Shown here one piece after another: positions 1 through 64,000 of a stretch of 64,000 nucleotides of DNA. Each line of letters starts with the position of its first letter. Position 1 is the first letter of the stretch. This DNA comes from a virus. Below the pieces are notes generated by a model, which ran no database searches, was not told where the DNA came from, and worked only from the letters and a program-made list of their open reading frames with translations. Location of the stretch: the IMG/VR virus record IMGVR_UViG_3300031416_000001. The stretch is one strand, 5' to 3'. The position numbers were made by a program, and so were the translations under genes.

Positions 1-136
1 AAAATCGACTCTACTTAATGGGAGCGGATATCCCTCATTCCTACGAAGAAGAGTTCGAAACCGGTTGTACCCACTTTATCAAGGACTTTCTCCACATTAA
101 CCAACTTAAAACCCTGATCGGTTTAAAGGGCGATGT

Positions 137-556
137 ATGGCAAATAAAAATCAAACCTTTGCCTGGAAACCACTGGCAGCTCTCAATGGTATCCCCGTGA
201 ATCAAGTCTTTACCGTTAAGTATGGGTTTCCGCCAGAGCTTAATGAGGAGCAGTTAGAGGTATTGAAAATCCTGGTACTGAATCGTATAGATTCTATAGT
301 AACGGGCCAATCCTTTAACCGTGACACAGCAGCTCTGGTCCTTGCCCATATCACGCCCAGTCAATGGGATCTGGAGCATGGCGGAGTCGATACCTTTTAC
401 CGTCGTGAAGCCAGCATAATCGATGAGATGTTCAGCGACGTCGAAGATGATCCGGCATATCGTTCTACCCTGGGAGATTTATCTCGATGTCGACCCTCGA
501 ACTTCAAAGTGCAGTTGATCACGGAGAACCGGATTTATCTGGAGCTCCAGTTTTAG
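137..556 (+). CDS. hypothetical protein, 139 aa
   Basis: Track ORF. ATG is preceded by AAGGG 6 nt upstream. The last ~70 nt overlap the next ORF and use rare codons (cga tgt cga). Confidence 0.55.
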   Translation: MANKNQTFAWKPLAALNGIPVNQVFTVKYGFPPELNEEQLEVLKILVLNRIDSIVTGQSFNRDTAALVLAHITPSQWDLEHGGVDTFYRREASIIDEMFSDVEDDPAYRSTLGDLSRCRPSNFKVQLITENRIYLELQF

Positions 557-567
557 GCGAAACGGTG

Positions 568-870
568 ATGAACATGATGATGCAGATGTATCATCATGCC
601 AAGAAAGAGTTCTTCTTTCCAACCACGTTAGCCACCAAAGAAGTTAAGACCGTTGAAGGCATCGCTGGCGGCACCAAGGTCGTATTAAAGATCTGGGTCG
701 GTCGTAGCGCTCGCCACGGCATGGAAGAGGTGTGTTGTCGTATTAACGCCACCCCAACCATCGGCTGGGACGGCACTAACTTTGAACAAGAGTTCCTGAC
801 CCACTCCCTGGCCCTGTTCTCGGACATGACCGTTAAGAGTGACAAAGACGGTATTTATTACGTTTGGTAG
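568..870 (+). CDS. hypothetical protein, ~100 aa (track ORF 487..870 trimmed to the first ATG after the upstream stop)
   Basis: In-frame ATG at 568, 12 nt after TAG 554-556. Followed by hairpin 886-917. The true start (487 vs 568) is unresolved. Confidence 0.5.
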   Translation: MNMMMQMYHHAKKEFFFPTTLATKEVKTVEGIAGGTKVVLKIWVGRSARHGMEEVCCRINATPTIGWDGTNFEQEFLTHSLALFSDMTVKSDKDGIYYVW

Positions 871-885
871 TACCCCTCATACTTC

Positions 886-917
886 TTACTACGTCTGCCG
901 AAAGGTGGGCGTAGTAA
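886..917 (+). terminator. hairpin terminator (GAAA loop) followed by a second small GGTTC-T6-GAACC hairpin at 923-938
   Basis: A 12-14 bp stem ACTACGTCTGCC/GGTGGGCGTAGT (with G-U pairs), then a U-rich tract. Lies just after the stop at 870. Confidence 0.6.
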
Positions 918-1057
918 TATAAGGTTCTTTTTTGAACCGAAGAATTTGTGATGCGTGCACACGCAGGTGATAAGGATATTTTCTAACCGTATCAAACAAA
1001 TAATTATTTTTTTACGGTGAAGTAATTTTCTTACAACCATACGCATTTCCAAATTCT

Positions 1058-1091
1058 AAAAACAGCCTGAGCTGGATAGAAAAACAGCCTG
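1058..1091. repeat. 12-nt direct repeat AAAAACAGCCTG x2 (1058-1069 and 1080-1091)
   Basis: Exact repeat read directly from the sequence, with 22-nt centre-to-centre spacing, inside an AT-rich intergenic region. Confidence 0.8.
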
Positions 1092-1312
1092 GCAACTCGG
1101 GAGATTGACACATGCACGAAAATCCTCTTTGGGATTATTATAATAATGGGTAGTTGCTACTCAAAAGGCAACACCCTCTAGTTTAGCATATCTAGAGTTT
1201 TACGCTCAAGAAAGCTACGCATTTTTCCTACTTAGGTAGTTACACACAATCGTTCTTTAAATGGAAGTTACAAATAGCAATTCCAACTAATTACATTAAA
1301 GGATCAACGACC

Positions 1313-2194
1313 ATGCCTAACAAAGATTATGAATCTGCTTTGAAAGAGTTCCAATCAACCCATAACCAAGTGAGCGATTTGCTGACTCCGGTTGAATACG
1401 CTCGTTATCAGATATTGAGTTATCCTGACAACGTATCCATCCTGAATACAGCATTGAAGAAGAAATTAGCTCTGGATCCAAATTATGAAGTATGGGTGCC
1501 AATCCACTACTATAAGTATTTAGTACTGGACACGGCGAAAGGTGTCTCAACGTTCTACACGAAGTACGCGTTCATTAGTAACAAAGGCAATATCCACCAC
1601 ATCCGTAAGAAAACCAAGGCGCCACAGGGCCATACCACGCAGAGCGGTCACCAAAGCTCACTGGTACGTTTAATTGATGGTCCGGTTCGCTTCTCTTTAC
1701 ACCGCGCAGTTGCTTGCAGCTTCGTCCCACTTCCAGAGAAGTTTAAACATGTTGGTCACGGTTATGCCCAGGTTAAGCACCGGGATACCGACAAGGCGCA
1801 CAACGACTTCATGAACCTGGAATGGGATTCCAACGTAGTTGAACAAGAAAAGGACTTGCCGTCGGCTGTTATCCAATCCGCCATTCATCATGACCATTAT
1901 GGCATCCGTCCATTAATGGGTGAAGTCATCATCCCTGGCGAACACTTAGGTGTACGTTTCATTCGCTCTGGCGATCGCGAGATCACAGACCTGCTGGGGA
2001 CATCTGGCCTGGTTGACATCGACGAAGTTCTGCGTAATAAGGTGAAAGAAGCCAACGGCATTCGCTGGACGCCTGCCACCGACTCCGATGTTATTGTCTA
2101 TGGTACTTCTGTCATACCGACTTCGCTGGTAAGAATGCTCAGAAACTATCGCGATACCCGTTCCAACCGTGAGGCTGGCGCTATCCGCGTATAA
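1313..2194 (+). CDS. NUMOD4/HNH_3-type homing-endonuclease-like protein, paralog 1 (HNH distal half missing)
   Basis: NUMOD4-like EVWVPI..YAFISNKGNIHHIRK. HNH-like HRAVACSFVP..VKHRDTDKAHNDFMNLEW but no SEN..H. One C-terminal NUMOD1-like HTH repeat (GVRFIRSGDREITDLLG..ANGIRW). Paralogous to the next two ORFs. Confidence 0.7.
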   Translation: MPNKDYESALKEFQSTHNQVSDLLTPVEYARYQILSYPDNVSILNTALKKKLALDPNYEVWVPIHYYKYLVLDTAKGVSTFYTKYAFISNKGNIHHIRKKTKAPQGHTTQSGHQSSLVRLIDGPVRFSLHRAVACSFVPLPEKFKHVGHGYAQVKHRDTDKAHNDFMNLEWDSNVVEQEKDLPSAVIQSAIHHDHYGIRPLMGEVIIPGEHLGVRFIRSGDREITDLLGTSGLVDIDEVLRNKVKEANGIRWTPATDSDVIVYGTSVIPTSLVRMLRNYRDTRSNREAGAIRV

Positions 2195-2215
2195 CCCTGA
2201 GATGTGACAAGTTTC

Positions 2216-2239
2216 TCCCTGCTCCTTCGGGGGCAGGGG
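2216..2239 (+). terminator. hairpin terminator (UUCG loop)
   Basis: CCCTGCTCC-TTCG-GGGGCAGGG stem immediately after the stop at 2194. Confidence 0.6.
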
Positions 2240-2275
2240 TCACTTTCCTTGATTCCTTAACCCGGGAGAACGTTC

Positions 2276-3661
2276 ATGGACACGAAAAAATATAACAGTG
2301 AATTTAAGAAATTCATTAAGAACCATAATCAGCTTTCTGATTTACTCACAGCCGAAGATCTGAAGCGTTATCACGAACTCGACTTTCCTGATAATGTGCA
2401 GATTGTCCATGACGCGCTGCTGGCTAAACTGAAAGAGGACCCTGAGTACGAAGTGTGGGTACCCGTTCGCTACTTCAAGTATCTGCTGCTCAATACCGTC
2501 ACCGGTGTTAAGGAGTTCTATACCAAGTATGCGTTCGTCAGCAACAAGGGTAACTTGTACCACCTTCGCAAGACACCGCAGTTAGACGTCAACGAAGATG
2601 AAGACGAATATCAGCAAAGTGTCGTGCAGCTCACGGATGGGCCCGTTAATTTCTCAGTGAACCGTGCTGTAGCAACCAGCTTCGTGCCGCTACCCAAAGA
2701 CCTCAAAGCCTACGGGTACTACGCGCTTGAAGTGAAGCATCTTAATGACCGTAAGGGTGATAATGATTTCCGCAATCTCCAATGGTTCGCGGGTAATCAG
2801 AATGACCAGACCGTGGTCGACGTTCCTAACGTGACACCAACTGTGCGTGAAGACAAGGCTGTGGGTCATACGGTTCAAGTAGCAAGTGACAAGGAAGTGA
2901 ATCTGCTTTCTATTACAAGCAGTTCTGGCAGTCACCCCGAGCAGTACCATATCCGTCCAATCATGCTGGAAGTAATGATTCCCGGTGACTATTACGGCGT
3001 TCGTCTTATTCGCTCTACACCGAAAGAGCTGGACGATCTCTTAGGTCCAGGGATGTCATCTGCTGCTGAACATGCCGCGAGCATGAACCTTACCGTGTAC
3101 GGTTGTCGCTGGAGCTATGCTACCAACGATGAGATCGCACAGTACGGCGCATTCCGCGTACCGGCCAAGCTGCGTACTCTGTTACATGAGTTTGCTGCGG
3201 GTCACTGCATGAACATCGTGGGGACACGCGTAGCGGACGGACACATGATCCTGATTGAAGGGGATCCATTGGAAACGGAACATCTGGGGTTGAACTACTC
3301 GGATATCCTGAAAGTTTGTGATGGCGAAGAGGAAGTCCACAAGGGCTATACGTTCCGCCGTGTAGATGAGGAAGAGATGTTGCAGGTGCGTACTGCGATT
3401 GATCTCCAAAATACCCTGACCTTCCCCCCGGAGGCGCCGACCGTGAACTTCATCATGGGAAAGCGGATCTCGGATGGACACCTTATTCTGCTTTGCACTG
3501 ATCAGGAGATAGAACTGTTGGGATGGGATCCCAAGACGGTGAATAAGGCTGCACGTAAGAAAGGGTTGCCGGTGTACGGCTATGAGTTCGAACGTATTAC
3601 TGACGACCTCATGGCGCTGAACCTGCGTAACCTGATTGCTACACAGATCACCCAGTTCTAA
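2276..3661 (+). CDS. NUMOD4/HNH_3-type homing-endonuclease-like protein, paralog 2 (HNH distal half missing, three HTH repeats)
   Basis: EVWVPVRYFKYL..YAFVSNKGNLYHLRK. NRAVATSFVP..VKHLNDRKGDNDFRNLQW. Repeated modules GVRLIRS..YGCRWSY, DGHMILIEG..HKGYTFRRV and DGHLILLCT..VYGYEFERI. GGAGAA RBS. Confidence 0.7.
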   Translation: MDTKKYNSEFKKFIKNHNQLSDLLTAEDLKRYHELDFPDNVQIVHDALLAKLKEDPEYEVWVPVRYFKYLLLNTVTGVKEFYTKYAFVSNKGNLYHLRKTPQLDVNEDEDEYQQSVVQLTDGPVNFSVNRAVATSFVPLPKDLKAYGYYALEVKHLNDRKGDNDFRNLQWFAGNQNDQTVVDVPNVTPTVREDKAVGHTVQVASDKEVNLLSITSSSGSHPEQYHIRPIMLEVMIPGDYYGVRLIRSTPKELDDLLGPGMSSAAEHAASMNLTVYGCRWSYATNDEIAQYGAFRVPAKLRTLLHEFAAGHCMNIVGTRVADGHMILIEGDPLETEHLGLNYSDILKVCDGEEEVHKGYTFRRVDEEEMLQVRTAIDLQNTLTFPPEAPTVNFIMGKRISDGHLILLCTDQEIELLGWDPKTVNKAARKKGLPVYGYEFERITDDLMALNLRNLIATQITQF

Positions 3662-3673
3662 TTCTGCTACTAC

Positions 3674-3705
3674 TATAACCTCTACCCTTGCAGGTAGAGG
3701 TTATA
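3674..3705 (+). terminator. hairpin terminator
   Basis: 13-bp stem TATAACCTCTACC / GGTAGAGGTTATA with a 6-nt loop, followed by a T-rich tail. Confidence 0.7.
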
Positions 3706-3727
3706 TATTTCTTTATCGGGATTTATT

Positions 3728-4792
3728 ATGGGCATTAGAAATACAGTTGACGCGCTCGACAACTTTAAAAGAACACACGATTTGGCAGAGAAGCTATTAA
3801 CGCCTAAAGATCGTTTCATTTATTATACCAAGGACTTTCCAGAAGACGTGGAGTTCCTTTACCCTTTCTTAAAGAAAGCACTGGAGGAGAATCCCGAATT
3901 AGAAGTCTGGGCGCCTTTGTGTTACTTCACTTACGTAGGCACAGGTACAAGTAAGCGCCAAGGATTAACTAAGACACCTTACGCATATATCAGTACCAAG
4001 GGCAACATTTGGCATCTAAGGAAACCAACCAAGGCAGGAGGCGGTAATACTTCAAGCAATGGCTATCAACGATCAAGATTTAGAACGGTTGATGGCGTAG
4101 TTCAATTTGCAATTCATCGTGCTGTAGCCTGTACGTTCATTCCTCTAACAGAAGAACAGAAAGCCATCGGTTACGAAAACCTCCACACCAACCATAAGTC
4201 TACGGATAAACAGGATAATGGTGTGTTGAACTTGGAATGGATGACACATTCTGAGAACGCCCAGCATGGTGTGGATAACAACGCCCGTACTTATCTCAGA
4301 GGCCTTGATCATTACGCTTCTAAGCCGCTCTTAGGCGAGTGCATGATTCCAGGTGAATACGAGGGTGCCAAGTTCCTAATCGCCGGTAAGGAAGCCTTAG
4401 ATGCGCTCACAGACGGTAATGCTCAGTCTTGCCTACAAGCAGCTGACGGTAAGTTCAAACAAGCCAAAGGGTGTAAGTGGAAACACGCTACTGAAGAGGA
4501 TATTGAGGAATACAAAGACTACGTTATTCCTGAAGAGATGGAACAGCTTATCTTCAAGTACAACTCTAACTGGAAACAACCTATCATTGCTACTCGTTTA
4601 ATCGACGGTCATCTTATCCTTATTAAAGGTGGTCCGAAAGAACTGGCGGAACATGGCTTCACCTATCAAACGGTTTACAGTGTTTGTAGTGGGAAGAAGA
4701 GTGCGCATAAAGGTTATACTTTCCGTAGAGCTGAAGATGAGGAAGAAGTTAAAAGGATAGAAGTATTAATCGCTAAGCAGAATAAGAAGTAA
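3728..4792 (+). CDS. NUMOD4/HNH_3-type homing endonuclease, paralog 3 (complete HNH motif)
   Basis: EVWAPL..YAYISTKGNIWHLRK. HRAVACTFIP..TNHKSTDKQDNGVLNLEWMTHSENAQHG (full H-N-N-H, nt 4193-4267). Two NUMOD1-like repeats (..AKGCKWKHAT and DGHLILIKGG..HKGYTFRRA). Confidence 0.75.
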   Translation: MGIRNTVDALDNFKRTHDLAEKLLTPKDRFIYYTKDFPEDVEFLYPFLKKALEENPELEVWAPLCYFTYVGTGTSKRQGLTKTPYAYISTKGNIWHLRKPTKAGGGNTSSNGYQRSRFRTVDGVVQFAIHRAVACTFIPLTEEQKAIGYENLHTNHKSTDKQDNGVLNLEWMTHSENAQHGVDNNARTYLRGLDHYASKPLLGECMIPGEYEGAKFLIAGKEALDALTDGNAQSCLQAADGKFKQAKGCKWKHATEEDIEEYKDYVIPEEMEQLIFKYNSNWKQPIIATRLIDGHLILIKGGPKELAEHGFTYQTVYSVCSGKKSAHKGYTFRRAEDEEEVKRIEVLIAKQNKK

Positions 4793-4797
4793 AGATC

Positions 4798-4821
4798 CTC
4801 TACTCCCTTGCGGGAGTAGAG
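4798..4821. terminator. bidirectional hairpin terminator between convergent genes
   Basis: CTCTACTCCC-TTGC-GGGAGTAGAG. T9 run downstream on the + strand and a U-rich flank on the - strand. The stem core is shared with the hairpins at 36606 and 55052. Confidence 0.75.
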
Positions 4822-4839
4822 TAATCTGTTTATTTTTTT

Positions 4840-6138
4840 TTATCTAAAGGCCTGATCCCAGGCCACTGCGGAGTTTGATGTTCCGGATATGTGTGATGAC
4901 TTCATCCTCAAAAGCATAAACACAGTAGCTGTACGAGACACCGCAGCAGGCAGACGGGTTGCACTGGCACCCAAACCCTTACCGGCACACGTCTTACAGT
5001 AGTCGCCCTCTGGCGTTAAGCAGAACTGCATTGACCGTACAGGAACGACCTTGCCTTCATACTTATTCCAGTTGTCCTTGGTGATCATGACGTCTTTGCC
5101 GTTATCAATGGTAAAGCAACCCAGCCACAGTTTCTTGTTAGCAGGGTACATCATGACCATCTCGCCGACTTTAACGCCACAGTTATCTTGGACAACACGT
5201 TTGGAACCCATGATGCGCAGGATGTCTTTAACCCTTGCACCACCCTCACCGGTGGCCTTACCACGGTTGTACGCGCCTTCGATCGCCGTGTTGATGTAGT
5301 CCACCATGTGACGTGGGTCCCAACCTTTGGTCAATGGATCAACCAATGGCACCCAGGTATTGGTTTCAGAGTTATACTCGATACCAAACATAATGAACAT
5401 ACGTTTACGACAGTTACTGACGTAGCTCTTGTCGATGTAGAACGTAGCTGACTCACCTTTCATCTGGATTTCATAATCCAGGTTAACACACTGCTCAACG
5501 ATGTCGTTAAACACCAGAGGATCAGACAGGCGGTCTTTGTTCTCTTTCAACAGGCGGTTCTTGAGATCCACCACTTCTTTACTGACAGTCAGCGCATCCT
5601 TAGACCCACACTTCACGATCGCGTAGAGAATGCCTTCTAGGAAGTTAGCGTTCTTGGAGATCTTCAGTACGTCACGTACCGGCGCCTTACCTTCGGGAAC
5701 CGTTTCCCCTTCGGCTGGGTCATCCACCATGATGTCAGCAATAAAGTCACGGATCAGGCCAGGAGTGAGTTCACGGTTCTGATAAGGAATGACTTCACCC
5801 ACGGCTTCCCAGAACATCACTACGTTAAACAGGAAGATACCAAAGGTCGTGGTCATCGCTTCGCCACGTAATGCGGCGTGGAAGTCCCCTGGCATATCGA
5901 TAGTGTCTGCCATGGTAAACACAGGCTCTAACACATCACCTTCTAACGTATGCTCCACACCTTCGTGGTCATGGAACTTAAAGGTTTCCCCCTCAATCCA
6001 CACCGCATAGGGCCACTTAGATAAAATCGCCTTGGACTCTGCATCTTCGAACCCAATGGTACAAACTGACAGCATCCACTCTTTACGTTTATACGCACGG
6101 TGAGCGAACGCGGCTTTTAAGAATTCAAACTTAGTCAC
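4840..6138 (-). CDS. RNA polymerase beta-prime-like subunit fragment (region E/F bridge helix through trigger-loop helix 1), 432 aa
   Basis: TTFGIFLFN resembles E. coli RpoC [54 protein letters not shown] resembles [96 protein letters not shown] resembles [46 protein letters not shown]. No DFDGD motif is present. Confidence 0.75.
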   Translation of the reverse strand: [432 protein letters not shown]

Positions 6139-6140
6139 GT

Positions 6141-7049
6141 TTAGTTCCCCGCAGGTAAGTTCAGCGATTTGACAATAGACTCAATACGAATTAACGCAGT
6201 GAGGTCATCAAGACGCCCGTCGAAGTAATTCAACAACGCTTCCTTTATACGGTCGTCATTGAGTTCACTAATCATATACAAGGAAATAACGTTGCGTCCG
6301 TATTCGATGTAACTTTCCAATGTATCCTGTTCCAGCAACACCCGAAGTTCATGCGCAAAGAAATTCAGGTAGTTTTCTACCGGTGAACCCAAGCCACCAC
6401 CGTTACGGACGTGCTGATAACCCAGTGAACCGTCCAGAACATCTTTAGCTCCCACAACACGCTTGATAATGTTGTCAGGTGGAATGTCCTGGTTGTCATG
6501 ACCGGTCAAGGAGGCACAGATAGTATCCAGGGTCACTTCAGACACATCATCCAGTACACACTCCAGTTCAGAGATGTCTGGCTCTTCCGTATCCGTCATG
6601 GCTTTGGTGAATGCATGGATGAAACGGTACTTGGGGTGAACGTCAGTGGCCTGCAGCTGTGGATAGACAGTTGACATGCTGTCTTCAATTAACGTGACCA
6701 CGAAAAAGAAGTCGGCAATGTCACACAGTAAATCAAGGTGGTCAAGTTCTAAATAATCATTATTTAGCGTAATGCCCATCTTATTGATTATGTCCCTTAT
6801 GTTGTCGTAAATAATTTTACGTAAGGCCATACTGCGCATATTCGAATCAAGTTGCTCATCAACGACCAGCTCGATGATTTGTGTGCTCACCAAAGATTCA
6901 GGAAACGCACGGAAGACAATAGCGAGTCCTTTTTCAAAGAGTTCTACGTGCGGCTCGGGAATAGTTTCCATGAACTCGTTCCAAACGTTACCGCAATGAT
7001 CGATAACCAAATCTCTGTTTATCAGAATGGTATTGTTCACCATTGTCAT
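6141..7049 (-). CDS. hypothetical acidic protein, 302 aa (first gene of the operon containing the beta-prime fragment)
   Basis: Long ORF ending 2 nt before the start of 4840..6138. No motif recognised. Confidence 0.8.
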   Translation of the reverse strand: MTMVNNTILINRDLVIDHCGNVWNEFMETIPEPHVELFEKGLAIVFRAFPESLVSTQIIELVVDEQLDSNMRSMALRKIIYDNIRDIINKMGITLNNDYLELDHLDLLCDIADFFFVVTLIEDSMSTVYPQLQATDVHPKYRFIHAFTKAMTDTEEPDISELECVLDDVSEVTLDTICASLTGHDNQDIPPDNIIKRVVGAKDVLDGSLGYQHVRNGGGLGSPVENYLNFFAHELRVLLEQDTLESYIEYGRNVISLYMISELNDDRIKEALLNYFDGRLDDLTALIRIESIVKSLNLPAGN

Positions 7050-7083
7050 ACAGTTAACCTTTTTATTTAAAGAGAGTCATAAC

Positions 7084-7791
7084 ATGACCCAGAAATTAAG
7101 TGATAAAATTCATGCGGATCGTTTGAAGAAACGTGCAGCCCGCGACGCAAAACGCAACAAGCCAAAGAAAGTGGCTGGTCACGCCCGTGTTCGCCAAGAA
7201 CGTGTTGAGCGTTACACCAACAATGCCATCGCAGGTCTGCTGGCGCGCGGTCAGGCTGTAAACGGTCGTGAACTGGCTATCGGCGACGTTATGCAGATGA
7301 TTAACCACACCATTGAAACCAATGCGGGCGTTGGGTCTGTTGTTGAAACGCTGGAGATCCTGGAGCGCGAAGGCAAGCTCGTTATCTCTGAAGAACTCCG
7401 CACCACCATCGATGCGTTCGATCACGATGTGGTTCGCTTTAATGAGAACGCCGAAATCATCAACATCGCACTGCAAGGTGAAACCAACCTGCTGGGCGTG
7501 CCGCCTGAACTGCTGATGGATACCGGTTTCCGTTCTGACAGACTGGTCACTGAACTGTGTCCTAAAATCATGGCTGACGCAAGCGAGTTCACCGCGCCAG
7601 TTGAAACCTACCTGAAAGAACATTATCCGAACCAGAACTACCGCCAGATTATGTTCAACATCGCACTGACCCGCTTAGCGCGCATTGCGCCGAAGTATGC
7701 CACTGCGCGTAATGCTGAAGCAGAAGAAGTCATCTGTGAAGATGAGGCTGCTGATATCAACCATACTCTCGATAATCGTGAGGAAGTATAA
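7084..7791 (+). CDS. hypothetical protein with a basic N-terminus, 236 aa (track ORF trimmed to ATG 7084)
   Basis: ATG 7084 avoids overlap with the divergent gene. Strong preferred-codon bias. TAATG stop/start overlap with the next gene. Confidence 0.75.
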   Translation: MTQKLSDKIHADRLKKRAARDAKRNKPKKVAGHARVRQERVERYTNNAIAGLLARGQAVNGRELAIGDVMQMINHTIETNAGVGSVVETLEILEREGKLVISEELRTTIDAFDHDVVRFNENAEIINIALQGETNLLGVPPELLMDTGFRSDRLVTELCPKIMADASEFTAPVETYLKEHYPNQNYRQIMFNIALTRLARIAPKYATARNAEAEEVICEDEAADINHTLDNREEV

Positions 7792-9521
7792 TGTCTGACG
7801 AATTAGATCAAAAGATTGCTGCCGCTGCGGCCGCCGCGCAACCTGTGGATCAGACCCCGGTTCAAAAGAAACCGGTTACGCACCAGGACATCCAAACCGC
7901 AGAGAACACCGTTGCGTTTGATATCCTCCCCCCGCGTTCTCAGGTCACAGGTCAGTTTGATAAAAATGCCCCAGGCACCGTTTACATCAACGGCTTTATC
8001 GGTCTGAACAAAGACTCGTATGATCGTGTGTCAAATGAACAGGAACTCTGGCAGAACTACATCGCTGCTCAGCAGATGGGCATGATGTCGGACAAAGAGC
8101 TGCAGAAAGAAGGCGTAAGTCGTTCACAGATTGCTGCTCAGCTGGCCGTGTGGGAAGAGTACGTCGCCAAGAACATGCCGGATGTTGATATCGCTGTAGT
8201 GAACGAGCGTCAGCGTACCATCTTTGCATTCATCACCAACCTGGCGGACCCACTGCTGTTGCATTACCCTATCACGCGTGAAAAGGGTTTGACCAACGTC
8301 ATGCAGCGCACCTCCTCGCTGGCCACCGGCGGTCTTAACGGTTTAGTGCCAAGCCGTGATCGCGGTAAGTTCAGCCTGAGTGATTACATGCGTCGTACTG
8401 CACTGTCAGTAAGCAACGACCCGTACAACTATGACCTGCTGCTGCGCAACTCTTTCCTGGCGTTCCGCTTTGCTAAACCTGACCGTCTGGAAGCGGGTGA
8501 GCTGATTGCTAACGTTGCGAAAGCCGTGCGTGGTCACGTTCGTACGGTTTCTCAGAACCTGCCTGCTCTGGCTAACATTGCGGCGATTCGTGAAGTCTGG
8601 AAGTTCATTTGTAAGAAGATCATTATGTGTTCTACCAAAGACACCAATGACTTCGATGAGCTGGCGGATATCATTCGTATCACTGACATCAACGTCATGG
8701 GCGCTGCCCTGCTTGAGCTGTTCTATCCTCAGGGTGTGAACTTCAACCTGCACTGCCTGGCGAAAGACAGCTGTAACTGGTCAAGCCAGGACGTTATCGA
8801 TCCAAGCCTGCTGACTATTGATCGTAAGTGGCTGGATACCGCAGAAGAAGCGGCTGCGCTGGCGAACATGAACAACTTCTCTCGCAAGTATTCTCGCGAA
8901 GAGTCGCTGGCGTTCATCGACAACACCAACTACCAGCACGATATCGAGCCGGTGTGGAACGAGCAGAAAACTGCCTGCTTTATCCTGGGTGTGCCGTCAC
9001 TGACCGAAAGCTTTGAAGCGGAAGAGTTCTTTGCCAACATTGTGCAGAAAGAACTGAACACCATTCGCGAAACCTCAATGACGGAAGAAGAATATGTCAA
9101 CCGTCGTGAAGAGTTCCTGAATGGCCTGGTCGGTACTGACTACCTGCATTACATCGCTGAATACCGCATCATGCCGCCGGCGGGTACTGACGGTGAACCG
9201 GTGATCCTTCGTCGTCGTGAAGAAGATCCAACTGAGTTCAACAAAGGTATCCTCAAGATCATCATGGAAAACGACGTGATGGCAACGAACCTGGTAGCGG
9301 CTGTGATCAAGCACTATCCGTTCATGAGCCGTACCTTTGTGGGTCTGGCAAACTATGCATGTGAAAACTGCAAAGGTCAGAGCGATGCCTATGAAGACCT
9401 GGGCTACACGCCTATCAACATCGTGTCGGCGTTTTTTACCCTAGCCAACCTGATGTATACTGGACGGTCGAAGGTTGGCGAGAATGCAAGGCAAGAAGCC
9501 CTCTCGGGACTTTCTCGATAG
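7791..9521 (+). CDS. abundant-type hypothetical protein, 576 aa; speculative nuclear-shell (chimallin-like) candidate
   Basis: Very strong preferred-codon bias. Low-complexity N-terminus (AAAAAAAQPVDQTPVQKKP) and a flexible-looking C-terminus. Translationally coupled to 7084..7791. No diagnostic motif, so the assignment rests on size and context only. Confidence 0.3.
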   Translation: MSDELDQKIAAAAAAAQPVDQTPVQKKPVTHQDIQTAENTVAFDILPPRSQVTGQFDKNAPGTVYINGFIGLNKDSYDRVSNEQELWQNYIAAQQMGMMSDKELQKEGVSRSQIAAQLAVWEEYVAKNMPDVDIAVVNERQRTIFAFITNLADPLLLHYPITREKGLTNVMQRTSSLATGGLNGLVPSRDRGKFSLSDYMRRTALSVSNDPYNYDLLLRNSFLAFRFAKPDRLEAGELIANVAKAVRGHVRTVSQNLPALANIAAIREVWKFICKKIIMCSTKDTNDFDELADIIRITDINVMGAALLELFYPQGVNFNLHCLAKDSCNWSSQDVIDPSLLTIDRKWLDTAEEAAALANMNNFSRKYSREESLAFIDNTNYQHDIEPVWNEQKTACFILGVPSLTESFEAEEFFANIVQKELNTIRETSMTEEEYVNRREEFLNGLVGTDYLHYIAEYRIMPPAGTDGEPVILRRREEDPTEFNKGILKIIMENDVMATNLVAAVIKHYPFMSRTFVGLANYACENCKGQSDAYEDLGYTPINIVSAFFTLANLMYTGRSKVGENARQEALSGLSR

Positions 9522-9544
9522 AGAATGACCAATACCGATCGCTT

Positions 9545-9955
9545 GTGAATAACCTGTTGGGTAAGGACACCCGGCACGTTTCACGGGATAGGATGATTTT
9601 CCATTCGCGTCTTTTATATCAGGTGCGGATGGGATACGTGGATTTAGAACACCCGCGTGCTCATCAATCCATTGCCTACAACGTTGAGGAACATCTGTAC
9701 GACCATGATTTGTCTGTCCGCTCTATTGGACGTGGTTATGCCATGCGACGACTCAAGGACCAGATGCCTCTCGAGCTTTACCTTCATTTACCCATTGACC
9801 ACTCTGAGATGTTAATCGAAGGGATGTTGATGGGTGAAGAAGAACGTGCCAACATGGAGAAGCTAGCAGCAGAACGTGCCGCTAGTGAAGAAGAGACACG
9901 TAAAGCAAAAGCCGCCCAAGGTTTTAACGACATTCATGAAAACAACAATCAGTGA
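9545..9955 (+). CDS. hypothetical protein, up to 136 aa (GTG start; alternative ATG at 9629 preceded by AGGTG)
   Basis: Track ORF. Charged C-terminal helix (EEERANMEKLAAERAASEEETRKAKAA). Start uncertain. Confidence 0.55.
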   Translation: MNNLLGKDTRHVSRDRMIFHSRLLYQVRMGYVDLEHPRAHQSIAYNVEEHLYDHDLSVRSIGRGYAMRRLKDQMPLELYLHLPIDHSEMLIEGMLMGEEERANMEKLAAERAASEEETRKAKAAQGFNDIHENNNQ

Positions 9956-9969
9956 GGGCTTCGGCCTTC
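9954..9969 (+). terminator. short hairpin terminator (TTCG loop)
   Basis: GAGGGC-TTCG-GCCTTC overlapping the stop at 9953-9955, then ATTGATTTT. Confidence 0.5.
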
Positions 9970-9974
9970 ATTGA

Positions 9975-9981
9975 TTTTATG
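9975..9981 (+). promoter_or_regulatory. TTTTATG motif, candidate phage late promoter/TSS element
   Basis: Lies directly after the terminator and 27 nt upstream of ATG 10008. Member of a recurrent intergenic motif. Confidence 0.4.
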
Positions 9982-10007
9982 TCACGTTTCCCCCTATCGA
10001 GGTTTAT

Positions 10008-10574
10008 ATGAAGAGCGATGCTTACAACGCACCGGAAATCGAAGAGCTGGTAGTTGCACAGCCCGTCGAAACCCCAAAAGTGCAAGAGCCAATTACCATC
10101 AAGGCCATTGCCGCAGAAGTTGAACAAACCAGTAACGAGAAGTTCTGGCGTAATGAAGTGGATATCTATTTCCGCTACCTGAACGGTGAACGTGGTTACA
10201 GCAAAGACGCTGATCGTTTAACCAACAACATCGGCTTTATGCAGCGTACCGGCACCATGCTGAGCTACGACTACAAGGAGTTCGAAGATTGTATCCTGTA
10301 TCTGATTCAGAAACTGCGTAACAATCCCAAGGCTTCTGCTGATGGTCGCTTCTTCCGCTTCCTGGAAGGCTGTGAGATCACCTATTCTCATACCGCCATG
10401 GCACAGTACCGTTTACTGATGAGCTGGTGTATCCGTGTTGCAGGCTCCTGGCCGACGCGTGTTAAACTGGCCAAAGGTACCGACATCGAAACAATGATCG
10501 TGGGTATGCGTACCGAAGCCAAAGATAACCTGAACCTGTTTGTCCGTAAGATGGCGAACTTTGCTATTCAGTAA
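10008..10574 (+). CDS. hypothetical protein, 188 aa
   Basis: Track ORF with a GAGG RBS, bounded by terminators. Confidence 0.8.
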   Translation: MKSDAYNAPEIEELVVAQPVETPKVQEPITIKAIAAEVEQTSNEKFWRNEVDIYFRYLNGERGYSKDADRLTNNIGFMQRTGTMLSYDYKEFEDCILYLIQKLRNNPKASADGRFFRFLEGCEITYSHTAMAQYRLLMSWCIRVAGSWPTRVKLAKGTDIETMIVGMRTEAKDNLNLFVRKMANFAIQ

Positions 10575-10590
10575 CTGACGTGCATAAACA

Positions 10591-10618
10591 CTACCTCTAC
10601 CCGCAAGGGTAGAGGTAG
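10591..10618. terminator. bidirectional hairpin terminator
   Basis: 12-bp stem CTACCTCTACCC-GCAA-GGGTAGAGGTAG between convergent genes. T-run downstream. Flanked by CATA (10583) and TATG (10620). Confidence 0.75.
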
Positions 10619-10633
10619 GTATGTCTTTCTTTT

Positions 10634-12397
10634 TTATTCTACTTCTACATCTTCATCGGTTAATGACTGCATGAACTTCGGCATCAACTCCTGCTGAACC
10701 ATGATCTCTTCAAACTTCTCAATCACGGTGTCATAGCTTGGGAAGTTAAACAGTTCTTCGCACAGCATGACCGCATTGGCTTCTGGACTACTTGCATAGT
10801 TCACGGCGATCTCACGCTGCTTCAACGGATCCTTGCCTTGAATTCGCACTACCTCAATCTGTGTGGTGTAGTTCGATACGTTCTCTGTTACCGTTGCGTA
10901 AGGATATGCCCCGGCTACGTCAACGTCCGATACCGCAGAACGACCATTACTGTAAACATCGTACAGACCATCAAACAGAATATAACCTTTACTGGCGTTC
11001 TTCTCAGTTTCCAGCAAGGCAATCCAGTCACCCAAGGTTGGCAACATGTCTGCGAACTCACTCTTACCACCGCCGGCACAACCCCATACATAACCGTTGT
11101 CACGTGCAATATAAGCAAGTGCATCGGAGATGATACGTGGCTGACTTGGATAGTTGAAGTACTCAGATGCTTTGGTCAACAGTGGGAAGGACATCGACAG
11201 ATCCAGTGTCTTGTCGTTCAGGTCTTCAATGACCCAGTTATCCTTGATGTTGTACATGGAGTAGATGAACTTGTGGTTCTTCTGCATGTGACGGTGCCAG
11301 TCCGCTTTACCTTCAATGAGGTGACTGCCTTCATCAGTATAAAGCTTACCATCCACCCCTTCACGCTTCGCACAGTCATTCAACGCGTAAGAGTCCAACT
11401 TGCCACTTGGTGCGCGCTTAATCGCATAGAAGCTCATGAAGTCAAGCCACTGCCATTTCGCCATACAACGAATCGTTGGGAACTTCTCTTGCGGTTCTAA
11501 CGGAGACTTGTCGCCATTCTCCTTGATCTTGTGTGTACGACCACGATCCAGACGATAGTGAGTAAACTCATCAGGAATACTTGGGTCACAGTAGATACGT
11601 TCCAGAGGACGACTGTCTGCGTTCAAGCCCTGTTCGTTTTTCTCCATATCGTAAGTTGCGTTCCATGAAGCCACTAAATCAGGACTCCACATATGGAAAC
11701 GCTTTACGCAGTTCTCAACAACTTGACCTGGTGTATCAAAAATCTCGTACTCAAAGACCGTGATGCCGCGATTACGCTTCTCTTCAGCAAACCGTTTCTC
11801 TTCTTCTTCAGCCAGACCTTTTAAGATCTCGTCATCAGACAACCCATCCCACCAACTACGAACAGTGGCAAAGTAAACCTTGTCACGCATGGTCACAGAC
11901 GCCATCATGACCGGCTCACCTTTCTTGGTCATGTCGGTTTCAACGTCGTAGGCCGCGACGGTAAAACGTTCGGTCTGTTGGTACTCTTCATACTTATCAA
12001 AGAAACGCTGCTTGATAAACACCGGTGCTGATTGGTCACAACCAAAGACATACGGGTTACTTAATACCTGACGCAAGTTGGCTTTTGGATCAGGAGAACC
12101 GTGTAAGACCTTGGTGATCATGTAAGCTAATTTGGCGGTGTTACTTTTAAACTGTTTGCACTTCTTGGCTTCAATATAGTCTTTCTGCTGTTTAAACTTC
12201 CGGTGCTCCGGTTTAACAATCCAGAAGGGTTGCTGGAAATTCTTCATTAAAGTGTAATCTTCACTACGACTACCGTCCGCGTGTACGTTGGTTATTTTAA
12301 TTGCGGTTAGGTCGTCGAAGCGCTCGGCTTTACTAAAACCTTGGTGAACGTGTTTACAAACACGCCCCACGATAGGCGATTTAACGGTATCTGCCAT
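10634..12397 (-). CDS. family-B DNA polymerase, N-terminal part only (3'-5' exonuclease domain plus palm motif A), 587 aa
   Basis: ExoI FTVAAYDVETD (D151/E153). ExoII WNATYDM (N246..D250). ExoIII YNIKD (Y382..D386). Motif A DVAGAYPY (D493) with the same spacing as DxxSLYPS. The ORF ends ~87 aa later, with no KxxxNSxYG or DTD motifs. Confidence 0.75.
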   Translation of the reverse strand: MADTVKSPIVGRVCKHVHQGFSKAERFDDLTAIKITNVHADGSRSEDYTLMKNFQQPFWIVKPEHRKFKQQKDYIEAKKCKQFKSNTAKLAYMITKVLHGSPDPKANLRQVLSNPYVFGCDQSAPVFIKQRFFDKYEEYQQTERFTVAAYDVETDMTKKGEPVMMASVTMRDKVYFATVRSWWDGLSDDEILKGLAEEEEKRFAEEKRNRGITVFEYEIFDTPGQVVENCVKRFHMWSPDLVASWNATYDMEKNEQGLNADSRPLERIYCDPSIPDEFTHYRLDRGRTHKIKENGDKSPLEPQEKFPTIRCMAKWQWLDFMSFYAIKRAPSGKLDSYALNDCAKREGVDGKLYTDEGSHLIEGKADWHRHMQKNHKFIYSMYNIKDNWVIEDLNDKTLDLSMSFPLLTKASEYFNYPSQPRIISDALAYIARDNGYVWGCAGGGKSEFADMLPTLGDWIALLETEKNASKGYILFDGLYDVYSNGRSAVSDVDVAGAYPYATVTENVSNYTTQIEVVRIQGKDPLKQREIAVNYASSPEANAVMLCEELFNFPSYDTVIEKFEEIMVQQELMPKFMQSLTDEDVEVE

Positions 12398-12414
12398 TTA
12401 TTATAGCCTCGACA

Positions 12415-12421
12415 TTTTATG
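12415..12421 (+). promoter_or_regulatory. TTTTATG motif, candidate late promoter
   Basis: In the divergent intergenic region, 54 nt upstream of ATG 12475. Confidence 0.35.
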
Positions 12422-12474
12422 TTCAATTCAAACTATGTAATATCCTTCTCAGTAATAAAATAAGGAACCTCTCC

Positions 12475-13827
12475 ATGTTCGGTATCGATTTTTTACGACA
12501 GGGGAAATTGTCGGGGTTAGAGTTCATGGACTTCGTGACCAACAATTTCGCCGATGAATTAACTGCTGCCATTGAACCCCACGTAACGATCAATCGTGCC
12601 GAAGAAACCGTGTTAAACGGTTCTGTGAAGGAAGCTATCCTGCCGGTCATTGAAAAGTACACTGGGTTCAAAAACATCACTGTGGAAATGATGGACTTCG
12701 CCAACTTCATGGTGGATGTCGGTTATCTCTCTCCAGGCAATATTTTGAACATCAAAGGTATTGAAGATTGGTTTGATGTTACTGACAGCACATTGAGTCA
12801 GTGGTACAGCAAGAACAAAGGCAAGATGTTTAAAGGTACTATTGACTACCGCACCGGTAAAGTCGGTGGCGCTTATGCTGAACTGCCTATCAAGCTCTAC
12901 CTGGGCCGTCCAGTGGGTGACATCTTTAAACGCAGTGAAGTCAAGAAGCTGAACATCAGCGTAGCGACCATGATTGCGGCGTGTATTGCGCATGAGATGG
13001 GACATTGTTTCTCTGCTTGCTCTACGGTAGATACCACAGCTAACGATAACTTCGTGATCCGTGGCGCGCTGGCAACCCTGGGTGCAGCCAACACCAAAGA
13101 GAAACGTGTCGCGGTTATCCGCAATGCGGCTGTGCTGTTGGGCGGGGACATCAATACCCGTGACAACGTGGAGGCCATGGTAGAAGACGAAGACCGTGTT
13201 AACGATATCGTCATCTATTTCAACGCGCTGATCTCTCGCCGCAACACCCGTCGTGCATTAAGCCTGGGTGTAGACCAGATGTCTTCTGAAGTACTGGCCG
13301 ACATGTACGCGATTCGCATGGGCTTTGATCGTGGCATTACTGCAACACTCAAGATCTTTGCTGCGGGTCGTGTAGGTAACATTGCACAATCCACCGGTGT
13401 GATGTCTCTGCTGGTTGCAATAGCCTTTATTCAGTTCGCTCCTATTGCGCCTCTGTTGTACTTGGGGATCATTGCCGCGGGCTTCCTGGTTAGTTTTGTT
13501 TTCGTCTACGGAGCGATGTCTTACTCTGGCGATTACAACAGTCCGTTCCGTCGTTTTGAAGATGCTGTGCGTCAGCTGATTGCCAAGCTCAAGACCATGG
13601 AGTTAACGGGTAAAGAGCGTTTGGAAATTGCAGAACGCGCTGCTGCACTGCTTAAACAGTGTGAAGAGCTTCGCCCGATTATTGCCGGTACCGTACTGGA
13701 CCGTGCACTGGGTCGTTTGATTCAGGGTTCTGATTTCAAATACCAGGAGTTCGAACACTTCTCACAGGTTATTGCCAACAATGAGTTGGAAATCCTGAAC
13801 GTCAAAATTGCCAACTTATCCGCATAA
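12475..13827 (+). CDS. M48/M56-like zinc metalloprotease with two C-proximal transmembrane helices, 450 aa
   Basis: HEMGH at aa 173-177 (nt 12991-13005). Downstream SSEVLADMYA (ExxAD third-ligand-type motif, E272). Hydrophobic stretch aa ~308-349 (GVMSLLVAIAFIQFAPIAPLLYLGIIAAGFLVSFVFVYGAM). AAGGAA RBS. Confidence 0.65.
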   Translation: MFGIDFLRQGKLSGLEFMDFVTNNFADELTAAIEPHVTINRAEETVLNGSVKEAILPVIEKYTGFKNITVEMMDFANFMVDVGYLSPGNILNIKGIEDWFDVTDSTLSQWYSKNKGKMFKGTIDYRTGKVGGAYAELPIKLYLGRPVGDIFKRSEVKKLNISVATMIAACIAHEMGHCFSACSTVDTTANDNFVIRGALATLGAANTKEKRVAVIRNAAVLLGGDINTRDNVEAMVEDEDRVNDIVIYFNALISRRNTRRALSLGVDQMSSEVLADMYAIRMGFDRGITATLKIFAAGRVGNIAQSTGVMSLLVAIAFIQFAPIAPLLYLGIIAAGFLVSFVFVYGAMSYSGDYNSPFRRFEDAVRQLIAKLKTMELTGKERLEIAERAAALLKQCEELRPIIAGTVLDRALGRLIQGSDFKYQEFEHFSQVIANNELEILNVKIANLSA

Positions 13828-13836
13828 GGAACCGTT

Positions 13837-14241
13837 ATGTCACACTTAGATCATGTCGTCCGCGTTAAACAGAAACTCGCTGAGTTGGGTGTAACGTGTC
13901 CTTTCAAACAGCGCGACCTTATTGATATCGCCTATAAGGATGCGTTGGTGGCTCATCACTTTACCGTGAACCCAACCTTTACCCTGACTGATAAAGAGCG
14001 TGATTGCTATCGTCAGCAGATCGACCGCTGGAATGCCGTGTCACCGATCGGTTATGACGCCATCTACTCCGGTGTAATCTCTACGCTGAACCTGCTGTAC
14101 GCCAGCCTGTCTACCACGGGTCGTACCACACAACCCCTGCTGGTGTTGGATGTAGAAGGTGGGCCGGTACTGAGCGAAGAGCAGAGCTACCGTGACCTCG
14201 TGGCTTACCTGCGTCAAGAGGTGAAAAAAGCCCATGAATAA
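13837..14241 (+). CDS. hypothetical protein, 134 aa
   Basis: Track ORF with an AAGGA RBS 6 nt upstream. 8-nt overlap with the next gene. Confidence 0.75.
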   Translation: MSHLDHVVRVKQKLAELGVTCPFKQRDLIDIAYKDALVAHHFTVNPTFTLTDKERDCYRQQIDRWNAVSPIGYDAIYSGVISTLNLLYASLSTTGRTTQPLLVLDVEGGPVLSEEQSYRDLVAYLRQEVKKAHE

Positions 14242-15751
14242 TACGGTTACCGTTGAGGGTCTGGGAAAGTCGGACCCCATTGACACCATCCGCTTTGATG
14301 AGGTTGATGAAGCCAGCATTGACATGACCGAGATCATTGACTACGACAAGCAGTTAAAGGTCCACAAGATCGTGTCGGGTGTAGAGAGCTTTGTTAGCAC
14401 AGGTAAGCTGGATGCAACCACTGCCCTGTACATGGGTGTTGCAACTCGCTCAACCAAGATGGATCCACTGGGTTCGGCTTACAACGCTCGCTTTGGCGGT
14501 GAAGGTTTCTTCCAAACCACCATGAAGGCGCTGGAAAATGGCATCCTGGCCGTGATTCGTTTTATCAAGAAGATCGCCCTGTGGGTCGTTGATAAGATTC
14601 AGATTCTGTTTGGTCTGAAACCAAGTGACCGTCAAGCTGCCGCGGTGAAAGAGAAGATGCCGGAAATCAAGCAACAGATCGGTGCCTATCTCCTGGCCAT
14701 GGGTTTCCCTGCACATCTGGTGGATCTTGAGAAGTTCCTGGAAGACATGCCTGATGGTCGCTACAACAAATCTCTGAAGTTCATGAGCACCAAACTGGTG
14801 AGCAAAGAACACTACCTGGAAAACTTCACGCAGATTCCAGGTCTGATTCAGGGTGTGTGTGCGGCTATCGCCAAAGGCACCAAGAAAGCCAAGCTGGCCA
14901 AGAAGCGCTTCTCTGAAAACCTGCAGTTCATTGTTCGCAAGAGCAAAGAGCCGGGGTTCGATTTCGATTATCAGGGCGGCGTTCTACGCGAAGACATGAT
15001 GGAAGTGATCCGTGCACTGAACTACAGCGAGATTACTCCGGGCTTGTCTAAGCTGCTGGGCGTGGTGATGCAGCAGACCTACAGTGAAGATGACTTTGCC
15101 AAACATTCTATTGAGATTGCGCAACAGATCACGGCATCGATCACAACTGCACAGCAGGCTGCTGATGTTCCGTTCCTGAAGAAGGTCGATCAGATTCTCG
15201 CTAAGACCACTATCGAGAACTTTGAACACTTGGCTGGCCAGAAGAAAGACATGCATGAAACGATGCGTGAACTGTTTAACTTCACCAGTGCTGATGAACT
15301 GTCCCAGATTACCATGCTGAGCAACCTCACTGGTGATGGTCGCTACCTTGGCTTCTATCAGCAGATGGCAGGTGCGGTTAACGTCTATACCAACTTCTCA
15401 AAAGTCACTGTGGAAATCCTGCGTCTTGCTGGTACCACCTTCAGTGACCTGGGCAACTGGTATGCCAAAGCCAATGCGTTTATGCTGGCAGCGGTAGCTA
15501 ACGACGTTCAGACCGTGGGCAAGATGATGCTGGAAGCACAGCAGCGTGCTATGCGTGAAGGTCGTCCATTTACCGTGGACATGTACCCGAACGGCGTACC
15601 AAAGCTGGTAGCAGTAACTGAAGCCGAAGCACAGACCGTGATGGAGAAAGCTGCTGATATCTCCGACCTGGTTATCGAAAACAACCTGCTTAACATCCGT
15701 ACCGCGGTAAACAACTTCGGTAAAGATGCGGGCCTGGGCAAGCTCTTGTAA
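14234..15751 (+). CDS. virion (head/internal) protein paralog family member, 505 aa
   Basis: Shares the family motif GGE-GFFQTTMKALENGILAVIRFIKKIALW with the genes at 24514-30954. Also contains SGVESF. Confidence 0.6.
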   Translation: MNNTVTVEGLGKSDPIDTIRFDEVDEASIDMTEIIDYDKQLKVHKIVSGVESFVSTGKLDATTALYMGVATRSTKMDPLGSAYNARFGGEGFFQTTMKALENGILAVIRFIKKIALWVVDKIQILFGLKPSDRQAAAVKEKMPEIKQQIGAYLLAMGFPAHLVDLEKFLEDMPDGRYNKSLKFMSTKLVSKEHYLENFTQIPGLIQGVCAAIAKGTKKAKLAKKRFSENLQFIVRKSKEPGFDFDYQGGVLREDMMEVIRALNYSEITPGLSKLLGVVMQQTYSEDDFAKHSIEIAQQITASITTAQQAADVPFLKKVDQILAKTTIENFEHLAGQKKDMHETMRELFNFTSADELSQITMLSNLTGDGRYLGFYQQMAGAVNVYTNFSKVTVEILRLAGTTFSDLGNWYAKANAFMLAAVANDVQTVGKMMLEAQQRAMREGRPFTVDMYPNGVPKLVAVTEAEAQTVMEKAADISDLVIENNLLNIRTAVNNFGKDAGLGKLL

Positions 15752-15764
15752 GGACGCGCTCACC

Positions 15765-16472
15765 ATGATTGTCAACCTCGAAAATATCCAGACGTTAACG
15801 GATGACCTCGAAAACACCCTGACCCGTACCCTGGGTTTTGAACTGCCCGCAGAATTGAGTTTTGAAGAAGCCATGCAGTTAGTGAGCACGATTCAGGACC
15901 CACTGCGTACACAGATCAAAGAACGCCTCACCACACGAACGTATGCCATTGACAGCAGTGACCTGCGTTGGACTATCCTGAACATCGTGGTGCGTTTCGG
16001 TGTGCGTTTCGGTGGCATGCGTGCGGTTGGGGAAGAAGTGTGTCAGGAGTTCTACGACGCATTATCTCAAACTGCTGACCGTGTGTTTGAGATGCTGCAG
16101 AACCCGGGCCGTGTTCCACCTACTCGTTATGGTTACTTGAAAAGTATCGTGGCGGGATTTGTGTGTGGCTTCCGTGACTACGACTGCAACCGCATCAAGT
16201 TTGTCAACAAGCAGAACTTCATTGTATTAGACGACGAGCAAGCCAGCCGTTACTACGGACCCAGCGGTGAGTTCTCGGGTATCAGTGAAGTGATCACGAA
16301 TGTGGCAAAAGAGTACTGCCTCACCGTGAACAATGCGTACAGTGGTTTACCGCGTCTGGTTGATCGCATGGCGTGGGTGGGAAACAAAGAGGACCTTCGG
16401 GATCTCAAAGTTCACCTGCAACAGCGTTTGTACCTGATTCGTGTATTCAACGAACTGTTAGACGACTTTTAA
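15765..16472 (+). CDS. hypothetical protein, 235 aa (track ORF trimmed to ATG 15765)
   Basis: ATG 15765 lies after the upstream stop at 15751, with AAGGA 10 nt upstream. Confidence 0.7.
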   Translation: MIVNLENIQTLTDDLENTLTRTLGFELPAELSFEEAMQLVSTIQDPLRTQIKERLTTRTYAIDSSDLRWTILNIVVRFGVRFGGMRAVGEEVCQEFYDALSQTADRVFEMLQNPGRVPPTRYGYLKSIVAGFVCGFRDYDCNRIKFVNKQNFIVLDDEQASRYYGPSGEFSGISEVITNVAKEYCLTVNNAYSGLPRLVDRMAWVGNKEDLRDLKVHLQQRLYLIRVFNELLDDF

Positions 16473-16477
16473 TAAAT

Positions 16478-16507
16478 AAACTACTACGCCCTAGGGCGTA
16501 GTAGTTT
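16478..16507. terminator. bidirectional hairpin terminator
   Basis: 13-bp stem AAACTACTACGCC / GGCGTAGTAGTTT between convergent genes. Confidence 0.75.
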
Positions 16508-16511
16508 ACCG

Positions 16512-19430
16512 TTATAGGCTGGTTACATCGTGTTGTAAGAAGTCGACCTTGACATCTTCCTGGACGCTTGGCAATTTGTTATCGCCCAACACCAGTTTCT
16601 TGCGTACGCTGAACCCACTGAGTTCATCCACGGCTGAGATTACATCCACAGTGCTGTCACCGCTTACTGCATTGATCTTGACATCCACGACATCAGACGG
16701 CAAGTTTTCCATCAACGCTTTCACCAGAGAAGACACACCCACGGTAATGTTACCAAACAAGAAGGTATTCAGTACTTTCGGCGTGTTGTTCTTCAGTGAG
16801 GCTTTCAGGTTAGTGTTCTGATAGCCAGAGCGAGTCAGGTAGTAGGTAACCTCAAACGACAGGTCCTGACGCAGCACAGAGTAGTAGTTAGAGTTCACTA
16901 CCACTTTACGCCAACCCAGCTTGCTCTTCGGCTGATAGAGTAAACGGGTCTTGTCAATGATCTGCTGACTGAACAGGTCCAGGTCAAGACTGATGGTATC
17001 CGCCAACATGTCTTTTACCGTTTGTGCAAACGTCAAGTCATACTGATCTTTACTCAGCTGATAGACACCGTCAAAGCCCACGAAGTCCCAATGGTAGTTG
17101 AGTTCACGTGGCGCCAACTGCACGTAGTTACCTTGCGCATCCTTGACCCAATCTCCCTTGCGGTGTTTATAGATTGGACCGCCCGCATCAGTGAGCATGG
17201 CTTCACCTTTGGCGTGCTTCAGGATAGGTAGGTTATCGGGACCCAACACCATCTGTCCGTCTTTCTCTTCGTACACGTTGTCTTCATACACATCCGGGAC
17301 GTTGAAGTCATACTGCTGATACTGACCTTCTCCTACCAGAGGACGAATACGGTTGTACAGACGATCCAGACGTTTACCCAACGTTAGCTCAACATCAGTC
17401 ATGATGATAGCTTGCATTGGATCCGGGAACAGTGAGTGATCGATCATGCTGTCTGAACTGATCACTGTTTGCCACGTACCTACACGACGCAGGATAATAA
17501 AGGAAACATCCAGGTCCAGTGCAATTGGGGTATCGGGTTGAACTTTGCCATACTGACTGAAGTTAGTGATGTGGAGCTGATCACCTTCATCCACGTCCAG
17601 GTTACTTTCCAGACGGAAACGATAGACACGCTCACCTTCTTTGGTTTTGTAGGCGAGTTCGCCGCGCAGGTTAGCCGGCTCATTACTGCCCGACACCATA
17701 ACGCTTAACTGCATGCCGACCTGTTCATCTGTCAACAACTTATAGCTCTGACCCGAACTGGTTTGCGCCATGATGGTGTAACCGTTGTTCTCATACTCTA
17801 CCGTCACCGCATCGATACCGGTTTCAATTCCCAGGTTGGTGTTCTCTTCCTGGAAGCTTTGAATCCCAAACTTCGGTTTATCCAGATAGTACATGCGGAT
17901 AGCCGCCTGGTTCTGGGTAGTATCAAACACATAGTGGAACGGTAGGTAAGCCAGACTGGTGCTTTCCATGTAGGCGATTAACGCGTTATTGGTCATCGCC
18001 GCAATATCACGACGCTGTGCAGCAGTCACAATCTGAGGGACCTGCGAAGTCACGTCAAACATGGTACCCGCCGGCACCGTAACACGCGCACCGTTATCAA
18101 TGGCAACACCGGTGTTAACCAAGCCCCGGGCAGAGATCAGGTTAGTCCCCACAAAACAGTTGACTCCAGAATAGAAGTCTTTGTTGGTTTGCAGTGGCAG
18201 TTCTTTGGTTAAGGAGAACAAGCGAGACGTAACAAAGTCGATGCTCTTCACCGCCGAGTAACCGTAATCTTCAACAGAGCCGATCAGGTTGTTTTCTGTG
18301 ATAGGCAAACTACGCAGACGACGACCGTTCACCACACCGTACTTGATCTTACTGAACGAGGTTGGAATAGTGCCGCCAGAGATAGGCGTGTCAAACTTCC
18401 ACAACACACCACCCATATTCGTCAAAAAGTCAGAATACTGGTTCAGCTCGTTGTTGTTGTAGCGGTAGTCACGGTAAGCCGGGATGTAGTCAGACAGCTC
18501 GTTACCGATGAAGTCCTTGTCCACGGTACCTTTAGTGGTATAAACGTACAGCGACACCGTCCCTACGCCTAAACCGTTCTCGATATAGATGTCGGGAATG
18601 GCAAAGGAGAAAGCACTGTTAGAGGTGTCCAGGTCAATGGTCATGGTCACCGAGCCGGGATCAAACACCGCCTTGTCGTACGCTACCTGGATCTCACGCT
18701 TCACACCGTCAGACTGCGTGATGTAGGCGCGGATGCCGTACAGGTAATCAGAGTATGCGCGTGTACCCGAACAACCCGCTGCTGTGGTCGACGGAATACT
18801 GGCATCAAAGCTACAGGCGAGTTGACGAACCGGAACTTCAATAACCAGATACTCTTTGCTATTGATCGTGCGGACCTTACGCTTTAACACGTTACTGGTG
18901 ATGGCATTGAACGGGTTATTGGTGGTTGAGTCATACACCACCTGCACGCCAGTGCGTTCGTTGTAACGGATCTCGATGCCGTTTTCGATCGCAAAGGTAT
19001 AACCTGCCACATCCACTTCGGTGTCTTTCGGGATCAACAGTTTCTGATAACTCAGGTTCACCCCATTAACCGTACTGGTAGCGGTAGGGGCAAAAGCCTT
19101 GAGGTTATCCATGGAGATGATCAAGTTCATACGGCTAGCGGCAGGTGTACCAAACAAACCGTAATACTCGATGTCATTCATGTTACGCGACAGGTCAGCA
19201 ATCGAGGTTGCATGTGCCGGGAACACTTGACTGATCGCATCACTCAGCGAACTCAGGAACCCAAATCCCACCCCGATGGTTAAGTCAGCACAGAACACCA
19301 CGGGATGCGTGCCTGAGTTGATGTTGACCTTTTGATCGAACCAGGCTTTTTGAAGGCTGTCCACGACGTAGTTCAAACCACGAATCGGGTTAGCAGCCAA
19401 CTTGGTGGTTGGTGTTATTTCAATGCTCAT
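16512..19430 (-). CDS. large hypothetical virion-type protein, 972 aa (start moved to ATG 19430)
   Basis: The track start at 19442 is TTG. ATG 19430 forms an ATGA stop/start overlap with the upstream gene and has a GGGTGA RBS. No motif recognised. Confidence 0.8.
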   Translation of the reverse strand: MSIEITPTTKLAANPIRGLNYVVDSLQKAWFDQKVNINSGTHPVVFCADLTIGVGFGFLSSLSDAISQVFPAHATSIADLSRNMNDIEYYGLFGTPAASRMNLIISMDNLKAFAPTATSTVNGVNLSYQKLLIPKDTEVDVAGYTFAIENGIEIRYNERTGVQVVYDSTTNNPFNAITSNVLKRKVRTINSKEYLVIEVPVRQLACSFDASIPSTTAAGCSGTRAYSDYLYGIRAYITQSDGVKREIQVAYDKAVFDPGSVTMTIDLDTSNSAFSFAIPDIYIENGLGVGTVSLYVYTTKGTVDKDFIGNELSDYIPAYRDYRYNNNELNQYSDFLTNMGGVLWKFDTPISGGTIPTSFSKIKYGVVNGRRLRSLPITENNLIGSVEDYGYSAVKSIDFVTSRLFSLTKELPLQTNKDFYSGVNCFVGTNLISARGLVNTGVAIDNGARVTVPAGTMFDVTSQVPQIVTAAQRRDIAAMTNNALIAYMESTSLAYLPFHYVFDTTQNQAAIRMYYLDKPKFGIQSFQEENTNLGIETGIDAVTVEYENNGYTIMAQTSSGQSYKLLTDEQVGMQLSVMVSGSNEPANLRGELAYKTKEGERVYRFRLESNLDVDEGDQLHITNFSQYGKVQPDTPIALDLDVSFIILRRVGTWQTVISSDSMIDHSLFPDPMQAIIMTDVELTLGKRLDRLYNRIRPLVGEGQYQQYDFNVPDVYEDNVYEEKDGQMVLGPDNLPILKHAKGEAMLTDAGGPIYKHRKGDWVKDAQGNYVQLAPRELNYHWDFVGFDGVYQLSKDQYDLTFAQTVKDMLADTISLDLDLFSQQIIDKTRLLYQPKSKLGWRKVVVNSNYYSVLRQDLSFEVTYYLTRSGYQNTNLKASLKNNTPKVLNTFLFGNITVGVSSLVKALMENLPSDVVDVKINAVSGDSTVDVISAVDELSGFSVRKKLVLGDNKLPSVQEDVKVDFLQHDVTSL

Positions 19431-20542
19431 CGTTTCACCCAATATTCCAGCGTCATCTTATCCAGATTGATATACGGATAGACACGCTCATTGTTATTGC
19501 CATAATACTGATCGAATTCCAGCATGCGGTATTTGGTATTACGGATCTCATCACGCATGTCATTATTAAAGTATTCCGTGGTGGCATTAAACATGCGCGC
19601 CACAGTAACGTTACCATAACGGAAAGCGATCGCATCAAAGTTGATGTCGAATTCATCTTGACCTTGACCACGCAGGGAGTTAGTCGTGCGGTCAATTGCT
19701 GAAAAAGCCCCTGACGGATACGTCGTCGGCACACAGCTGGCGTTACAGAAGATCCACTCAATGTTCCGCATGTTGCGGTTCAGGATAATGTGGTAGATGC
19801 GACAGTCATAATCCTGGTAGCTTTGCTTTAATGCCTCAGGGTACGGCTCCAACCCGTGGTCACCCAACGTCACTTCATTTATATAGTTCAGCCAGGTTTC
19901 AAAGATATAAGGAAGGAACTTAGGCTGGGACATATGGAAGCTTTGACGCATGGGATAAGCGCCATTGTGCTGCAAGATCCCACTGATCCAACGATAGACT
20001 TCTTGACGGAAACCCGGTGAACTGGTGGAGACATTCAGGGAGAGATCTGGAAAGCCGTTGCTGGTTTTACAGTAGTTCGTCAGCGGTGTCATCCAGGCAG
20101 TGAGAGGATCCAGGAAAGAGACAGCCCCGCTATTTGCAGCTCCCCATTGTTTATCAAGCAACCCTCGCACATAGCTCATCACGCTATTGGGACGACTCCG
20201 ATAGAACGGGAATAAGCCAGGGTATCGTGAGACGTTCTCATCTGAGAGGTTTAAAAGAGGGCGCGATACAAAAGGCAATCCTATGGCATCGTCGGCTATG
20301 GGGATGAATTGGTGTCCTGGACCAATGATTCTCAGGCCGGACAATGATTTAATTACCGGACTCTGTACTCCAGGTCCACCTTGTTCCGAAAAAGCATAAT
20401 CCAGCATTGACGTTATTTGGTCTGGCGGAATTGCGGATTGCGTTTTCGACTGTTCTACATTTTGTTTTAAAATTTCGGGACGAGCTAGACCCGGTGTTTT
20501 CAATAACCCGGCCAGATCGTTTATATCAAATTTTTCACTCAT
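19427..20542 (-). CDS. hypothetical protein, 371 aa
   Basis: Long ORF coupled to the downstream 972-aa gene. No motif recognised. Confidence 0.8.
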   Translation of the reverse strand: MSEKFDINDLAGLLKTPGLARPEILKQNVEQSKTQSAIPPDQITSMLDYAFSEQGGPGVQSPVIKSLSGLRIIGPGHQFIPIADDAIGLPFVSRPLLNLSDENVSRYPGLFPFYRSRPNSVMSYVRGLLDKQWGAANSGAVSFLDPLTAWMTPLTNYCKTSNGFPDLSLNVSTSSPGFRQEVYRWISGILQHNGAYPMRQSFHMSQPKFLPYIFETWLNYINEVTLGDHGLEPYPEALKQSYQDYDCRIYHIILNRNMRNIEWIFCNASCVPTTYPSGAFSAIDRTTNSLRGQGQDEFDINFDAIAFRYGNVTVARMFNATTEYFNNDMRDEIRNTKYRMLEFDQYYGNNNERVYPYINLDKMTLEYWVKR

Positions 20543-20564
20543 AATTTAGCCATAAGAGGTTAGT

Positions 20565-21698
20565 ATGATAGGGTCTATTATCGGCGTTAGTCGATTGCTG
20601 CTTGACACAGCAAAAATGATTTTTCCTGAGAATGGAGAAGTTGCCGCAGCTTCCAACGTAGCGGATAAGGCCGGCAATACATACAATTTGCTGACCAAGC
20701 ACAGTGTTGTGCAAAGCGGCAATCGCACTTTAGTAGCACCGATTGTAGGTGTGGACAAGACGATTGTACACGCTAGCTACATGCAAGCCGTGATGCAAGT
20801 TGTTATGGCGCGCGACATGCACGCTGTCCTGGCACACATTTCTATCAAGAACGCAGAACGCATGGGCATCAAAATCGATGAGATCATCGGTGGTGTTCAA
20901 CCGCGTCGTGCAGGTTTAGTTTCTCTGGCTGGCTGTGAAGCAATGAACGGCAACGGACCTGCACCTGGTAAGTTTAATAAAGGTGGCAACGATGGCTCCG
21001 AAGGAACCGAAGTGGGCAATAGCAGCGATACTGTTACTATTGGTGGCAAGTCTTATTCAGACATCACAGAGTACACTCCACTCGCAATTGGACGCGTTGT
21101 CGTCGCCACGGCACATGGCCCAAATGGCGGAAAGGTAGAGCTTCCTCTGACCTTCCGTGAGATCCCAATGCCAATGAACCCAGCGCAGCTGCTGAACGTG
21201 TTCCAGGCGGCGAAATCTGAAGACGGCTTCTTTGCTCGTCTGAACATGTGGCAGGCTGGTGAAATTACAGGTCCGCAGTTCTTCTCTGGTAGCGATGTCA
21301 ACAAAGAGAAGTTCAACATCAAGAACAAAGATACCACCGGTTACTTTGAAGAGATGGCGAAACGCGAGCGCATCAACAAGGCGCAGGCAATCCGTACCGG
21401 CGTTGTATCCATGAACACTATGGCGAACACCTTTATCATGAGTTCCGACACTGCCAAGCAGATCGAACTGACTATCGGTAAACGTTTCTCCAACGGTCGT
21501 AACCTGGATGCCATCTTCCGTGCTGTGGATGCTTCTCGTATCGTTATCTGCGATGAGCGTAACGGTGTGTTTGAATTCCTCACCAATGGCGACAGCCTGG
21601 TTGAAACCTTCACGCTGAAAGAACTCGAAACCAAAGCCAAGAAAGCTGATGGCGCCGATTCTCTGGAAGCACTGGCCCGTATTCTGGCAGGGAAATAA
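20565..21698 (+). CDS. hypothetical virion-type protein, 377 aa
   Basis: AAGAGG RBS. Preferred-codon bias. Contains an AGCEAM protease-site-like motif. Confidence 0.8.
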   Translation: MIGSIIGVSRLLLDTAKMIFPENGEVAAASNVADKAGNTYNLLTKHSVVQSGNRTLVAPIVGVDKTIVHASYMQAVMQVVMARDMHAVLAHISIKNAERMGIKIDEIIGGVQPRRAGLVSLAGCEAMNGNGPAPGKFNKGGNDGSEGTEVGNSSDTVTIGGKSYSDITEYTPLAIGRVVVATAHGPNGGKVELPLTFREIPMPMNPAQLLNVFQAAKSEDGFFARLNMWQAGEITGPQFFSGSDVNKEKFNIKNKDTTGYFEEMAKRERINKAQAIRTGVVSMNTMANTFIMSSDTAKQIELTIGKRFSNGRNLDAIFRAVDASRIVICDERNGVFEFLTNGDSLVETFTLKELETKAKKADGADSLEALARILAGK

Positions 21699-21700
21699 TT

Positions 21701-22594
21701 ATGTCTGATATTAGCGCATACGCCTCCAGCGTAAAAAACGTCAGCCGCAAGAACATCTTAACGCTGATCTCTACCATTGACGTGACTGCACACGATCTCA
21801 TCGATCATGCTAACCGTCTGGAGAGCGCAGGCCTTACGTTAAGCAATGAGAGCGGCGCTTGGGCGGTTACCAAGTCTATCTCTGGCAACGTAGCCAAAAC
21901 GGTTCCACAGTTCAACGCAGGCACGCCTACGCTGTCTATCGTGAAAACTGTCGCCGAAGTGATCACTCACCTTACCGACTACCTGAAGAAACAAGTAGCG
22001 GGTTATAAGGAAGAGCTGTGGTCAGGCGAAACCATGACTGTGCGTCAGGTCTATCTGCTGTCTACCGTTGAACAGCTGGACTTCTGGACCCGTTATGCCA
22101 CCAAGCTGCTGGACGTTCTGCTGAGCATGTCTTCAGAAACCGGCTTCGTTCTGGATAAGTATCTGACCAAGAACGAACTGATGTTCCTGAACGGCTCCTC
22201 GCTGTACTTCAGCAACATCACTGCTTCTCTGCTGAAAGGCAAGACTGTGCTGATGAAAGAGATCGACGCGATCCCTGAAATCGATGCAGACGATCAGTCA
22301 AGCATGGAGATCATGCAGGGGCTGGGCGGTAAGAAGCCAGAGATGGCACGCGGTTTCGGTATTCATTATCTGAACCCGAAATACTGGTACGACAGCCTGA
22401 TGCGTGAGATCGACCTCCACCGTATCCGCAATGCCCAAGAGCAAAACGAATACCTGGGGATGAAGATCAATCAGGCAATCAACCAGAAAAACGGCAGTAA
22501 TGATGCTTCCCTGGATCACCGTATCGAAGTTTATCGCGAGAAGATCGTGAAGAACTCCGGCACGATTAACAAGATCGTTGAAAGTTATCAGTAA
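21701..22594 (+). CDS. hypothetical protein, 297 aa
   Basis: Track ORF starting 2 nt after the upstream stop. Confidence 0.8.
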   Translation: MSDISAYASSVKNVSRKNILTLISTIDVTAHDLIDHANRLESAGLTLSNESGAWAVTKSISGNVAKTVPQFNAGTPTLSIVKTVAEVITHLTDYLKKQVAGYKEELWSGETMTVRQVYLLSTVEQLDFWTRYATKLLDVLLSMSSETGFVLDKYLTKNELMFLNGSSLYFSNITASLLKGKTVLMKEIDAIPEIDADDQSSMEIMQGLGGKKPEMARGFGIHYLNPKYWYDSLMREIDLHRIRNAQEQNEYLGMKINQAINQKNGSNDASLDHRIEVYREKIVKNSGTINKIVESYQ

Positions 22595-22603
22595 CCGTTC
22601 ATC

Positions 22604-22633
22604 TATTACTGAGGGGTCACACCCTCAGTAATA
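22604..22633 (+). terminator. hairpin terminator
   Basis: 11-12 bp stem ATTACTGAGGG / CCCTCAGTAAT with a 6-nt loop, followed by an AT-rich tail. Confidence 0.7.
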
Positions 22634-22637
22634 ATGA

Positions 22638-22644
22638 TTTTATG
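22638..22644 (+). promoter_or_regulatory. TTTTATG motif, candidate late promoter
   Basis: 5 nt after the terminator and 43 nt upstream of ATG 22687. Confidence 0.4.
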
Positions 22645-22686
22645 ATGATTTTCGACATCCCTCCTTCTTACTGAGGTTATTGCCCT

Positions 22687-23208
22687 ATGAGTACGTTTGT
22701 ACGCGCTAAAAATGGGTTTGTTAATGGAGCGGTCACCAACGCAGACATTATGGCTGCCAAGGAAGTGGTTCGTGCGTTCTTAAACAGCACAACCCAAGAC
22801 TACGCCCAGAAAACCAATCCCATCATCTATCAGGAAGTGCTGCGTGCAGCGCGTTGCTTGATCGGTGAAAACTTCCAGGACTTCTTGGAAGCGAACTACA
22901 AAAACGGTATCGGTCCGTTGGCTTCGATTGTGAACACCATCGTTCTCTATTTGAATGACAAGTGTTCTGCTCGTGCAATCATGAGCGACATTCGTTGTGC
23001 TGAAGAGATCGTCCACCACAACAACAACACCTCTGGCGCCTGGGATCGTCGTTTCATTACCAGCACCCAGAGTTCAGCTCGCTACTCCATGGCGTTGACT
23101 GACAACATCTCTAACTTTGATTATTACCGCTTGCTGCGCGGCGTAGGCATGGAAAACATGGCACGCATCCTGCTGGCCCTGCTGGGAGAAACCCGTTATG
23201 ACAACTGA
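22687..23208 (+). CDS. hypothetical protein, 173 aa
   Basis: Track ORF with a GAGG RBS 10 nt upstream. Confidence 0.8.
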   Translation: MSTFVRAKNGFVNGAVTNADIMAAKEVVRAFLNSTTQDYAQKTNPIIYQEVLRAARCLIGENFQDFLEANYKNGIGPLASIVNTIVLYLNDKCSARAIMSDIRCAEEIVHHNNNTSGAWDRRFITSTQSSARYSMALTDNISNFDYYRLLRGVGMENMARILLALLGETRYDN

Positions 23209-24514
23209 GCTTGATGAGCAGATGGCGGCGATCTCTGTGGTGAAATCCCTGGAACTGATGGAAACGGTGAAAGACAGTCGTGACCTGAACAACATCACTA
23301 ACCAAGTGTTGAGTTCCAGTAACCGCGTACAAGAGATCAAGACCCTGCTGGAAAATACCGAGGATCACCAGATCTCTCCGGAAGATGCGATTACGATTGA
23401 TGGCGAACTCAGCGACCTCAAAGTAGTAGAGATCGACGACGGGCACATTACGTACAACGCACACCGTGTAGCAGGCGCTGAAAGCTTTGGTCGTACCATT
23501 CGCCCCAAGGACTATCGTCTGACGCGTATCGCGGCCTGTGAGAGCTTCCTGAGCGATACCCTGGAAACCGCCAAAGTGTTTACCAAACGCCTGGGACAGA
23601 ACTTCCACGACGCGTATACGCTGGCTGTTGAGGATACCGAGTCTCTGATCACACGCTTCAAGATGATTGATCGTGCGTTGAAAGACATGGGTGACTTCAA
23701 AGACGGTCTGGAGCAGTTCAACCTCAGTGCACGTCTGTTCAACCTGTTAAAGGTTCAGGGACAGGTAAAGGAAGACTGGCAGAATCAGATTACTAATCTG
23801 TTCAAGACCACTTCTGCATTGACCAACAACTACTACGACTACTCAGAAAAAGAGCTGACGCAGATCATGGCGTTCTTCTCTCGCTTTGAAGGCGTAAGCT
23901 CCGACGAGGAAGCCACACAGATCCTGATGCAGGTTGGACCTCTGCTGAACGTTCCTGCGTTCCGTGAGTGTAAGATCGATATCTCGGATAAGAATGTGCC
24001 TTGGCTGCGCCAGTTGCGTTCTGTGGAGCTTATGGGCGGTCGTTACCTGATTGATACGCGCTGGAAGGACCCAATCAAAGTCAAAGATGTGAAAACCATT
24101 GATGACTGGTTTGATTCTCGCGTGCAGGATCTGGGTGTGCGTTTCAATAAGCGCGAGTCAGCTAACTTCATCGACCAGGAACAGCTGATCAATACCTTTG
24201 GTGCTGCCACCATTCGCCACATCTGTCAGATCTCTATTCAGATTCTGGAGAACTGGCTGAAGATCTGTAACAAGGCGATCAAGCACCGTATCTCTGAGCG
24301 TGACTACGAGATCGTGGGAAGCAACCTGACCAAGATGCCGATCAATGAATCGAACAAGCATCGTGTAATGGCCATGTACTCCATGATTGTGCGCAAGAAC
24401 CAGCAAGACCTGTTGGATCTCAATGCGGACTTCACGCGTTACCTGGTGATCACCCTGAACGCCATTGCCAGCCTGTGCAATGACTCTATTAACTTTGCCA
24501 AATCGGTGAGCTAA
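23198..24514 (+). CDS. hypothetical virion protein, 438 aa (possible distant member of the head paralog family)
   Basis: Contains AGAESF and AACESFLSDTLETAKVFTKRL, resembling the family motif. Overlaps its neighbours by 11 and 1 nt. Confidence 0.7.
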   Translation: MTTELDEQMAAISVVKSLELMETVKDSRDLNNITNQVLSSSNRVQEIKTLLENTEDHQISPEDAITIDGELSDLKVVEIDDGHITYNAHRVAGAESFGRTIRPKDYRLTRIAACESFLSDTLETAKVFTKRLGQNFHDAYTLAVEDTESLITRFKMIDRALKDMGDFKDGLEQFNLSARLFNLLKVQGQVKEDWQNQITNLFKTTSALTNNYYDYSEKELTQIMAFFSRFEGVSSDEEATQILMQVGPLLNVPAFRECKIDISDKNVPWLRQLRSVELMGGRYLIDTRWKDPIKVKDVKTIDDWFDSRVQDLGVRFNKRESANFIDQEQLINTFGAATIRHICQISIQILENWLKICNKAIKHRISERDYEIVGSNLTKMPINESNKHRVMAMYSMIVRKNQQDLLDLNADFTRYLVITLNAIASLCNDSINFAKSVS

Positions 24515-25506
24515 TGTCTGAGCTTAGAGAGTTGTACGTTGATTGCCGTGTTCATCATGTCGACTTGCTAGACTCAATGTCTACGCTCCAGGCGGTGGTC
24601 AAGTTAAATAACCGTGCGGGTAATGAAGATTTCGCGGAATCCATGAAGTCACTGGGGGCAGGTGCGCTGTCAGTGGCGAAGTGGGCAGGTGGTCATACTC
24701 TGGATCTGCTGGACAAAGGCATTAAAACTGCGGGAGCACAGCTCACCAAAACCTTTGACAGCAACAAGTCTCTGATTGGCAAGATTCCTAATGCTATGAA
24801 AGATGATGAAAACCACGCCTTTACTTTCTCGGGTCCATTGGTCGGTGCATTGACCAGTACGGGACAGTGGAGCGATTTCGGTTCTGATCTGGATGAGTTG
24901 ATCAAAACGCTGGAAGGGTTCCAGAAACACGCGCATGACGTTAAAGATCATTTGAGTCGTGAACTGGTGGTAGCTCGCAAGTTAAAGAGTGTCAAGACCA
25001 CCAACGATGTCATGAACGTTGTGCGTGAGTTCGAGGGACTTCATTATCCCGAATACAAACTTCCTCACAAGAACGGCGAGTGGATGGTTTCAGAGGTCTT
25101 ACCGGGTGGCAGGGTCATCAAGTGTAAGTTCAAGGACAATGATGTAGTCTATTCTATGTCTGGAGACAAGCCAGCTGGTGAATCTCATACCCTCGAAGCA
25201 TCCAAGTCTGATCTTCAGTCGGTCCTGGCAAAAGTTGCCAAGCTCAATGATCTGCATCTGCAGGTTAAAGGATCTTATGCTGATTATCTTGATTTCGTTA
25301 AAAGCTGGTCTTCTGTTGTAGAAGAAGCTAGCAAAGGTTTAAGTGAAACAACTAACGTAGGTTCTCAGATTATCTCTGAAGCCGAGTCCATCTTAAAAGG
25401 TAATGCTCACGCATTAGCATTTTATAGTGGTTTCACTCCACGCGTGGTGAGCTACGTCGATAAATACATCCAAGACGTCTTAGGTGTCTTATCGAAAGTT
25501 ATTTAA
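24514..25506 (+). CDS. head/internal protein paralog family member, 330 aa
   Basis: GNEDFAESMKSLGAGALSVAKW aligns with GMEGFMDKVKGAGAAVIAFIKK of the next gene. Confidence 0.7.
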   Translation: MSELRELYVDCRVHHVDLLDSMSTLQAVVKLNNRAGNEDFAESMKSLGAGALSVAKWAGGHTLDLLDKGIKTAGAQLTKTFDSNKSLIGKIPNAMKDDENHAFTFSGPLVGALTSTGQWSDFGSDLDELIKTLEGFQKHAHDVKDHLSRELVVARKLKSVKTTNDVMNVVREFEGLHYPEYKLPHKNGEWMVSEVLPGGRVIKCKFKDNDVVYSMSGDKPAGESHTLEASKSDLQSVLAKVAKLNDLHLQVKGSYADYLDFVKSWSSVVEEASKGLSETTNVGSQIISEAESILKGNAHALAFYSGFTPRVVSYVDKYIQDVLGVLSKVI

Positions 25507-25516
25507 TTAAATAAAC

Positions 25517-25532
25517 TTTTACTTAAGTAAAA
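25517..25532. promoter_or_regulatory. 16-bp perfect AT-rich palindrome TTTTACTTAAGTAAAA in the leader of a very highly codon-optimised gene
   Basis: Read directly from the sequence. 21 nt upstream of ATG 25554, just before the AAGGAG RBS. Confidence 0.5.
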
Positions 25533-25553
25533 AATCTCCAAGGAGTTTTACAC

Positions 25554-26801
25554 ATGTTTAATCCATCACTGTATGCGGGTACCGAAGATCTGGACCTGAA
25601 CGAAGAAGGTTCTCAGGGTACTCTGGATCAGGTAGCAGAAACCGTTTCTGAAATTCGCGCTGAAGTTGCTGAAGCCAACGCCGAAATCCAGGAGCAGGGC
25701 GAAGTTCTGGAAGAAGTCTCTGAGCAGGTTTGTGACATCCAGGAAGCGACTGAAGAAGTTCAGGACCTGGTTGAAGGTATGGAGTCAATGCTGGCTTCTG
25801 GTAACTTCGACGGCCGTGCGTTCGCTTCTCTGTACAACCAAGCGTTCAAAATCACCGACAAACGTCTGGGCGGCGCTCCGGAAACTGCTGCTCCGCGTAT
25901 GGGCGCAGAAGATCTGTACGACGTCTCTACCGCTTCTTCTCTGGCGCGTGACGGTATGGAAGGCTTCATGGATAAAGTGAAAGGCGCTGGTGCTGCTGTT
26001 ATCGCTTTCATCAAGAAGATCTTCAACACCGTTGTGAACTTCTTCATCGGCCTGTTCAACAAGAACAAAGCCATGAAACGTCGCATCGAAGGTCTGAACG
26101 CTGATCTGAGCAAAGACGGCCTGAAGCTGAAAGAGAAAGTCAAACTGGGCGGCTGGAACGGCTACATCGATTACGAAGCCAAAGGTCTGAACGGTAAAGT
26201 TGTTGAGCTGGCAGAAGTGTCTGCACCACTGGGCGCATACGCCAACCTGCTGGACGGTGAAATCACCCTGGCTGAATTCGGTACCGCGTACAAAGCGCTG
26301 GTTTCTGGTCTGAAATCTAAAATTGCTGGCGCTGGCGCAAGCAAAGAAGAGAAAGGCCAACTGGTTGCACAGATCGCTGGCATCCGCGTTGTTCTGCACA
26401 CTGGCGAAGGCGAAGCGTCTGACCTGAAGAAAGCTGGCGCCCTGGCTCGCGCTCTGAGCATGAAGACTGTTAAAGCTGATAACTTCAGCAAACTGACTTC
26501 TGGCGAAGTAGCTCCGAAAGTCACCAGCGCTGCTGCTCTGAAATCTCAGCTGAACATCGTTAGCAATGCTATCGGTAAACTGGAAAGCGGTAAAATCGAC
26601 CAGAAATTCGCTGCTGCTAAGCGTGACAAACTGATCGGCTACATCAATGCTTCTGCAAGCAAAGATGACAAAGAAACTGGTGACAAAGTTGCGCTGGTTA
26701 AAGCTGTTGCTGCATCTTCTGCTGCGCTGACTCGTTCTGCGACTTCTCTGGCGTCTAACGTCCTGGAAGCTCTGATCGACGGCGTTGCTGCGCACATCTA
26801 A
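25554..26801 (+). CDS. abundant head/internal protein paralog, 415 aa, acidic N-terminal propeptide-like region
   Basis: Extreme preferred-codon bias, AAGGAG RBS. Acidic aa 10-75, then GMEGFMDKVKGAGAAVIAFIKKIFNTVVNFFIGLF. Ala-rich helical C-terminal part. Confidence 0.8.
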   Translation: MFNPSLYAGTEDLDLNEEGSQGTLDQVAETVSEIRAEVAEANAEIQEQGEVLEEVSEQVCDIQEATEEVQDLVEGMESMLASGNFDGRAFASLYNQAFKITDKRLGGAPETAAPRMGAEDLYDVSTASSLARDGMEGFMDKVKGAGAAVIAFIKKIFNTVVNFFIGLFNKNKAMKRRIEGLNADLSKDGLKLKEKVKLGGWNGYIDYEAKGLNGKVVELAEVSAPLGAYANLLDGEITLAEFGTAYKALVSGLKSKIAGAGASKEEKGQLVAQIAGIRVVLHTGEGEASDLKKAGALARALSMKTVKADNFSKLTSGEVAPKVTSAAALKSQLNIVSNAIGKLESGKIDQKFAAAKRDKLIGYINASASKDDKETGDKVALVKAVAASSAALTRSATSLASNVLEALIDGVAAHI

Positions 26802-26846
26802 GCTGTGCCATCTGCGCAGGTCCCATTGACTGCGCTTTGAAAAAAG

Positions 26847-26876
26847 ATACTAACCCGGGGCAACCCGGGTTAGTAT
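26847..26876 (+). terminator. hairpin terminator
   Basis: 13-bp stem ATACTAACCCGGG-GCAA-CCCGGGTTAGTAT, then a T-rich tract. Confidence 0.75.
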
Positions 26877-26897
26877 TGACTTCGAGGTTTTTTATTT

Positions 26898-27971
26898 ATG
26901 ACTTCTATTTTTAAAGACTTTGATAAAGGTACTCAAAGCCAAGCGATTACACGTTATGTGAACACGCCAACGGTGGAGTTACTCTATCAAACCGACAAGA
27001 AGGCCGTAGATGCTTTCCTGGACGGTGACAATAAGGCGGTCAAGGACAAAGCCGACGAGATCGAAAAGAAGCCCGAGGAAGAGCGTACAGGCACAGAACA
27101 ACTGTATCTGCGTGTTGCCTCTATCATTCCTAATGCTCCCGCAGAAGTAAACGGCAGCGAAGGCCTTTTCGGCACGGTATGGTCATTGATCAAACGTTTC
27201 CTCAGCATGATTGGTAACTTCTTTAAATGGCTGGCGGAAACCTTCTTTGGTTTTGGTAAACGTTCTAAGACAGACTTCAACAAGCTACAGGGTAAGGTAA
27301 AGGCCGGAGAGATCAATTACGATACCGAATTGAAATACCCCGCCAATGCCAAAGCATTAATCGACAGCAAACGCTTTAAGTCTTTCCCTGCTAACCTGGA
27401 CTGGCTGGCTAAAGAACTGGATAACCTGGTAAGCCGCACTGATGGCGCTATCAAGACCTTTACGGCTGCTAAAGACCTCTTTGCCAAGGTGCAAGATAAA
27501 AAGGTCACCATGGCGGACATAGAGCGTTTTGGTGGTGCAGTAGCGACACACTTAGGTGGGAAGCTGGGCGGGAGTGAGTTCCGCGTGGTGGGCGCACAGT
27601 GGGCAACTGTAACGAAAGACAAAGATGGTGCAATTCTCTTTGTTATCTCTCCCCTGAAACAAACCGACGTAAAAGCCGATGACACGTTCACTGTATCTGA
27701 AGGTAAGTTCGACGGATTAGTGGATAAGTTGGAAAAGACCTCCAACAACCTGGTGCGACTGGCTGAGATCTCCAAGAGTGAAGGAACACTGTTCAATGTC
27801 AAGATCAAGACAGAGAAAGATCTCCAGGGCATGGGCAAGGGCGAGGCGTACGCAATGGCTGCATCATTCCGTAGCTTGGTCAACTACATTGCCTTTATCA
27901 AGCACGTCATGACAGCTATCCAACAGGCTGACACGGCGGCACACGACATCATGGGGAAAGCGTTTAAATGA
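26898..27971 (+). CDS. head/internal protein paralog, 357 aa
   Basis: GSEGLFGTVWSLIKRFLSMIGNFFKWLAETFFGFG family motif. GAGG RBS. Confidence 0.8.
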   Translation: MTSIFKDFDKGTQSQAITRYVNTPTVELLYQTDKKAVDAFLDGDNKAVKDKADEIEKKPEEERTGTEQLYLRVASIIPNAPAEVNGSEGLFGTVWSLIKRFLSMIGNFFKWLAETFFGFGKRSKTDFNKLQGKVKAGEINYDTELKYPANAKALIDSKRFKSFPANLDWLAKELDNLVSRTDGAIKTFTAAKDLFAKVQDKKVTMADIERFGGAVATHLGGKLGGSEFRVVGAQWATVTKDKDGAILFVISPLKQTDVKADDTFTVSEGKFDGLVDKLEKTSNNLVRLAEISKSEGTLFNVKIKTEKDLQGMGKGEAYAMAASFRSLVNYIAFIKHVMTAIQQADTAAHDIMGKAFK

Positions 27972-28432
27972 AAATTATCCGCGTAACTCCTGGGCAGTTT
28001 GCTCGCTGTGTGTTGAAAGCCAGTAATGAGAAAAGCTTTGTAGCGCCAACGCTGCATAACCTCACTGCTGACAACTATGCGGTGGTGGACACCGCGTGCC
28101 GCTCTCGCTTTATTCGTGGTGACAAGATCGACCTGAGTTTCCTGTCAACCTTACCGATTGACATCAGTTATCTGCACGGCAGCATCACGGAAGATGTTAC
28201 GTTAGAAGAACTCGGCGATACGGTGTTTGAAGATGACTCAGTGTTGGTCGCTGATCAGAACGACATCCTGGTTAATGATAACCTGCTGGATACTTTTGAT
28301 ACGCTGATGAGCGTGTTGGGCATGCCCATGGTAACCAGTTCAGAAGTGACATTATCCAAGCTCGATAACCAGTTACACGTCGAATTTACCGATTGTCCGT
28401 ACTTCAAAGGTGCGTTTTCGGTGTCTTGCTAA
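27968..28432 (+). CDS. hypothetical protein, 154 aa
   Basis: ATGA overlap with the upstream gene. No motif recognised. Confidence 0.75.
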   Translation: MKIIRVTPGQFARCVLKASNEKSFVAPTLHNLTADNYAVVDTACRSRFIRGDKIDLSFLSTLPIDISYLHGSITEDVTLEELGDTVFEDDSVLVADQNDILVNDNLLDTFDTLMSVLGMPMVTSSEVTLSKLDNQLHVEFTDCPYFKGAFSVSC

Positions 28433-28439
28433 TTTTATG
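28433..28439 (+). promoter_or_regulatory. TTTTATG motif, candidate late promoter
   Basis: Immediately after the stop at 28432 and 27 nt upstream of ATG 28466. Confidence 0.4.
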
Positions 28440-28465
28440 TTTATACCCCACCTATTAACTTTCAC

Positions 28466-29362
28466 ATGGAAAAAAAGATCATGCAAGACGACGTTATCGA
28501 CCTGGTACTCGACGAAACTCCAGCCGACCTCGATGAGAGCCACGAATCCCTGATTATTCAGGGTAGCATCGATGCCATTGAAGGCACCGAAAGCTATGCG
28601 GTTAAATACCTGGCGGGTGCAATGTGTGGCGCAGACATGCTGCCTCCTAGCGCTATCCACGGTAATGAATCCGTGTGGAACTCTGTAAAGGCCAGCTTTG
28701 CGAAGTCTGTCACTTACATCAAAAATGTCTTCAAGGGCATGTGGGGCTTCTTCTTCGGTAAAGATGCTGAAACGAAGGATGAAGAGAAAGACGGTGAGAT
28801 TGAGAAAGAAAAAGGTATCCTGGCTAAACTGCCTTCTACCTCTGAACTGACTCAGGCTGCCCGTGGCGCTATCGACGCTGCTGCTGCTAAAGCGGCTGCT
28901 GCCGGCGCAAGCATTAAAGCGAAAGTTAACCAGGGTGTGCAGACTGCCAAGATTCTGGCTGAAGATCTTCAGCTGAAAGAAAAGCTGGACGGCGCACTGG
29001 AGAAAATGGCAGAGATCACCAACCGTGGTGTTGAAGTTGCCAAGAAACAAGGTCGCGGTATTGCGCTGGCTGTGTCTATCAAGGCGCAACTGTGGGCGAT
29101 GTACTTCCGTGACTTCCGTGGTCTGATGTCGTCTCAGGTCAAGTCACTGGCGTCTAAAACTCTGGCTGAAATCGAGAAGCTGGAAAGCAAGGTTAAAGCT
29201 GCCGGTGAAAATGCATCTGCTGAAATCAAAGAGAAGTTGGCTTCTCTGAAAGAGGTGATGAAGTCTTACACCTTGATCCAGCAAATGAAATCGTCTTTCC
29301 GTTCATTCGTGACCGGTGTTGTGGATAAACTCACTCCGAGCTATTTCGCAAAAAAGGCGTAA
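28466..29362 (+). CDS. head/internal protein paralog, 298 aa
   Basis: YAVKYLAGAMCGADMLPPSAIHGNESVWNSVKASFAKSVTYIKNVFKGMWGFFFG. The C-terminus LTPSYFAKKA matches the next paralog. Weak RBS (alternative ATG at 28481). Confidence 0.75.
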   Translation: MEKKIMQDDVIDLVLDETPADLDESHESLIIQGSIDAIEGTESYAVKYLAGAMCGADMLPPSAIHGNESVWNSVKASFAKSVTYIKNVFKGMWGFFFGKDAETKDEEKDGEIEKEKGILAKLPSTSELTQAARGAIDAAAAKAAAAGASIKAKVNQGVQTAKILAEDLQLKEKLDGALEKMAEITNRGVEVAKKQGRGIALAVSIKAQLWAMYFRDFRGLMSSQVKSLASKTLAEIEKLESKVKAAGENASAEIKEKLASLKEVMKSYTLIQQMKSSFRSFVTGVVDKLTPSYFAKKA

Positions 29363-29456
29363 TGCCTGGGCTGGATTACGATACGTCGCGTATTGCTGTA
29401 GAACGTAATTACAGCACAGGTGGGGGTTATCGTCGTAAGCTCCGTTAAACTACCGG

Positions 29457-29476
29457 CTACAGGGGCAACCCTGTAG
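29457..29476 (+). terminator. hairpin terminator
   Basis: CTACAGGG-GCAA-CCCTGTAG followed by TTTGGTATT. An alternative AAACTAC/GTAGTTT pairing is also possible. Confidence 0.6.
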
Positions 29477-29547
29477 TTTGGTATTCTGTGTGAATTGTTT
29501 TTTAACTGCAAAACGAACTTAATGTCAATACTGGTGGAGGCCGGGGG

Positions 29548-30954
29548 ATGGAAGGGGTTACTATATTTAAATTACTTAACTTAGTAATAAGTTTAAATGA
29601 TGATGAGAGAGCTATTATTGCTACCAACGACATGTTTAATAATGTTCGTGAAGTAATCAGTAAAGATGCCTCCTTCATTAACGTTGAAGATGTGAAAGCT
29701 TGTAAACAACAACTCACTTCTTTAATCCTTATCACTGCTGATAATGCATTGGATTACCTCAATGGATTAGAGCACACCAACAAGGGTATGAGTAATTACC
29801 TGAGAAATATCGTTGAGACGAGAAAGGTAATTGATCCACTTAAAGCATCGGCTACTCTCTGTGCACTGGGTAATGCGGACTTGACCTACACTGAACGTGA
29901 GGGACTGGACTGCCTGAAAAGTGTATTAGCAGAAACCAAAGAGATGTATTGCCTATTTGTCGCAGAAGACAAAGACTACCCCTCACTGAATGAAGCCGCT
30001 GATCGTCTGGTATTCCTGACCGTATTAGCGCAGATTGTCTGTACCTTTATGGTATCGAAGTATGGCAGTGAAGTCGGTATCGGTGAACACTTTGGCTGTA
30101 ACGTTAAACAGGTCGCGACTGATCTCTCTGACAAAGACACTGATCATTCAGAAAGCTTTGAAGAAGAAGCCGTTGATGGACTCGAGCAATTCAGTCATCT
30201 CGCCGTCCTGCTGCAAGGGCTTGAAGAATTTCATGCAGCAGACGGGGTAGCCACTCAACAGTCTTACGCCCAGCGTTACCTAGTGGGTGTAATGATCAGT
30301 CAGGGTCATCTTCCTGCCGACATCGGTGGTAATGAAGGTGCGGTGTGGGACAAGGTTAAAGCCGCCATGCTGAAAGCCTTCCAGGTAGTGAAAGACGGGC
30401 TGGTTGCTATCAAAGAAAACTACTTCGATAAGTCACTGCAGGAAATGGCCGACGATATCAAAGAAGCAGCAGATGCCAACAAGAAAGCGCTGGCTGCTGT
30501 GGAACAGAAAGACGCAGTATTAACCGACAGCGCCAAAGCGGGTATCGAACGCTTGGCAGCTGCGACGGGCAATGACGGCGTTAAGTCTGCGGTAGGAAAC
30601 CTCTCCAACGTCAGTTCCGCTCCTGGTGTTATCGATAAACTCATGAGTGAATTCACCACGGTGTTTAACGAAGGCCAGGCATTGGAGAAAACCTTTAACG
30701 AGGTCGACTCTGATATCAAAGCCCTGGAAAGCAGCATCTCCAGCGATACCCCTGCAGACGGGGACAAGGAAGCCATCAGCGTCAAGAAGGCAGCCATCAA
30801 CGAGAAATCCAAGGAAGCGCGTGCGAAGTTCGATGATCTCAAGAAACAGTTAGCGGCTCAGCGTAAGACAGCGGGTGCTATTGCCAAAGCGATCAAGGGC
30901 ATCACACCAAGCATCTTTTATGCGGAGAAGAAAGAAGGTGGCAACGATGAGTAA
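29548..30954 (+). CDS. head/internal protein paralog with an extra AT-rich N-terminal module, 468 aa
   Basis: GGAGG RBS. YAQRYLVGVMISQGHLPADIGGNEGAVWDKVKAAMLKAF aligns with 28466..29362. The C-terminus ITPSIFYAEKKE is also shared. Confidence 0.8.
   Translation: MEGVTIFKLLNLVISLNDDERAIIATNDMFNNVREVISKDASFINVEDVKACKQQLTSLILITADNALDYLNGLEHTNKGMSNYLRNIVETRKVIDPLKASATLCALGNADLTYTEREGLDCLKSVLAETKEMYCLFVAEDKDYPSLNEAADRLVFLTVLAQIVCTFMVSKYGSEVGIGEHFGCNVKQVATDLSDKDTDHSESFEEEAVDGLEQFSHLAVLLQGLEEFHAADGVATQQSYAQRYLVGVMISQGHLPADIGGNEGAVWDKVKAAMLKAFQVVKDGLVAIKENYFDKSLQEMADDIKEAADANKKALAAVEQKDAVLTDSAKAGIERLAAATGNDGVKSAVGNLSNVSSAPGVIDKLMSEFTTVFNEGQALEKTFNEVDSDIKALESSISSDTPADGDKEAISVKKAAINEKSKEARAKFDDLKKQLAAQRKTAGAIAKAIKGITPSIFYAEKKEGGNDE
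30916..30922 (+). promoter_or_regulatory. TTTTATG motif embedded in the 3' end of the upstream CDS, candidate internal late promoter
   Basis: 25 nt upstream of ATG 30947, the same spacing class as the intergenic copies. Confidence 0.3.
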
Positions 30955-31687
30955 TATCACGCCAGAGAACATCGACAAACTTAATGCGCGTCTGGGAGGT
31001 AAAGTCAGTGAGTACTTTACTGCGGGCGGGGATGAGACATCGGTGAGCTTTGTTAATAGCAAGGGCATTTCAACCGTTGCTATTGTGAAGAAGATGGACC
31101 TTACCGTACAGTTCCAGTTATCCCTGCCTACCATCAAGGTCGACAAGGACTTCACGGTTTCTCAGGTTATCGCGGCTTTCTCCAAGCAGTTTGGTTTGGG
31201 TCTGGTAGAAGGTGTGGATTATGCGGCGTCTCAGGACAAAGTACAGTTAACGGCGAACATGCTGGGATCGGTACCGTTGCGCATCCTGGATAACTCTTTC
31301 CTGTACAAGGGAACGGTGAATATCCGCATCACCACAGAGACAGGTGGAAAGTTGTTGGACAGTATGGCGACCGTAGCCAAGACCTTCCAGTTAATCTTCT
31401 TCCAGGGCATCTTAAGCATCTCTAAACCCTTCTCCTGCGCGAGCAAAGCCTTTAACGGTAACCAACTCTCACCTGAGTTAGTTGAAGCCGTTAAAACGCG
31501 TCTGAAGACGTCTGACTACGTGACACAGGATAATCTGAACATCCTGCGTAACGCTACCGTGTTTCGTTTCCAGGCGTACAAGCAGAAAGATGGCACTGCG
31601 GTAATTCGCGTCTACCTTCGTGATGCTAACCGTAACCTGCTCGCTATTCCGGTAACCCCGCAAGACGATAAAGACCGTCCGTTCTAA
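30947..31687 (+). CDS. hypothetical protein, 246 aa (track ORF trimmed to ATG 30947)
   Basis: ATGAGTAA start/stop overlap with the upstream gene. Confidence 0.75.
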   Translation: MSNITPENIDKLNARLGGKVSEYFTAGGDETSVSFVNSKGISTVAIVKKMDLTVQFQLSLPTIKVDKDFTVSQVIAAFSKQFGLGLVEGVDYAASQDKVQLTANMLGSVPLRILDNSFLYKGTVNIRITTETGGKLLDSMATVAKTFQLIFFQGILSISKPFSCASKAFNGNQLSPELVEAVKTRLKTSDYVTQDNLNILRNATVFRFQAYKQKDGTAVIRVYLRDANRNLLAIPVTPQDDKDRPF

Positions 31688-31698
31688 ACATAACCGAG

Positions 31699-31722
31699 CT
31701 TAGTGGGGTAACACCCACTAAG
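31699..31722 (+). terminator. hairpin terminator
   Basis: CTTAGTGGG-GTAACA-CCCACTAAG. Confidence 0.65.
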
Positions 31723-31731
31723 TCAGGTAAA

Positions 31732-31738
31732 TTTTATG
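31732..31738 (+). promoter_or_regulatory. TTTTATG motif, candidate late promoter
   Basis: 10 nt after the terminator and 27 nt upstream of ATG 31765. Confidence 0.4.
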
Positions 31739-31764
31739 TTTAATTTCAAAAGGAACAAACCGCT

Positions 31765-33276
31765 ATGGGTGCCACACAAACCACCTTTGCCGGATCCATA
31801 GAAACTTATCGTTCTATTACGCGACCGGTTATTTACGATTCCATTATCTCCGTACTTAAGTATTTTGGCTTAGACGGTGCAAAGAACGTTTACTTCAATG
31901 GTGAAGCAGAGATCACCAAACTCATTGGCAGTGACTTCGGTAACGATCAGAGTCAAACACTGTATACCGACGGAATCTTTCGTAACAAGGTTTATGCCGT
32001 TGCCGCAATAGAACCCTCTGAGTTTAACAACGGTTACCACAACCAGCGCCGTGACGCCACAGAGATGCCGTTCTGGCTGGATAAAAGCATTGGCATGTAC
32101 TTCACGCCAGAGTTTGCAGGTCGTACCGTGACTGTTGAACTGAACTCGCACTTTACATCCCGTATCGCTGCACAAGAGTTCGTGAACAAAATCAACTATA
32201 CTACCAGTCAGATGTTGACCATGATGACGTTTGACGGTGAAGGACACCTGCCACTTAATGACGGTATCCTGGAGTTGATGAGTGACGTGCATGCCCTGCT
32301 GGTTACCAACAAGATCCGTGCCGATCAATTTCCACAGTACTTGGTAGAGAAAAAGCTGCGTGACTTCACTATCATTAATAACGTAGCGGGCAATAACTCT
32401 ACGTTGGTCTACCCGATTAAACTGCGTGATATGCAGATCGAGTTTGAAGAACCGCAAGTGCGTTTAGCCCAGAAAGGCCAGACCATGGGCAAATACGAAG
32501 TCGGTGTTGCCTACAAGTTCTTCTACAACGAGTTTATCGGTTGGCGTATTACCTACCCGCTTCAGGTACACCAGGATGAAATTCCCTCTAAGTGGGTGGT
32601 AACGAATCGCGATCTGTATAACCAATCCGTTCCTTATCACGGCGCAGCTAACCCAGAGTACGTGGCGGGTGTGCGCATGCTGTCTAACATGGGACTGACG
32701 CAGGCACCTTATTACCTGGTGCTGCCACATCACGACAACTGGGAACGCGAGCACAAGGCCAAGCTCAATCAGTTGATTCAAGTGCGGTTACGTGTCGATG
32801 ACGTTAAAGGTGAACAGCTACTGTGTAACCTGTTTGAAATCCCTGAGTTCCAGTGGGATGACGACGCCAAGGCTTATCTGCTTCGTCGACATGACAAAGT
32901 CTTTACCCGGCATGAAACCCCGATTCACTTCGAGGTCTATTCTGACGATCTTCAGGTAGAGCCAAACCAGTTGCGCATGGATGAAGTCGGCAACATCTTT
33001 ATCAAACGTGAGCCTACAGTCACTCGTCTCCAGCACCTCATTATCAACATCGACTACGCGGTGGAAGATTATTCCACGGGCTATTGGGAAGATGCCAGAG
33101 AAAACGGGGGAGGTCTACTTCCTAATATCTACCCATGGTGGGATTGGGATGATTTGCCGGATAACTGGCAAGAAACGATCCCTGACGGATTACCCATTGA
33201 CGGTAAGCGGAGTTGGAATAACTACGAGATGGAACTGGGGCTCATTGTCAAGAACATCAAAACGTTTAGGAGTTAA
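31765..33276 (+). CDS. hypothetical virion-type protein, 503 aa
   Basis: First gene of a four-gene tightly coupled operon (31765-36601). AAAGGAA RBS. No motif recognised. Confidence 0.8.
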   Translation: MGATQTTFAGSIETYRSITRPVIYDSIISVLKYFGLDGAKNVYFNGEAEITKLIGSDFGNDQSQTLYTDGIFRNKVYAVAAIEPSEFNNGYHNQRRDATEMPFWLDKSIGMYFTPEFAGRTVTVELNSHFTSRIAAQEFVNKINYTTSQMLTMMTFDGEGHLPLNDGILELMSDVHALLVTNKIRADQFPQYLVEKKLRDFTIINNVAGNNSTLVYPIKLRDMQIEFEEPQVRLAQKGQTMGKYEVGVAYKFFYNEFIGWRITYPLQVHQDEIPSKWVVTNRDLYNQSVPYHGAANPEYVAGVRMLSNMGLTQAPYYLVLPHHDNWEREHKAKLNQLIQVRLRVDDVKGEQLLCNLFEIPEFQWDDDAKAYLLRRHDKVFTRHETPIHFEVYSDDLQVEPNQLRMDEVGNIFIKREPTVTRLQHLIINIDYAVEDYSTGYWEDARENGGGLLPNIYPWWDWDDLPDNWQETIPDGLPIDGKRSWNNYEMELGLIVKNIKTFRS

Positions 33277-33278
33277 TC

Positions 33279-34556
33279 ATGGCGTTAAGTATCACCCCGG
33301 TAGGACAAGCACCAAGTCCACCGCCCGAAGCCCCCAAGATCTATTCTGAGGCGTATAAACACAGCATCGTAGAGAGTGTCTACCAGAACGAAGGTTCGTA
33401 CCTCTCTATGGTCCCTGGCACGCCTGTACTGGTTGAGTACCACCGCCAGGCGCAGAAGCAGAACGAAGAGCTGCACGCCTTTCAGCCTGGTTCTGGCACC
33501 TATCAAAGTCATACCCGTATCAAAGATGTTATCCTGAAGTTCAAGGATGAAGGTTTCTCTTTTGACGAAATGACAGCCGTTGCGGGCAAGACCGGGACGG
33601 CTTACGCTTTCTTTGGTCTAGTCCCCCTAGTCGGCGATTTCTTTATTGCTGATATCGGCGATGGTAACGCAGGCTGGTTCACGGTAACTAAACTGTCGTT
33701 CTCTGAATTCACGGCGAACAAGGTTTACACCATTGAGTGGGTGCTGGAAGGTATCTTAACCGAACCCGTATGGAAAGAGATGGAGTCCATGATCGTTGAG
33801 GAGTTGGTGTATTCACGTGACCAACATCTGAACGGTGGCACACCTATCATTTCAAGCGGGGAGTTCGATCTCAAGAAAAAGGTATGGAGCTGGTATCCCA
33901 CTATCGTGCATTACGTGTACGAGGAGTTCTACTGGGAAACCGAACGTACCTTGGCACTGGTTATCGATAAGCGTTATTACTACGACCCGTACCTCACCAA
34001 GGCTTTCTTGCAGGTTGCTCGTCCTGAATCTCTGGGAACGTATCCTCGCTTGACGACCCTGTCTCTGGAGTACGGCGGTAACACCGGGGCAACACACGGG
34101 GTCTACAATATCTGGGATGTGCTGTTCCGCAACGACTGGAATACCCTGCGCCGTTGTAAGAACACCGCGGCTATCGTGGATATTAAACGCCTGTTCCCAA
34201 CCCGCACATACAACAACATCCGCTCCAGCGCGTTTGACGGTGTGGTGGTGACAAACCCCGAAGATTATGCTGATATGTCTTCCTGGGTCAGCTGGCAGGA
34301 TCTGGTCCCGACCTACAACCCGTTACCGAACATCCCTATGGTGTACCTGTTTAGCGAAGGCTTCTACAAGGGCAATCCAGAGGGTGAGTTCGAACATCTG
34401 GTAGTAGACGTGCTTAAGAACGATATCGTTGATCTGAAGCGCATACACGCGTTCCTGGAGACGTATTGGGACTTGCCTAAGCAGATGCAACTCTACTATG
34501 CACCTATCCTATTGTTAATGATTTTCAAATCACGCAAGATGGGTAAAGTGTTATGA
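33279..34556 (+). CDS. hypothetical virion-type protein, 425 aa
   Basis: Starts 2 nt after the upstream stop. Confidence 0.8.
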   Translation: MALSITPVGQAPSPPPEAPKIYSEAYKHSIVESVYQNEGSYLSMVPGTPVLVEYHRQAQKQNEELHAFQPGSGTYQSHTRIKDVILKFKDEGFSFDEMTAVAGKTGTAYAFFGLVPLVGDFFIADIGDGNAGWFTVTKLSFSEFTANKVYTIEWVLEGILTEPVWKEMESMIVEELVYSRDQHLNGGTPIISSGEFDLKKKVWSWYPTIVHYVYEEFYWETERTLALVIDKRYYYDPYLTKAFLQVARPESLGTYPRLTTLSLEYGGNTGATHGVYNIWDVLFRNDWNTLRRCKNTAAIVDIKRLFPTRTYNNIRSSAFDGVVVTNPEDYADMSSWVSWQDLVPTYNPLPNIPMVYLFSEGFYKGNPEGEFEHLVVDVLKNDIVDLKRIHAFLETYWDLPKQMQLYYAPILLLMIFKSRKMGKVL

Positions 34557-35263
34557 TAGAAGTCGAACGCTACCGAGCGATACGTAACCGGGCAATTACT
34601 TTGCACGCGGTTATCACCAAACGTCAATACCCGTTCTGGGTATTTCCCAGCCACACCATGACCACCGATCAAATCCGTGACCGTGTTGCTTATCAATCAC
34701 AGGACACCATTGCGGACAGTGATGCCTACGCCCGACCGGTAAAGCGCGGCGTAACAATCGAGAAAGCCATCAAGCTCCTGGAAAACGTGACAGACGATCA
34801 ACCCCTCAAGGTGGATCAGCCTAACAAAAACGTTATCGAGATTGTGGAAACGATTCAGGAGTACAATGCGCTGTGGTATGAACTGTATTTAACCAACTCA
34901 AACTACGGCAGCATTAACCCAGAAGAGATCCGCTACCTGGAGCAACTGGCTTACTACATGTTTGATGATTACGCCAAGATCAAACTGTACCTCGATCAGC
35001 GCAAGCACCGCGATGATTACCGTCAACGTCCTACGCAGGACAATGGACTGTTGGGACTGGTTGGGTTATTCCAGCTCGATCATGCAACGGGTAGACATCA
35101 GCGCCCTGAGTTCATCTCTTATTACGACATGCTGACATCGAAAGTGTTGCCAAACATCGGCCACATTCCAAACGATGCATACAACATCCCGGCACGTACC
35201 AACGTTGACTCGTTACTGCGTCAAGAGGAAGCCCGTAAAGAGTTCGGGGTCTGGGGGTCGTAA
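34553..35263 (+). CDS. hypothetical protein, 236 aa
   Basis: ATGA overlap with the upstream gene. Confidence 0.8.
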   Translation: MIEVERYRAIRNRAITLHAVITKRQYPFWVFPSHTMTTDQIRDRVAYQSQDTIADSDAYARPVKRGVTIEKAIKLLENVTDDQPLKVDQPNKNVIEIVETIQEYNALWYELYLTNSNYGSINPEEIRYLEQLAYYMFDDYAKIKLYLDQRKHRDDYRQRPTQDNGLLGLVGLFQLDHATGRHQRPEFISYYDMLTSKVLPNIGHIPNDAYNIPARTNVDSLLRQEEARKEFGVWGS

Positions 35264-36601
35264 GTGGAAATCTCAAAACCGCTACAAAACTTAATCAAGC
35301 AGGCACAGACGGTTTCTACCGCAGGTACAACGCGGTACTTCCGTTTAAGCGCCACGCTGATTACGCCTACGCAACACATCCCGGTGTACTTGATCAGTCA
35401 CTATGACCGTAACTCTCTGTTTGCTTCATCACGTGCAGACGATTACCGTATAACGTGTCAGATTCAGCCGGGGCTTTATCTCAAGCAGGTACTGCCTTTC
35501 TCTGATAACCTGAAAATAGAAATCATTGAACGGCAGGGGATAAAGCAAGTTGCTAAAACGTTTCGTTGTATCCCCCTCACCAACAACGATCCCGAGATGT
35601 CGGGTAACAACACCAAAGTCAGTAACCTGGAAAACTTTGACAACCTGAATATCATTACGGTGAACCTTCAGCTGTTTGAGTTAGGCTTTGCAATCTTGCG
35701 CAACAGCTTCGTGAGTGATTCGGTGTTCTTCCTGGCACGCACGGATGATGCCTTAAAGCATGCGTTGATCACGGATGGGGAACAAGTGGGGTTAGCAGGC
35801 GCGGATGCCTGGCGCGGTATTGACATGCCTCTGGTGGGTGATAATCCCAAGGTGTACAAACACATCGAGATTCCAGACGGGACGCGTTTAATGGATCTCC
35901 CGACCTACTTGCAGACAGATGACAAATACGGCATCTACTCTACAGGTATTGCGGCGTTCTACCGCAAAGGGATGTTCTACGTGTTCCCGCCTTTCTTGAT
36001 GGGGCGTTACAAGACGGCCAGGCAAGTTCTGGATATCTTCCGCTTCCCTGAGGATGCAACACCAACGTTGGAAACCACTTGGTATACCAACAACAAGACG
36101 GTTACCGTATTGTCTACAGGTCACTCCAAGCACCAGAGTACCGTGGACATTAACCGGCAGAACAAAGGGGTAGGTAAACGTATTATCAACCCTGATGCAC
36201 TCTCTGGTAAGGCCGGTAACTTCTACGCCAAGGGCAAGGCAATCACAACGCGCTCTGACTCTCTCAGTGAATACCAGACGGCCGAACGTGGTTCAGGTGA
36301 ACAGATCTCTGTCTATGACCGTAACCCCGCAGAGAACATCTACAAGGGGCTCTCTGAAACGTCGTACAATGATGGTGAACTCATCAGTATTCCGTGGGAC
36401 CAGTGTAACAGTGATTTGATCTATCCTGGCATGCCGTGCAAGTATTACTTCACACAAGCTAACGATGTGTTAGTAGAAGTGGAGGGCGTAGTGTTAGGCG
36501 TACTGACGCAAGCTGTTCAGAACGATTCCCAACCTGACTCTGTATTCCGTGAACGCTGTACCATACTGGTGTTCTTGGTTTATGAAGGACTGGATACATA
36601 A
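35264..36601 (+). CDS. hypothetical virion-type protein, 445 aa (GTG start)
   Basis: GTG directly follows TAA 35261-35263, with a GGGGG RBS upstream. Confidence 0.75.
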   Translation: MEISKPLQNLIKQAQTVSTAGTTRYFRLSATLITPTQHIPVYLISHYDRNSLFASSRADDYRITCQIQPGLYLKQVLPFSDNLKIEIIERQGIKQVAKTFRCIPLTNNDPEMSGNNTKVSNLENFDNLNIITVNLQLFELGFAILRNSFVSDSVFFLARTDDALKHALITDGEQVGLAGADAWRGIDMPLVGDNPKVYKHIEIPDGTRLMDLPTYLQTDDKYGIYSTGIAAFYRKGMFYVFPPFLMGRYKTARQVLDIFRFPEDATPTLETTWYTNNKTVTVLSTGHSKHQSTVDINRQNKGVGKRIINPDALSGKAGNFYAKGKAITTRSDSLSEYQTAERGSGEQISVYDRNPAENIYKGLSETSYNDGELISIPWDQCNSDLIYPGMPCKYYFTQANDVLVEVEGVVLGVLTQAVQNDSQPDSVFRERCTILVFLVYEGLDT

Positions 36602-36605
36602 CTCA

Positions 36606-36635
36606 CTACTCTACTCCCACCAGGGAGTAGAGTAG
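36606..36635. terminator. bidirectional hairpin terminator (shared-stem family)
   Basis: 13-bp stem CTACTCTACTCCC-ACCA-GGGAGTAGAGTAG between convergent genes. Identical stem to 55052-55081. Confidence 0.8.
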
Positions 36636-36651
36636 CTTATGCTTATTTGGC

Positions 36652-38205
36652 TTATGCCGCTATGTCGAAGTCATCTTCTCCCGGTACTGAATCACCAAAG
36701 TCATTAAGACGATGAGTAATCTTCTTACGACACATCGGTTTGCCTTCGATATCATGAACCAGACCAAGTACAGGATCCAGATCGTAAATACCGAATGAGA
36801 ACGCAGGGTCACCCGCATCACCACGAATCTTACCGATTGCGTAAGTGAAGTAGTTACCTGTTGAGGTCTTGGCAACGTGAATGGTAATTTCCGCATCCAC
36901 TTCGTTCGTTAACTTAGTGGAGGTTTCTGTCATCGACTTACCTGCTACCATCTGAGCAAAGTAAATCTCACTGTCATCATCCGATTCCCTCAGCAATCGT
37001 TTTGCGTCCGGGTTAAGCTGATGTGGTGTATTGAAACAAATACCACGAGCAGAAGTAAACGCGCGCGCCTTACGCAGCAAGATTTGTAGTCGGTCAGATT
37101 TGCTGTCACCCACGATACCGTCGAGTTCCATCATCGCCAAGTAGTCGTAGACATACATGATGATTTCGTGACCGCGCATTTCAAGCTTGCGAATACGTGC
37201 ACAGAAGTTAGCGTAGTTATCTTTGTTCGGCTCAATCTGGTTAAAGATGAAGTACCAGCCGTTTTCGATAAACGCTTCGGTGATAGTTTTGTAGATCTCT
37301 TCTGATGTGACTTCTTCAAACGGTCGCAGCTTACCAGTCTTCGCCACACAGATGAGTTTGTACATGCGGTTAAGAATAAGTTCGATACCGTCTTCTGCTG
37401 AATCCAAGACGATGGTCGGAATCTTACTCTTGTTACGCAGCATCGGTGTTGCTTTATTATACAGGCCAGTGGATGCAATCGCGTGACCCATCATGAGAGA
37501 CTTACCACGGTTTGTCAGGGCGTTCCACAAATAAGTCTTGCCGCGACGTAAACCTTGGTCAGGACCCAAGCCTCTGTTAATTCCCTGGATACCTAACTTG
37601 ATGATACCATCACCGTTCTGCTCACGCTGAGCACGCTCAATGATTTCAATGAAGGGGTCTTTGTCATCAGAGGAAACTGAATCAACCACTTCACTTTGTT
37701 TCTCTTCGTTATACGCCTGGTTGATCTTGCCCTGAATGACGTCCATGAATTCCACCCAGTCGTTCTTTTGGAACTGGCGGAGTTCTTTAAAGTGGAAGTC
37801 CTTGATTTTCTTTTTCAGCGCATCATTGATTTTGGAAGTTTCTTGTTCTTTCTTTATTTCGTCGATGTGCTTGTAGATGATCTGACGCGTACGCTCAGTT
37901 GTTGGATAATCCTCTAACCCAACTTCCATCAGATCTTTCAGCTCAGGCGCTTCTTTAACAAACGAATATACCCGCTGCATAAGCATTGATTTTATGATCG
38001 CTTCATCGTCCGGTTGTTCTAAGATCCAGTCGATGGTCGAGCGAATTGCGCTGTCGATCTTGCGATCTTGGACAAACACATCCGTGTTGGGGGTTTTTAA
38101 CGTTCCGAGAACATCGGTCAACTCATTTAACAATCCGCGGTCTTTTAACTTCTTTGCATGATAAAAGCAAGTGAGGACTTTTACCAACATTAACAGATGA
38201 CCCAT
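36652..38205 (-). CDS. DnaB-family replicative helicase, 517 aa
   Basis: GLRRGKTYLWNALTNRGKSLMMGH (Walker A), IIMYVYDYLAMM (Walker B, DYLQLM-like) and FNTPHQLNPDAKR (SQLNR-like motif). Confidence 0.8.
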   Translation of the reverse strand: MGHLLMLVKVLTCFYHAKKLKDRGLLNELTDVLGTLKTPNTDVFVQDRKIDSAIRSTIDWILEQPDDEAIIKSMLMQRVYSFVKEAPELKDLMEVGLEDYPTTERTRQIIYKHIDEIKKEQETSKINDALKKKIKDFHFKELRQFQKNDWVEFMDVIQGKINQAYNEEKQSEVVDSVSSDDKDPFIEIIERAQREQNGDGIIKLGIQGINRGLGPDQGLRRGKTYLWNALTNRGKSLMMGHAIASTGLYNKATPMLRNKSKIPTIVLDSAEDGIELILNRMYKLICVAKTGKLRPFEEVTSEEIYKTITEAFIENGWYFIFNQIEPNKDNYANFCARIRKLEMRGHEIIMYVYDYLAMMELDGIVGDSKSDRLQILLRKARAFTSARGICFNTPHQLNPDAKRLLRESDDDSEIYFAQMVAGKSMTETSTKLTNEVDAEITIHVAKTSTGNYFTYAIGKIRGDAGDPAFSFGIYDLDPVLGLVHDIEGKPMCRKKITHRLNDFGDSVPGEDDFDIAA

Positions 38206-38223
38206 ATTAACTCCGGTGACAAC

Positions 38224-38781
38224 ATGAAATTTATTTTAAAGAACGTGAACGAGAAAACCGACTTCTGGGTCCTTACCTCGGACATGGTCAGTCTTATCGA
38301 AAAAAATGGTATAAAATATTCCGAGCTTTCCGAGCTGGGGAAAAAGTTGAATAAATTAACATTTGATGAGGTGGGTAGTTTCTTTTTACTCCAGGAGCTT
38401 GTCTTAAAACGTCTGGGTAAACCGGAAGTTGACTATCCTATTGAGACGTCAAATGCAACACAGACCGCGCTCTTGAAAGAGGTTATCACTACACGTGATG
38501 ATATCAAGCAGTATTTTATTGAACTATTGCAGCGCCACAACACATACTTCTATCGTCGCGCTGAAGGCGGCCTTGCTCTGATGATCGCTGACAGAGGTTG
38601 TGTGCAATCTGATTACCCTAACTGGACACTGCTTAAAGCAGACCGTTTGGCTATGGCTCTCATGGATACTTTATATGAGAACTTTGGTTATCAGGATCTT
38701 CACTTTAATGCAGTAATCCAGTCTGGTTTGAACGAGTTCACCCTCTCGAACGCATTCTATGCACTGGAACAAGAGCCTTGA
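38224..38781 (+). CDS. hypothetical protein, 185 aa (track ORF trimmed to ATG 38224)
   Basis: ATG 38224 avoids overlapping the helicase start codon on the opposite strand. Confidence 0.7.
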   Translation: MKFILKNVNEKTDFWVLTSDMVSLIEKNGIKYSELSELGKKLNKLTFDEVGSFFLLQELVLKRLGKPEVDYPIETSNATQTALLKEVITTRDDIKQYFIELLQRHNTYFYRRAEGGLALMIADRGCVQSDYPNWTLLKADRLAMALMDTLYENFGYQDLHFNAVIQSGLNEFTLSNAFYALEQEP

Positions 38782-38807
38782 CGTAGACTATAGCTATCAC
38801 TGTTATA

Positions 38808-38814
38808 TTTTATG
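38808..38814 (+). promoter_or_regulatory. TTTTATG motif, candidate late promoter of the capsid gene
   Basis: 66 nt upstream of ATG 38880. Confidence 0.45.
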
Positions 38815-38826
38815 CGCAAGCGAGTT

Positions 38827-38842
38827 AACAAATATATTTGTT
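38827..38842. promoter_or_regulatory. 16-bp perfect AT-rich palindrome AACAAATATATTTGTT in the capsid-gene leader
   Basis: Read directly from the sequence. Lies between the TTTTATG motif and the AAGGA RBS. Confidence 0.5.
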
Positions 38843-38879
38843 TATTTCATGTCTTAACTGAAACAGAAGGATTTATACG

Positions 38880-41141
38880 ATGGCTTTTAAAGACGTCAAA
38901 GCTGGAGTTCGCAACACCGGCAACCTTATTAATCAGGCAATCGCCCTGACCAAAAACACAAGCTTCGCCGCGCTGAGCGGATGCGAGTCTTTCGACGATG
39001 CCAAGACCCAACTCGGTCAGATCTTCAACGGCGAAGGCAACAGCACCTTTCAGAAAGGCATGGTAGCAACTCTGTCCCAGGGCGGCTTCGACGCGGCTAA
39101 AGCAGCGATCGGTCGTACTGACGTTGACAAAATCGCGGCAAGCACCTATACTCAGGACGTGCTGAACGACATCTCTCGTCGTCAGGGTCTTGAATCTTTC
39201 ACCCTGGCACAGTTCCCGGGCCAGAGCATGGAAACCAAAGCGGTTAACATCGTTCTGAACACCCAGACTCGCCTGCAGACCAAAGCTGCTGAAGAGCTGT
39301 ACAAAACCATCTCCGTGCGTTACGAAGATGAAGGTGTGAAACTGACTGTTCGTGCGGCTGGCGTAGGTTCTTACGTTTCCGGTGCTTCTGCATGGGAAAG
39401 CATGACCGAACTGACTCCGATCTTCGGTATCCTGCGTAACGGTGATATCTTCCGTGACGACGTTCTGCGCGTATGGCCGGTTCTGCCTGCTGACGAGAAC
39501 GACGAAAACGCACAGCTGTTCATCGACGCAGACATCAAAGCGCCGGTTGACCAAGCTTACCCTACTGGTGATGCATATGGTCGTCAAGAGCACCTGACTC
39601 AGATGCTGGCTGTCCCAGGCGTTGTTAACAACCTGCTGGGCCTCTGCACCGCTCCTGGTCAGCGTCCATGGACTGATACTGATGATATCGAATCAGCATC
39701 TATCCGTATTCTGGAACTGGGCTTCACCGGTAAACTGAACGGCACTGCCATCCAGGCATTCGTTCCTACCGAGTCAATGACCAACATCAACATGTCTCCG
39801 ACCTCTGTTGGCCAGAACTCGAACGACCGTGATCTCGACATCACTCTGCGTCATCTGCCAGTAACTGCGCTGGTTGGCGGCGACAACAAACCGCTCGACG
39901 TTAAAACCGTCTTCAAAGCGTACTACGACAAAGGCTTCGAGCCGAACCTGTCTGTGCGTATGACTGCGCGTTACAACCGTCAGAGCTACCGCCTGGAGCT
40001 GACCACTGGTACTGTTACCATTGAGTCACTGACCGATCTGAACGACGGTAACAAGCGCGTAACTCACAGCGGCGCAACTGCTGAGCAGAAAGCTCTGCTG
40101 CAGGGTCTGAAAGGTGGTGTGGTTAACGCCGCAACTCCAAGCATGAACCTGACCAACGCCTCAAACGGCAACTTCGGTTACCGTCTGGAAGTGTTTGACA
40201 CCAGCAAAGAACTGACCACTCGTCGTCAGGATCCGATCTCTGTCAAATACCCAGTGCGTCCTGAAGACGTGAACAAAGAAGCACTGGACGATGCTGTTAG
40301 CTACATGGGTGTTACCATCCAGACTAACTGCTCGAAGAAAGCCTTCGAAACCGCGTACAAACATCTGGAATACCTCACCTCTATCGATGGTGCGCCAGTT
40401 GTTGATAACGAAAACGGTGGTAACGATCTGCCAGGTCGCATGTACGTTAAAGCGTCTACTGTGCACCGTTCGTTCCGCATTCAGGATCACATCAGTTCTC
40501 CTGATAACGTTGACGTGTTCACTAACGTGTGTTCACTGCTGCTGACTGAAATCCAGGACATCACTGCTGCTCTGGCGTTCAAATCTGGTATCGCTGCCAT
40601 CAACGAGTACTCTGGTATCGCTAAGACCAAATGGTCTGTGATCGTTCACCAGAACCTCGAGCGTTTCCTGATGCGTTCTGGCGACGCGCGTATCACTGCG
40701 TCCGAAGACTTCAACATCGTTGCGACCAACTTCGACAGCATGATCGGTAAGATCTTGATCGTTCCTCAGAACGACTCAACTGAAGACCGCATCAACCCGC
40801 TGGGTGGTATCGGTGTCAACGTTGCTAAAGAGAACGTTGTACTGCACGGTAACGTGACTCGTGGCAACCAGGACTTCGGTGTCATGATGACCATGCCTTG
40901 CTACCTGCACTGGAACCTGAACGTCATCGTTGGATCTCTGATCATCGAAGACGCGAAAGACTTCCTGGGCGATGCTGGCGTGTTCTTCAAACTGGGCGGC
41001 GTTAAAGTTAGCTCTGCTCCAGGCACTGCTGTCAACACCACTGGCGGCGCGGCTTCTGATCAACCTACCGAAGTGAAGATCGTCAATGACGCTCAATCTC
41101 CGGTGATCACCAAAGACGTCACCCCAGCCTCGGGAAACTGA
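38880..41141 (+). CDS. major capsid protein candidate (phiKZ-type, 753 aa)
   Basis: Extreme preferred-codon bias, the strongest in the window together with 25554. The size matches the ~750-aa capsid proteins of phiKZ-like phages. N-terminal GCESF, GLESF and SME motifs fit the S/A/G-x-E prohead-protease sites. Own promoter motif and terminator. Confidence 0.65.
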   Translation: MAFKDVKAGVRNTGNLINQAIALTKNTSFAALSGCESFDDAKTQLGQIFNGEGNSTFQKGMVATLSQGGFDAAKAAIGRTDVDKIAASTYTQDVLNDISRRQGLESFTLAQFPGQSMETKAVNIVLNTQTRLQTKAAEELYKTISVRYEDEGVKLTVRAAGVGSYVSGASAWESMTELTPIFGILRNGDIFRDDVLRVWPVLPADENDENAQLFIDADIKAPVDQAYPTGDAYGRQEHLTQMLAVPGVVNNLLGLCTAPGQRPWTDTDDIESASIRILELGFTGKLNGTAIQAFVPTESMTNINMSPTSVGQNSNDRDLDITLRHLPVTALVGGDNKPLDVKTVFKAYYDKGFEPNLSVRMTARYNRQSYRLELTTGTVTIESLTDLNDGNKRVTHSGATAEQKALLQGLKGGVVNAATPSMNLTNASNGNFGYRLEVFDTSKELTTRRQDPISVKYPVRPEDVNKEALDDAVSYMGVTIQTNCSKKAFETAYKHLEYLTSIDGAPVVDNENGGNDLPGRMYVKASTVHRSFRIQDHISSPDNVDVFTNVCSLLLTEIQDITAALAFKSGIAAINEYSGIAKTKWSVIVHQNLERFLMRSGDARITASEDFNIVATNFDSMIGKILIVPQNDSTEDRINPLGGIGVNVAKENVVLHGNVTRGNQDFGVMMTMPCYLHWNLNVIVGSLIIEDAKDFLGDAGVFFKLGGVKVSSAPGTAVNTTGGAASDQPTEVKIVNDAQSPVITKDVTPASGN

Positions 41142-41227
41142 TCATCCTCCCGTCAACCTTTTACGGTGAACTTGATCAGTCGGCTTACCTAGGATGATGG
41201 GAGGCCAACCCCAGTTGTAATCTAATA

Positions 41228-41264
41228 AATACTACTCCCGCCCGGAAGGGTTGGGAGTAGTATT
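41228..41264 (+). terminator. long hairpin terminator
   Basis: AATACTACTCCC..GGAA..GGGAGTAGTATT (12-bp outer stem plus inner pairs), followed by a T-rich tract. Confidence 0.75.
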
Positions 41265-41271
41265 ATTTATG
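41265..41271 (+). promoter_or_regulatory. ATTTATG variant of the TTTTATG motif
   Basis: Directly after the terminator and 90 nt upstream of ATG 41361. Confidence 0.3.
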
Positions 41272-41360
41272 TTTGCCATTTATTTTTCAGACCTACATTA
41301 TTAGACAGTATACACTCAAAATGATCGACGGATCAGAGAAACAAATAAAGGGCCCTGAAC

Positions 41361-42368
41361 ATGAGATGTTTTAATTTAGATTACAAGATATTCAATCCTA
41401 AGCGCATTCCTCTGCAGATTCGTCACAAGGGGGGAATTAGTTATGAACTCCACGACAACTGGGACGACTCAGGTGAACGTGTTTACATTGAGTTTCGGTT
41501 TAACAACGTCAACATCAAAAAACTGCGAGTCAATCCTGATGAGGCATTAACAAATTTCGATCGAGCCGTGATGAAGCAGTTGAAGTCACGTATTGACGAT
41601 TTGGTTAAGGCACATCCCCACGATGAGTTAATGCTGCAGAACCAAGACATCTTCTTTATTGTTTATATCACCAATAATGAGATCAGTCGGAAGAATGCGG
41701 TACACAGTGAGATGTTGGGCTTCACTCTTTACCTGGGCAAGTTCGAGCGTGAAGTACATGCGCTCAATACGCCCAGCGAGGCGTTAGATAACATTGTCGA
41801 TACAGCCAATGCCGATAACAGTGTCAACGCATCCATTAAGTTAATTGACCCGGAGAACCGTTATGGGAATCTGTGGACAAACGTTTTTGGTCGTGCGGTA
41901 AAGGTGGATGCAGTGAGGGTACCAGACCAAACGCCAGGTCTGTACTTGTTTTGTGAGGGCGAGGACGTTGACGGGATTCAGGTTTACTATCCCTTTGACG
42001 AGATTGATAATAAAATACTACAGCAATATGGTATATTCATGAGTGAACAAGAGGCACTATTAGGAGGCAACACCGACGAGCTGCTCCGTACTCGCAAGAG
42101 TGTGGACAACCTCAAGAAAGAGAATCGTGACCTTATGACAATGTTGGGAACTCAACGTCTTAGCATTGGTGAGCTGATACAAAAAGTGGCAGCCACTACA
42201 AATGAAGTTGCCAGACTTAAGGCCGAAGTGATCAAGAAGGATCTTGAGCAGAAGTTCTTCGATAAGTTGGAGAAAAAGAAGCAAGGCATGGACACGTTGG
42301 GAGGATACGTTAAGAATGCTTCGATTGTTTGTAGCGCGTTGCTGAGTATTTATAAAACAGTGACATGA
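41361..42368 (+). CDS. hypothetical protein, 335 aa, with a C-terminal coiled coil and hydrophobic tail
   Basis: Track ORF. Codon usage is more AT-rich than in neighbouring genes. Heptad-like region ~aa 245-305, then ASIVCSALLSIY. Confidence 0.75.
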   Translation: MRCFNLDYKIFNPKRIPLQIRHKGGISYELHDNWDDSGERVYIEFRFNNVNIKKLRVNPDEALTNFDRAVMKQLKSRIDDLVKAHPHDELMLQNQDIFFIVYITNNEISRKNAVHSEMLGFTLYLGKFEREVHALNTPSEALDNIVDTANADNSVNASIKLIDPENRYGNLWTNVFGRAVKVDAVRVPDQTPGLYLFCEGEDVDGIQVYYPFDEIDNKILQQYGIFMSEQEALLGGNTDELLRTRKSVDNLKKENRDLMTMLGTQRLSIGELIQKVAATTNEVARLKAEVIKKDLEQKFFDKLEKKKQGMDTLGGYVKNASIVCSALLSIYKTVT

Positions 42369-42384
42369 CACAAATGGAGGGTTG

Positions 42385-44064
42385 ATGCAACCGAAACTGG
42401 TAGAGGCAGTTGATGCCACAATGCCGAAGTTCAACAAGTCAATTGTTGAAGGGTTCCATCTCCGAGAGTTTGAGGGCGGATATCGTTATCTTAACTATAT
42501 CTATCGATTAATCTTTAAAGATGTTGAAAAGAAAGGCGTGATCTTTGAGGGCATCAGTCGCATGAAGCCCAAGGAATATATTGCATTCCTTCGCGGTCGT
42601 CAACCCAAGGTTTATGACACGCACAAAGAGAGCTACTACCCTGTCACCATCAATTTCTCCTGGCGCGATCCCAAGACCGGTGAAACTAAACCGTTCCCGC
42701 CAATCGTAACGATGCTGTTGTACTGCGATCGTTATGGCGATGTGTGGATCCGCGATAGTCAGTATTCGTTACAAATGGTCATGGCTGAACGTGGCCTGAG
42801 CGTAACGAAAGAAAAGTCTATCTTCTTTAAGGTATTGAGCTTCAAGACAAAGATCGGTGCGGAATTCTTCCGTTTTGATAAAGTGCATACGGAGCTGAGC
42901 AATCTGCCCCGTTCGACCATTGACTTGAACTTAGCCGCCAACCGTTTCTATAGCCCGAGTGAATCCCGTGCGATTACCAGTAAGAAAACCCCGTTCCCTC
43001 TGTTGAGCTGGTATATCTTTGGTAACTTCGGTTTCAGTGAGGCCATGCGTCTTTATGGCGAATGCGAATATGAAATTGGGCCGGTTGAAATATTGACTAA
43101 ACGTTGTCTTCCAAAAGATCGCTGGGAGATATTTACGCGTAGTGGCAGTTCCAACAACAAGTACCTGGGTGACTTTATCCCGCTGGAGTTGGGCATTGCG
43201 TTGCGTAATAAAAACGAGAAGCGCAAAGAGTTATCTAGCATGGGCGTTCAGTATGCTGCCGCACTCTTGTTTGTCATTTCGTGCATGCCGTCTTACTTTG
43301 AGATGGATGACATTGACGATAAGAACTATTGGCGTTTACTGATCGGGCGCTGTTCGGTTAAACCGGGTGACCCGAATGATTATGTGCTCCGTCTAATGGA
43401 CGAGCATTTTGATTCCATGAATGATTTGCTCGAAGAAGATTCCATTCGCAAATTTGCCAGCCAGTCTGTGTACGTGAAAGATATGTTTGAACTCTTCAAC
43501 TATATCATCGCGAACCGCAGTGAGATCGTGCAGACTACCGATCGTGGCAGCGCTCTTAATAAAGAATTGGCAAGCATGGAGTTTACCTTTGATGGTTTGA
43601 GCACACTGGCAAACCAGTTCAAGCACTTCATTAAGAACAACTCTGAACTTAGTTATCAGAAGGTCAAGAACTTCCTCACAAACAGTAGCATTAAGCTTCG
43701 TTCAATCGACAATGCGCGTTTGGCAAATATGATCCTGGAACCGACTCCAACGGATAACCCGTTCTCGGAATACATGCTCGGCGTTATGGCGCAGCACAAG
43801 GTATTTACGGGTAAAAGGAAACAAGCTTCAGGTGACTTTGACGTGCACGACACGGCTAACCTCACTAATGCGTCAATGGCCTTTGTCTTCAGTTATCAAC
43901 GTGTAACCAAACCTGATCCAGATGCTAGAGGCTTCTTAGCCCCTTGTGTGTATACCATTAGTGGTAATCTCACTGGCATCCGAGAGGAGCGGCTTCCGTT
44001 GGCTGGGGCCACGGAGACGCGTTTGAAGATAAGGGAGTCACGGACGTACACTCAACAGGATTAA
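42385..44064 (+). CDS. RNA polymerase beta-like subunit, N-terminal half, ~559 aa
   Basis: [24 protein letters not shown] resembles E. coli RpoB [43 protein letters not shown] resembles [37 protein letters not shown] (nt 43306-) resembles [47 protein letters not shown] resembles NNPLSEITHKRRIS..AGFEVRDVH..RVCPIETPEGPNIGL. No beta C-half motifs are present. Confidence 0.65.
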   Translation: [559 protein letters not shown]

Positions 44065-44067
44065 AGA

Positions 44068-46440
44068 ATGGCACTCGCACCCCGCTATACAGCATCAGTA
44101 CAACCAACTTCAGCACCAACTGGGCCGGGAACCCAGGGCGCTAACACGGCTCCAGGGCAACAGGATGCACTGGGTCTGGTAAAACAGTTGGTTCGTCAAT
44201 CATCACAGGCCGCTAGTTATGATCCTGTGTATAACAACATTTATGAAGACAAAACACTTCAAGAGTTCAAAGAGCAATCTTCAGAAGGCAGTGAAGATCA
44301 GATTAACTATTTCCGTCAGCATGCGGCGGCGTGGATAGTTCAGTTTGTTCAAGAAGCGAAGATCTATCGTCATGGGGTGATGTACGCTACCTTCCGTGAC
44401 ATCGTGGAAAACTATCCTTCTATTCGTGCAGTGAACAGTCATGTCAAAGCTGAGTTCATTAAGTTCTTGGTGGGACGTAATGATTTACTGGACGTAGTTG
44501 CAATTCGAACCTCGGTGTGGTTTGGCTTTATCATGGCGAAAGTGATTAAAGACGCCAATGGCCAGCCGCCTCGTCAAGCTGTACTGCATTCAGTGCGTAC
44601 AGCGACCGAGAACATCTTGAATCTTGAAATTGTTACCTGGCTGAATGGGTCTAACAAAGCAGCGGCTTTCTTGTATTCGCCGACGCCTGAGATCCAGGAG
44701 CTATTGAGCAAGTTCAACATGCGCAAAGATGCAGCATCAAAGGTATTCCAGTTCTTCGAGGAATCCTCGCCGTATGACGCTGCTAACTTCTCTGGTGAAC
44801 GCATGAGTGAAGGTAACATTACCAACATTATGCCAGAGGTTGCGCGTGTGGGCATGGATCAACGCCTGCCTGCCAGCAAGAACAACGGTATGACGGACAT
44901 GACAGGAACTTATGTACCGGATTACCATGATGGCATGGCTGCAGAAGATCGTGAGCTGTTACGGATATCGTTCGATCTGATGCGTAAAAACAATCAGACC
45001 CCGGGCTTTACCAATCAGCCACCACCTCGTGCTACACAACGGGACAGTTATGATGATTTGAATATCTACGGAACGAGCGGTCAGCGTTACCGTACGGATA
45101 TCGAAAACATTGATATCCACAATCGCCACCTGTTTGACCTGCGCAGTTACTTTACAGCAACGGCGTGTGAAAACTGGTGGACAGTAAAAGAGGGAGATTG
45201 GACATTCCTCAAACGTGCTATGAAACGTCGTGGCGGTATTCGTGCTGAAGATACAATCGTTAAAGGCTGTATTCGTTTTGTTGAATATGACTTTGACCAC
45301 GAGAACTCGTTCCCAGGATGGAGAACGCGAGCCATTCGTTTCACCAACCAAGCGGAAAAAGATATGATCTTGTCTGATCCTGCTAAACTGCTGCCTCACC
45401 TGGATGTGGATAGTTTCCAGAACAAGGTTGTGGTATTGCCGGTCACCGAAGCCAAAGCGTTCTTTGATGAAGAAGGTCGCAAGCTGGGTGATGATGCGGA
45501 AGTGTTTGAAAAGCTGCGTGAACCAGGATTTGAATTCCGTGTTATTGATACTGAAGACAGCATCCGCACCAGTTATACCAAGGACGTGTACGATCGCATG
45601 ATTGCTTCCGGGACTTCGATTGCTGAAGAAACACAGAAGCCGTTAGCGATGTTGGGTGAGTTCGACATCACCGGCCGGTTCATGTTCGAAGATCGTCAGT
45701 CTCGTGATGCAGTCGTGGCCAAGTTCCCAATGGTGTTCCATGGTTACGAAGGCAATGCTGACAATTCTTACTTTGGTATCATCGAATCGATTGCGCGTCA
45801 GTTAGGGCGTACACCGATTGATGATGAGAACACGCCGGAAGGCCATCGCTTTGATACATTTGTAAGCGGTCGTCTGACGATGGATCTCAATGACTGGTTG
45901 GTAAATGCAGCGGGTTATTCACTTAATCCCAAAGACGGTGAGTCGCTGACTGTGGACAACATTCTGCTCGATTACAACGAGTTGAAGACTGTGTTGTTGC
46001 AGACGGATAAAACCGTGTATGACATTTTGAATCAGGTTGGCCCTGACAGTTTGGTTAAGTCTCTTATCGAGATGTTTGATCGTCCTGTTACACCTGCTGA
46101 AACAATGTCACCGGTTGATCGCGAAGAGCACGCTATGTCGCTTATTCGCTCTCGCCACTATCGCAGTATTGTGATTCACAACGAACCTGGTCCTAAACCA
46201 ACCGTTGGTAAACCGATCACTCTGCGTCGCAGTAACAACCCCGAGTTCTTTACTCTAATTGACACCTTGCGTGCTCATGTTCAAGGTAAAGGCCAACAGC
46301 TCGAAACACAAAGCATCTTAATGATGTATAAATACACCAATGACCTGTTCATGGTGACGCCGACTGTGTATGATGAAAACGTGTTGACGATCCGTACGGT
46401 GAAACCATCGCGCACATTCCTCAGTCCGGCCTTTGGGTAA
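44068..46440 (+). CDS. RNA polymerase beta-prime-like subunit, N-terminal/catalytic part with a DFDHE loop (tentative), 790 aa
   Basis: Matches to E. coli RpoC are collinear and sit at similar residue numbers. IMPEV (254) resembles LPVLPP (250). [14 protein letters not shown] (297) resembles [30 protein letters not shown] (339) resembles [31 protein letters not shown] resembles LNRAPTLHRLGI. EYDFDHE (aa 408-412, nt 45289-45303) resembles [16 protein letters not shown] resembles [32 protein letters not shown] resembles [25 protein letters not shown]. Confidence 0.5.
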   Translation: [790 protein letters not shown]

Positions 46441-46458
46441 CTCTTAGAAATAACTCCT

Positions 46459-46482
46459 ACTCCTACCCTCGCGGGTAGGAGT
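46459..46482. terminator. bidirectional hairpin terminator
   Basis: ACTCCTACCC-TCGC-GGGTAGGAGT between convergent genes, with a T9 run downstream. Confidence 0.75.
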
Positions 46483-46506
46483 AAGGTTGTTTCTATTTTT
46501 TTTTGT

Positions 46507-49500
46507 TTAAATACCAAACGGGTTCTCACCACCTTCTTTAGTATCAGACAGTTTCTTAGCATCTTCGCTAACTTCAGCGTCTGCCTTGTCTTCTGGCTTC
46601 ACGTCATCAGGATTTTGATTATCGTCTGGCTTCGCTTCATCGTTGTTCTCATCGTCTGGCTTGTTCTCGTCATCCAGATTTTCATCTGTATTTTCAGGGT
46701 TCAAGTCATCTGTCTGAGCGCCATCGTCTGGCGGGGTTGCTCCGTCATCTAATGAAGGTTCATTACCATCACCTTCGGCATTGAACGGACCAGGCTGTTG
46801 TTCGTTTTCATCCTCAGTACCAGCGATAGTCTGGAATTTCTCCAGAGCTTTCTCAAGCTTCGGCTCCATCGATTTAACAGTCTTGCCACGCTCTTCCAGA
46901 TCACGCAGGGCGAGGTTACTCAGGAAGCTGTAGAGTTTATTGTTTTGTAGTACAACGCTCTCCACAATGCCTGCCATGCCGCCACCTGATGGATCATCCA
47001 CTGCATCGTCAAACGGTGAAGGAATGTTGAGGTACTTGTGTGCTTTCTGGTACAGGTAGGCTTTGACCATTGCTTCGATCTGTTCCTTGCTGTACTCACC
47101 ACCGATGTTCAACGTTTCCAACGCTTTATCGATCAGTGCAGTTTTACCGTTGGCATCCCACCACTGTGTCACCAGTTCGTTAACCGTACTCAGACCTTCC
47201 TTGAGCTTCGCCGCCTGTTCCATTACCGCAGGAGCCGGCAGAGAACATTCGATGTTGTTCAGGAAGTCTTCCAGGATAAGTTCAATGGTATCCGCTTCGC
47301 TTCCTTTCGGCATCTCGACTTCTTTATTATCAGGAGTCCAGAGCTTTCTTTGGTCGCTGATAGTTTGGATCAGAGACAACAGCAGAGGTTGGTTAACGCG
47401 CACGTATTTACGTTCACGCTCCATTACGAAGTCCGCAATTTGTTCTTGCCAGTTCAAGGCCTGGTTGTACACCAGTCGGTGTTCATTCAGCGCTTCAATC
47501 TGGAAGTTATTGTTTTCATCCGCAACATCCAACCAGCTACGCGGTAACATGAAGTAGTTGGCGATCTTGTTCAACACTTCGTTACGACTGTCGCTATCTA
47601 CCTTGCGGAAGTGTTGCTTCTCCTGAGGCTCTACAGAGATGTTTGGAACAGGCAAGTAGGGGTTTTCACCTGCATCCACTTCCAACGTCAAGGAGAGTTC
47701 ACGGAAGGCATCGACCAGTACCGGAATACTCATCTGGTTTGTGGCCAGCACGTTATAGAAACGCGGGTTAGCACGGAAGAAGACTTCACGAGCCATTGCA
47801 ATCGTGCGCTCTGGGTTCGGGTCATCTTTGTTCAGCACAATACGCATCTTGTTAGAGCTTTGTGCTGCTTCCATGTTGGCCATGGCGTCTGCCAGATCCA
47901 TTGCCGCTAAACGCGCAATGTGCATCTTGGCTGATTGAGTCAGTGATTGACCCACACCCAATGCATTGTATTTAAACGCCGCATAGGTCACGCATTCACC
48001 TGGTACATACAGAGCACGGATACCTTGACCACGGAACATACGGGCCAGGAAGATCTTGTTGGTTTCCTCATCGAGGTCCACAGAGATCGTACCAGAACGA
48101 CCGGAGATCACTGACTTCATAAAGGATTCAATAATGATCCCTTTACTGAGTTCAGCAAATTCAGTCATGTCGAAGTCACAGTCTTTACCCTGTTGAATCT
48201 GCTTCAGGTTATCGATCAGTGAATTGGTACCGCCCTGCTGGTTCTTGTTACCGATCCCGTCAGAGAGCTTCTTAGAACTCTGGTAATACTGGAAGTCAGT
48301 AACGTTGTTCAGGAACTCGCCGGTATCAGGATCAAACAGAATCACGTAGTCTTTCTTCTTACGCACATTTCCGTTGATATGAATAGGAATGATTGCAGCA
48401 GAAGGAACGTGCCAGTCAATCGGCGTACCGTAGTTAGCCACACCCAGATCAGTGTCTTGCTTAACAAACTGCATGAACTGATTAGCAGCTCGACGATGTG
48501 GGAAGATGTCATGCTGCAAGCTGTTAAGCGTACCCATTGACATGTTCTTAACCGTTGCACGCGGTTTGTCAGGGCGGTTTTCTTTATCGCTGCTCTTCTT
48601 GGTTGTCGTCTTGTCACGGTCATCCGGTTTAGCATTAGCATTGCTCAACGTCTGCTGGATAAGAGACGCAAAGTCTTCATTACCCGAATAGAACTTCTCG
48701 TTGAACTTCTTCTTCTTTTCAGCCAGCAGGTTAGTTGCCAGCGTAGCCGGGTTATCCGTAAAGGTGATATTGAAAGCAGAACCTTCCAATGGTGTGCCTT
48801 TAAGAATGTCGAACTCCGCCTGACTGGATGTTTTCACATTCTGCATGGAACCCATAACAGATTCCAGACCCGCCACGTTAAAGACATCATCGCCTTTATC
48901 TTCCGGTGGACGCACGTAGTTGCCCACGTTCATCACACGCATTTTACCGGTTGAGCGGTCAAAGGTGAAGTTACCCTGGGTGGCCTGGTAGGTATGAATT
49001 GGCTTCATATCCTCGTTACCAGCACGGTCCACGACTTCCATACCGTTGATTAAATAATCGAGAGAGATACGGCTCAGGGTCAATGTGGCATAGCTACCGG
49101 TGTTCCAGAGCATGTCATCGATCTGTTCGCGCAGTTCGTCTTCGATTTTATAGTCGTTTGTAAAGTAATCTTTCCAAACCTTTAATAATGCGGTATGCAA
49201 CGGCGTATTTTTGTAACGAGATGACCGCGTCGAGTATTCCAGGATATTTTTCTGTTTCCCGTTGGGATACAGCAGTAGCGAAGACCAGATCAATTCAGCA
49301 CGGTCGATATAGGGCGTAATCGCACGCAAGTCATGCGCGGCATTAATGTTGTTGGCAATGATGTTGCTTATGCGTTCGAGCTTGTGCGGCATGATCGCAT
49401 TACGCTCATTTCCCGCGGTGAGTTCGTTTGCTTCCGGTGCACGCCCGTTCTTTGGTACAGCATTGCGAAGCGTTGCTGCGACCAGTGGGTTTACCGACTT

Positions 49501-49569
49501 AACTTTCTCTCGTAAGCGAGAGAGATTCGCAGTCGTACTACCTCTGGTCATATCTCGACTTTGGACCAT
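46507..49569 (-). CDS. portal protein candidate, ~1020 aa (start moved to ATG 49569)
   Basis: Very large ORF next to the capsid/RNAP late cluster. ATG 49569 has a GAGGC RBS 5 nt upstream. ~107-aa acidic low-complexity C-terminus. Contains AGLESV. No diagnostic motif, so the call is by size and context. Confidence 0.45.
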   Translation of the reverse strand: MVQSRDMTRGSTTANLSRLREKVKSVNPLVAATLRNAVPKNGRAPEANELTAGNERNAIMPHKLERISNIIANNINAAHDLRAITPYIDRAELIWSSLLLYPNGKQKNILEYSTRSSRYKNTPLHTALLKVWKDYFTNDYKIEDELREQIDDMLWNTGSYATLTLSRISLDYLINGMEVVDRAGNEDMKPIHTYQATQGNFTFDRSTGKMRVMNVGNYVRPPEDKGDDVFNVAGLESVMGSMQNVKTSSQAEFDILKGTPLEGSAFNITFTDNPATLATNLLAEKKKKFNEKFYSGNEDFASLIQQTLSNANAKPDDRDKTTTKKSSDKENRPDKPRATVKNMSMGTLNSLQHDIFPHRRAANQFMQFVKQDTDLGVANYGTPIDWHVPSAAIIPIHINGNVRKKKDYVILFDPDTGEFLNNVTDFQYYQSSKKLSDGIGNKNQQGGTNSLIDNLKQIQQGKDCDFDMTEFAELSKGIIIESFMKSVISGRSGTISVDLDEETNKIFLARMFRGQGIRALYVPGECVTYAAFKYNALGVGQSLTQSAKMHIARLAAMDLADAMANMEAAQSSNKMRIVLNKDDPNPERTIAMAREVFFRANPRFYNVLATNQMSIPVLVDAFRELSLTLEVDAGENPYLPVPNISVEPQEKQHFRKVDSDSRNEVLNKIANYFMLPRSWLDVADENNNFQIEALNEHRLVYNQALNWQEQIADFVMERERKYVRVNQPLLLSLIQTISDQRKLWTPDNKEVEMPKGSEADTIELILEDFLNNIECSLPAPAVMEQAAKLKEGLSTVNELVTQWWDANGKTALIDKALETLNIGGEYSKEQIEAMVKAYLYQKAHKYLNIPSPFDDAVDDPSGGGMAGIVESVVLQNNKLYSFLSNLALRDLEERGKTVKSMEPKLEKALEKFQTIAGTEDENEQQPGPFNAEGDGNEPSLDDGATPPDDGAQTDDLNPENTDENLDDENKPDDENNDEAKPDDNQNPDDVKPEDKADAEVSEDAKKLSDTKEGGENPFGI

Positions 49570-49594
49570 TATTAGCCTCTTTTTTGGAAACAAA

Positions 49595-51880
49595 ATGAAT
49601 AGAATAGATCTCGATAATTTCTATTCCGACACTTTCCAACTCACCCGCACAATGGTTGTCAAAATAGAAGCCATTGCGCAGCGCGAGAATGAAGTGTTGG
49701 AAAAGGCCGGATACACCGTTCTTAATGACAAGCGCACGTGGCGCTATTACATGAATTTAAACGGAGATTACCACGAGACTGATGAAGTCATGACGGTGAT
49801 TTCCTTGGACACAGGTGAAGAGATACCCTTTACCAAAGAGACGATGGCTCAGCATCTTCTCACCTACCGTCAGTATCTTAAGGGCGGTGACCTGTACAAG
49901 CGTCTTACGGACACCTATGACGGACAGACCGTTTTAATCAACGGCATACTGTTACCGATTACATATGATGTTTCGATCGATGCCCCGAACTATAAGATTC
50001 TTCGCTACAATGAGAGTCTTGTCCTGTGGAATGAAGAACAGCTGATTCCTCAGGTCCAACGCTGGATAAACGGTAACGCCCCGGCGATGTTCGAAAACGA
50101 ATACCACGTCACTGAAGATCTCATGCTTCACCAGATGGTGGTTGAGTTGGGCGCGGCTATTCTTCAGGTTATTCACTTAACCCGTTTCCAAGCCATCAAG
50201 ACCCGTAACGCCCATGACTTCTATATCTGGAGTCATATCGATTCATACGGTGAGTTCTCGGTCTATAAGAACTCGCTGAACCGTGAACAGGTAATGTGGT
50301 TACACCGCAATATCGAATGGATCAACAGTAACGCGGGTAAAGAGTTTACGTTCGATAAGCTCATGGAGAAACTACTGACTTTGCGTAAGATCCCGATCTC
50401 GAAATATGAGATGGTGTTGAACACAGAGAACCAATTGGTAGACCTCACTCCAACGCCTCAGTGGAAGCGTACGCAGCTGAATATGAATGAGGATAAGCAG
50501 ATACTGCCTGTCTTCTTCAACACGCAGAAGCTCATTGAGAAAGAACGTCCGATGGCGGTGGACAACACCCTGATGACCTCCATCTATCAGGAAGAAGCAA
50601 ACTTCGAAGGCACGTACAGTTTACACAATGACTTGCCGACCAAGGTGCTGGAATCTGAGATGGCGGACTACACCAACCGTCACAGCGATACCATGATGAC
50701 CGTGGTGTTTAACCAGTGGATCTACCTGGCAGGTAAAGGTGTCTATCAGGTTAACATGGCGGTAGTGAATCCCAAAGACGGACGTTTGTTACGTCTGGAT
50801 GCCAAGGATGCGTTTACCTTGTGGCGCTACATTACTCGCCTTGCCGCGGGTCATGAACTCACCACTATTGAGAATGCCTTCTATAATAACGTCATGGCTC
50901 TGAAACCACCTACGGTAAAAGAGTTGCAAAACGTTGGGCTGGGAAGCAAGTACATTACTGATGCTGTTGCAGGTAGTATCCGCGACCAGTTCGTTGATAT
51001 CGTGTCGGTGGGTTCATCTGAAGAGTTGTTGAATGTTTCCAAGAACATCTATATTGCGATGTGGAAGCACAAGAAGCTGTACAGTTCTTTCGGGGATCAC
51101 GTCACGCATGCGGCGGTTAAGAATGCCACTAAGCTGATGTATGAAACCGGTGAGATCTCATTGGTAGACGACCACAGCTACCTGCGCTTCTTGCAGAAGT
51201 ATGCGCTGGACTTCGATGACTACAACTACGAAGAACTCACCAATCTGGCTTGGGTCATCTTTAAAACCTTTACCGGTTGGGATCTCAACAACAACCCATC
51301 ACTTCGCAGCATTCAGAATGATTTGATTGATCTCATGATGAAGCTGAGTTCCTATACCGTTCACACCATTAAAACCATGGATGACGGTACGGACGTGATT
51401 GAGTTGCCGTACGACAACAGTCTGGGGGATTCACAATATCTGGGTCTGGGTCATCAGTTAGAAGCCGATTTCTCCAATGTCCACTTAAAACTGAATCACG
51501 CCCTGGCGTTAGATGCGGTACCGGAGTTGGAAGTCCGCTTACCGGATACCAACCATCCTAAGCTTGACAGTGCCTCGGCTACGGTTAAAGCACGCTTTGT
51601 TGATACCACTCGCATGCGTTTGGATCACAGCAAAGACATCACTCCGCTCAATGCATTGCGCTTCCCTAACAGTAACTTCTTTACGGTTGAAACGGGAAGT
51701 ACGCCGCACCCTGACTTCATTCTTCCTCCGACCTATTATGGGGAACTTGAAGAACAGGATGAACCAGAAGACCTGATTATTCCGCCAACGTTCTACGGTG
51801 AGTTAGGTGAACCGGTAGAGCCAGAGTGGTTGCTTCTTGATCCGACGTATTACGGTTTGTTGGGAACTGAATCAAAATGA
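49595..51880 (+). CDS. hypothetical virion-type protein, 761 aa (track ORF trimmed to ATG 49595)
   Basis: The track N-terminal extension overlaps the divergent portal-like gene. MNRIDLDNFY start. C-terminal triple PPTYYGEL repeat. Confidence 0.75.
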   Translation: MNRIDLDNFYSDTFQLTRTMVVKIEAIAQRENEVLEKAGYTVLNDKRTWRYYMNLNGDYHETDEVMTVISLDTGEEIPFTKETMAQHLLTYRQYLKGGDLYKRLTDTYDGQTVLINGILLPITYDVSIDAPNYKILRYNESLVLWNEEQLIPQVQRWINGNAPAMFENEYHVTEDLMLHQMVVELGAAILQVIHLTRFQAIKTRNAHDFYIWSHIDSYGEFSVYKNSLNREQVMWLHRNIEWINSNAGKEFTFDKLMEKLLTLRKIPISKYEMVLNTENQLVDLTPTPQWKRTQLNMNEDKQILPVFFNTQKLIEKERPMAVDNTLMTSIYQEEANFEGTYSLHNDLPTKVLESEMADYTNRHSDTMMTVVFNQWIYLAGKGVYQVNMAVVNPKDGRLLRLDAKDAFTLWRYITRLAAGHELTTIENAFYNNVMALKPPTVKELQNVGLGSKYITDAVAGSIRDQFVDIVSVGSSEELLNVSKNIYIAMWKHKKLYSSFGDHVTHAAVKNATKLMYETGEISLVDDHSYLRFLQKYALDFDDYNYEELTNLAWVIFKTFTGWDLNNNPSLRSIQNDLIDLMMKLSSYTVHTIKTMDDGTDVIELPYDNSLGDSQYLGLGHQLEADFSNVHLKLNHALALDAVPELEVRLPDTNHPKLDSASATVKARFVDTTRMRLDHSKDITPLNALRFPNSNFFTVETGSTPHPDFILPPTYYGELEEQDEPEDLIIPPTFYGELGEPVEPEWLLLDPTYYGLLGTESK
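51713..51877 (+). repeat. three tandem ~19-aa coding repeats: (hydrophobic)3-PPT[YF]YGEL-acidic
   Basis: FILPPTYYGELEEQDEPED / LIIPPTFYGELGEPVEPEW / LLLDPTYYGLLGTESK at the extreme C-terminus. Confidence 0.8.
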
Positions 51881-52266
51881 ACATAGATCTCGAATTGGCC
51901 AAGCGCGAGTACGTATTAGGAAAGGGGATCATTGATAAAGAGGCGATTGAAAAGATCTGGCTAATCTTCCGAGACGTGAATGACAAGTATCAAGGTGTGT
52001 TTGATGTTTACACACCTCTTGACCCTGTACCAGAAAGTTGGGCACTGGTGAAGTACGATACCAGTACCTTTAATAACTGGGTATTTCCCACCGGGGTTGA
52101 GGTCACGCCGTTGACGGTTAGCAACTTTATCAACCGACGAACTGGACTGGGCATGAAGTATGACGATATCGCTTTTGTGAATATTGTCGACACCAAACGT
52201 GCTCAGGTGATGATGTCCCTGGATTCTATGTATTTTGCTGAATCTTTTATATTGCGTACCGCTTAA
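51877..52266 (+). CDS. hypothetical protein, 129 aa
   Basis: ATGA overlap with the upstream gene. Confidence 0.75.
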   Translation: MNIDLELAKREYVLGKGIIDKEAIEKIWLIFRDVNDKYQGVFDVYTPLDPVPESWALVKYDTSTFNNWVFPTGVEVTPLTVSNFINRRTGLGMKYDDIAFVNIVDTKRAQVMMSLDSMYFAESFILRTA

Positions 52267-52275
52267 GGAGTTTTT

Positions 52276-53223
52276 ATGGCGCTGTCAAGTGCTGAAATAC
52301 AAGATCAGGCACGGTCTGATAACCCCACGCAAATCTTTACCAACAACTCACTGGGTGGCTTGCTGTATAAATGTATGGCAACCAAACAGCCGTTCACCGT
52401 ACCGCAATACAGTACGTTGAATGAATATCTCCAGCTGTGGGGTGATGAATCACTGGGGCAAAAGAACTCCCGTGATTTCGAATTGAAGTATGTGACCTAC
52501 GGCCTGCGTGGCAGTAACTGCTACGGCTTACAACCTAACGGTTTGTCAGCAATGCGCGTTAACGGCCACCAACCGATTGACCAGCGTCTGTTTGTGCTGT
52601 GTCCGCTGATTGCGCGTCCACTCGATAACGACCTGGATGAGCAAACCCGTGAGAAGTACCGCGGTCGTACAGTGGGGACTTACAACAACCAGGCATACGC
52701 TGTATACTGGGTGAAAGTAGCCAGCTTCGAAGATTACAATCCGCATGAACTGCTGGTTGAAGTTGACGAAGACAGCGGCAATAGCCAAGTCATTGAAAAC
52801 CCGTACGTTCACAAGAAAGATGACCTGATGAACCCGGAGCCTCTGAACTATACCAGCAACGGTACAGTGCCAGTGGCCAAGCGTTACGTCATGGGTTCCG
52901 CCATTATCGATTGCTCTCTGGATGCAACGGAACTGGCTGAGATCGTCAATGCGTGTAAGATCGTGTTCGGTGATCCATCTGTGGCCTCTATCAACGAAGT
53001 AAGCGTGATGTGGGGTATCGATACCAAGGTTGGCGGCGACATCACCGGTGGCGCTCAGATTCGTTATAACGAAGCACTGAGCATGATCCCGGCTCACTTC
53101 CTGAGTGAGAAAGATGGTCGCTCTGCCGGCGGTAACTCTGCGATCACTCTGCGCTTTGACCACGGCAACAGTGATCCACTGTTACTGGCAACTGATTCCA
53201 CTACCTCTTCTACCGGGAGTTAA
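52276..53223 (+). CDS. hypothetical abundant virion-type protein, 315 aa
   Basis: AAGGAG RBS and good codon bias. No motif recognised, and no tubulin G-box. Confidence 0.8.
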   Translation: MALSSAEIQDQARSDNPTQIFTNNSLGGLLYKCMATKQPFTVPQYSTLNEYLQLWGDESLGQKNSRDFELKYVTYGLRGSNCYGLQPNGLSAMRVNGHQPIDQRLFVLCPLIARPLDNDLDEQTREKYRGRTVGTYNNQAYAVYWVKVASFEDYNPHELLVEVDEDSGNSQVIENPYVHKKDDLMNPEPLNYTSNGTVPVAKRYVMGSAIIDCSLDATELAEIVNACKIVFGDPSVASINEVSVMWGIDTKVGGDITGGAQIRYNEALSMIPAHFLSEKDGRSAGGNSAITLRFDHGNSDPLLLATDSTTSSTGS

Positions 53224-53225
53224 TC

Positions 53226-53855
53226 ATGTCGGGAGTTCCAGCGTTTCTGTTAAACTCCCCTCATCTTCCGCTTGAGAACGGGCAGGGCGTTGCAAAGGTG
53301 GTTGAGCTTGTTAAGACCTTTTATAATCTTGTACTTAACAAGGAAGATTATAAGGGCACACAAGTTTACCGCTCAAAAAGCACTGGCCTGCTTCAGTTCG
53401 ATCTCGTGGGATTGGACGGGGAACTGATCACCAAGTTTGTCAACCATGCATCAGGTGCGGCTGTTGTTGAAGCAGTGTCGGGTAACTCACCTACCATTAC
53501 CTTTGGTACCGTGAACGACCGTAACTGGCTGGCGAAGTCTGTACTTGTGTATGATGCCAAACAGCTTGACGTATTTAAATCGTTTTCCAATGGCTATCAG
53601 TACGACGCCATGAACCCCACCAATGACCTGGGTTATACGCTCAGCAAGCTGTTGAACCTCTATACCGAAACACCGGTATGGCAGCACAGCTCGTTTGCCG
53701 AATACTCTACGGCGAAGTTTACATTGGTGTATCAGGGTCCTTCGAAAGATGCACCAGCGGAACTCGATATCACTGGCCAGACGAACTTTATCGCGGTCAT
53801 TCAAATCCAAAGTGGACAACATCAAGGCTTAATATGTTTTCTCGCTCCGCAGTAG
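53226..53855 (+). CDS. hypothetical protein, 209 aa
   Basis: GGGAG RBS. Starts 2 nt after the upstream stop. Confidence 0.75.
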   Translation: MSGVPAFLLNSPHLPLENGQGVAKVVELVKTFYNLVLNKEDYKGTQVYRSKSTGLLQFDLVGLDGELITKFVNHASGAAVVEAVSGNSPTITFGTVNDRNWLAKSVLVYDAKQLDVFKSFSNGYQYDAMNPTNDLGYTLSKLLNLYTETPVWQHSSFAEYSTAKFTLVYQGPSKDAPAELDITGQTNFIAVIQIQSGQHQGLICFLAPQ

Positions 53856-54442
53856 CGGCGGGATCTATTCGTGTACTTGGGATAGATCCATCGACCACTA
53901 ACATGGGCGTCACGATCATCGACGTTCCGTTAGAGGCGGGGAAGAAATTACAGCTACGTTACGTTAATACCATTCAGGGGGAGCAGGTTAAATATGATAT
54001 TCCATTACAGTTCGACGATACCACCACAGGCACGGGCGTTCTCGCTCGCAGTTATGGGTTAAGTCGAGCCTTAAAGGAAATCATGAACCTGTATCTTCCA
54101 GACGTAACCATCTGTGAAGATAACTTCCTGGGTGTCTCGCCGGGCACTTTTAAACAACTCATTCAAGCAGTGAGTTTACTCCGCGAAGCGTGTAACAGCG
54201 CTGATAAACCTTGTCATCTGGTTTATGTATTACCTAACCCTGCCAAAGAAACCGTGGGTGCCTTCTTCTCAGGCAGTACCAAGGACGACGTGAAGCAGGG
54301 CGTATTGGATTACAAAGATCTGGATCACAACGGGATTGACCTCACCGAGGTAGATGAACACTCGGCTGACTCCGTGGCGATCACTTTGTTCCAGTGCGAA
54401 ATTATAAAGAAAGATTTCCAAGAAATCATAGAAGCGACTTAG
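53834..54442 (+). CDS. RuvC-like Holliday-junction resolvase, ~202 aa (track ORF trimmed to ATG 53834)
   Basis: VLGIDPSTTNMGV (catalytic Asp motif GIDPG-like), TICEDNF (Glu) and DEHSADSVAITL (DxADAxA-like). Confidence 0.7.
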   Translation: MFSRSAVAAGSIRVLGIDPSTTNMGVTIIDVPLEAGKKLQLRYVNTIQGEQVKYDIPLQFDDTTTGTGVLARSYGLSRALKEIMNLYLPDVTICEDNFLGVSPGTFKQLIQAVSLLREACNSADKPCHLVYVLPNPAKETVGAFFSGSTKDDVKQGVLDYKDLDHNGIDLTEVDEHSADSVAITLFQCEIIKKDFQEIIEAT

Positions 54443-54455
54443 GGGTTTTGTACTT

Positions 54456-54986
54456 ATGACTACACAAGAGCAAGAAGTACCCCCGGAAGAAACACTCCCA
54501 CCGGTTAAAGGCACTGGACTTGAATCCCAGTTCTTTGGCAAGTGGGGTGCGATCGTACGTTATATGTGTGGTACGGCAGTGGTGTTCACGATGTGCTTAA
54601 TCGCCGTCATGGACGCCTACACCACACGTCTCTCTGTACAGGCGGGCAAAGGTTGGCCAGGCGAATGGCACTTCTTCATCATGACTGTTGGCGTGACGAT
54701 TTGCGCCATGAGTTTCAGTAATGCCAACAAAACAATCTCCACCATTTTGTCGAACACCGGTTTAGGTGAAAAGGCGAAGAACATCCTGCTGCGTAGGCTT
54801 GGTGCTCAAGACCCTGCTCAAGACCAGCCAACGTTCTACTGGTGGAATGCCCAGACCCGCACGTTTCTAACGGTTAACGACACAACCGATCTCAGTGGTG
54901 CTGGTTTTATCCGCACTACAACACCACAGCCCTCACCAGGGGATCTGTGGGATCCTAACAATCAAGTCTGGATCTCGGTAAAGTAA
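54456..54986 (+). CDS. membrane protein with two predicted TM helices, 176 aa
   Basis: Hydrophobic segments AIVRYMCGTAVVFTMCLIAVMDAY and WHFFIMTVGVTICAMSF. N-terminal GLESQF motif. Confidence 0.7.
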   Translation: MTTQEQEVPPEETLPPVKGTGLESQFFGKWGAIVRYMCGTAVVFTMCLIAVMDAYTTRLSVQAGKGWPGEWHFFIMTVGVTICAMSFSNANKTISTILSNTGLGEKAKNILLRRLGAQDPAQDQPTFYWWNAQTRTFLTVNDTTDLSGAGFIRTTTPQPSPGDLWDPNNQVWISVK

Positions 54987-54990
54987 TACC

Positions 54991-55036
54991 TCCCACCTTT
55001 TACAATAACCTTGACGATACCCAAGGTTAGGTGGGA
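54991..55036 (+). other. composite stem-loop (outer TCCCACCT/AGGTGGGA, inner AACCTT/AAGGTT) preceding the terminator
   Basis: Complementary arms read directly from the 3' UTR of 54456..54986. Confidence 0.5.
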
Positions 55037-55051
55037 TTCATAACAATAAAG

Positions 55052-55081
55052 CTACTCTACTCCCATCAGGGAGTAGAGTAG
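55052..55081. terminator. bidirectional hairpin terminator (shared-stem family)
   Basis: CTACTCTACTCCC-ATCA-GGGAGTAGAGTAG, a 13-bp stem identical to 36606-36635. T-rich tail downstream. Confidence 0.8.
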
Positions 55082-55091
55082 TAATTATGCT

Positions 55092-55547
55092 TTATTTTTT
55101 CTTTTGCACAACTTTAACTTCACCCAAACCGTCGATAACACCAGAGAGGTTTTTAACCAAGTTATTAATTGTGCCTTTGGCTACAAACAGACGACCCGAC
55201 AGATAGTCAATACGCCGAGACATTTTGATCATCACCAATTTAGTCCGGGTATAGCAGCCGTCTTTGTCTTCTGTCGTTGCACAGTTGTTGGCAGAGAGGA
55301 ACGCCGCTAAGTCAGGCTGTACAGACACAGGCTCTGGATTGTTTTGTATCTCCAGTTCCGGCGCCACTGCAACCAGGTCAGCCTTTAGCGCTACTACCTT
55401 GTCCACGTAGCCGTTGATCAGGATCTCCTGGCTTTTGATTTCCATTTGGTTGCTGGCCTCCGAGATAGTTGTCTTGTGAGAACAACCAACCGTTAGAGCC
55501 GTCATCAGGAGTAAGAGTGAAATTGCCAGATTCTTTAGAGAAAGCAT
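55092..55547 (-). CDS. o-spanin (outer-membrane lipoprotein) candidate, 151 aa (internal ATG of track ORF 55092..55613)
   Basis: MLSLKNLAISLLLLMTALTVGC signal peptide with a lipobox-like TVGC. GGGGAA RBS. Starts inside the i-spanin gene in another frame and extends beyond it. Confidence 0.6.
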   Translation of the reverse strand: MLSLKNLAISLLLLMTALTVGCSHKTTISEASNQMEIKSQEILINGYVDKVVALKADLVAVAPELEIQNNPEPVSVQPDLAAFLSANNCATTEDKDGCYTRTKLVMIKMSRRIDYLSGRLFVAKGTINNLVKNLSGVIDGLGEVKVVQKKK

Positions 55548-55836
55548 CGTAGTTCCCCTGCAATGTTCGATCGCTTGAGTGAAGGTAGTCGCTCTGATTG
55601 CGATTAAACGCATTACTGTTGTTGCTGAGTGCGTCCAGACGTTCTGCTGTTCGCTCCAGGCGTGTCGTTATGTCATTGATGCTCTTCAACGTTGCACTGT
55701 CGATAGTGCTGCGTTTCCAAGCAATGCCGCTAAGCAATAAGCTTGCTACGCTAATTGCTATCACAAACAACCAAACGCCATACTTTACTAACGTAGAAGC
55801 TTTTGGTTTTACAATGTCTACAACTGAATCAGCCAT
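55378..55836 (-). CDS. i-spanin (type II inner-membrane protein) candidate, 152 aa
   Basis: N-terminal TM YGVWLFVIAISVASLLLSGIAW followed by a helical periplasmic region. AGGAAA RBS. Overlapped architecture with the lipoprotein gene. Confidence 0.6.
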   Translation of the reverse strand: MADSVVDIVKPKASTLVKYGVWLFVIAISVASLLLSGIAWKRSTIDSATLKSINDITTRLERTAERLDALSNNSNAFNRNQSDYLHSSDRTLQGNYDAFSKESGNFTLTPDDGSNGWLFSQDNYLGGQQPNGNQKPGDPDQRLRGQGSSAKG

Positions 55837-55844
55837 GATGTTTC

Positions 55845-57074
55845 CTACTGTAATAGGGCTTTAATTTCTAATAGGTAGCCACGGTTGTAACGTTCGGAGA
55901 AGGCAAGGTTGACCGCTCCGTGATATAGACCACCGTTGTTTAACCCGGAAGAGTGGAAAACAAAACGCTTGTGTAAGCCGGCATCAATGTCCAGCAGGCG
56001 TTTGTCCACATGTTTACGTAACGAATATTTGGGCATCAATCCATTGCTGAGCAGCAACGGTAGTTTTTCTTTACGCTCTGTGTAGAAAGTAAATGGAAAG
56101 TGATATTCACCGACCGGTATATGAGTCACCACTAAATTGGGATTGTCAATTACCACAAAGAAAGAAGACGCATCGGTTAACAGGTTGCGGAAGAACTCTT
56201 CGGTTTGGAAGAACTCCGGTCCCACGCCCACGACATCCTGCTTAATCACGCGGGTCAGGTCAATCCATTCACGGCTGGTGAAGATTTTCTCAAACCAATC
56301 CACCTTGGTGATGTTAACCATTACTGCGTTGTCGTCGGTTTGGCTAATGACGTCACTCATATAGAGTCGACCCCCAATCACCATCCAAACTGTCTTGTCT
56401 TTAATTGCCTCCTTATAACGGACCTTAAGATAACGAGAACTGCCCTCTTCTACATACATGACATCACTGTCTGTAATAGGAGTTTGGGTGATCTCCCCTA
56501 TGCCTTTGAAGTTCATGCAACACACATGAGTGTTGGTATTCACTTTGAAGTGCTTACCGGCATTCACGAGGTAGATGTTACTTTCATCAGCCACACTACG
56601 TACAACGTGGTTATTCATGAGCCAGAGAGTCGACTTGTGCAACGTGTCGTAGTCTACTGGACTGTTGTTGGTTTTATGTACCCGAATGTCAGGCGCATCA
56701 TTGATGTTGATTAAGTCCTGGTCGCGAGAACTCTGGGAAACATCACCCGGTAGCAAGCTGAACCATTCGTATTGAATGTCGTGCAGGGTTACCGTACGGT
56801 AGACGTCCTGTGGGAATTCTTCGTAGGTTTTCAGTACGGTACTTACGTTGTCGTTTAACCACTGCTGGATTGTACCGGTGTACGCTGACCATGCCGCCTG
56901 ATAGTCGGTGTAACGGATAGACACAGTGCTTTTATACAGCGAATCTTCCAGTACTACGATGGCTTCCTTGAAATACTTATAAAAGGCATTCAAGGGGATG
57001 GATGAGACGTCCAGTGGAATTAACCCCATAGGTCCAGTCACATAGCGGATAATCGATCGTTTAAAGGTATACAT
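55845..57074 (-). CDS. hypothetical protein, ~410 aa (start moved to ATG 57074)
   Basis: ATG 57074 has AAGGGA upstream, whereas the track start 57140 has no RBS and would cover the TTTTATG motif of the divergent operon. Confidence 0.7.
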   Translation of the reverse strand: MYTFKRSIIRYVTGPMGLIPLDVSSIPLNAFYKYFKEAIVVLEDSLYKSTVSIRYTDYQAAWSAYTGTIQQWLNDNVSTVLKTYEEFPQDVYRTVTLHDIQYEWFSLLPGDVSQSSRDQDLININDAPDIRVHKTNNSPVDYDTLHKSTLWLMNNHVVRSVADESNIYLVNAGKHFKVNTNTHVCCMNFKGIGEITQTPITDSDVMYVEEGSSRYLKVRYKEAIKDKTVWMVIGGRLYMSDVISQTDDNAVMVNITKVDWFEKIFTSREWIDLTRVIKQDVVGVGPEFFQTEEFFRNLLTDASSFFVVIDNPNLVVTHIPVGEYHFPFTFYTERKEKLPLLLSNGLMPKYSLRKHVDKRLLDIDAGLHKRFVFHSSGLNNGGLYHGAVNLAFSERYNRGYLLEIKALLQ

Positions 57075-57104
57075 ACTTTTCCCTTTTCTGTGAGGTCGGG
57101 GAGA

Positions 57105-57111
57105 TTTTATG
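57105..57111 (+). promoter_or_regulatory. TTTTATG motif, candidate late promoter of the tail-fibre operon
   Basis: 51 nt upstream of ATG 57162, in the divergent intergenic region. Confidence 0.4.
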
Positions 57112-57161
57112 AATTCATTCCCCTTTAATAGACTTAACATAGAATTTAATCAGAGGCTGAA

Positions 57162-57908
57162 ATGGCACAGATTACGTACTCGTTTAACCCGTACAACAGT
57201 AATAGCAATAACCGCGTGACTGAGTCATTTAAACTGACCGCTAATCGCAACCTGTATATCCCGCGCGCTACCCCGTTCTTCCTGAACGATTTCGAGCTTT
57301 ACAGTAACGCCACTATCAACCAAGACGGCACCATTACCGGTACTCGCCTAACCCTGGGTAACCAGGCGGCGTTGGCTAATCCGTTTGATGTCTTTATCAA
57401 AAAGTACCAGATCAACGTGTTAGGTGGGGTTGTTGTACCGGCACCGAATGACGGACAATACGTGATCCGTTATAACACCGTAGGCGGTCCGTTTGTTCTG
57501 GATGAAATTGCCTATGCGGAAATGGTTGCTAACATCATGAACCACGACCGTGAAGCGTTCTGGGAAGATTTTGTTGGCGTTCCAACTGAATGGCCTTCTG
57601 ACCCGCATGAACACCCGGTGAATCTGGTCTACAACATGTATGACATGATGACCCTGCTGCGTCAGTTGATCACCCTGCGCACCAGTGACCCTAACACCAG
57701 TCTGGCGCTCTTAACCAAACACCTGGAAGCCGATCTCGAAGCCGCCCATGAAGCTGATAGCTCAATGGTGGGTCTGGGCAACGTGGACAACTTCAAATCT
57801 GCCACAGTCAACGACATCCCGGGTTGGAGTGCAAATACTTTTGTTACCATGGACGTGTTGAAAGAAGTGATCAAACGTCTGGCTAACGGCACCCTCAATT
57901 TAAACTAA
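57162..57908 (+). CDS. tail-fibre-like protein, short paralog (N-terminal module only), 248 aa
   Basis: Shares N-terminal PRATPFF, W..F.G.P..WPSDPHEHP and GLGNVDNFKSAT with the next two genes. These are classic tail-fibre motifs. Confidence 0.65.
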   Translation: MAQITYSFNPYNSNSNNRVTESFKLTANRNLYIPRATPFFLNDFELYSNATINQDGTITGTRLTLGNQAALANPFDVFIKKYQINVLGGVVVPAPNDGQYVIRYNTVGGPFVLDEIAYAEMVANIMNHDREAFWEDFVGVPTEWPSDPHEHPVNLVYNMYDMMTLLRQLITLRTSDPNTSLALLTKHLEADLEAAHEADSSMVGLGNVDNFKSATVNDIPGWSANTFVTMDVLKEVIKRLANGTLNLN

Positions 57909-57917
57909 GGTAACAGC

Positions 57918-60900
57918 ATGAATTACCCCATCATTCGAGATTTCAAGCTCGACATTAACCAAGAGTTCGCGGTCAACAAGATCCCCAACGAACGTCGTGT
58001 GTTAGATGATGAGCAAAATGTATTCGTGCCTCGTCATGCCCCTTTCTTCATGGAGTCATTAACTCTTCGTGACAGAGCGGGACGGGAGCTGGTAGATGGC
58101 GTCGACTACCGGATCTTTCGCATGATGGGTGCGCTCTCTGCGACCTGTGCCAGTCCGATTGCCTGCCTGATTGAAATGATCGACACGTCTATTAAGGATG
58201 TGTATGCGGATTACCACGCGGTGGGAAGTTCTCCGCTGTTTGACCGTAGCCTGATTGAGTTAATCAATGACAGCGCCAACGATCAGCGTTTAATCAAGTG
58301 GAGTAAGATCAAGAACAAACCAGTGGTGTTCGATCCTGAGCTGCACACCCACTTACTGCCTTACGACATCGTGATGTTCCAGGACGTTATCGATCTCGTG
58401 GATTTGTGGGCGGAAGGATTGGATACACTCTCTCCTTCTATTAGTCCGATTGCGTTGCAAACCCAGACCAACCTGGTCAAGAAATACTTCGACCGTAACA
58501 GCGCCATTATCCAGCGGGCATTGGAACGTCACGTCAATCAGCACAATGAACACGGCTTGACCGATGCACAGGTAAACCTGGACAAGGTAGAGAACATCCC
58601 AACAGCAACGCTGGACCAAGCCTTGAACGGCGAACCGCGTATGCGTCTGTTGACCAGTTCGTTGAAACAGATCATTAACCGCTTTGGTTATAACAGCGAT
58701 GCCTTCTTAAAGAGCAACGTGTTACCGATCTCGTTCTACGGCAACACCTCCTTTATTCCACCTGCTATCGGTGGGAGCTTTGAAGGATTAGGGTCACAGC
58801 ATGAAGGTGCGGCTATCTGTTTGGAAAGTGACGGTACAATCAGCTACCTCTCTAACCACTTTGACGGGCGCAGTGAAGGGCTCTACTTCAGCATCATCAC
58901 CGGTTACCCAAATGCTCTGAAGATGAACTACCAGAGCTACCGTTATACCCACCCGGTGTTAACGGCGAAAAGCCAGAACCCGAATGTGGTGGCGCAGGGT
59001 AGTGGTGGTGAAGTTCTTATGCTTGGGTCTACTCGTAATCGCCGTTGGTTTATTGCATTGACTAACGGTACGTTGGATCCGGGTTACCATGTGATGTGTG
59101 AGTTGGATGTCAGTGGGTTTGATCAAAACTTCTTGCAGACCGACTTTCTCTCTGTTCACCTCATGGGTGATTACGTCATTATTGTTCAGGCGATGAATAA
59201 CCCAACAGGCGGAGAAAATATCGGGCGCAGCCATCGTCGTATTTGGCGTTTGGCGAAGAATAGTTTTGTGTCAGGTAACACACTGACACCGACCCCGATG
59301 AAGCTCAGCTTTACTAACCAAGATGGTCGTGTGTTTACCAACAGCGATTATTTCGTTTGGGCGGAGATCCAGCGGGACGGTAATGGCTTGGTAACTCGGT
59401 TGATTAACCGTTTTACTAGCCCACTGAACCTTACGGACGTCACCAATACTTTCTATCGTACTGCGGCTACCGTGGCCTGTGCGATTCCCAACCGACCAGG
59501 CATCTTCCTGATGAAATTCCTGAGTCATTCATTTACACCGGGCAGTGACGCAACACGTGGTTCCTATTCAACAAGTCGCACTTATGAAATCAACTACGAG
59601 TTTAACGTTTTCTCCGGGGTGATGACGCAGGTACAAGGCAAGGCTTCGCCTCTGATCGATACATCCAATCCATTAACGATCACTGCACAGACGGAAAATT
59701 ACTGGGGTGGGTATGAAAACAGTTGGTTAACGCAGGTGTTTGCGCAGAACTGTACTATGCCGTTCAGCGATGGTAACTTACTGGTATCTCAAACCGATTC
59801 TGCTTTCCGCACACCACATGGTTGTTATCTGGTTAAAACCGGAGCGAAATCACCGTATGAAACATTGTCTAAGCGATTGGAAAAGGCAAGTTTCCCTAAT
59901 CTGACCCGCGTTCAAATTACTGAAGCGATTGCCTCACCACTGGCGTATTCTATTTATCCGGCAGCAGTGAGTTGGTCAGGTGCAGGTGAGTTCTTTAATG
60001 CGGTAACCAAGTATTCCAATGGGGGTCGTGAGATCTTCTTCCGCGAAGTCAGTGGAGAATACTCAGTACGGTCAAGTTTAACCAACCTGGATATCGGTAA
60101 CATTTATTCACGCCCGTTGTCGAATGCTGTTTACCGTACAGGGATTCCTTATGGTCAACCGCGCGTGGGTGTATCAGGTGATGCGACGTTCTTGTCTAAC
60201 TCAGGCCTGAACTTTGGTGCGACGTCGTTGGGTGTGGGTGTTGAAGGACGTATCTACAAGAACCCGCACAGTGCTTGGGCGTCAGTTGTTAAGTCAGACC
60301 GCACGATTGTGCTGGCGAGAACAAACAACAACTTCAAGATCAACAGCACCGATTGGAACTTCCTGCCGACTTCCTTTATTACCTATCCCGATGCCATGGT
60401 GCGTCAGATTGCCAAAGCATTGATACCTGCAGCTTATCAGGATTCTCCGGATAGCCTGGTGTCGATTGCGGATGTCAGTACGATCCCCGGCAATGTAGGG
60501 ACCAAACCGATTCTGGTTCAGGTGGTTTACGGGGATGTTAAGAACCAGGCGCGTCGCCATGCGGTTGCCACTATTCGTGTCACCTATAATCAGGCGGATG
60601 CGAATAACTGGATCGTTACCGGTTTCACGGTAATCAGCAGCGGTGACATTCAGTCGATGAACCAGCAACTGTGGTTAACACCAACACAGTGGGAATTTGG
60701 TTATGGTTCTGATGGACAGGGTGAAAGCGTTGTGGGACTTTACTACAGCGGCAACACTATCCGGGTGGCGTTCAATACACTGTACAGAACCAGCCACATC
60801 GGTAACTCGGCATGTTGTGGTACGGTGTTCACAGTAGATACATCTACGCAAGCTGTGAGCAACCTACTCCCGAACTATAACCAGTCTTGGGAAGGAGCAA

Positions 60901-61415
60901 ACAACCAGGTGGTGATTCCCAAAGTGGGGATGGGTGGTAAGTACAACCCTAATGTCACCGGTGCCACAGCTGAGATCGTCAATGCAAACGGAACTGTGTA
61001 TGCACTGATCTCTTGTTACCCTGACCCGGCATGGACGTTGTTCTTCCAAACCGATATCGACGTGATCTTCAACGGCAAGAGCTACCAGTTAGGTTCTGGT
61101 GCAGTTGATTTACGTTCTATTAAGAGTGACCCGGGTAATACGAAGTTCTATTTGTATGCTCGACTGGTTAACGGTGTGGCGACCTATGTCATCAGTGAAA
61201 CCAAAACCTTTGACACCATCTACAATATCTGGATTGGTACCGTAACCACCAATACCACGCAAATCATCGATATCACGCGTTTTAACGCCCTGTTGTTAAA
61301 TGGGTCACGTGTGAGTGAGGTGAAACGTGGTGGCGCTATACCGGCGGTTACAGGCGCGATTACAGAGGAAGGTCAGATGGCGTGGATTCGTACACCTGAA
61401 ATTATTCAAGGCTAA
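57918..61415 (+). CDS. tail-fibre protein paralog, 1165 aa
   Basis: VPRHAPFF, WSKIKNKPVVFDPELHTHLLPYDIVMF and NLDKVENIPTAT. The central region LPISFYGN..PPAIGGSFEGLGS..AAICLESDG..HFDGR..LYFS is paralogous to the next ORF. Confidence 0.7.
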   Translation: MNYPIIRDFKLDINQEFAVNKIPNERRVLDDEQNVFVPRHAPFFMESLTLRDRAGRELVDGVDYRIFRMMGALSATCASPIACLIEMIDTSIKDVYADYHAVGSSPLFDRSLIELINDSANDQRLIKWSKIKNKPVVFDPELHTHLLPYDIVMFQDVIDLVDLWAEGLDTLSPSISPIALQTQTNLVKKYFDRNSAIIQRALERHVNQHNEHGLTDAQVNLDKVENIPTATLDQALNGEPRMRLLTSSLKQIINRFGYNSDAFLKSNVLPISFYGNTSFIPPAIGGSFEGLGSQHEGAAICLESDGTISYLSNHFDGRSEGLYFSIITGYPNALKMNYQSYRYTHPVLTAKSQNPNVVAQGSGGEVLMLGSTRNRRWFIALTNGTLDPGYHVMCELDVSGFDQNFLQTDFLSVHLMGDYVIIVQAMNNPTGGENIGRSHRRIWRLAKNSFVSGNTLTPTPMKLSFTNQDGRVFTNSDYFVWAEIQRDGNGLVTRLINRFTSPLNLTDVTNTFYRTAATVACAIPNRPGIFLMKFLSHSFTPGSDATRGSYSTSRTYEINYEFNVFSGVMTQVQGKASPLIDTSNPLTITAQTENYWGGYENSWLTQVFAQNCTMPFSDGNLLVSQTDSAFRTPHGCYLVKTGAKSPYETLSKRLEKASFPNLTRVQITEAIASPLAYSIYPAAVSWSGAGEFFNAVTKYSNGGREIFFREVSGEYSVRSSLTNLDIGNIYSRPLSNAVYRTGIPYGQPRVGVSGDATFLSNSGLNFGATSLGVGVEGRIYKNPHSAWASVVKSDRTIVLARTNNNFKINSTDWNFLPTSFITYPDAMVRQIAKALIPAAYQDSPDSLVSIADVSTIPGNVGTKPILVQVVYGDVKNQARRHAVATIRVTYNQADANNWIVTGFTVISSGDIQSMNQQLWLTPTQWEFGYGSDGQGESVVGLYYSGNTIRVAFNTLYRTSHIGNSACCGTVFTVDTSTQAVSNLLPNYNQSWEGANNQVVIPKVGMGGKYNPNVTGATAEIVNANGTVYALISCYPDPAWTLFFQTDIDVIFNGKSYQLGSGAVDLRSIKSDPGNTKFYLYARLVNGVATYVISETKTFDTIYNIWIGTVTTNTTQIIDITRFNALLLNGSRVSEVKRGGAIPAVTGAITEEGQMAWIRTPEIIQG

Positions 61416-61424
61416 CCTTTTAAC

Positions 61425-61445
61425 GGGGAGGGGACAACTCTCCCC
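61425..61445 (+). terminator. weak hairpin (attenuator or terminator) between tail-fibre paralogs
   Basis: GGGGAGGG-GACAA-CTCTCCCC, followed by AGGAG and only a T4 run. Confidence 0.35.
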
Positions 61446-61456
61446 CAGGAGTTTTC

Positions 61457-64000
61457 ATGTTTATTGAAATGTGGCCAAACTTGGCGTTTGATCCGCATGG
61501 GACAAATACCAATAACGATATAAAAGATGAGGTTCAGAAACTTACCGATAAAACCTGTCCCTGGATTGTTCCCAACGGCGCTCCTTTTGTCGCAGGTTCA
61601 GTAAAGATCAAAACCTCGGACGGACAACCTGTTACCACGGGTTGGAAAGAATGTTTTAAACCCATGCCGTTGTGCGAGATCACTGGGCTGGATATCAACA
61701 CCTTCGTTGAGCTGGAACCGGAACTACTGGAACAGTATGACAACCTGGTGTTTAGCTACCATTCAGTGGGTGTGGCGTATGTGCCGCGTAGCTCACTGGA
61801 AGATCAGTTAGAAGCCATCAAGCATGGTGCTGACCCGATCCCGTGGAGCAAGGTTATTCAGATTCCTGAAACCCTGCCACCTAGCGAACACTGGCATCTC
61901 GGCGACGAACTGCTGGGGTGGGACGACATCGTGATGTTTTGTCGTTACCTGCTGGCATTGGCTGAACGTCAGATCCGTACCCAGGCTAACATCGAAGACG
62001 TTTACAACAACGTACGCGATGTCCTGGATAAGTTGATTGCGCAGTACAACCTGATCAGTGCCAAGCTGGAAAGTCATGACCGCAACTACAGCAACCCGCA
62101 CCATGTTACTGCCTTTGATCTGTTGTTAGGTAACGTGGATAACTTTGCCACGGCGACCATTGAACAGGATATTGACGGTGTACGTGCTGATCTATTCTCT
62201 ACCCCAGCTGGCGCTATTCAAGCTGTGCAGAAGCAGACACCGGATACGTCAGGTTTGATGAAGAACGGAACCTTACCGATCTCCATGCTGAGTTCGTCTG
62301 ACTATCTGCCTCCGGTTATTGACGGGAGCTTTGAGGGTATCGGAACTGACACCAACATGGCGGCGATCTGTTTAGAGAACAACGGTCGGGTCATGATGAT
62401 CAAGCGTCACTTCGACGGTCGCGTTAAAGCTTTGTATTTTAGTTATATTGAAGATTATAAGCAACCAACACCTAACCTGTTGTTCACCGGGTTTAAGTAC
62501 GAGAACCCCCTGTTAAAAGCTGCGGGTTACAACTTAGATACGGTGATCCGCGGTTCAGGGCAAGATGTCATGATTGTCGGAGATTCCAGCAAAAACAAAT
62601 GGTGGGTGACACTCACCAACGGCACACTGAATCCCGCCACACATGTCTTTACCGAAGTGGACATGTCAGGAATACCCCATCAGGATTTCCAGCAGGCTTA
62701 TTATCCTAATACGGTGATGAGTACTAAAAACTGGATCATTATCTCAGCGGGGATGGATAGCGGCAGTAACGGCCAAGCGTTCTTCCGGATACCAAAATCG
62801 TCTCTGGGTCAGGGCAACGTGTTAACGCCAGCTTTGATGAACGTTAACTACACGGATCTGGCCGGTCGTGTTAAAAATAACCAAGCCTGGTTTTATCCTG
62901 ACGAAACCGTGCGTGACGCCAACAATATGATCACGCGGTATCTCTGGATGTTTAATCCGCCCGTGCGTGGTATTTCTTACCGTTACTCAGACCCCATCTT
63001 CTTTGCTGAAGAGTCGGCTGACGTACTGGTGATGCGTTTTTGCTTACGACCTTTCCTGGGTGACGACCAACGTGTACCACAAACTAACTTCTACTTGAAC
63101 TTTCAGTTTGCCTACCGACTCAACGTAACAAATGGTCAGATGACGTTTTTAGACAGCTCGCCGATTGTTACTGCGGATACCACGTTGGGTTACTATCCGC
63201 CGGGTGCAGAAAGCGTTCAGTTCGTCGACCAGTCAGTGGGAATCGACTTTGCCAGTGCCCCCGTTGTTTTGCCTACGGGTGATTATTTGTTCATTACTTC
63301 AGCGAACTCTACGACAACGTTCCCTATGACGTTGTGTGTGGCGATTACCGCGGCTAACAATGCAGCGGATGCGGTTAAAACGCACTTAACCAATAACAAC
63401 CACACTTATCTTCGCAGCAATCAGGCGGTGCTAGCGCCAACGGCAGAAGGAACAGGTGCGTTGCACCCTGTCTGGGATCGCGAGGGCGAATTTATTCCAT
63501 GCTGGGATAAAGCAGGAAAAACGCAAGTAGAAGTTTACCGTAAAGTCAGTGGCGGGTTTGCCAGTCGTCCCGGACTCACCAACTTACGCTTGGGTAATTT
63601 GTTGGGACGTCCTCTGGTTAATACAGTGTATGCCACCAACGTGGGTTTTAACTACCCTATGGCGATGTTTACAGGTAACAGTGCGGCGCTGGATGCCGCG
63701 GGTGTTGAGTGTGGTGACATGTCTATGTCAGTGGTACAAGCTGTCTTTGACAAGGGTGGGTGGAGTTCTCGCTTTCCTAACAGTCCTGGCATTAATGCCA
63801 TGATAGATTCATTGATTTCTGTTCCGCGTACGTTTAACAAAACGTACAATGACGACACCATGAACATGACAGTGACCCCGACTTCTTATTACGGTATTAA
63901 CCCTGATGTGTTGAATCAGATCAAAGCTATGTTTGTGACTGAAGCAGCACAAATGTCTTACGCCGCAATAAAAGTATTGATCCCCTATCAGGCGCAAGCA
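61457..64000 (+). CDS. tail-fibre protein paralog, 5' part (at least 848 codons, runs off the window end); absent from the supplied ORF track
   Basis: ATG 61457 has an AGGAG RBS 6 nt upstream. I translated the frame through to 64000 and found no stop. VPNGAPFV, WSKVIQIPETLPPSEHWHLGDELLGWDDIVMF, LGNVDNFATAT and LPISMLSS..PPVIDGSFEGIGT..AAICLENNG..HFDGR..LYFS are paralogous to 57918..61415. Confidence 0.8.
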   Translation, partial: MFIEMWPNLAFDPHGTNTNNDIKDEVQKLTDKTCPWIVPNGAPFVAGSVKIKTSDGQPVTTGWKECFKPMPLCEITGLDINTFVELEPELLEQYDNLVFSYHSVGVAYVPRSSLEDQLEAIKHGADPIPWSKVIQIPETLPPSEHWHLGDELLGWDDIVMFCRYLLALAERQIRTQANIEDVYNNVRDVLDKLIAQYNLISAKLESHDRNYSNPHHVTAFDLLLGNVDNFATATIEQDIDGVRADLFSTPAGAIQAVQKQTPDTSGLMKNGTLPISMLSSSDYLPPVIDGSFEGIGTDTNMAAICLENNGRVMMIKRHFDGRVKALYFSYIEDYKQPTPNLLFTGFKYENPLLKAAGYNLDTVIRGSGQDVMIVGDSSKNKWWVTLTNGTLNPATHVFTEVDMSGIPHQDFQQAYYPNTVMSTKNWIIISAGMDSGSNGQAFFRIPKSSLGQGNVLTPALMNVNYTDLAGRVKNNQAWFYPDETVRDANNMITRYLWMFNPPVRGISYRYSDPIFFAEESADVLVMRFCLRPFLGDDQRVPQTNFYLNFQFAYRLNVTNGQMTFLDSSPIVTADTTLGYYPPGAESVQFVDQSVGIDFASAPVVLPTGDYLFITSANSTTTFPMTLCVAITAANNAADAVKTHLTNNNHTYLRSNQAVLAPTAEGTGALHPVWDREGEFIPCWDKAGKTQVEVYRKVSGGFASRPGLTNLRLGNLLGRPLVNTVYATNVGFNYPMAMFTGNSAALDAAGVECGDMSMSVVQAVFDKGGWSSRFPNSPGINAMIDSLISVPRTFNKTYNDDTMNMTVTPTSYYGINPDVLNQIKAMFVTEAAQMSYAAIKVLIPYQAQA

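Follow-up and report, generated by a model that had tools for sequence, protein, structure and literature searches.

A diverged beta-prime fragment of an uncultured phiKZ-like jumbo phage, probably the Mid-beta-prime subunit of its virion RNA polymerase

The gene studied here encodes a 432-aa protein on the minus strand of a 64-kb window, by which we mean the whole stretch of DNA that was analysed; GC content is even across the window, at about 47-50% throughout. The gene and its surroundings are as follows.

4840..6138, minus strand: predicted Mid-beta-prime gene of the virion RNA polymerase, 432 aa; ortholog of phiKZ gp80, SPN3US gp42 and EL gp44
6141..7049, minus strand: upstream gene, 302 aa, translationally coupled; PHROG 5038, E 3e-43
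4798..4821, no strand: 10-bp GC-rich hairpin, from a terminator scan and direct reading of the sequence
1313-2194, 2276-3661 and 3728-4792, plus strand: three HNH endonuclease genes, downstream of the beta-prime gene

The 432-aa ORF starts with GTG, a Shine-Dalgarno-like stretch (GGGGAA) precedes this codon, and the N-terminus matches Met-1 of the homologs in a 38-sequence alignment. The TAA stop of the 302-aa gene lies 2 nt ahead of the GTG. This upstream gene occupies the place of phiKZ gp79 and EL gp45, the same pair being found in EL and phiKZ; because blastp of the 302-aa protein against phiKZ gp79 was not significant, its equivalence to gp79 rests on position. At the other end, the hairpin separates the convergent beta-prime and HNH genes and is terminator-like on both strands. 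Megablast of positions 4000-8000 against phage genomes returned no match, so that in DNA sequence no cultured phage is closely related.

At the protein level, the gene belongs to a family of jumbo-phage proteins. PHROG 2962 matches residues 1-431 at profile positions 1-432 of 433 (E 1.1e-125), and tblastn finds the family in 305 jumbo-phage records, with at least 80% of the query covered in 286 of them; every phage in these 305 records is a jumbo phage with its own multisubunit RNA polymerases. The nearest relatives in this search are Erwinia phage RisingSun (49% identity) and gp44 of Pseudomonas phage EL (46.5%), and blastp against phiKZ gp80 gives 24% identity over residues 17-416 (E 1.4e-29). 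Homologs measure 430-446 aa in 72 of 74 database proteins, and phiKZ gp80 has 449 aa. By these comparisons, the ORF is a full-length ortholog of phiKZ gp80, SPN3US gp42 and EL gp44. It has in common with them its length class, start and end points, motifs and upstream partner; it differs from them in sequence and in the three HNH endonuclease genes inserted downstream here. Family membership, orthology, motifs and end point are what the analysis shows directly. In the phiKZ record, gp79 and gp80 are both annotated 'structural head protein'; SPN3US gp42 (431 aa) has been described as the beta-prime M subunit of the virion RNA polymerase (PMC5105663).

The ORF could instead be a truncated gene, or one exon of a longer beta-prime gene broken up by an intron, an intein, a frameshift or the neighbouring HNH genes. 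Phage RNA polymerase genes have been marked with introns and a homing nuclease (PMC5105663), the annotation of the phiKZ gp71-73 subunit has separate genes on either side of gp72, and three HNH endonuclease genes lie immediately downstream of the ORF. The HNH genes, however, lie on the opposite strand, and contigs about 99% identical to the window that lack its bases 3717-4828, and with them the third HNH gene and the hairpin, encode an identical 432-aa protein. EL has no HNH genes at the locus and nevertheless shows the same end point. Because nearly all homologs fall within the same narrow length range, a length matched by the 433 positions of the PHROG profile, the end of the ORF is the natural terminus of the family. 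Rfam found no intron in positions 1-7200, and no minus-strand ORF continues below position 4840. An exon of a longer gene, the finding that would have told against the original prediction, is therefore not borne out by homolog lengths, tblastn coverage, Rfam or the list of ORFs, and we regard a truncated or interrupted gene as vanishingly improbable.

The relationship of this complete gene to beta-prime was examined with sequence, profile and structure searches. At E ≤ 1, Pfam detected no RNA_pol_Rpb1_1 to _5 domain in the ORF or in any of 38 homologs, and phmmer of the single 432-aa sequence against the PDB found nothing. By contrast, a family profile built from the 38 homologs (alignment A1) had a sole match among all PDB sequences, phiKZ gp74, the C-half of the non-virion beta-prime (E 1.5e-4). 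This match pairs residues 315-415 with gp74 283-382 and takes in the DDCG turn, the cysteine cluster and the trigger loop; hhalign pairs residues 73-422 with gp74 13-389. Aligned in the same way to E. coli RpoC, the family profile gave a single colinear alignment, of residues 18-424 to RpoC 480-944, with a score that is weak by itself (E 0.031) and with all anchors of the original prediction recovered.

The predicted fold agrees with the profile match. An AlphaFold model of the 432-aa protein has a mean pLDDT of 80, and Foldseek of this model against the PDB returned 246 matches at E ≤ 1e-3, of which the 50 listed are all RNA polymerase entries, matched on beta-prime chains, with phage AR9 included. 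When the model was searched against BFVD, orthologs of 413-436 aa ranked first, followed by phage proteins of 630-700 aa, and for those of the latter that carry a name the annotation is beta or beta-prime subunit of RNA polymerase. The gp74 profile match and the Foldseek result put the homology beyond chance. Because Pfam is empty and the RpoC score marginal, the assignment to beta-prime rests on the link to gp74 together with the fold. The Pfam or profile search proposed as a check on the original prediction thus divides: the Pfam Rpb1 part came out negative, and PHROGs, the profile against the PDB and Foldseek came out positive. Pfam by itself would have spoken against a beta-prime reading, so the three other searches were needed.

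These alignments place the following motifs in the protein.

Residues 97-105, minus strand: region E anchor TTFGIFLFN, aligned to TTVGRAILW 572-580 of E. coli RpoC
5206..5298, minus strand: bridge-helix segment, residues 281-311; YINTAIEG...ILRI (281-309) aligned to E. coli beta-prime 772-805
4987..5181, minus strand: Zn-II site cysteines C320, C373, C381 and C384, corresponding to E. coli C814, C888, C895 and C898
4882..4947, minus strand: trigger-loop helix 1, residues 398-419, aligned to E. coli 919-939

Within the bridge helix, N283, T284, R292, T296, G299, G300, V303 and K304 are invariant among the 38 homologs, and the AlphaFold model has helices at 275-296 and 299-311 in this region. 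The sequence VQDNCGV (316-322) is aligned to DDCG 812-815 of E. coli RpoC. All four Zn-II cysteines are invariant in the family alignment and have counterparts in phiKZ gp74 as well. In trigger-loop helix 1, M412, K413 and H416 are aligned to E. coli M932, R933 and H936, the Arg being replaced by Lys; across the 38 homologs M408 and H416 are invariant, with conservation of 90% or more at M412 and K413. The protein terminates 16 residues past the trigger-loop His, rather than 13 codons past it as had been counted originally.

A scan of the 432-aa ORF for D.D.D, the core of the catalytic NADFDGD motif, was empty, in agreement with the earlier statement that the catalytic DFDGD is absent; phages of this kind have the motif on another protein. 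Compared with E. coli beta-prime, the ORF also goes without the N-terminal clamp, SI3 and the C-terminal regions; it has in common with bacterial RpoC, and with the cyanobacterial gamma and beta-prime subunits, the fold, and region E, the bridge helix, the Zn-II site and the trigger loop follow one another as they do there. The ORF is a highly diverged beta-prime fragment that runs from region E to trigger-loop helix 1. This is the free-standing piece that the original prediction had outlined from an alignment to RpoC made by eye, which hhalign reproduced.

Identity to cellular beta-prime is only about 14-16% in the Foldseek structural alignments, and divergence this extreme might be expected of a beta-prime-derived virion protein that is no longer catalytic and has taken on, for example, a structural or injected role. 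We know of no biochemical reconstitution of a virion polymerase. The residues held invariant or nearly so, however, are those of catalysis and folding: the Zn-II cysteines, the Gly, Thr and Arg of the bridge helix, and the Met, Lys and His of the trigger loop. Further, loss of beta-N in SPN3US removes the Mid-beta-prime subunit from virions (PMC5105663), and early transcription in phiKZ is independent of the host polymerase (PMC13282480). Taken with these observations, a non-catalytic role is highly improbable.

The fragment might also belong to the non-virion, middle or late enzyme as the C-half of its beta-prime. The bridge-helix to trigger-loop region is common to the ORF and phiKZ gp74, the two being homologous from the DDCG turn via the Zn-II cysteines to trigger-loop helix 1, and the check proposed with the original prediction had implied the non-virion enzyme. 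The C-half of the AR9 non-virion beta-prime (PDB 7S00 chain D), likewise a split phage beta-prime, is a Foldseek match at E 1e-6. But gp74 extends about 290 residues further, through a trigger-loop insertion domain, trigger helix 2 and a C-terminal module, and the AR9 protein, from the non-virion enzyme of a Bacillus phage, has a trigger-loop insertion domain and is longer than the ORF. Non-virion C-halves are in general about 650-690 aa and run through the trigger-loop insertion and the C-terminal module (PMC7618050; BFVD). Blastp of the 432-aa protein gives E 7.8 against gp74, as opposed to 1.4e-29 against gp80, and the genome has a separate gp74 ortholog.

L006 19193-21202, outside the window: gp74 ortholog, 669 aa, E 2.4e-37
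42382..44064, plus strand: phiKZ gp123 ortholog, a beta-like subunit of the non-virion RNA polymerase (phmmer and PHROG 2943)
44068..46440, plus strand: predicted JADA/phiKZ gp124-like protein, 790 aa (Foldseek 9rp3 and position)

The 669-aa protein, which matches 7ogp_D, is encoded about 3 kb beyond the left end of the window and is the true beta-prime paralog, with a bridge helix of its own. Its gene adjoins one of 514 aa, placed like the gp75 helicase of phiKZ, and one of 701 aa with a weak Rpb2_6 match, so that its neighbours, a helicase and a beta-like gene, are those seen in phiKZ. With the place of the non-virion C-half filled in this way, it is extremely improbable that the 432-aa ORF is that subunit; orthology to gp80 points to the virion enzyme instead.

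The genome does hold two RNA polymerase sets, as had been proposed, with the gp123 ortholog inside the window and the gp74 ortholog just outside it. Phmmer of the 42382-44064 product against the PDB matches 7ogp_E, PHIKZ123, only (E 1.7e-12), and PHROG 2943, 'polymerase', matches it at E 2e-132. The second-set gene inside the window is therefore beta-like, not beta-prime. The original prediction had given this place to 44068-46440, as another beta-prime with its own bridge helix. The 790-aa product of that ORF has no RNA polymerase match in Pfam, PHROGs, PDB sequences or phage annotations and falls in PHROG family 13213, of unknown function. Profile-profile comparison of its family with the beta-prime family gave E 0.15. 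Its model, at pLDDT 54, deserves little confidence; in Foldseek it matches only 9rp3, which is JADA from phage Pa36 (E 1e-4), and the 50 matches listed include no polymerase. Because the model is poor, the JADA match leans on gene position too: the JADA/gp124-like gene is placed directly downstream of the gp123 ortholog (PMC12931631), as 44068-46440 is here. The trigger-loop-like segment near which this ORF had been said to end, GKGQQLETQSIL (residues 740-751), shows little conservation when the homologs of this ORF are compared and lacks an equivalent of the Met, Arg or His. A beta-prime paralog at 44068-46440 was accordingly rejected, with no polymerase signal in sequence, profile or fold tests; judged by its model and the position of its gene, the protein is JADA/phiKZ gp124-like and not an RNA polymerase subunit.

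The two ends of the 432-aa protein correspond to known break points. The virion enzyme consists of five polypeptides, N-, Mid- and C-beta-prime together with N- and C-beta, and the first beta-prime split falls after the catalytic barrel, coinciding with the cyanobacterial split (PMC7598289). In the published work considered here, a second split, where the trigger loop takes up insertions, is described only for the virion enzymes of these phages (PMC5105663, PMC7598289). Trigger-loop insertions occupy residues 396-533 in phiKZ gp74 and, as SI3, 942-1129 in E. coli (PMC7618050), and the lineage-specific insertion beta-prime In6 has been placed "immediately after a16" (PMC5105663). Because the alignment with gp74 stops at about residue 389 and the insertion starts at 396, the ORF comes to an end at the trigger-loop tip, where gp74 has its insertion. 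That beta-prime is broken both after the active site and inside the trigger loop, as first proposed from the DNA, thus holds, and both splits were already in print (PMC5105663, PMC7598289).

What is published on the partner subunits comes from relatives. In SPN3US, a gp241 amber mutant loses gp42 and the other virion-polymerase subunits from its virions (PMC5105663). phiKZ gp80 co-immunoprecipitates with gp180, gp178 and gp149 (PMC10612078), and all five virion-polymerase subunits have been detected in Goslar virions (bioRxiv 10.64898/2026.04.21.720040). The far-C part of beta-prime, Lane-Darst regions a17-a20, has been assigned to gp244, a virion protein of 240 aa that is homologous to phiKZ gp176, at a similarity of E 0.05 in the original paper (PMC5105663). 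In the 64-kb window we found no ortholog of gp176, gp178 or gp180, nor any of the four partner subunits. In RisingSun, the nearest isolate, a large gene with the annotation RNA polymerase beta subunit is followed downstream by a gp176-type gene; on a related contig of 231,788 bp, the gp176-type gene is flanked by a 1438-aa gene and a Peptidase_S80 prohead protease gene, the same arrangement as phiKZ gp178 to gp175. Members of the gp176-type family are present in 277 phage records, and their hosts are spread as those of the Mid-beta-prime family are.

A profile of the gp176 family gave no significant match to the PDB, gp74 or RpoC (E 0.3-0.5). What identifies the far-C piece is therefore the genetic and proteomic work of PMC5105663. 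The weak alignments of the gp176 family to gp74 and RpoC do place its residues ~40-55 on the helix-2 segment that follows the insertion (E. coli GGLPRVADLF), which is suggestive, at the level of sequence, of a family that may supply trigger-loop helix 2. It is unlikely that the gp176/gp244-type partner is something other than a true beta-prime C-terminus. If it were non-homologous, the virion enzyme would run with trigger-loop helix 1 only, and helix 2 and the clamp hinge would be replaced by a non-homologous protein or by nothing. More likely than such a partner is a putative trigger loop assembled in trans from two chains, with the break where the paralog has its insertion domain.

Together, these results lead us to conclude, with a probability of about 93%, that in this uncultured jumbo phage, which is phiKZ-like (Chimalliviridae-type), the ORF encodes Mid-beta-prime of the multisubunit virion RNA polymerase. 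Its assembly with four other pieces, its packaging and its part in early transcription would follow by analogy with relatives and the literature. In such an enzyme, Mid-beta-prime would supply the secondary-channel side of the active centre, that is, region E, the bridge helix, the Zn-II cluster and trigger-loop helix 1, whose Met, Lys and His would contact the incoming nucleotide. The catalytic DFDGD barrel would come from a separate N-beta-prime protein of the phiKZ gp180 type, C-beta-prime of the phiKZ gp176/SPN3US gp244 type would probably provide trigger-loop helix 2 and the C-terminal clamp hinge, and two beta-like proteins would complete the polymerase core. The assembled enzyme would be packed in the head, injected with the DNA, and transcribe the early genes.

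The gene is thus an already-described one, the Mid-beta-prime of the virion polymerase, and as an ordinary known gene it brings nothing new. The literature has recorded since 2016 that a multisubunit RNA polymerase withstands a break in its chain at the trigger-loop tip. Although it matters little beyond annotation, the ORF identifies the window as belonging to a phiKZ-like jumbo phage that would inject an RNA polymerase of its own, and to a family without a solved structure it adds a divergent member, at most 49% identical to that of any isolate.

Three tandem, paralogous HNH endonuclease genes (PHROGs 17657, 59 and 959), all on the plus strand, lie downstream of the virion RNA polymerase beta-prime gene (4840-6138, minus strand) and converge on its 3' end (window 1313-4792):

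1313-2194, plus strand, first HNH endonuclease gene
2276-3661, plus strand, second HNH endonuclease gene
3728-4792, plus strand, third HNH endonuclease gene

Related hairpins follow the second and third of these genes, at 3674-3705 and 4798-4821. Window bases 3717-4828, which comprise the third HNH gene and its hairpin, are missing from L008 and L009, two contigs that are ~99% identical to the window; the third gene with its hairpin is therefore a free-standing homing-type cassette, polymorphic by presence and absence. In phiKZ, gp179 is a weak homolog (tblastn E 6e-4), and it is flanked by gp178 and gp180, both virion-polymerase genes.

Upstream of the beta-prime gene, and ending 2 nt ahead of its start, is a gene that is paired with it in the same way in EL and phiKZ, where the phiKZ counterpart, gp79, is a head protein:

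6141-7049, minus strand, 302-aa uncharacterized protein (PHROG 5038)

The 302-aa protein could be a virion-polymerase-associated factor. Such a role gains no support from the SPN3US gp241 mutant, since the only proteins listed as lost together with gp241 are gp37, gp42, gp158, gp218, gp240 and gp244 (PMC5105663).

Genes of the separate, non-virion RNA polymerase are found inside the window and beside it on the source contig, where a block at L006 17633-21299 (the locus reaching past the window's left end) lies ~1.5-5 kb beyond window position 1, on the strand of the HNH genes:

42382-44064, plus strand, phiKZ gp123 ortholog, beta-like subunit (7ogp_E, E 1.7e-12), labelled only 'polymerase' in PHROGs
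L006 block, 701-aa gene with a weak RNA_pol_Rpb2_6 match
L006 block, 669-aa gp74 ortholog, a beta-prime C-half that has a bridge helix of its own
L006 block, 514-aa gene, putative helicase by position only, in the place of the phiKZ gp75 helicase

JADA is described as lying immediately 3' of the gp123 ortholog (PMC12931631), and a gene is similarly placed here:

44068-46440, plus strand, 790-aa protein

In gene position and in its structural model, which has a pLDDT of only 54, this protein looks like JADA/phiKZ gp124, which is made early, is essential and acts as the trigger of the Avs5 defence system (PMC12931631).

The window carries further jumbo-phage hallmark genes, and several genes for internal-head and virion proteins occupy 13837-35263:

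10634-12397, minus strand, DNA polymerase (PHROG 3011)
16512-19442, minus strand, 976-aa protein close in size to phiKZ gp87 (PHROG 3248)
36652-38205, minus strand, DnaB-like helicase (PHROG 3213)
38880-41141, plus strand, phiKZ-type major head protein (PHROG 3231)

Judged by gene size and annotation, the order from 4840 to ~27000 appears to match that of phiKZ gp79-gp97.

Follow-up and report, generated by a model that had tools for sequence, protein, structure and literature searches.

A non-virion RNA polymerase beta-N gene and a probable diverged member of the JADA family in an uncultured phiKZ/EL-like jumbo phage

The gp122-gp123-gp124 module and its setting

The jumbo phage phiKZ makes a non-virion RNA polymerase (nvRNAP) from early genes, and the purified enzyme consists of five polypeptides. 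The beta-N subunit gp123, which carries the lobe, is part of this enzyme, whereas gp124 is not among its polypeptides. In such split phage RNAPs the bridge helix is located in beta-prime C (phiKZ gp74) and not in beta-prime N. phiKZ gp124 belongs to the JADA family, whose published loci invariably follow directly on an nvRNAP subunit gene, in the same orientation, and whose members are described as having few conserved residues. The protein is expressed early and is abundant at 10 min, and when phiKZ_124 is depleted, the phage propagates less well and its transcription is disturbed. Depletion of phiKZ gp122 also perturbs phage transcription (PMC12571901), and the ASO phenotypes of both genes may in part reflect polar effects on gp123.

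The window analyzed here, a stretch of 64,000 nucleotides from an IMG/VR virus record, derives from an uncultured phiKZ/EL-like jumbo phage; its phiKZ-like character had been recognized in a preliminary description. Two genes stand back to back on its plus strand: a 559-aa open reading frame (ORF) (42385..44064), whose ATG follows four bases after a GGAGG, and a 790-aa ORF (44068..46440). The junction between them reads TAA(44062-44064)-AGA-ATG(44068), in agreement with the TAA-N3-ATG arrangement reported earlier, and all of the peptide strings then quoted are present in the two translations. Of the genes that enclose the pair, one is a major capsid gene of the phiKZ type (PF25620, 4.5e-116), and the other resembles phiKZ gp129 and is encoded on the opposite strand. 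The two genes do not, however, lie inside a late capsid-portal cluster as had been claimed; together with a preceding 335-aa ORF (41361..42368, plus strand) they form their own terminator-bounded unit, separate from the late capsid operon.

Upstream of this unit, the major capsid gene transcript ends at a hairpin that is visible in the sequence itself (TACTACTCCC...GGGAGTAGTA, with a T-rich tail behind it; 41230..41270, plus strand), and EL has an equivalent hairpin in the same place, after its MCP gene gp78. Downstream, a GC-rich bidirectional hairpin terminator (46456..46485), detected by a terminator scan in either direction (11 to 13 pairs), lies between the convergent JADA-like and gp129-like genes. 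A candidate phage promoter for the three genes, ACCTACATTAT preceded by an AT-rich stretch (41291..41301, plus strand), matches the 'putative phage promoter' atattttaaacctacatta annotated in EL at the orthologous spot; since motifs of this type showed no enrichment elsewhere in the window, a promoter role for ACCTACATTAT is suggestive only. The 335-aa ORF matches phrog_27591 (3.6e-29) and is the counterpart of EL gp79 (25% identity, E = 9e-22 by BLASTP). It is the positional counterpart of phiKZ gp122, to which BLASTP found no match. The locus is the 'gp122-gp123-gp124' module that is conserved among jumbo phages of the phiKZ-like (Chimalliviridae-type) group, and this copy comes from an uncultured phage related to Pseudomonas phage EL and Erwinia phage RisingSun.

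The 559-aa protein as beta-N of the non-virion RNA polymerase

The 559-aa protein had been described as beta(N)-like and devoid of the catalytic half, which proved correct: its orthologues are phiKZ gp123, the subunit that carries the beta-lobe, and EL gp80. It matched the PHROGs family phrog_2943, 'polymerase' (2e-132), and the phiKZ chain 7OGP_E (PHIKZ123; phmmer, 1.7e-12), and homologues were found by tblastn in 215 jumbo-phage records; no Pfam model detected it. Its AF2 model (pLDDT 84.5, pTM 0.80) had as best Foldseek match the phiKZ nvRNAP chain 9rjs_E (E = 2e-26, TM 0.74/0.84), followed by AR9 nvRNAP 7s00_c and then by bacterial beta and Rpb2 chains. The beta-N homology thus stands on these matches, whereas the individual motifs that had been paired with E. 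coli RpoB cannot be validated at the sequence level, pairwise similarity to RpoB being at chance level in BLASTP and shuffle comparisons. The suggestion that the enzyme is packaged in the virion has to be given up, because subunits of the gp123 type are part of the non-virion enzyme, whose genes are early ones. The 559-aa protein is the beta-N of the phage's five-subunit nvRNAP and supplies the beta-lobe and protrusion; in phiKZ, the TATG element of late promoters is bound, on the non-template strand, by a pocket beneath the lobe. The genes for the catalytic half of beta, the two halves of beta-prime and the sigma-like subunit lie elsewhere, outside the window.

The surroundings of the 790-aa gene, between the MCP gene and the gp129-like virion gene, could also be taken to mean that its product is made late, as part of the virion or for head assembly, given the capsid and portal-like genes on either side. 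We consider this very unlikely. The gene belongs to a separate terminator-bounded unit with an nvRNAP gene, and its phiKZ orthologue is expressed early; moreover, the phiKZ record marks the neighboring genes as structural, but neither gp123 nor gp124, and the 790-aa protein had no structural-protein PHROG or fold match.

The DFDHE pentapeptide and the 790-aa protein

The preliminary description read the 790-aa protein as beta-prime(N)-like, with DFDHE as its Mg loop, which together with beta(N) would form part of a virion-packaged RNAP. In line with this reading, the gene adjoins a genuine RNAP subunit gene, the short strings compared with RpoC exist and are roughly collinear, and the AF2 model places DFDHE in a loop, with predicted beta-strands on either side (401-406 and 418-424). 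The pentapeptide is indeed encoded at 45289..45303 on the plus strand (GAC TTT GAC CAC GAG; D408-F-D410-H-E412), but the loop is not conserved and is not a catalytic motif. Of 67 homologues, 51 have D and 12 have N at the D408 position, 21 have D at that of D410, and 49 show a gap in place of E412; close homologues read DFEHE, NFDNE, DFSDE or NLTNE at this position. When the 790-aa sequence was shuffled, DFDx[D/E] arose in 3% of cases and DxDx[D/E] in 41%. DFDHE is a chance, clade-specific loop in a protein that is not a homologue of polymerase subunits.

No sequence, profile or structural method linked the 790-aa protein to RNAP. There was no match to Pfam RNA_pol_Rpb1 at E<=1, and the best BLASTP hit to E. 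coli RpoC (E = 1.1) was off-register; the pairing once assigned to 'region B' surfaced only as an HSP of ~16 bits (E~15). In Smith-Waterman alignment with RpoC, 124 of 150 shuffles scored at least as high as the real sequence, which fell short of the shuffle average (z = -0.8), and hhalign against RpoC and phiKZ gp55 was at noise level. Neither PDB-sequence nor Foldseek matches included an RNAP chain, while the same pipeline returned dozens for the neighboring 559-aa protein. The segment previously called bridge-helix-like turned out to be the most conserved helix of the JADA family, the stretch over which phiKZ gp124 can be aligned; the bridge helix of these phages is, moreover, part of beta-prime C. 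That RpoC was matched neither by profile nor by structure, and that the homologues show no conserved catalytic loop, are findings that the preliminary description had itself named as grounds against its reading.

Comparison with relatives points the same way. Canonical DFDGD loops are carried by other genes, in phiKZ by exon 2 of gp55 and in EL by gp26; EL has both a DFDGD-bearing beta-prime-N and, as gp81, a counterpart of the 790-aa protein. The window holds no beta-prime-N genes, and thus the canonical motif in this phage is inferred from these relatives. Together with the absence of gp124 from purified phiKZ nvRNAP and the non-virion nature of gp123-type subunits, these results leave the beta-prime interpretation with next to no credibility.

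Probable relationship to JADA and comparison with known systems

In the AF2 model of the 790-aa protein (pLDDT 79.5), residues ~75-235 form a helical N-terminal domain and residues ~340-790 a C-terminal alpha/beta region, with a disordered linker (244-338) in between. Its sole significant PDB match by Foldseek was 9rp3_B (E = 1.8e-7, probability 1.0); 9RP3 is JADA, Pa36 gp316, the orthologue of phiKZ_124. The comparison is modest (target-normalized TM 0.43, rmsd 12.7 Å, 10% identity) and is limited to the C-terminal part, as the N-terminal domain of 9RP3 is unresolved. In hhalign, the family profile matched that of phiKZ gp124 (probability 93.6%, E = 2e-7) over the C-terminal ~150 columns only, at 13% identity, and weaker single-sequence matches fell in the register of this alignment. 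All 20 significant matches in a BFVD fold search were uncharacterized jumbo-phage proteins of similar length, and HMMER, run exhaustively over 1.84e9 proteins, yielded only 72 family members and no RNAP.

A different explanation is that the protein is unrelated to JADA and specific to its clade, having displaced gp124 at the same locus, the profile and fold matches being convergent or partial. Besides the low TM and identity to 9RP3 and the short hhalign coverage, this would account for the non-significant phmmer and hmmsearch comparisons with phiKZ gp124, for the protein's place in a separate PHROGs family of unknown function (phrog_13213, 3.6e-79), and for homologues in only 31 phage records, none phiKZ-like, by tblastn at E<1e-5. 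We nevertheless think it improbable, if less so than the other two alternatives. The Foldseek and hhalign probabilities argue against it, as do the length class, the Q/P/G-rich low-complexity N-terminus, the two domains and the linker, all of which match JADA; in addition, module synteny is common to EL, phiKZ and two metagenomic contigs, with identical locus and orientation. The weak sequence signal to gp124 is explained by the few conserved residues of JADA and by fast divergence, the 790-aa protein being among the fastest-diverging in its block.

We conclude that the locus very probably comprises the beta-N gene of an nvRNAP and a rapidly diverging orthologue of JADA (phiKZ gp124), rather than a pair of polymerase subunits. 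The gene pair is already known, and the 790-aa protein is a diverged new member of the JADA family; with a known beta-N in the first gene and a diverged JADA copy in the second, the locus is therefore an ordinary one. JADA itself is an early, abundant protein needed for efficient phage replication, with a helical N-terminal domain, a flexible linker and a dimerizing C-terminal domain. The 790-aa gene would be co-transcribed with beta-N and, given the 3-nt gap, is probably translationally coupled to it. By analogy with phiKZ and Pa36, its product may act early, at or near the early-infection vesicle, may be needed for normal phage transcription, and may be the molecular pattern to which the Avs5 (Sir2-STAND) immune receptors of bacteria respond. 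Timing, the transcription role, dimerization and Avs5 sensing are drawn from the literature, and homology, fold and synteny from the present analysis.

For the 559-aa protein, the closest described systems are phiKZ gp123 (PHIKZ123; chain E of 7OGP, 7OGR, 8QUE and 9RJS), which it resembles in fold, and the AR9 nvRNAP beta-N chain (7S00_c). The phiKZ gene occupies the same locus, after a helicase, the MCP and a gp122-like gene, and both proteins end ahead of the catalytic beta half. The sequence is highly diverged from phiKZ gp123 (22% identity, 559 versus 543 aa) but closer to EL gp80 (53%) and the RisingSun 'RNAP subunit' (58%), and promoter specificity may differ from that of gp123.

With RpoC and the phiKZ beta-prime-N proteins (gp55 of the nvRNAP, gp178 of the vRNAP), the 790-aa protein shares only the association with an RNAP gene and an acidic pentapeptide between two beta-strands. 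The conserved NADFDGD loop of those proteins has no conserved equivalent in it, and no DPBB or RNAP fold and no profile similarity to beta-prime-N or RpoC was found. The real beta-prime-N genes of relatives adjoin the chimallin gene and carry DFDGD (phiKZ gp55 exon 2; EL gp24/gp26).

Relative to JADA (Pa36 gp316, phiKZ gp124), the 790-aa protein is ~70 residues longer, is placed in a separate PHROGs family and is similar in sequence only at the profile-profile level. For both proteins, the gene lies just downstream of nvRNAP beta-N on the same strand and encodes a fast-evolving protein of similar size with few conserved residues, in which a long disordered linker joins an N-terminal domain to the larger C-terminal domain that provides the only significant PDB fold match.

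Gene order around the 559-aa and 790-aa genes

The genes surrounding the 559-aa and 790-aa open reading frames (ORFs) identify the window as part of a phiKZ-like jumbo phage, as the preliminary description had proposed. These include a PhiKZ-type major capsid protein (MCP) gene (38880-41141; PF25620, E = 4.5e-116), a divergent DnaB-like helicase gene on the reverse strand (36652-38205), and a reverse-strand phiKZ gp129-like gene encoding 1028 aa (46507-49593), with a gp128-like gene next to it. The order of helicase (reverse strand), small ORF, MCP, ~350-aa ORF, "polymerase," and ~750-aa ORF is the same in the window, in EL (gp76 to gp81), and in phiKZ (gp118 to gp124), and the window is collinear with EL starting at gp44. 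The 6-kb region had no megablast match among 50,697 phage records, and this phage is only distantly related to cultured phages.

Direct reading confirmed both ORFs, the peptide strings, the TAA-N3-ATG junction, and the DFDHE codons reported previously. The 559-aa ORF (42385-44064, forward strand) starts at an ATG four bases past a GGAGG, and the 790-aa ORF (44068-46440, forward strand) comes after it. The junction between them reads TAA-AGA-ATG, and this 3-nt gap suggests translational coupling. Together with a 335-aa ORF (41361-42368, forward strand), which is the counterpart of EL gp79 and occupies the position of phiKZ gp122, they form a compact block on one strand. Upstream of this block lie the MCP terminator hairpin and then a motif identical to an EL-annotated promoter core, and the block is closed by a terminator that acts in both directions (46456-46485).

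The intergenic layout that follows the MCP gene (window 41230-41301; L001:5809-5889 in the EL sequence) is kept in EL despite no other similarity at the DNA level. It consists of a strong hairpin terminator, an AT-rich stretch, and then ACCTACATTAT, which is annotated as a phage promoter in EL. This EL-type motif had 13 matches in the window at no more than 2 mismatches, compared to 13.4 expected, and does not repeat elsewhere; being unenriched, it is not assigned to a promoter class here. Downstream of the block, the C-terminal ~80 codons of the gp129-like gene (46507-46750, reverse strand) encode a long acidic low-complexity tail (DDGATPPDDGAQTDDLNPENTDENLDDENKPDDENNDEAKPDDNQNPDDVKPEDKADAE...), and the strong negative AT and GC skew at 46 to 48 kb stems from this tail. 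The neighboring 844-aa ORF, as called mechanically (49346-51880, forward strand), begins within the divergent 1028-aa gene. Both the PHROG and the phiKZ gp128 alignments to this ORF start at the ATG at 49592 (MNRIDLDNF...), which overlaps the last two bases of the start region of the 1028-aa gene on the opposite strand. Judging from these alignments, the true gp128-like gene is probably 49592-51880, encoding 762 aa.

The 559-aa protein is a beta-N subunit of the non-virion RNA polymerase

To characterize the 559-aa protein, we compared its sequence and predicted structure with those of known RNA polymerase (RNAP) subunits. It matched phrog_2943 ("polymerase"; E = 2e-132) and, by phmmer, PHIKZ123 (E = 1.7e-12 for 7ogp_E), which is chain E in the phiKZ non-virion RNAP (nvRNAP) structures 7OGP, 7OGR, 8QUE, and 9RJS. 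By tblastn it was found in 215 jumbo-phage records, with 58% identity in RisingSun and 53% in EL; BLASTP identity was 53% to EL gp80 and 22% to phiKZ gp123. An AlphaFold2 (AF2) model built with 50 homologues (pLDDT 84.5, pTM 0.80) had chain E of the phiKZ nvRNAP as its top Foldseek match (9rjs_E; E = 2e-26, TM 0.74/0.84). Next came the beta-N chain of the AR9 nvRNAP (7s00_c; TM 0.64/0.73), followed by bacterial beta and Pol II Rpb2 chains, which numbered in the dozens and were covered in part (TMt ~0.2 to 0.25). The modeled fold corresponds to the lobe and protrusion of beta, its N-terminal half; the catalytic double-psi beta-barrel (DPBB) half is missing, and the protein ends at residue 559.

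We conclude that the 559-aa protein is the beta-N subunit of an nvRNAP. Its sequence and fold matches to gp123, together with the literature on gp123, show that the earlier designation of this protein as beta(N)-like and lacking the catalytic half was correct. In phiKZ, gp123 holds the beta-lobe and the pocket that binds the TATG of late promoters (PMC12809450), and the beta DPBB, flap, and a15 reside in gp71-73 (PMC8287921). Motif-by-motif equivalences to Escherichia coli RpoB had also been drawn for this protein. Pairwise comparison with RpoB and profile comparison (hhalign of the family) were both at chance level with no match, and Pfam gave no relevant match. The three segments singled out as RpoB motifs (DDID, NPxSE, and GxFxV) do contain invariant family positions, namely, W316, D457, P459, and F485.

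The preliminary description had further suggested that the polymerase would fit the virion-packaged enzyme. The phiKZ nvRNAP is a five-subunit assembly, and gp123 is not found in virions (PMC4666361); the gp123-type subunit belongs to the nvRNAP (PMC4666361, PMC8287921). By analogy, the enzyme that would contain the 559-aa protein is not the packaged RNAP but the nvRNAP, whose subunits are early gene products. A genuine virion-RNAP-type subunit gene lies elsewhere in the window (4840-6138, reverse strand; 432 aa). Its product matched phrog_2962 ("RNA polymerase beta subunit"; E = 1e-125) and shows 46% identity with EL gp44 and 24% with phiKZ gp80, a protein tagged "structural head protein" in the phiKZ record; a PDB sequence search with this protein gave no match. 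Adjoining this gene are two tandem HNH-endonuclease genes on the forward strand (2276-3661 and 3728-4792; phrog_17657, phrog_59, and phrog_959), whose N-terminal HNH regions are paralogous to each other. Similar endonuclease insertions split RNAP genes in phiKZ (gp56 and gp72) and EL (gp25).

The 790-aa protein resembles JADA rather than beta-prime

The 790-aa protein had been read as a beta-prime(N) subunit collinear with RpoC, with DFDHE in place of the Mg-binding DFDGD loop, and no sequence, profile, or fold comparison linked it to RNAP. Pfam returned nothing RNAP-related at E ≤ 1 and no family that reached threshold, while searches of PDB sequences by phmmer with the protein and by hmmsearch with its 67-member family profile gave only noise. 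The purported collinear RpoC matches did not rise above chance: the best BLASTP match to RpoC was off-register (E = 1.1), local alignment to RpoC scored below the shuffle mean (z = -0.8), and hhalign of the family against phiKZ gp55 and RpoC gave probabilities of 0.3 to 0.4%. When the HMMER profile was run exhaustively against 1.84 billion representative proteins, it recovered 72 members, nearly all 750 to 890 aa long and none of them an RNAP. Foldseek searches of the PDB and BFVD with the 790-aa model (pLDDT 79.5) matched no RNAP chain, and no DPBB was detected. The same Foldseek approach with the 559-aa model, which serves as the positive control, matched 67 RNAP chains. Of the proposed pair, then, the beta(N) half stands and the beta-prime(N) half does not.

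The poor conservation of the DFDHE pentapeptide also argues against a catalytic loop. The codons at 45289-45303 are GAC TTT GAC CAC GAG. In nine homologues at 42 to 99% identity, the segment reads DFDHE, DFEHE, NFDNE, DFSDE, DFDDE, or NLTNE. Among the 67 family members, position 408 is D in 51 and N in 12, position 410 is D in only 21, and E412 falls in a clade-specific insertion that is absent from 49. Shuffling the 790-aa protein alone produces a DFDx[D/E] string in 3% of cases. We also ruled out a sequencing error as the source of "HE," since this would require three nucleotide changes, and independent assemblies give H-E or other non-GD residues. The segment described as bridge-helix-like is the best-conserved helix of the family itself (N608, W610, G616, and Y617), and in split phage RNAPs the bridge helix is carried by beta-prime C (gp74), not beta-prime N (PMC8287921).

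The canonical motif D[FYW]DGD is absent from the window in any frame. A first regular-expression search for DFDGD in the annotated coding sequences of phiKZ gp55 and EL gp24 also came up empty, since intron-like HNH/endonuclease insertions interrupt both genes. Scanning all frames placed the loop of the nvRNAP beta-prime-N outside these coding sequences. In phiKZ it reads ADFDGD and lies in gp55 exon 2, past the gp56 HNH gene (L005:10544-10558; gp55 is annotated as 420 aa). In EL it reads VDFDGD and lies downstream of gp24/gp25 (L006:31083-31097; gp24 is the annotated gene), inside gp26, a 93-aa "hypothetical protein." Since the loop in each phage is downstream of an inserted endonuclease-like gene, the annotated gp55 and gp24 beta-prime-N coding sequences are truncated exons. 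EL carries both the canonical loop and, as gp81, a homologue of the 790-aa protein.

The comparisons instead point to JADA, the Avast type 5 activator of jumbo phage Pa36 (gp316). An AF2 model of the 790-aa protein from a 67-sequence alignment (408 residues with pLDDT ≥ 90; pTM 0.48) had a single PDB match at E ≤ 0.001, 9rp3_B, "Avast type 5 activator (Gp316, JADA jumbophage protein)" (E = 1.8e-7, probability 1.00, 455 aligned columns), with a modest TMt of 0.43 for the predicted structure. All 20 significant BFVD matches were uncharacterised jumbo-phage proteins. The phiKZ orthologue of JADA is phiKZ_124; JADA itself is an essential protein that is made early and in abundance (PMC12931631). 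When compared by hhalign with an 11-member gp124-family profile, the 790-aa family aligned over 150 collinear C-terminal columns (93.6%, E = 2e-7), and its profile aligned weakly and in matching register with the single gp124 sequence (E = 0.0016 to 6e-4). Only profile-profile comparison succeeded; with hmmsearch and phmmer, the family and the single phiKZ gp124 sequence showed no significant match. JADA occurs mainly in Chimalliviridae, with "few conserved residues" (PMC12931631).

The two proteins also share a common layout, in which a long disordered linker separates an N-terminal domain from a larger C-terminal domain. In JADA, the N-terminal domain spans residues 1-170 and the linker is long and flexible; the C-terminal domain (270-721) dimerises and has a novel fold, and the pTM is 0.53 (PMC12931631). 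In the 790-aa model, the N-terminal domain (~75-235) is helical, the disordered linker has pLDDT < 50 at 244-270 and 308-338, and the C-terminal region (~340-790) is alpha/beta. Resemblance of the helical domain to a terpene synthase or nuclear-receptor ligand-binding domain was rejected as generic helical-bundle noise (Pfam E = 0.0015, below the curated cutoff; Foldseek E > 0.1). Finally, phiKZ gp124 directly follows gp123, and the 790-aa gene holds this position, which defines JADA, 3 nt past the gp123 orthologue; the arrangement is alike in EL, in phiKZ, and in two uncultured relatives (L008 and L009), where the adjacency of beta-N and a JADA-like gene is kept. Since fold, profile, architecture, and defining synteny agree, the 790-aa protein is, as judged from sequence and predicted structure, a diverged JADA orthologue.

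Divergence, possible roles, and relation to known systems

The two genes flanking beta-N (41361-42368 and 44068-46440) diverge about twice as fast as their neighbors. Within the block, the JADA-like and gp79-like (335-aa) proteins differ most from their EL counterparts, with 24 to 25% identity versus 43 to 54% for the helicase, MCP, beta-N, DNA polymerase, and virion-RNAP subunit. Compared to L008, they are 47% and 35% identical, respectively, versus 59 to 82% for the others. The fast divergence of the JADA-like protein would fit immune-evasion pressure.

By analogy with phiKZ and Pa36, the three-gene block would be expressed early. The beta-N subunit would then join gp55-, gp68-, gp71-73-, and gp74-type subunits to form an nvRNAP that transcribes late genes. 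The JADA-like protein would be located at the early-infection vesicle, and its C-terminal dimer would be sensed by Avs5 Sir2-STAND receptors. When gp122 or gp124 is depleted in phiKZ, phage transcription at 30 min is strongly perturbed (PMC12571901), an effect that could be partly polar within the operon, and JADA is not a stoichiometric nvRNAP subunit (PMC4666361). It is conceivable, if rather unlikely, that the JADA-like protein, and perhaps the gp122-like protein too, works directly with the co-translated beta-N and helps transiently with the assembly, import, or promoter switching of the nvRNAP during the vesicle-to-nucleus transition. The three-gene module would in that case act as a functional transcription unit, with its fast-evolving member being what Avs5 detects, and the preliminary description would be partly right about function though wrong about homology. 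In a minor variant of this reading, the acidic D408/D410/E412 loop would be a clade-specific metal or ligand site.

A multisubunit RNAP with a DxDxE loop would have been remarkable, and that reading is refuted. What the comparisons provide is an assignment: because of the profile-profile and structural results, a "hypothetical" gene of EL-, RisingSun-, and Miami-type jumbo phages (phrog_13213) can be placed in the JADA/gp124 family. This supports a spread of JADA across nucleus-forming phages beyond what sequence clustering implies; an antisense screen in phiKZ lists gp124 as "non-core." JADA-like proteins trigger Avs5 immunity against jumbo phages, and diverged copies such as this one offer natural material for exploring the reach of Avs5 recognition. 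Collectively, these data identify the locus as the known gp123-gp124 module, nvRNAP beta-N plus JADA, in a new and diverged phage lineage.
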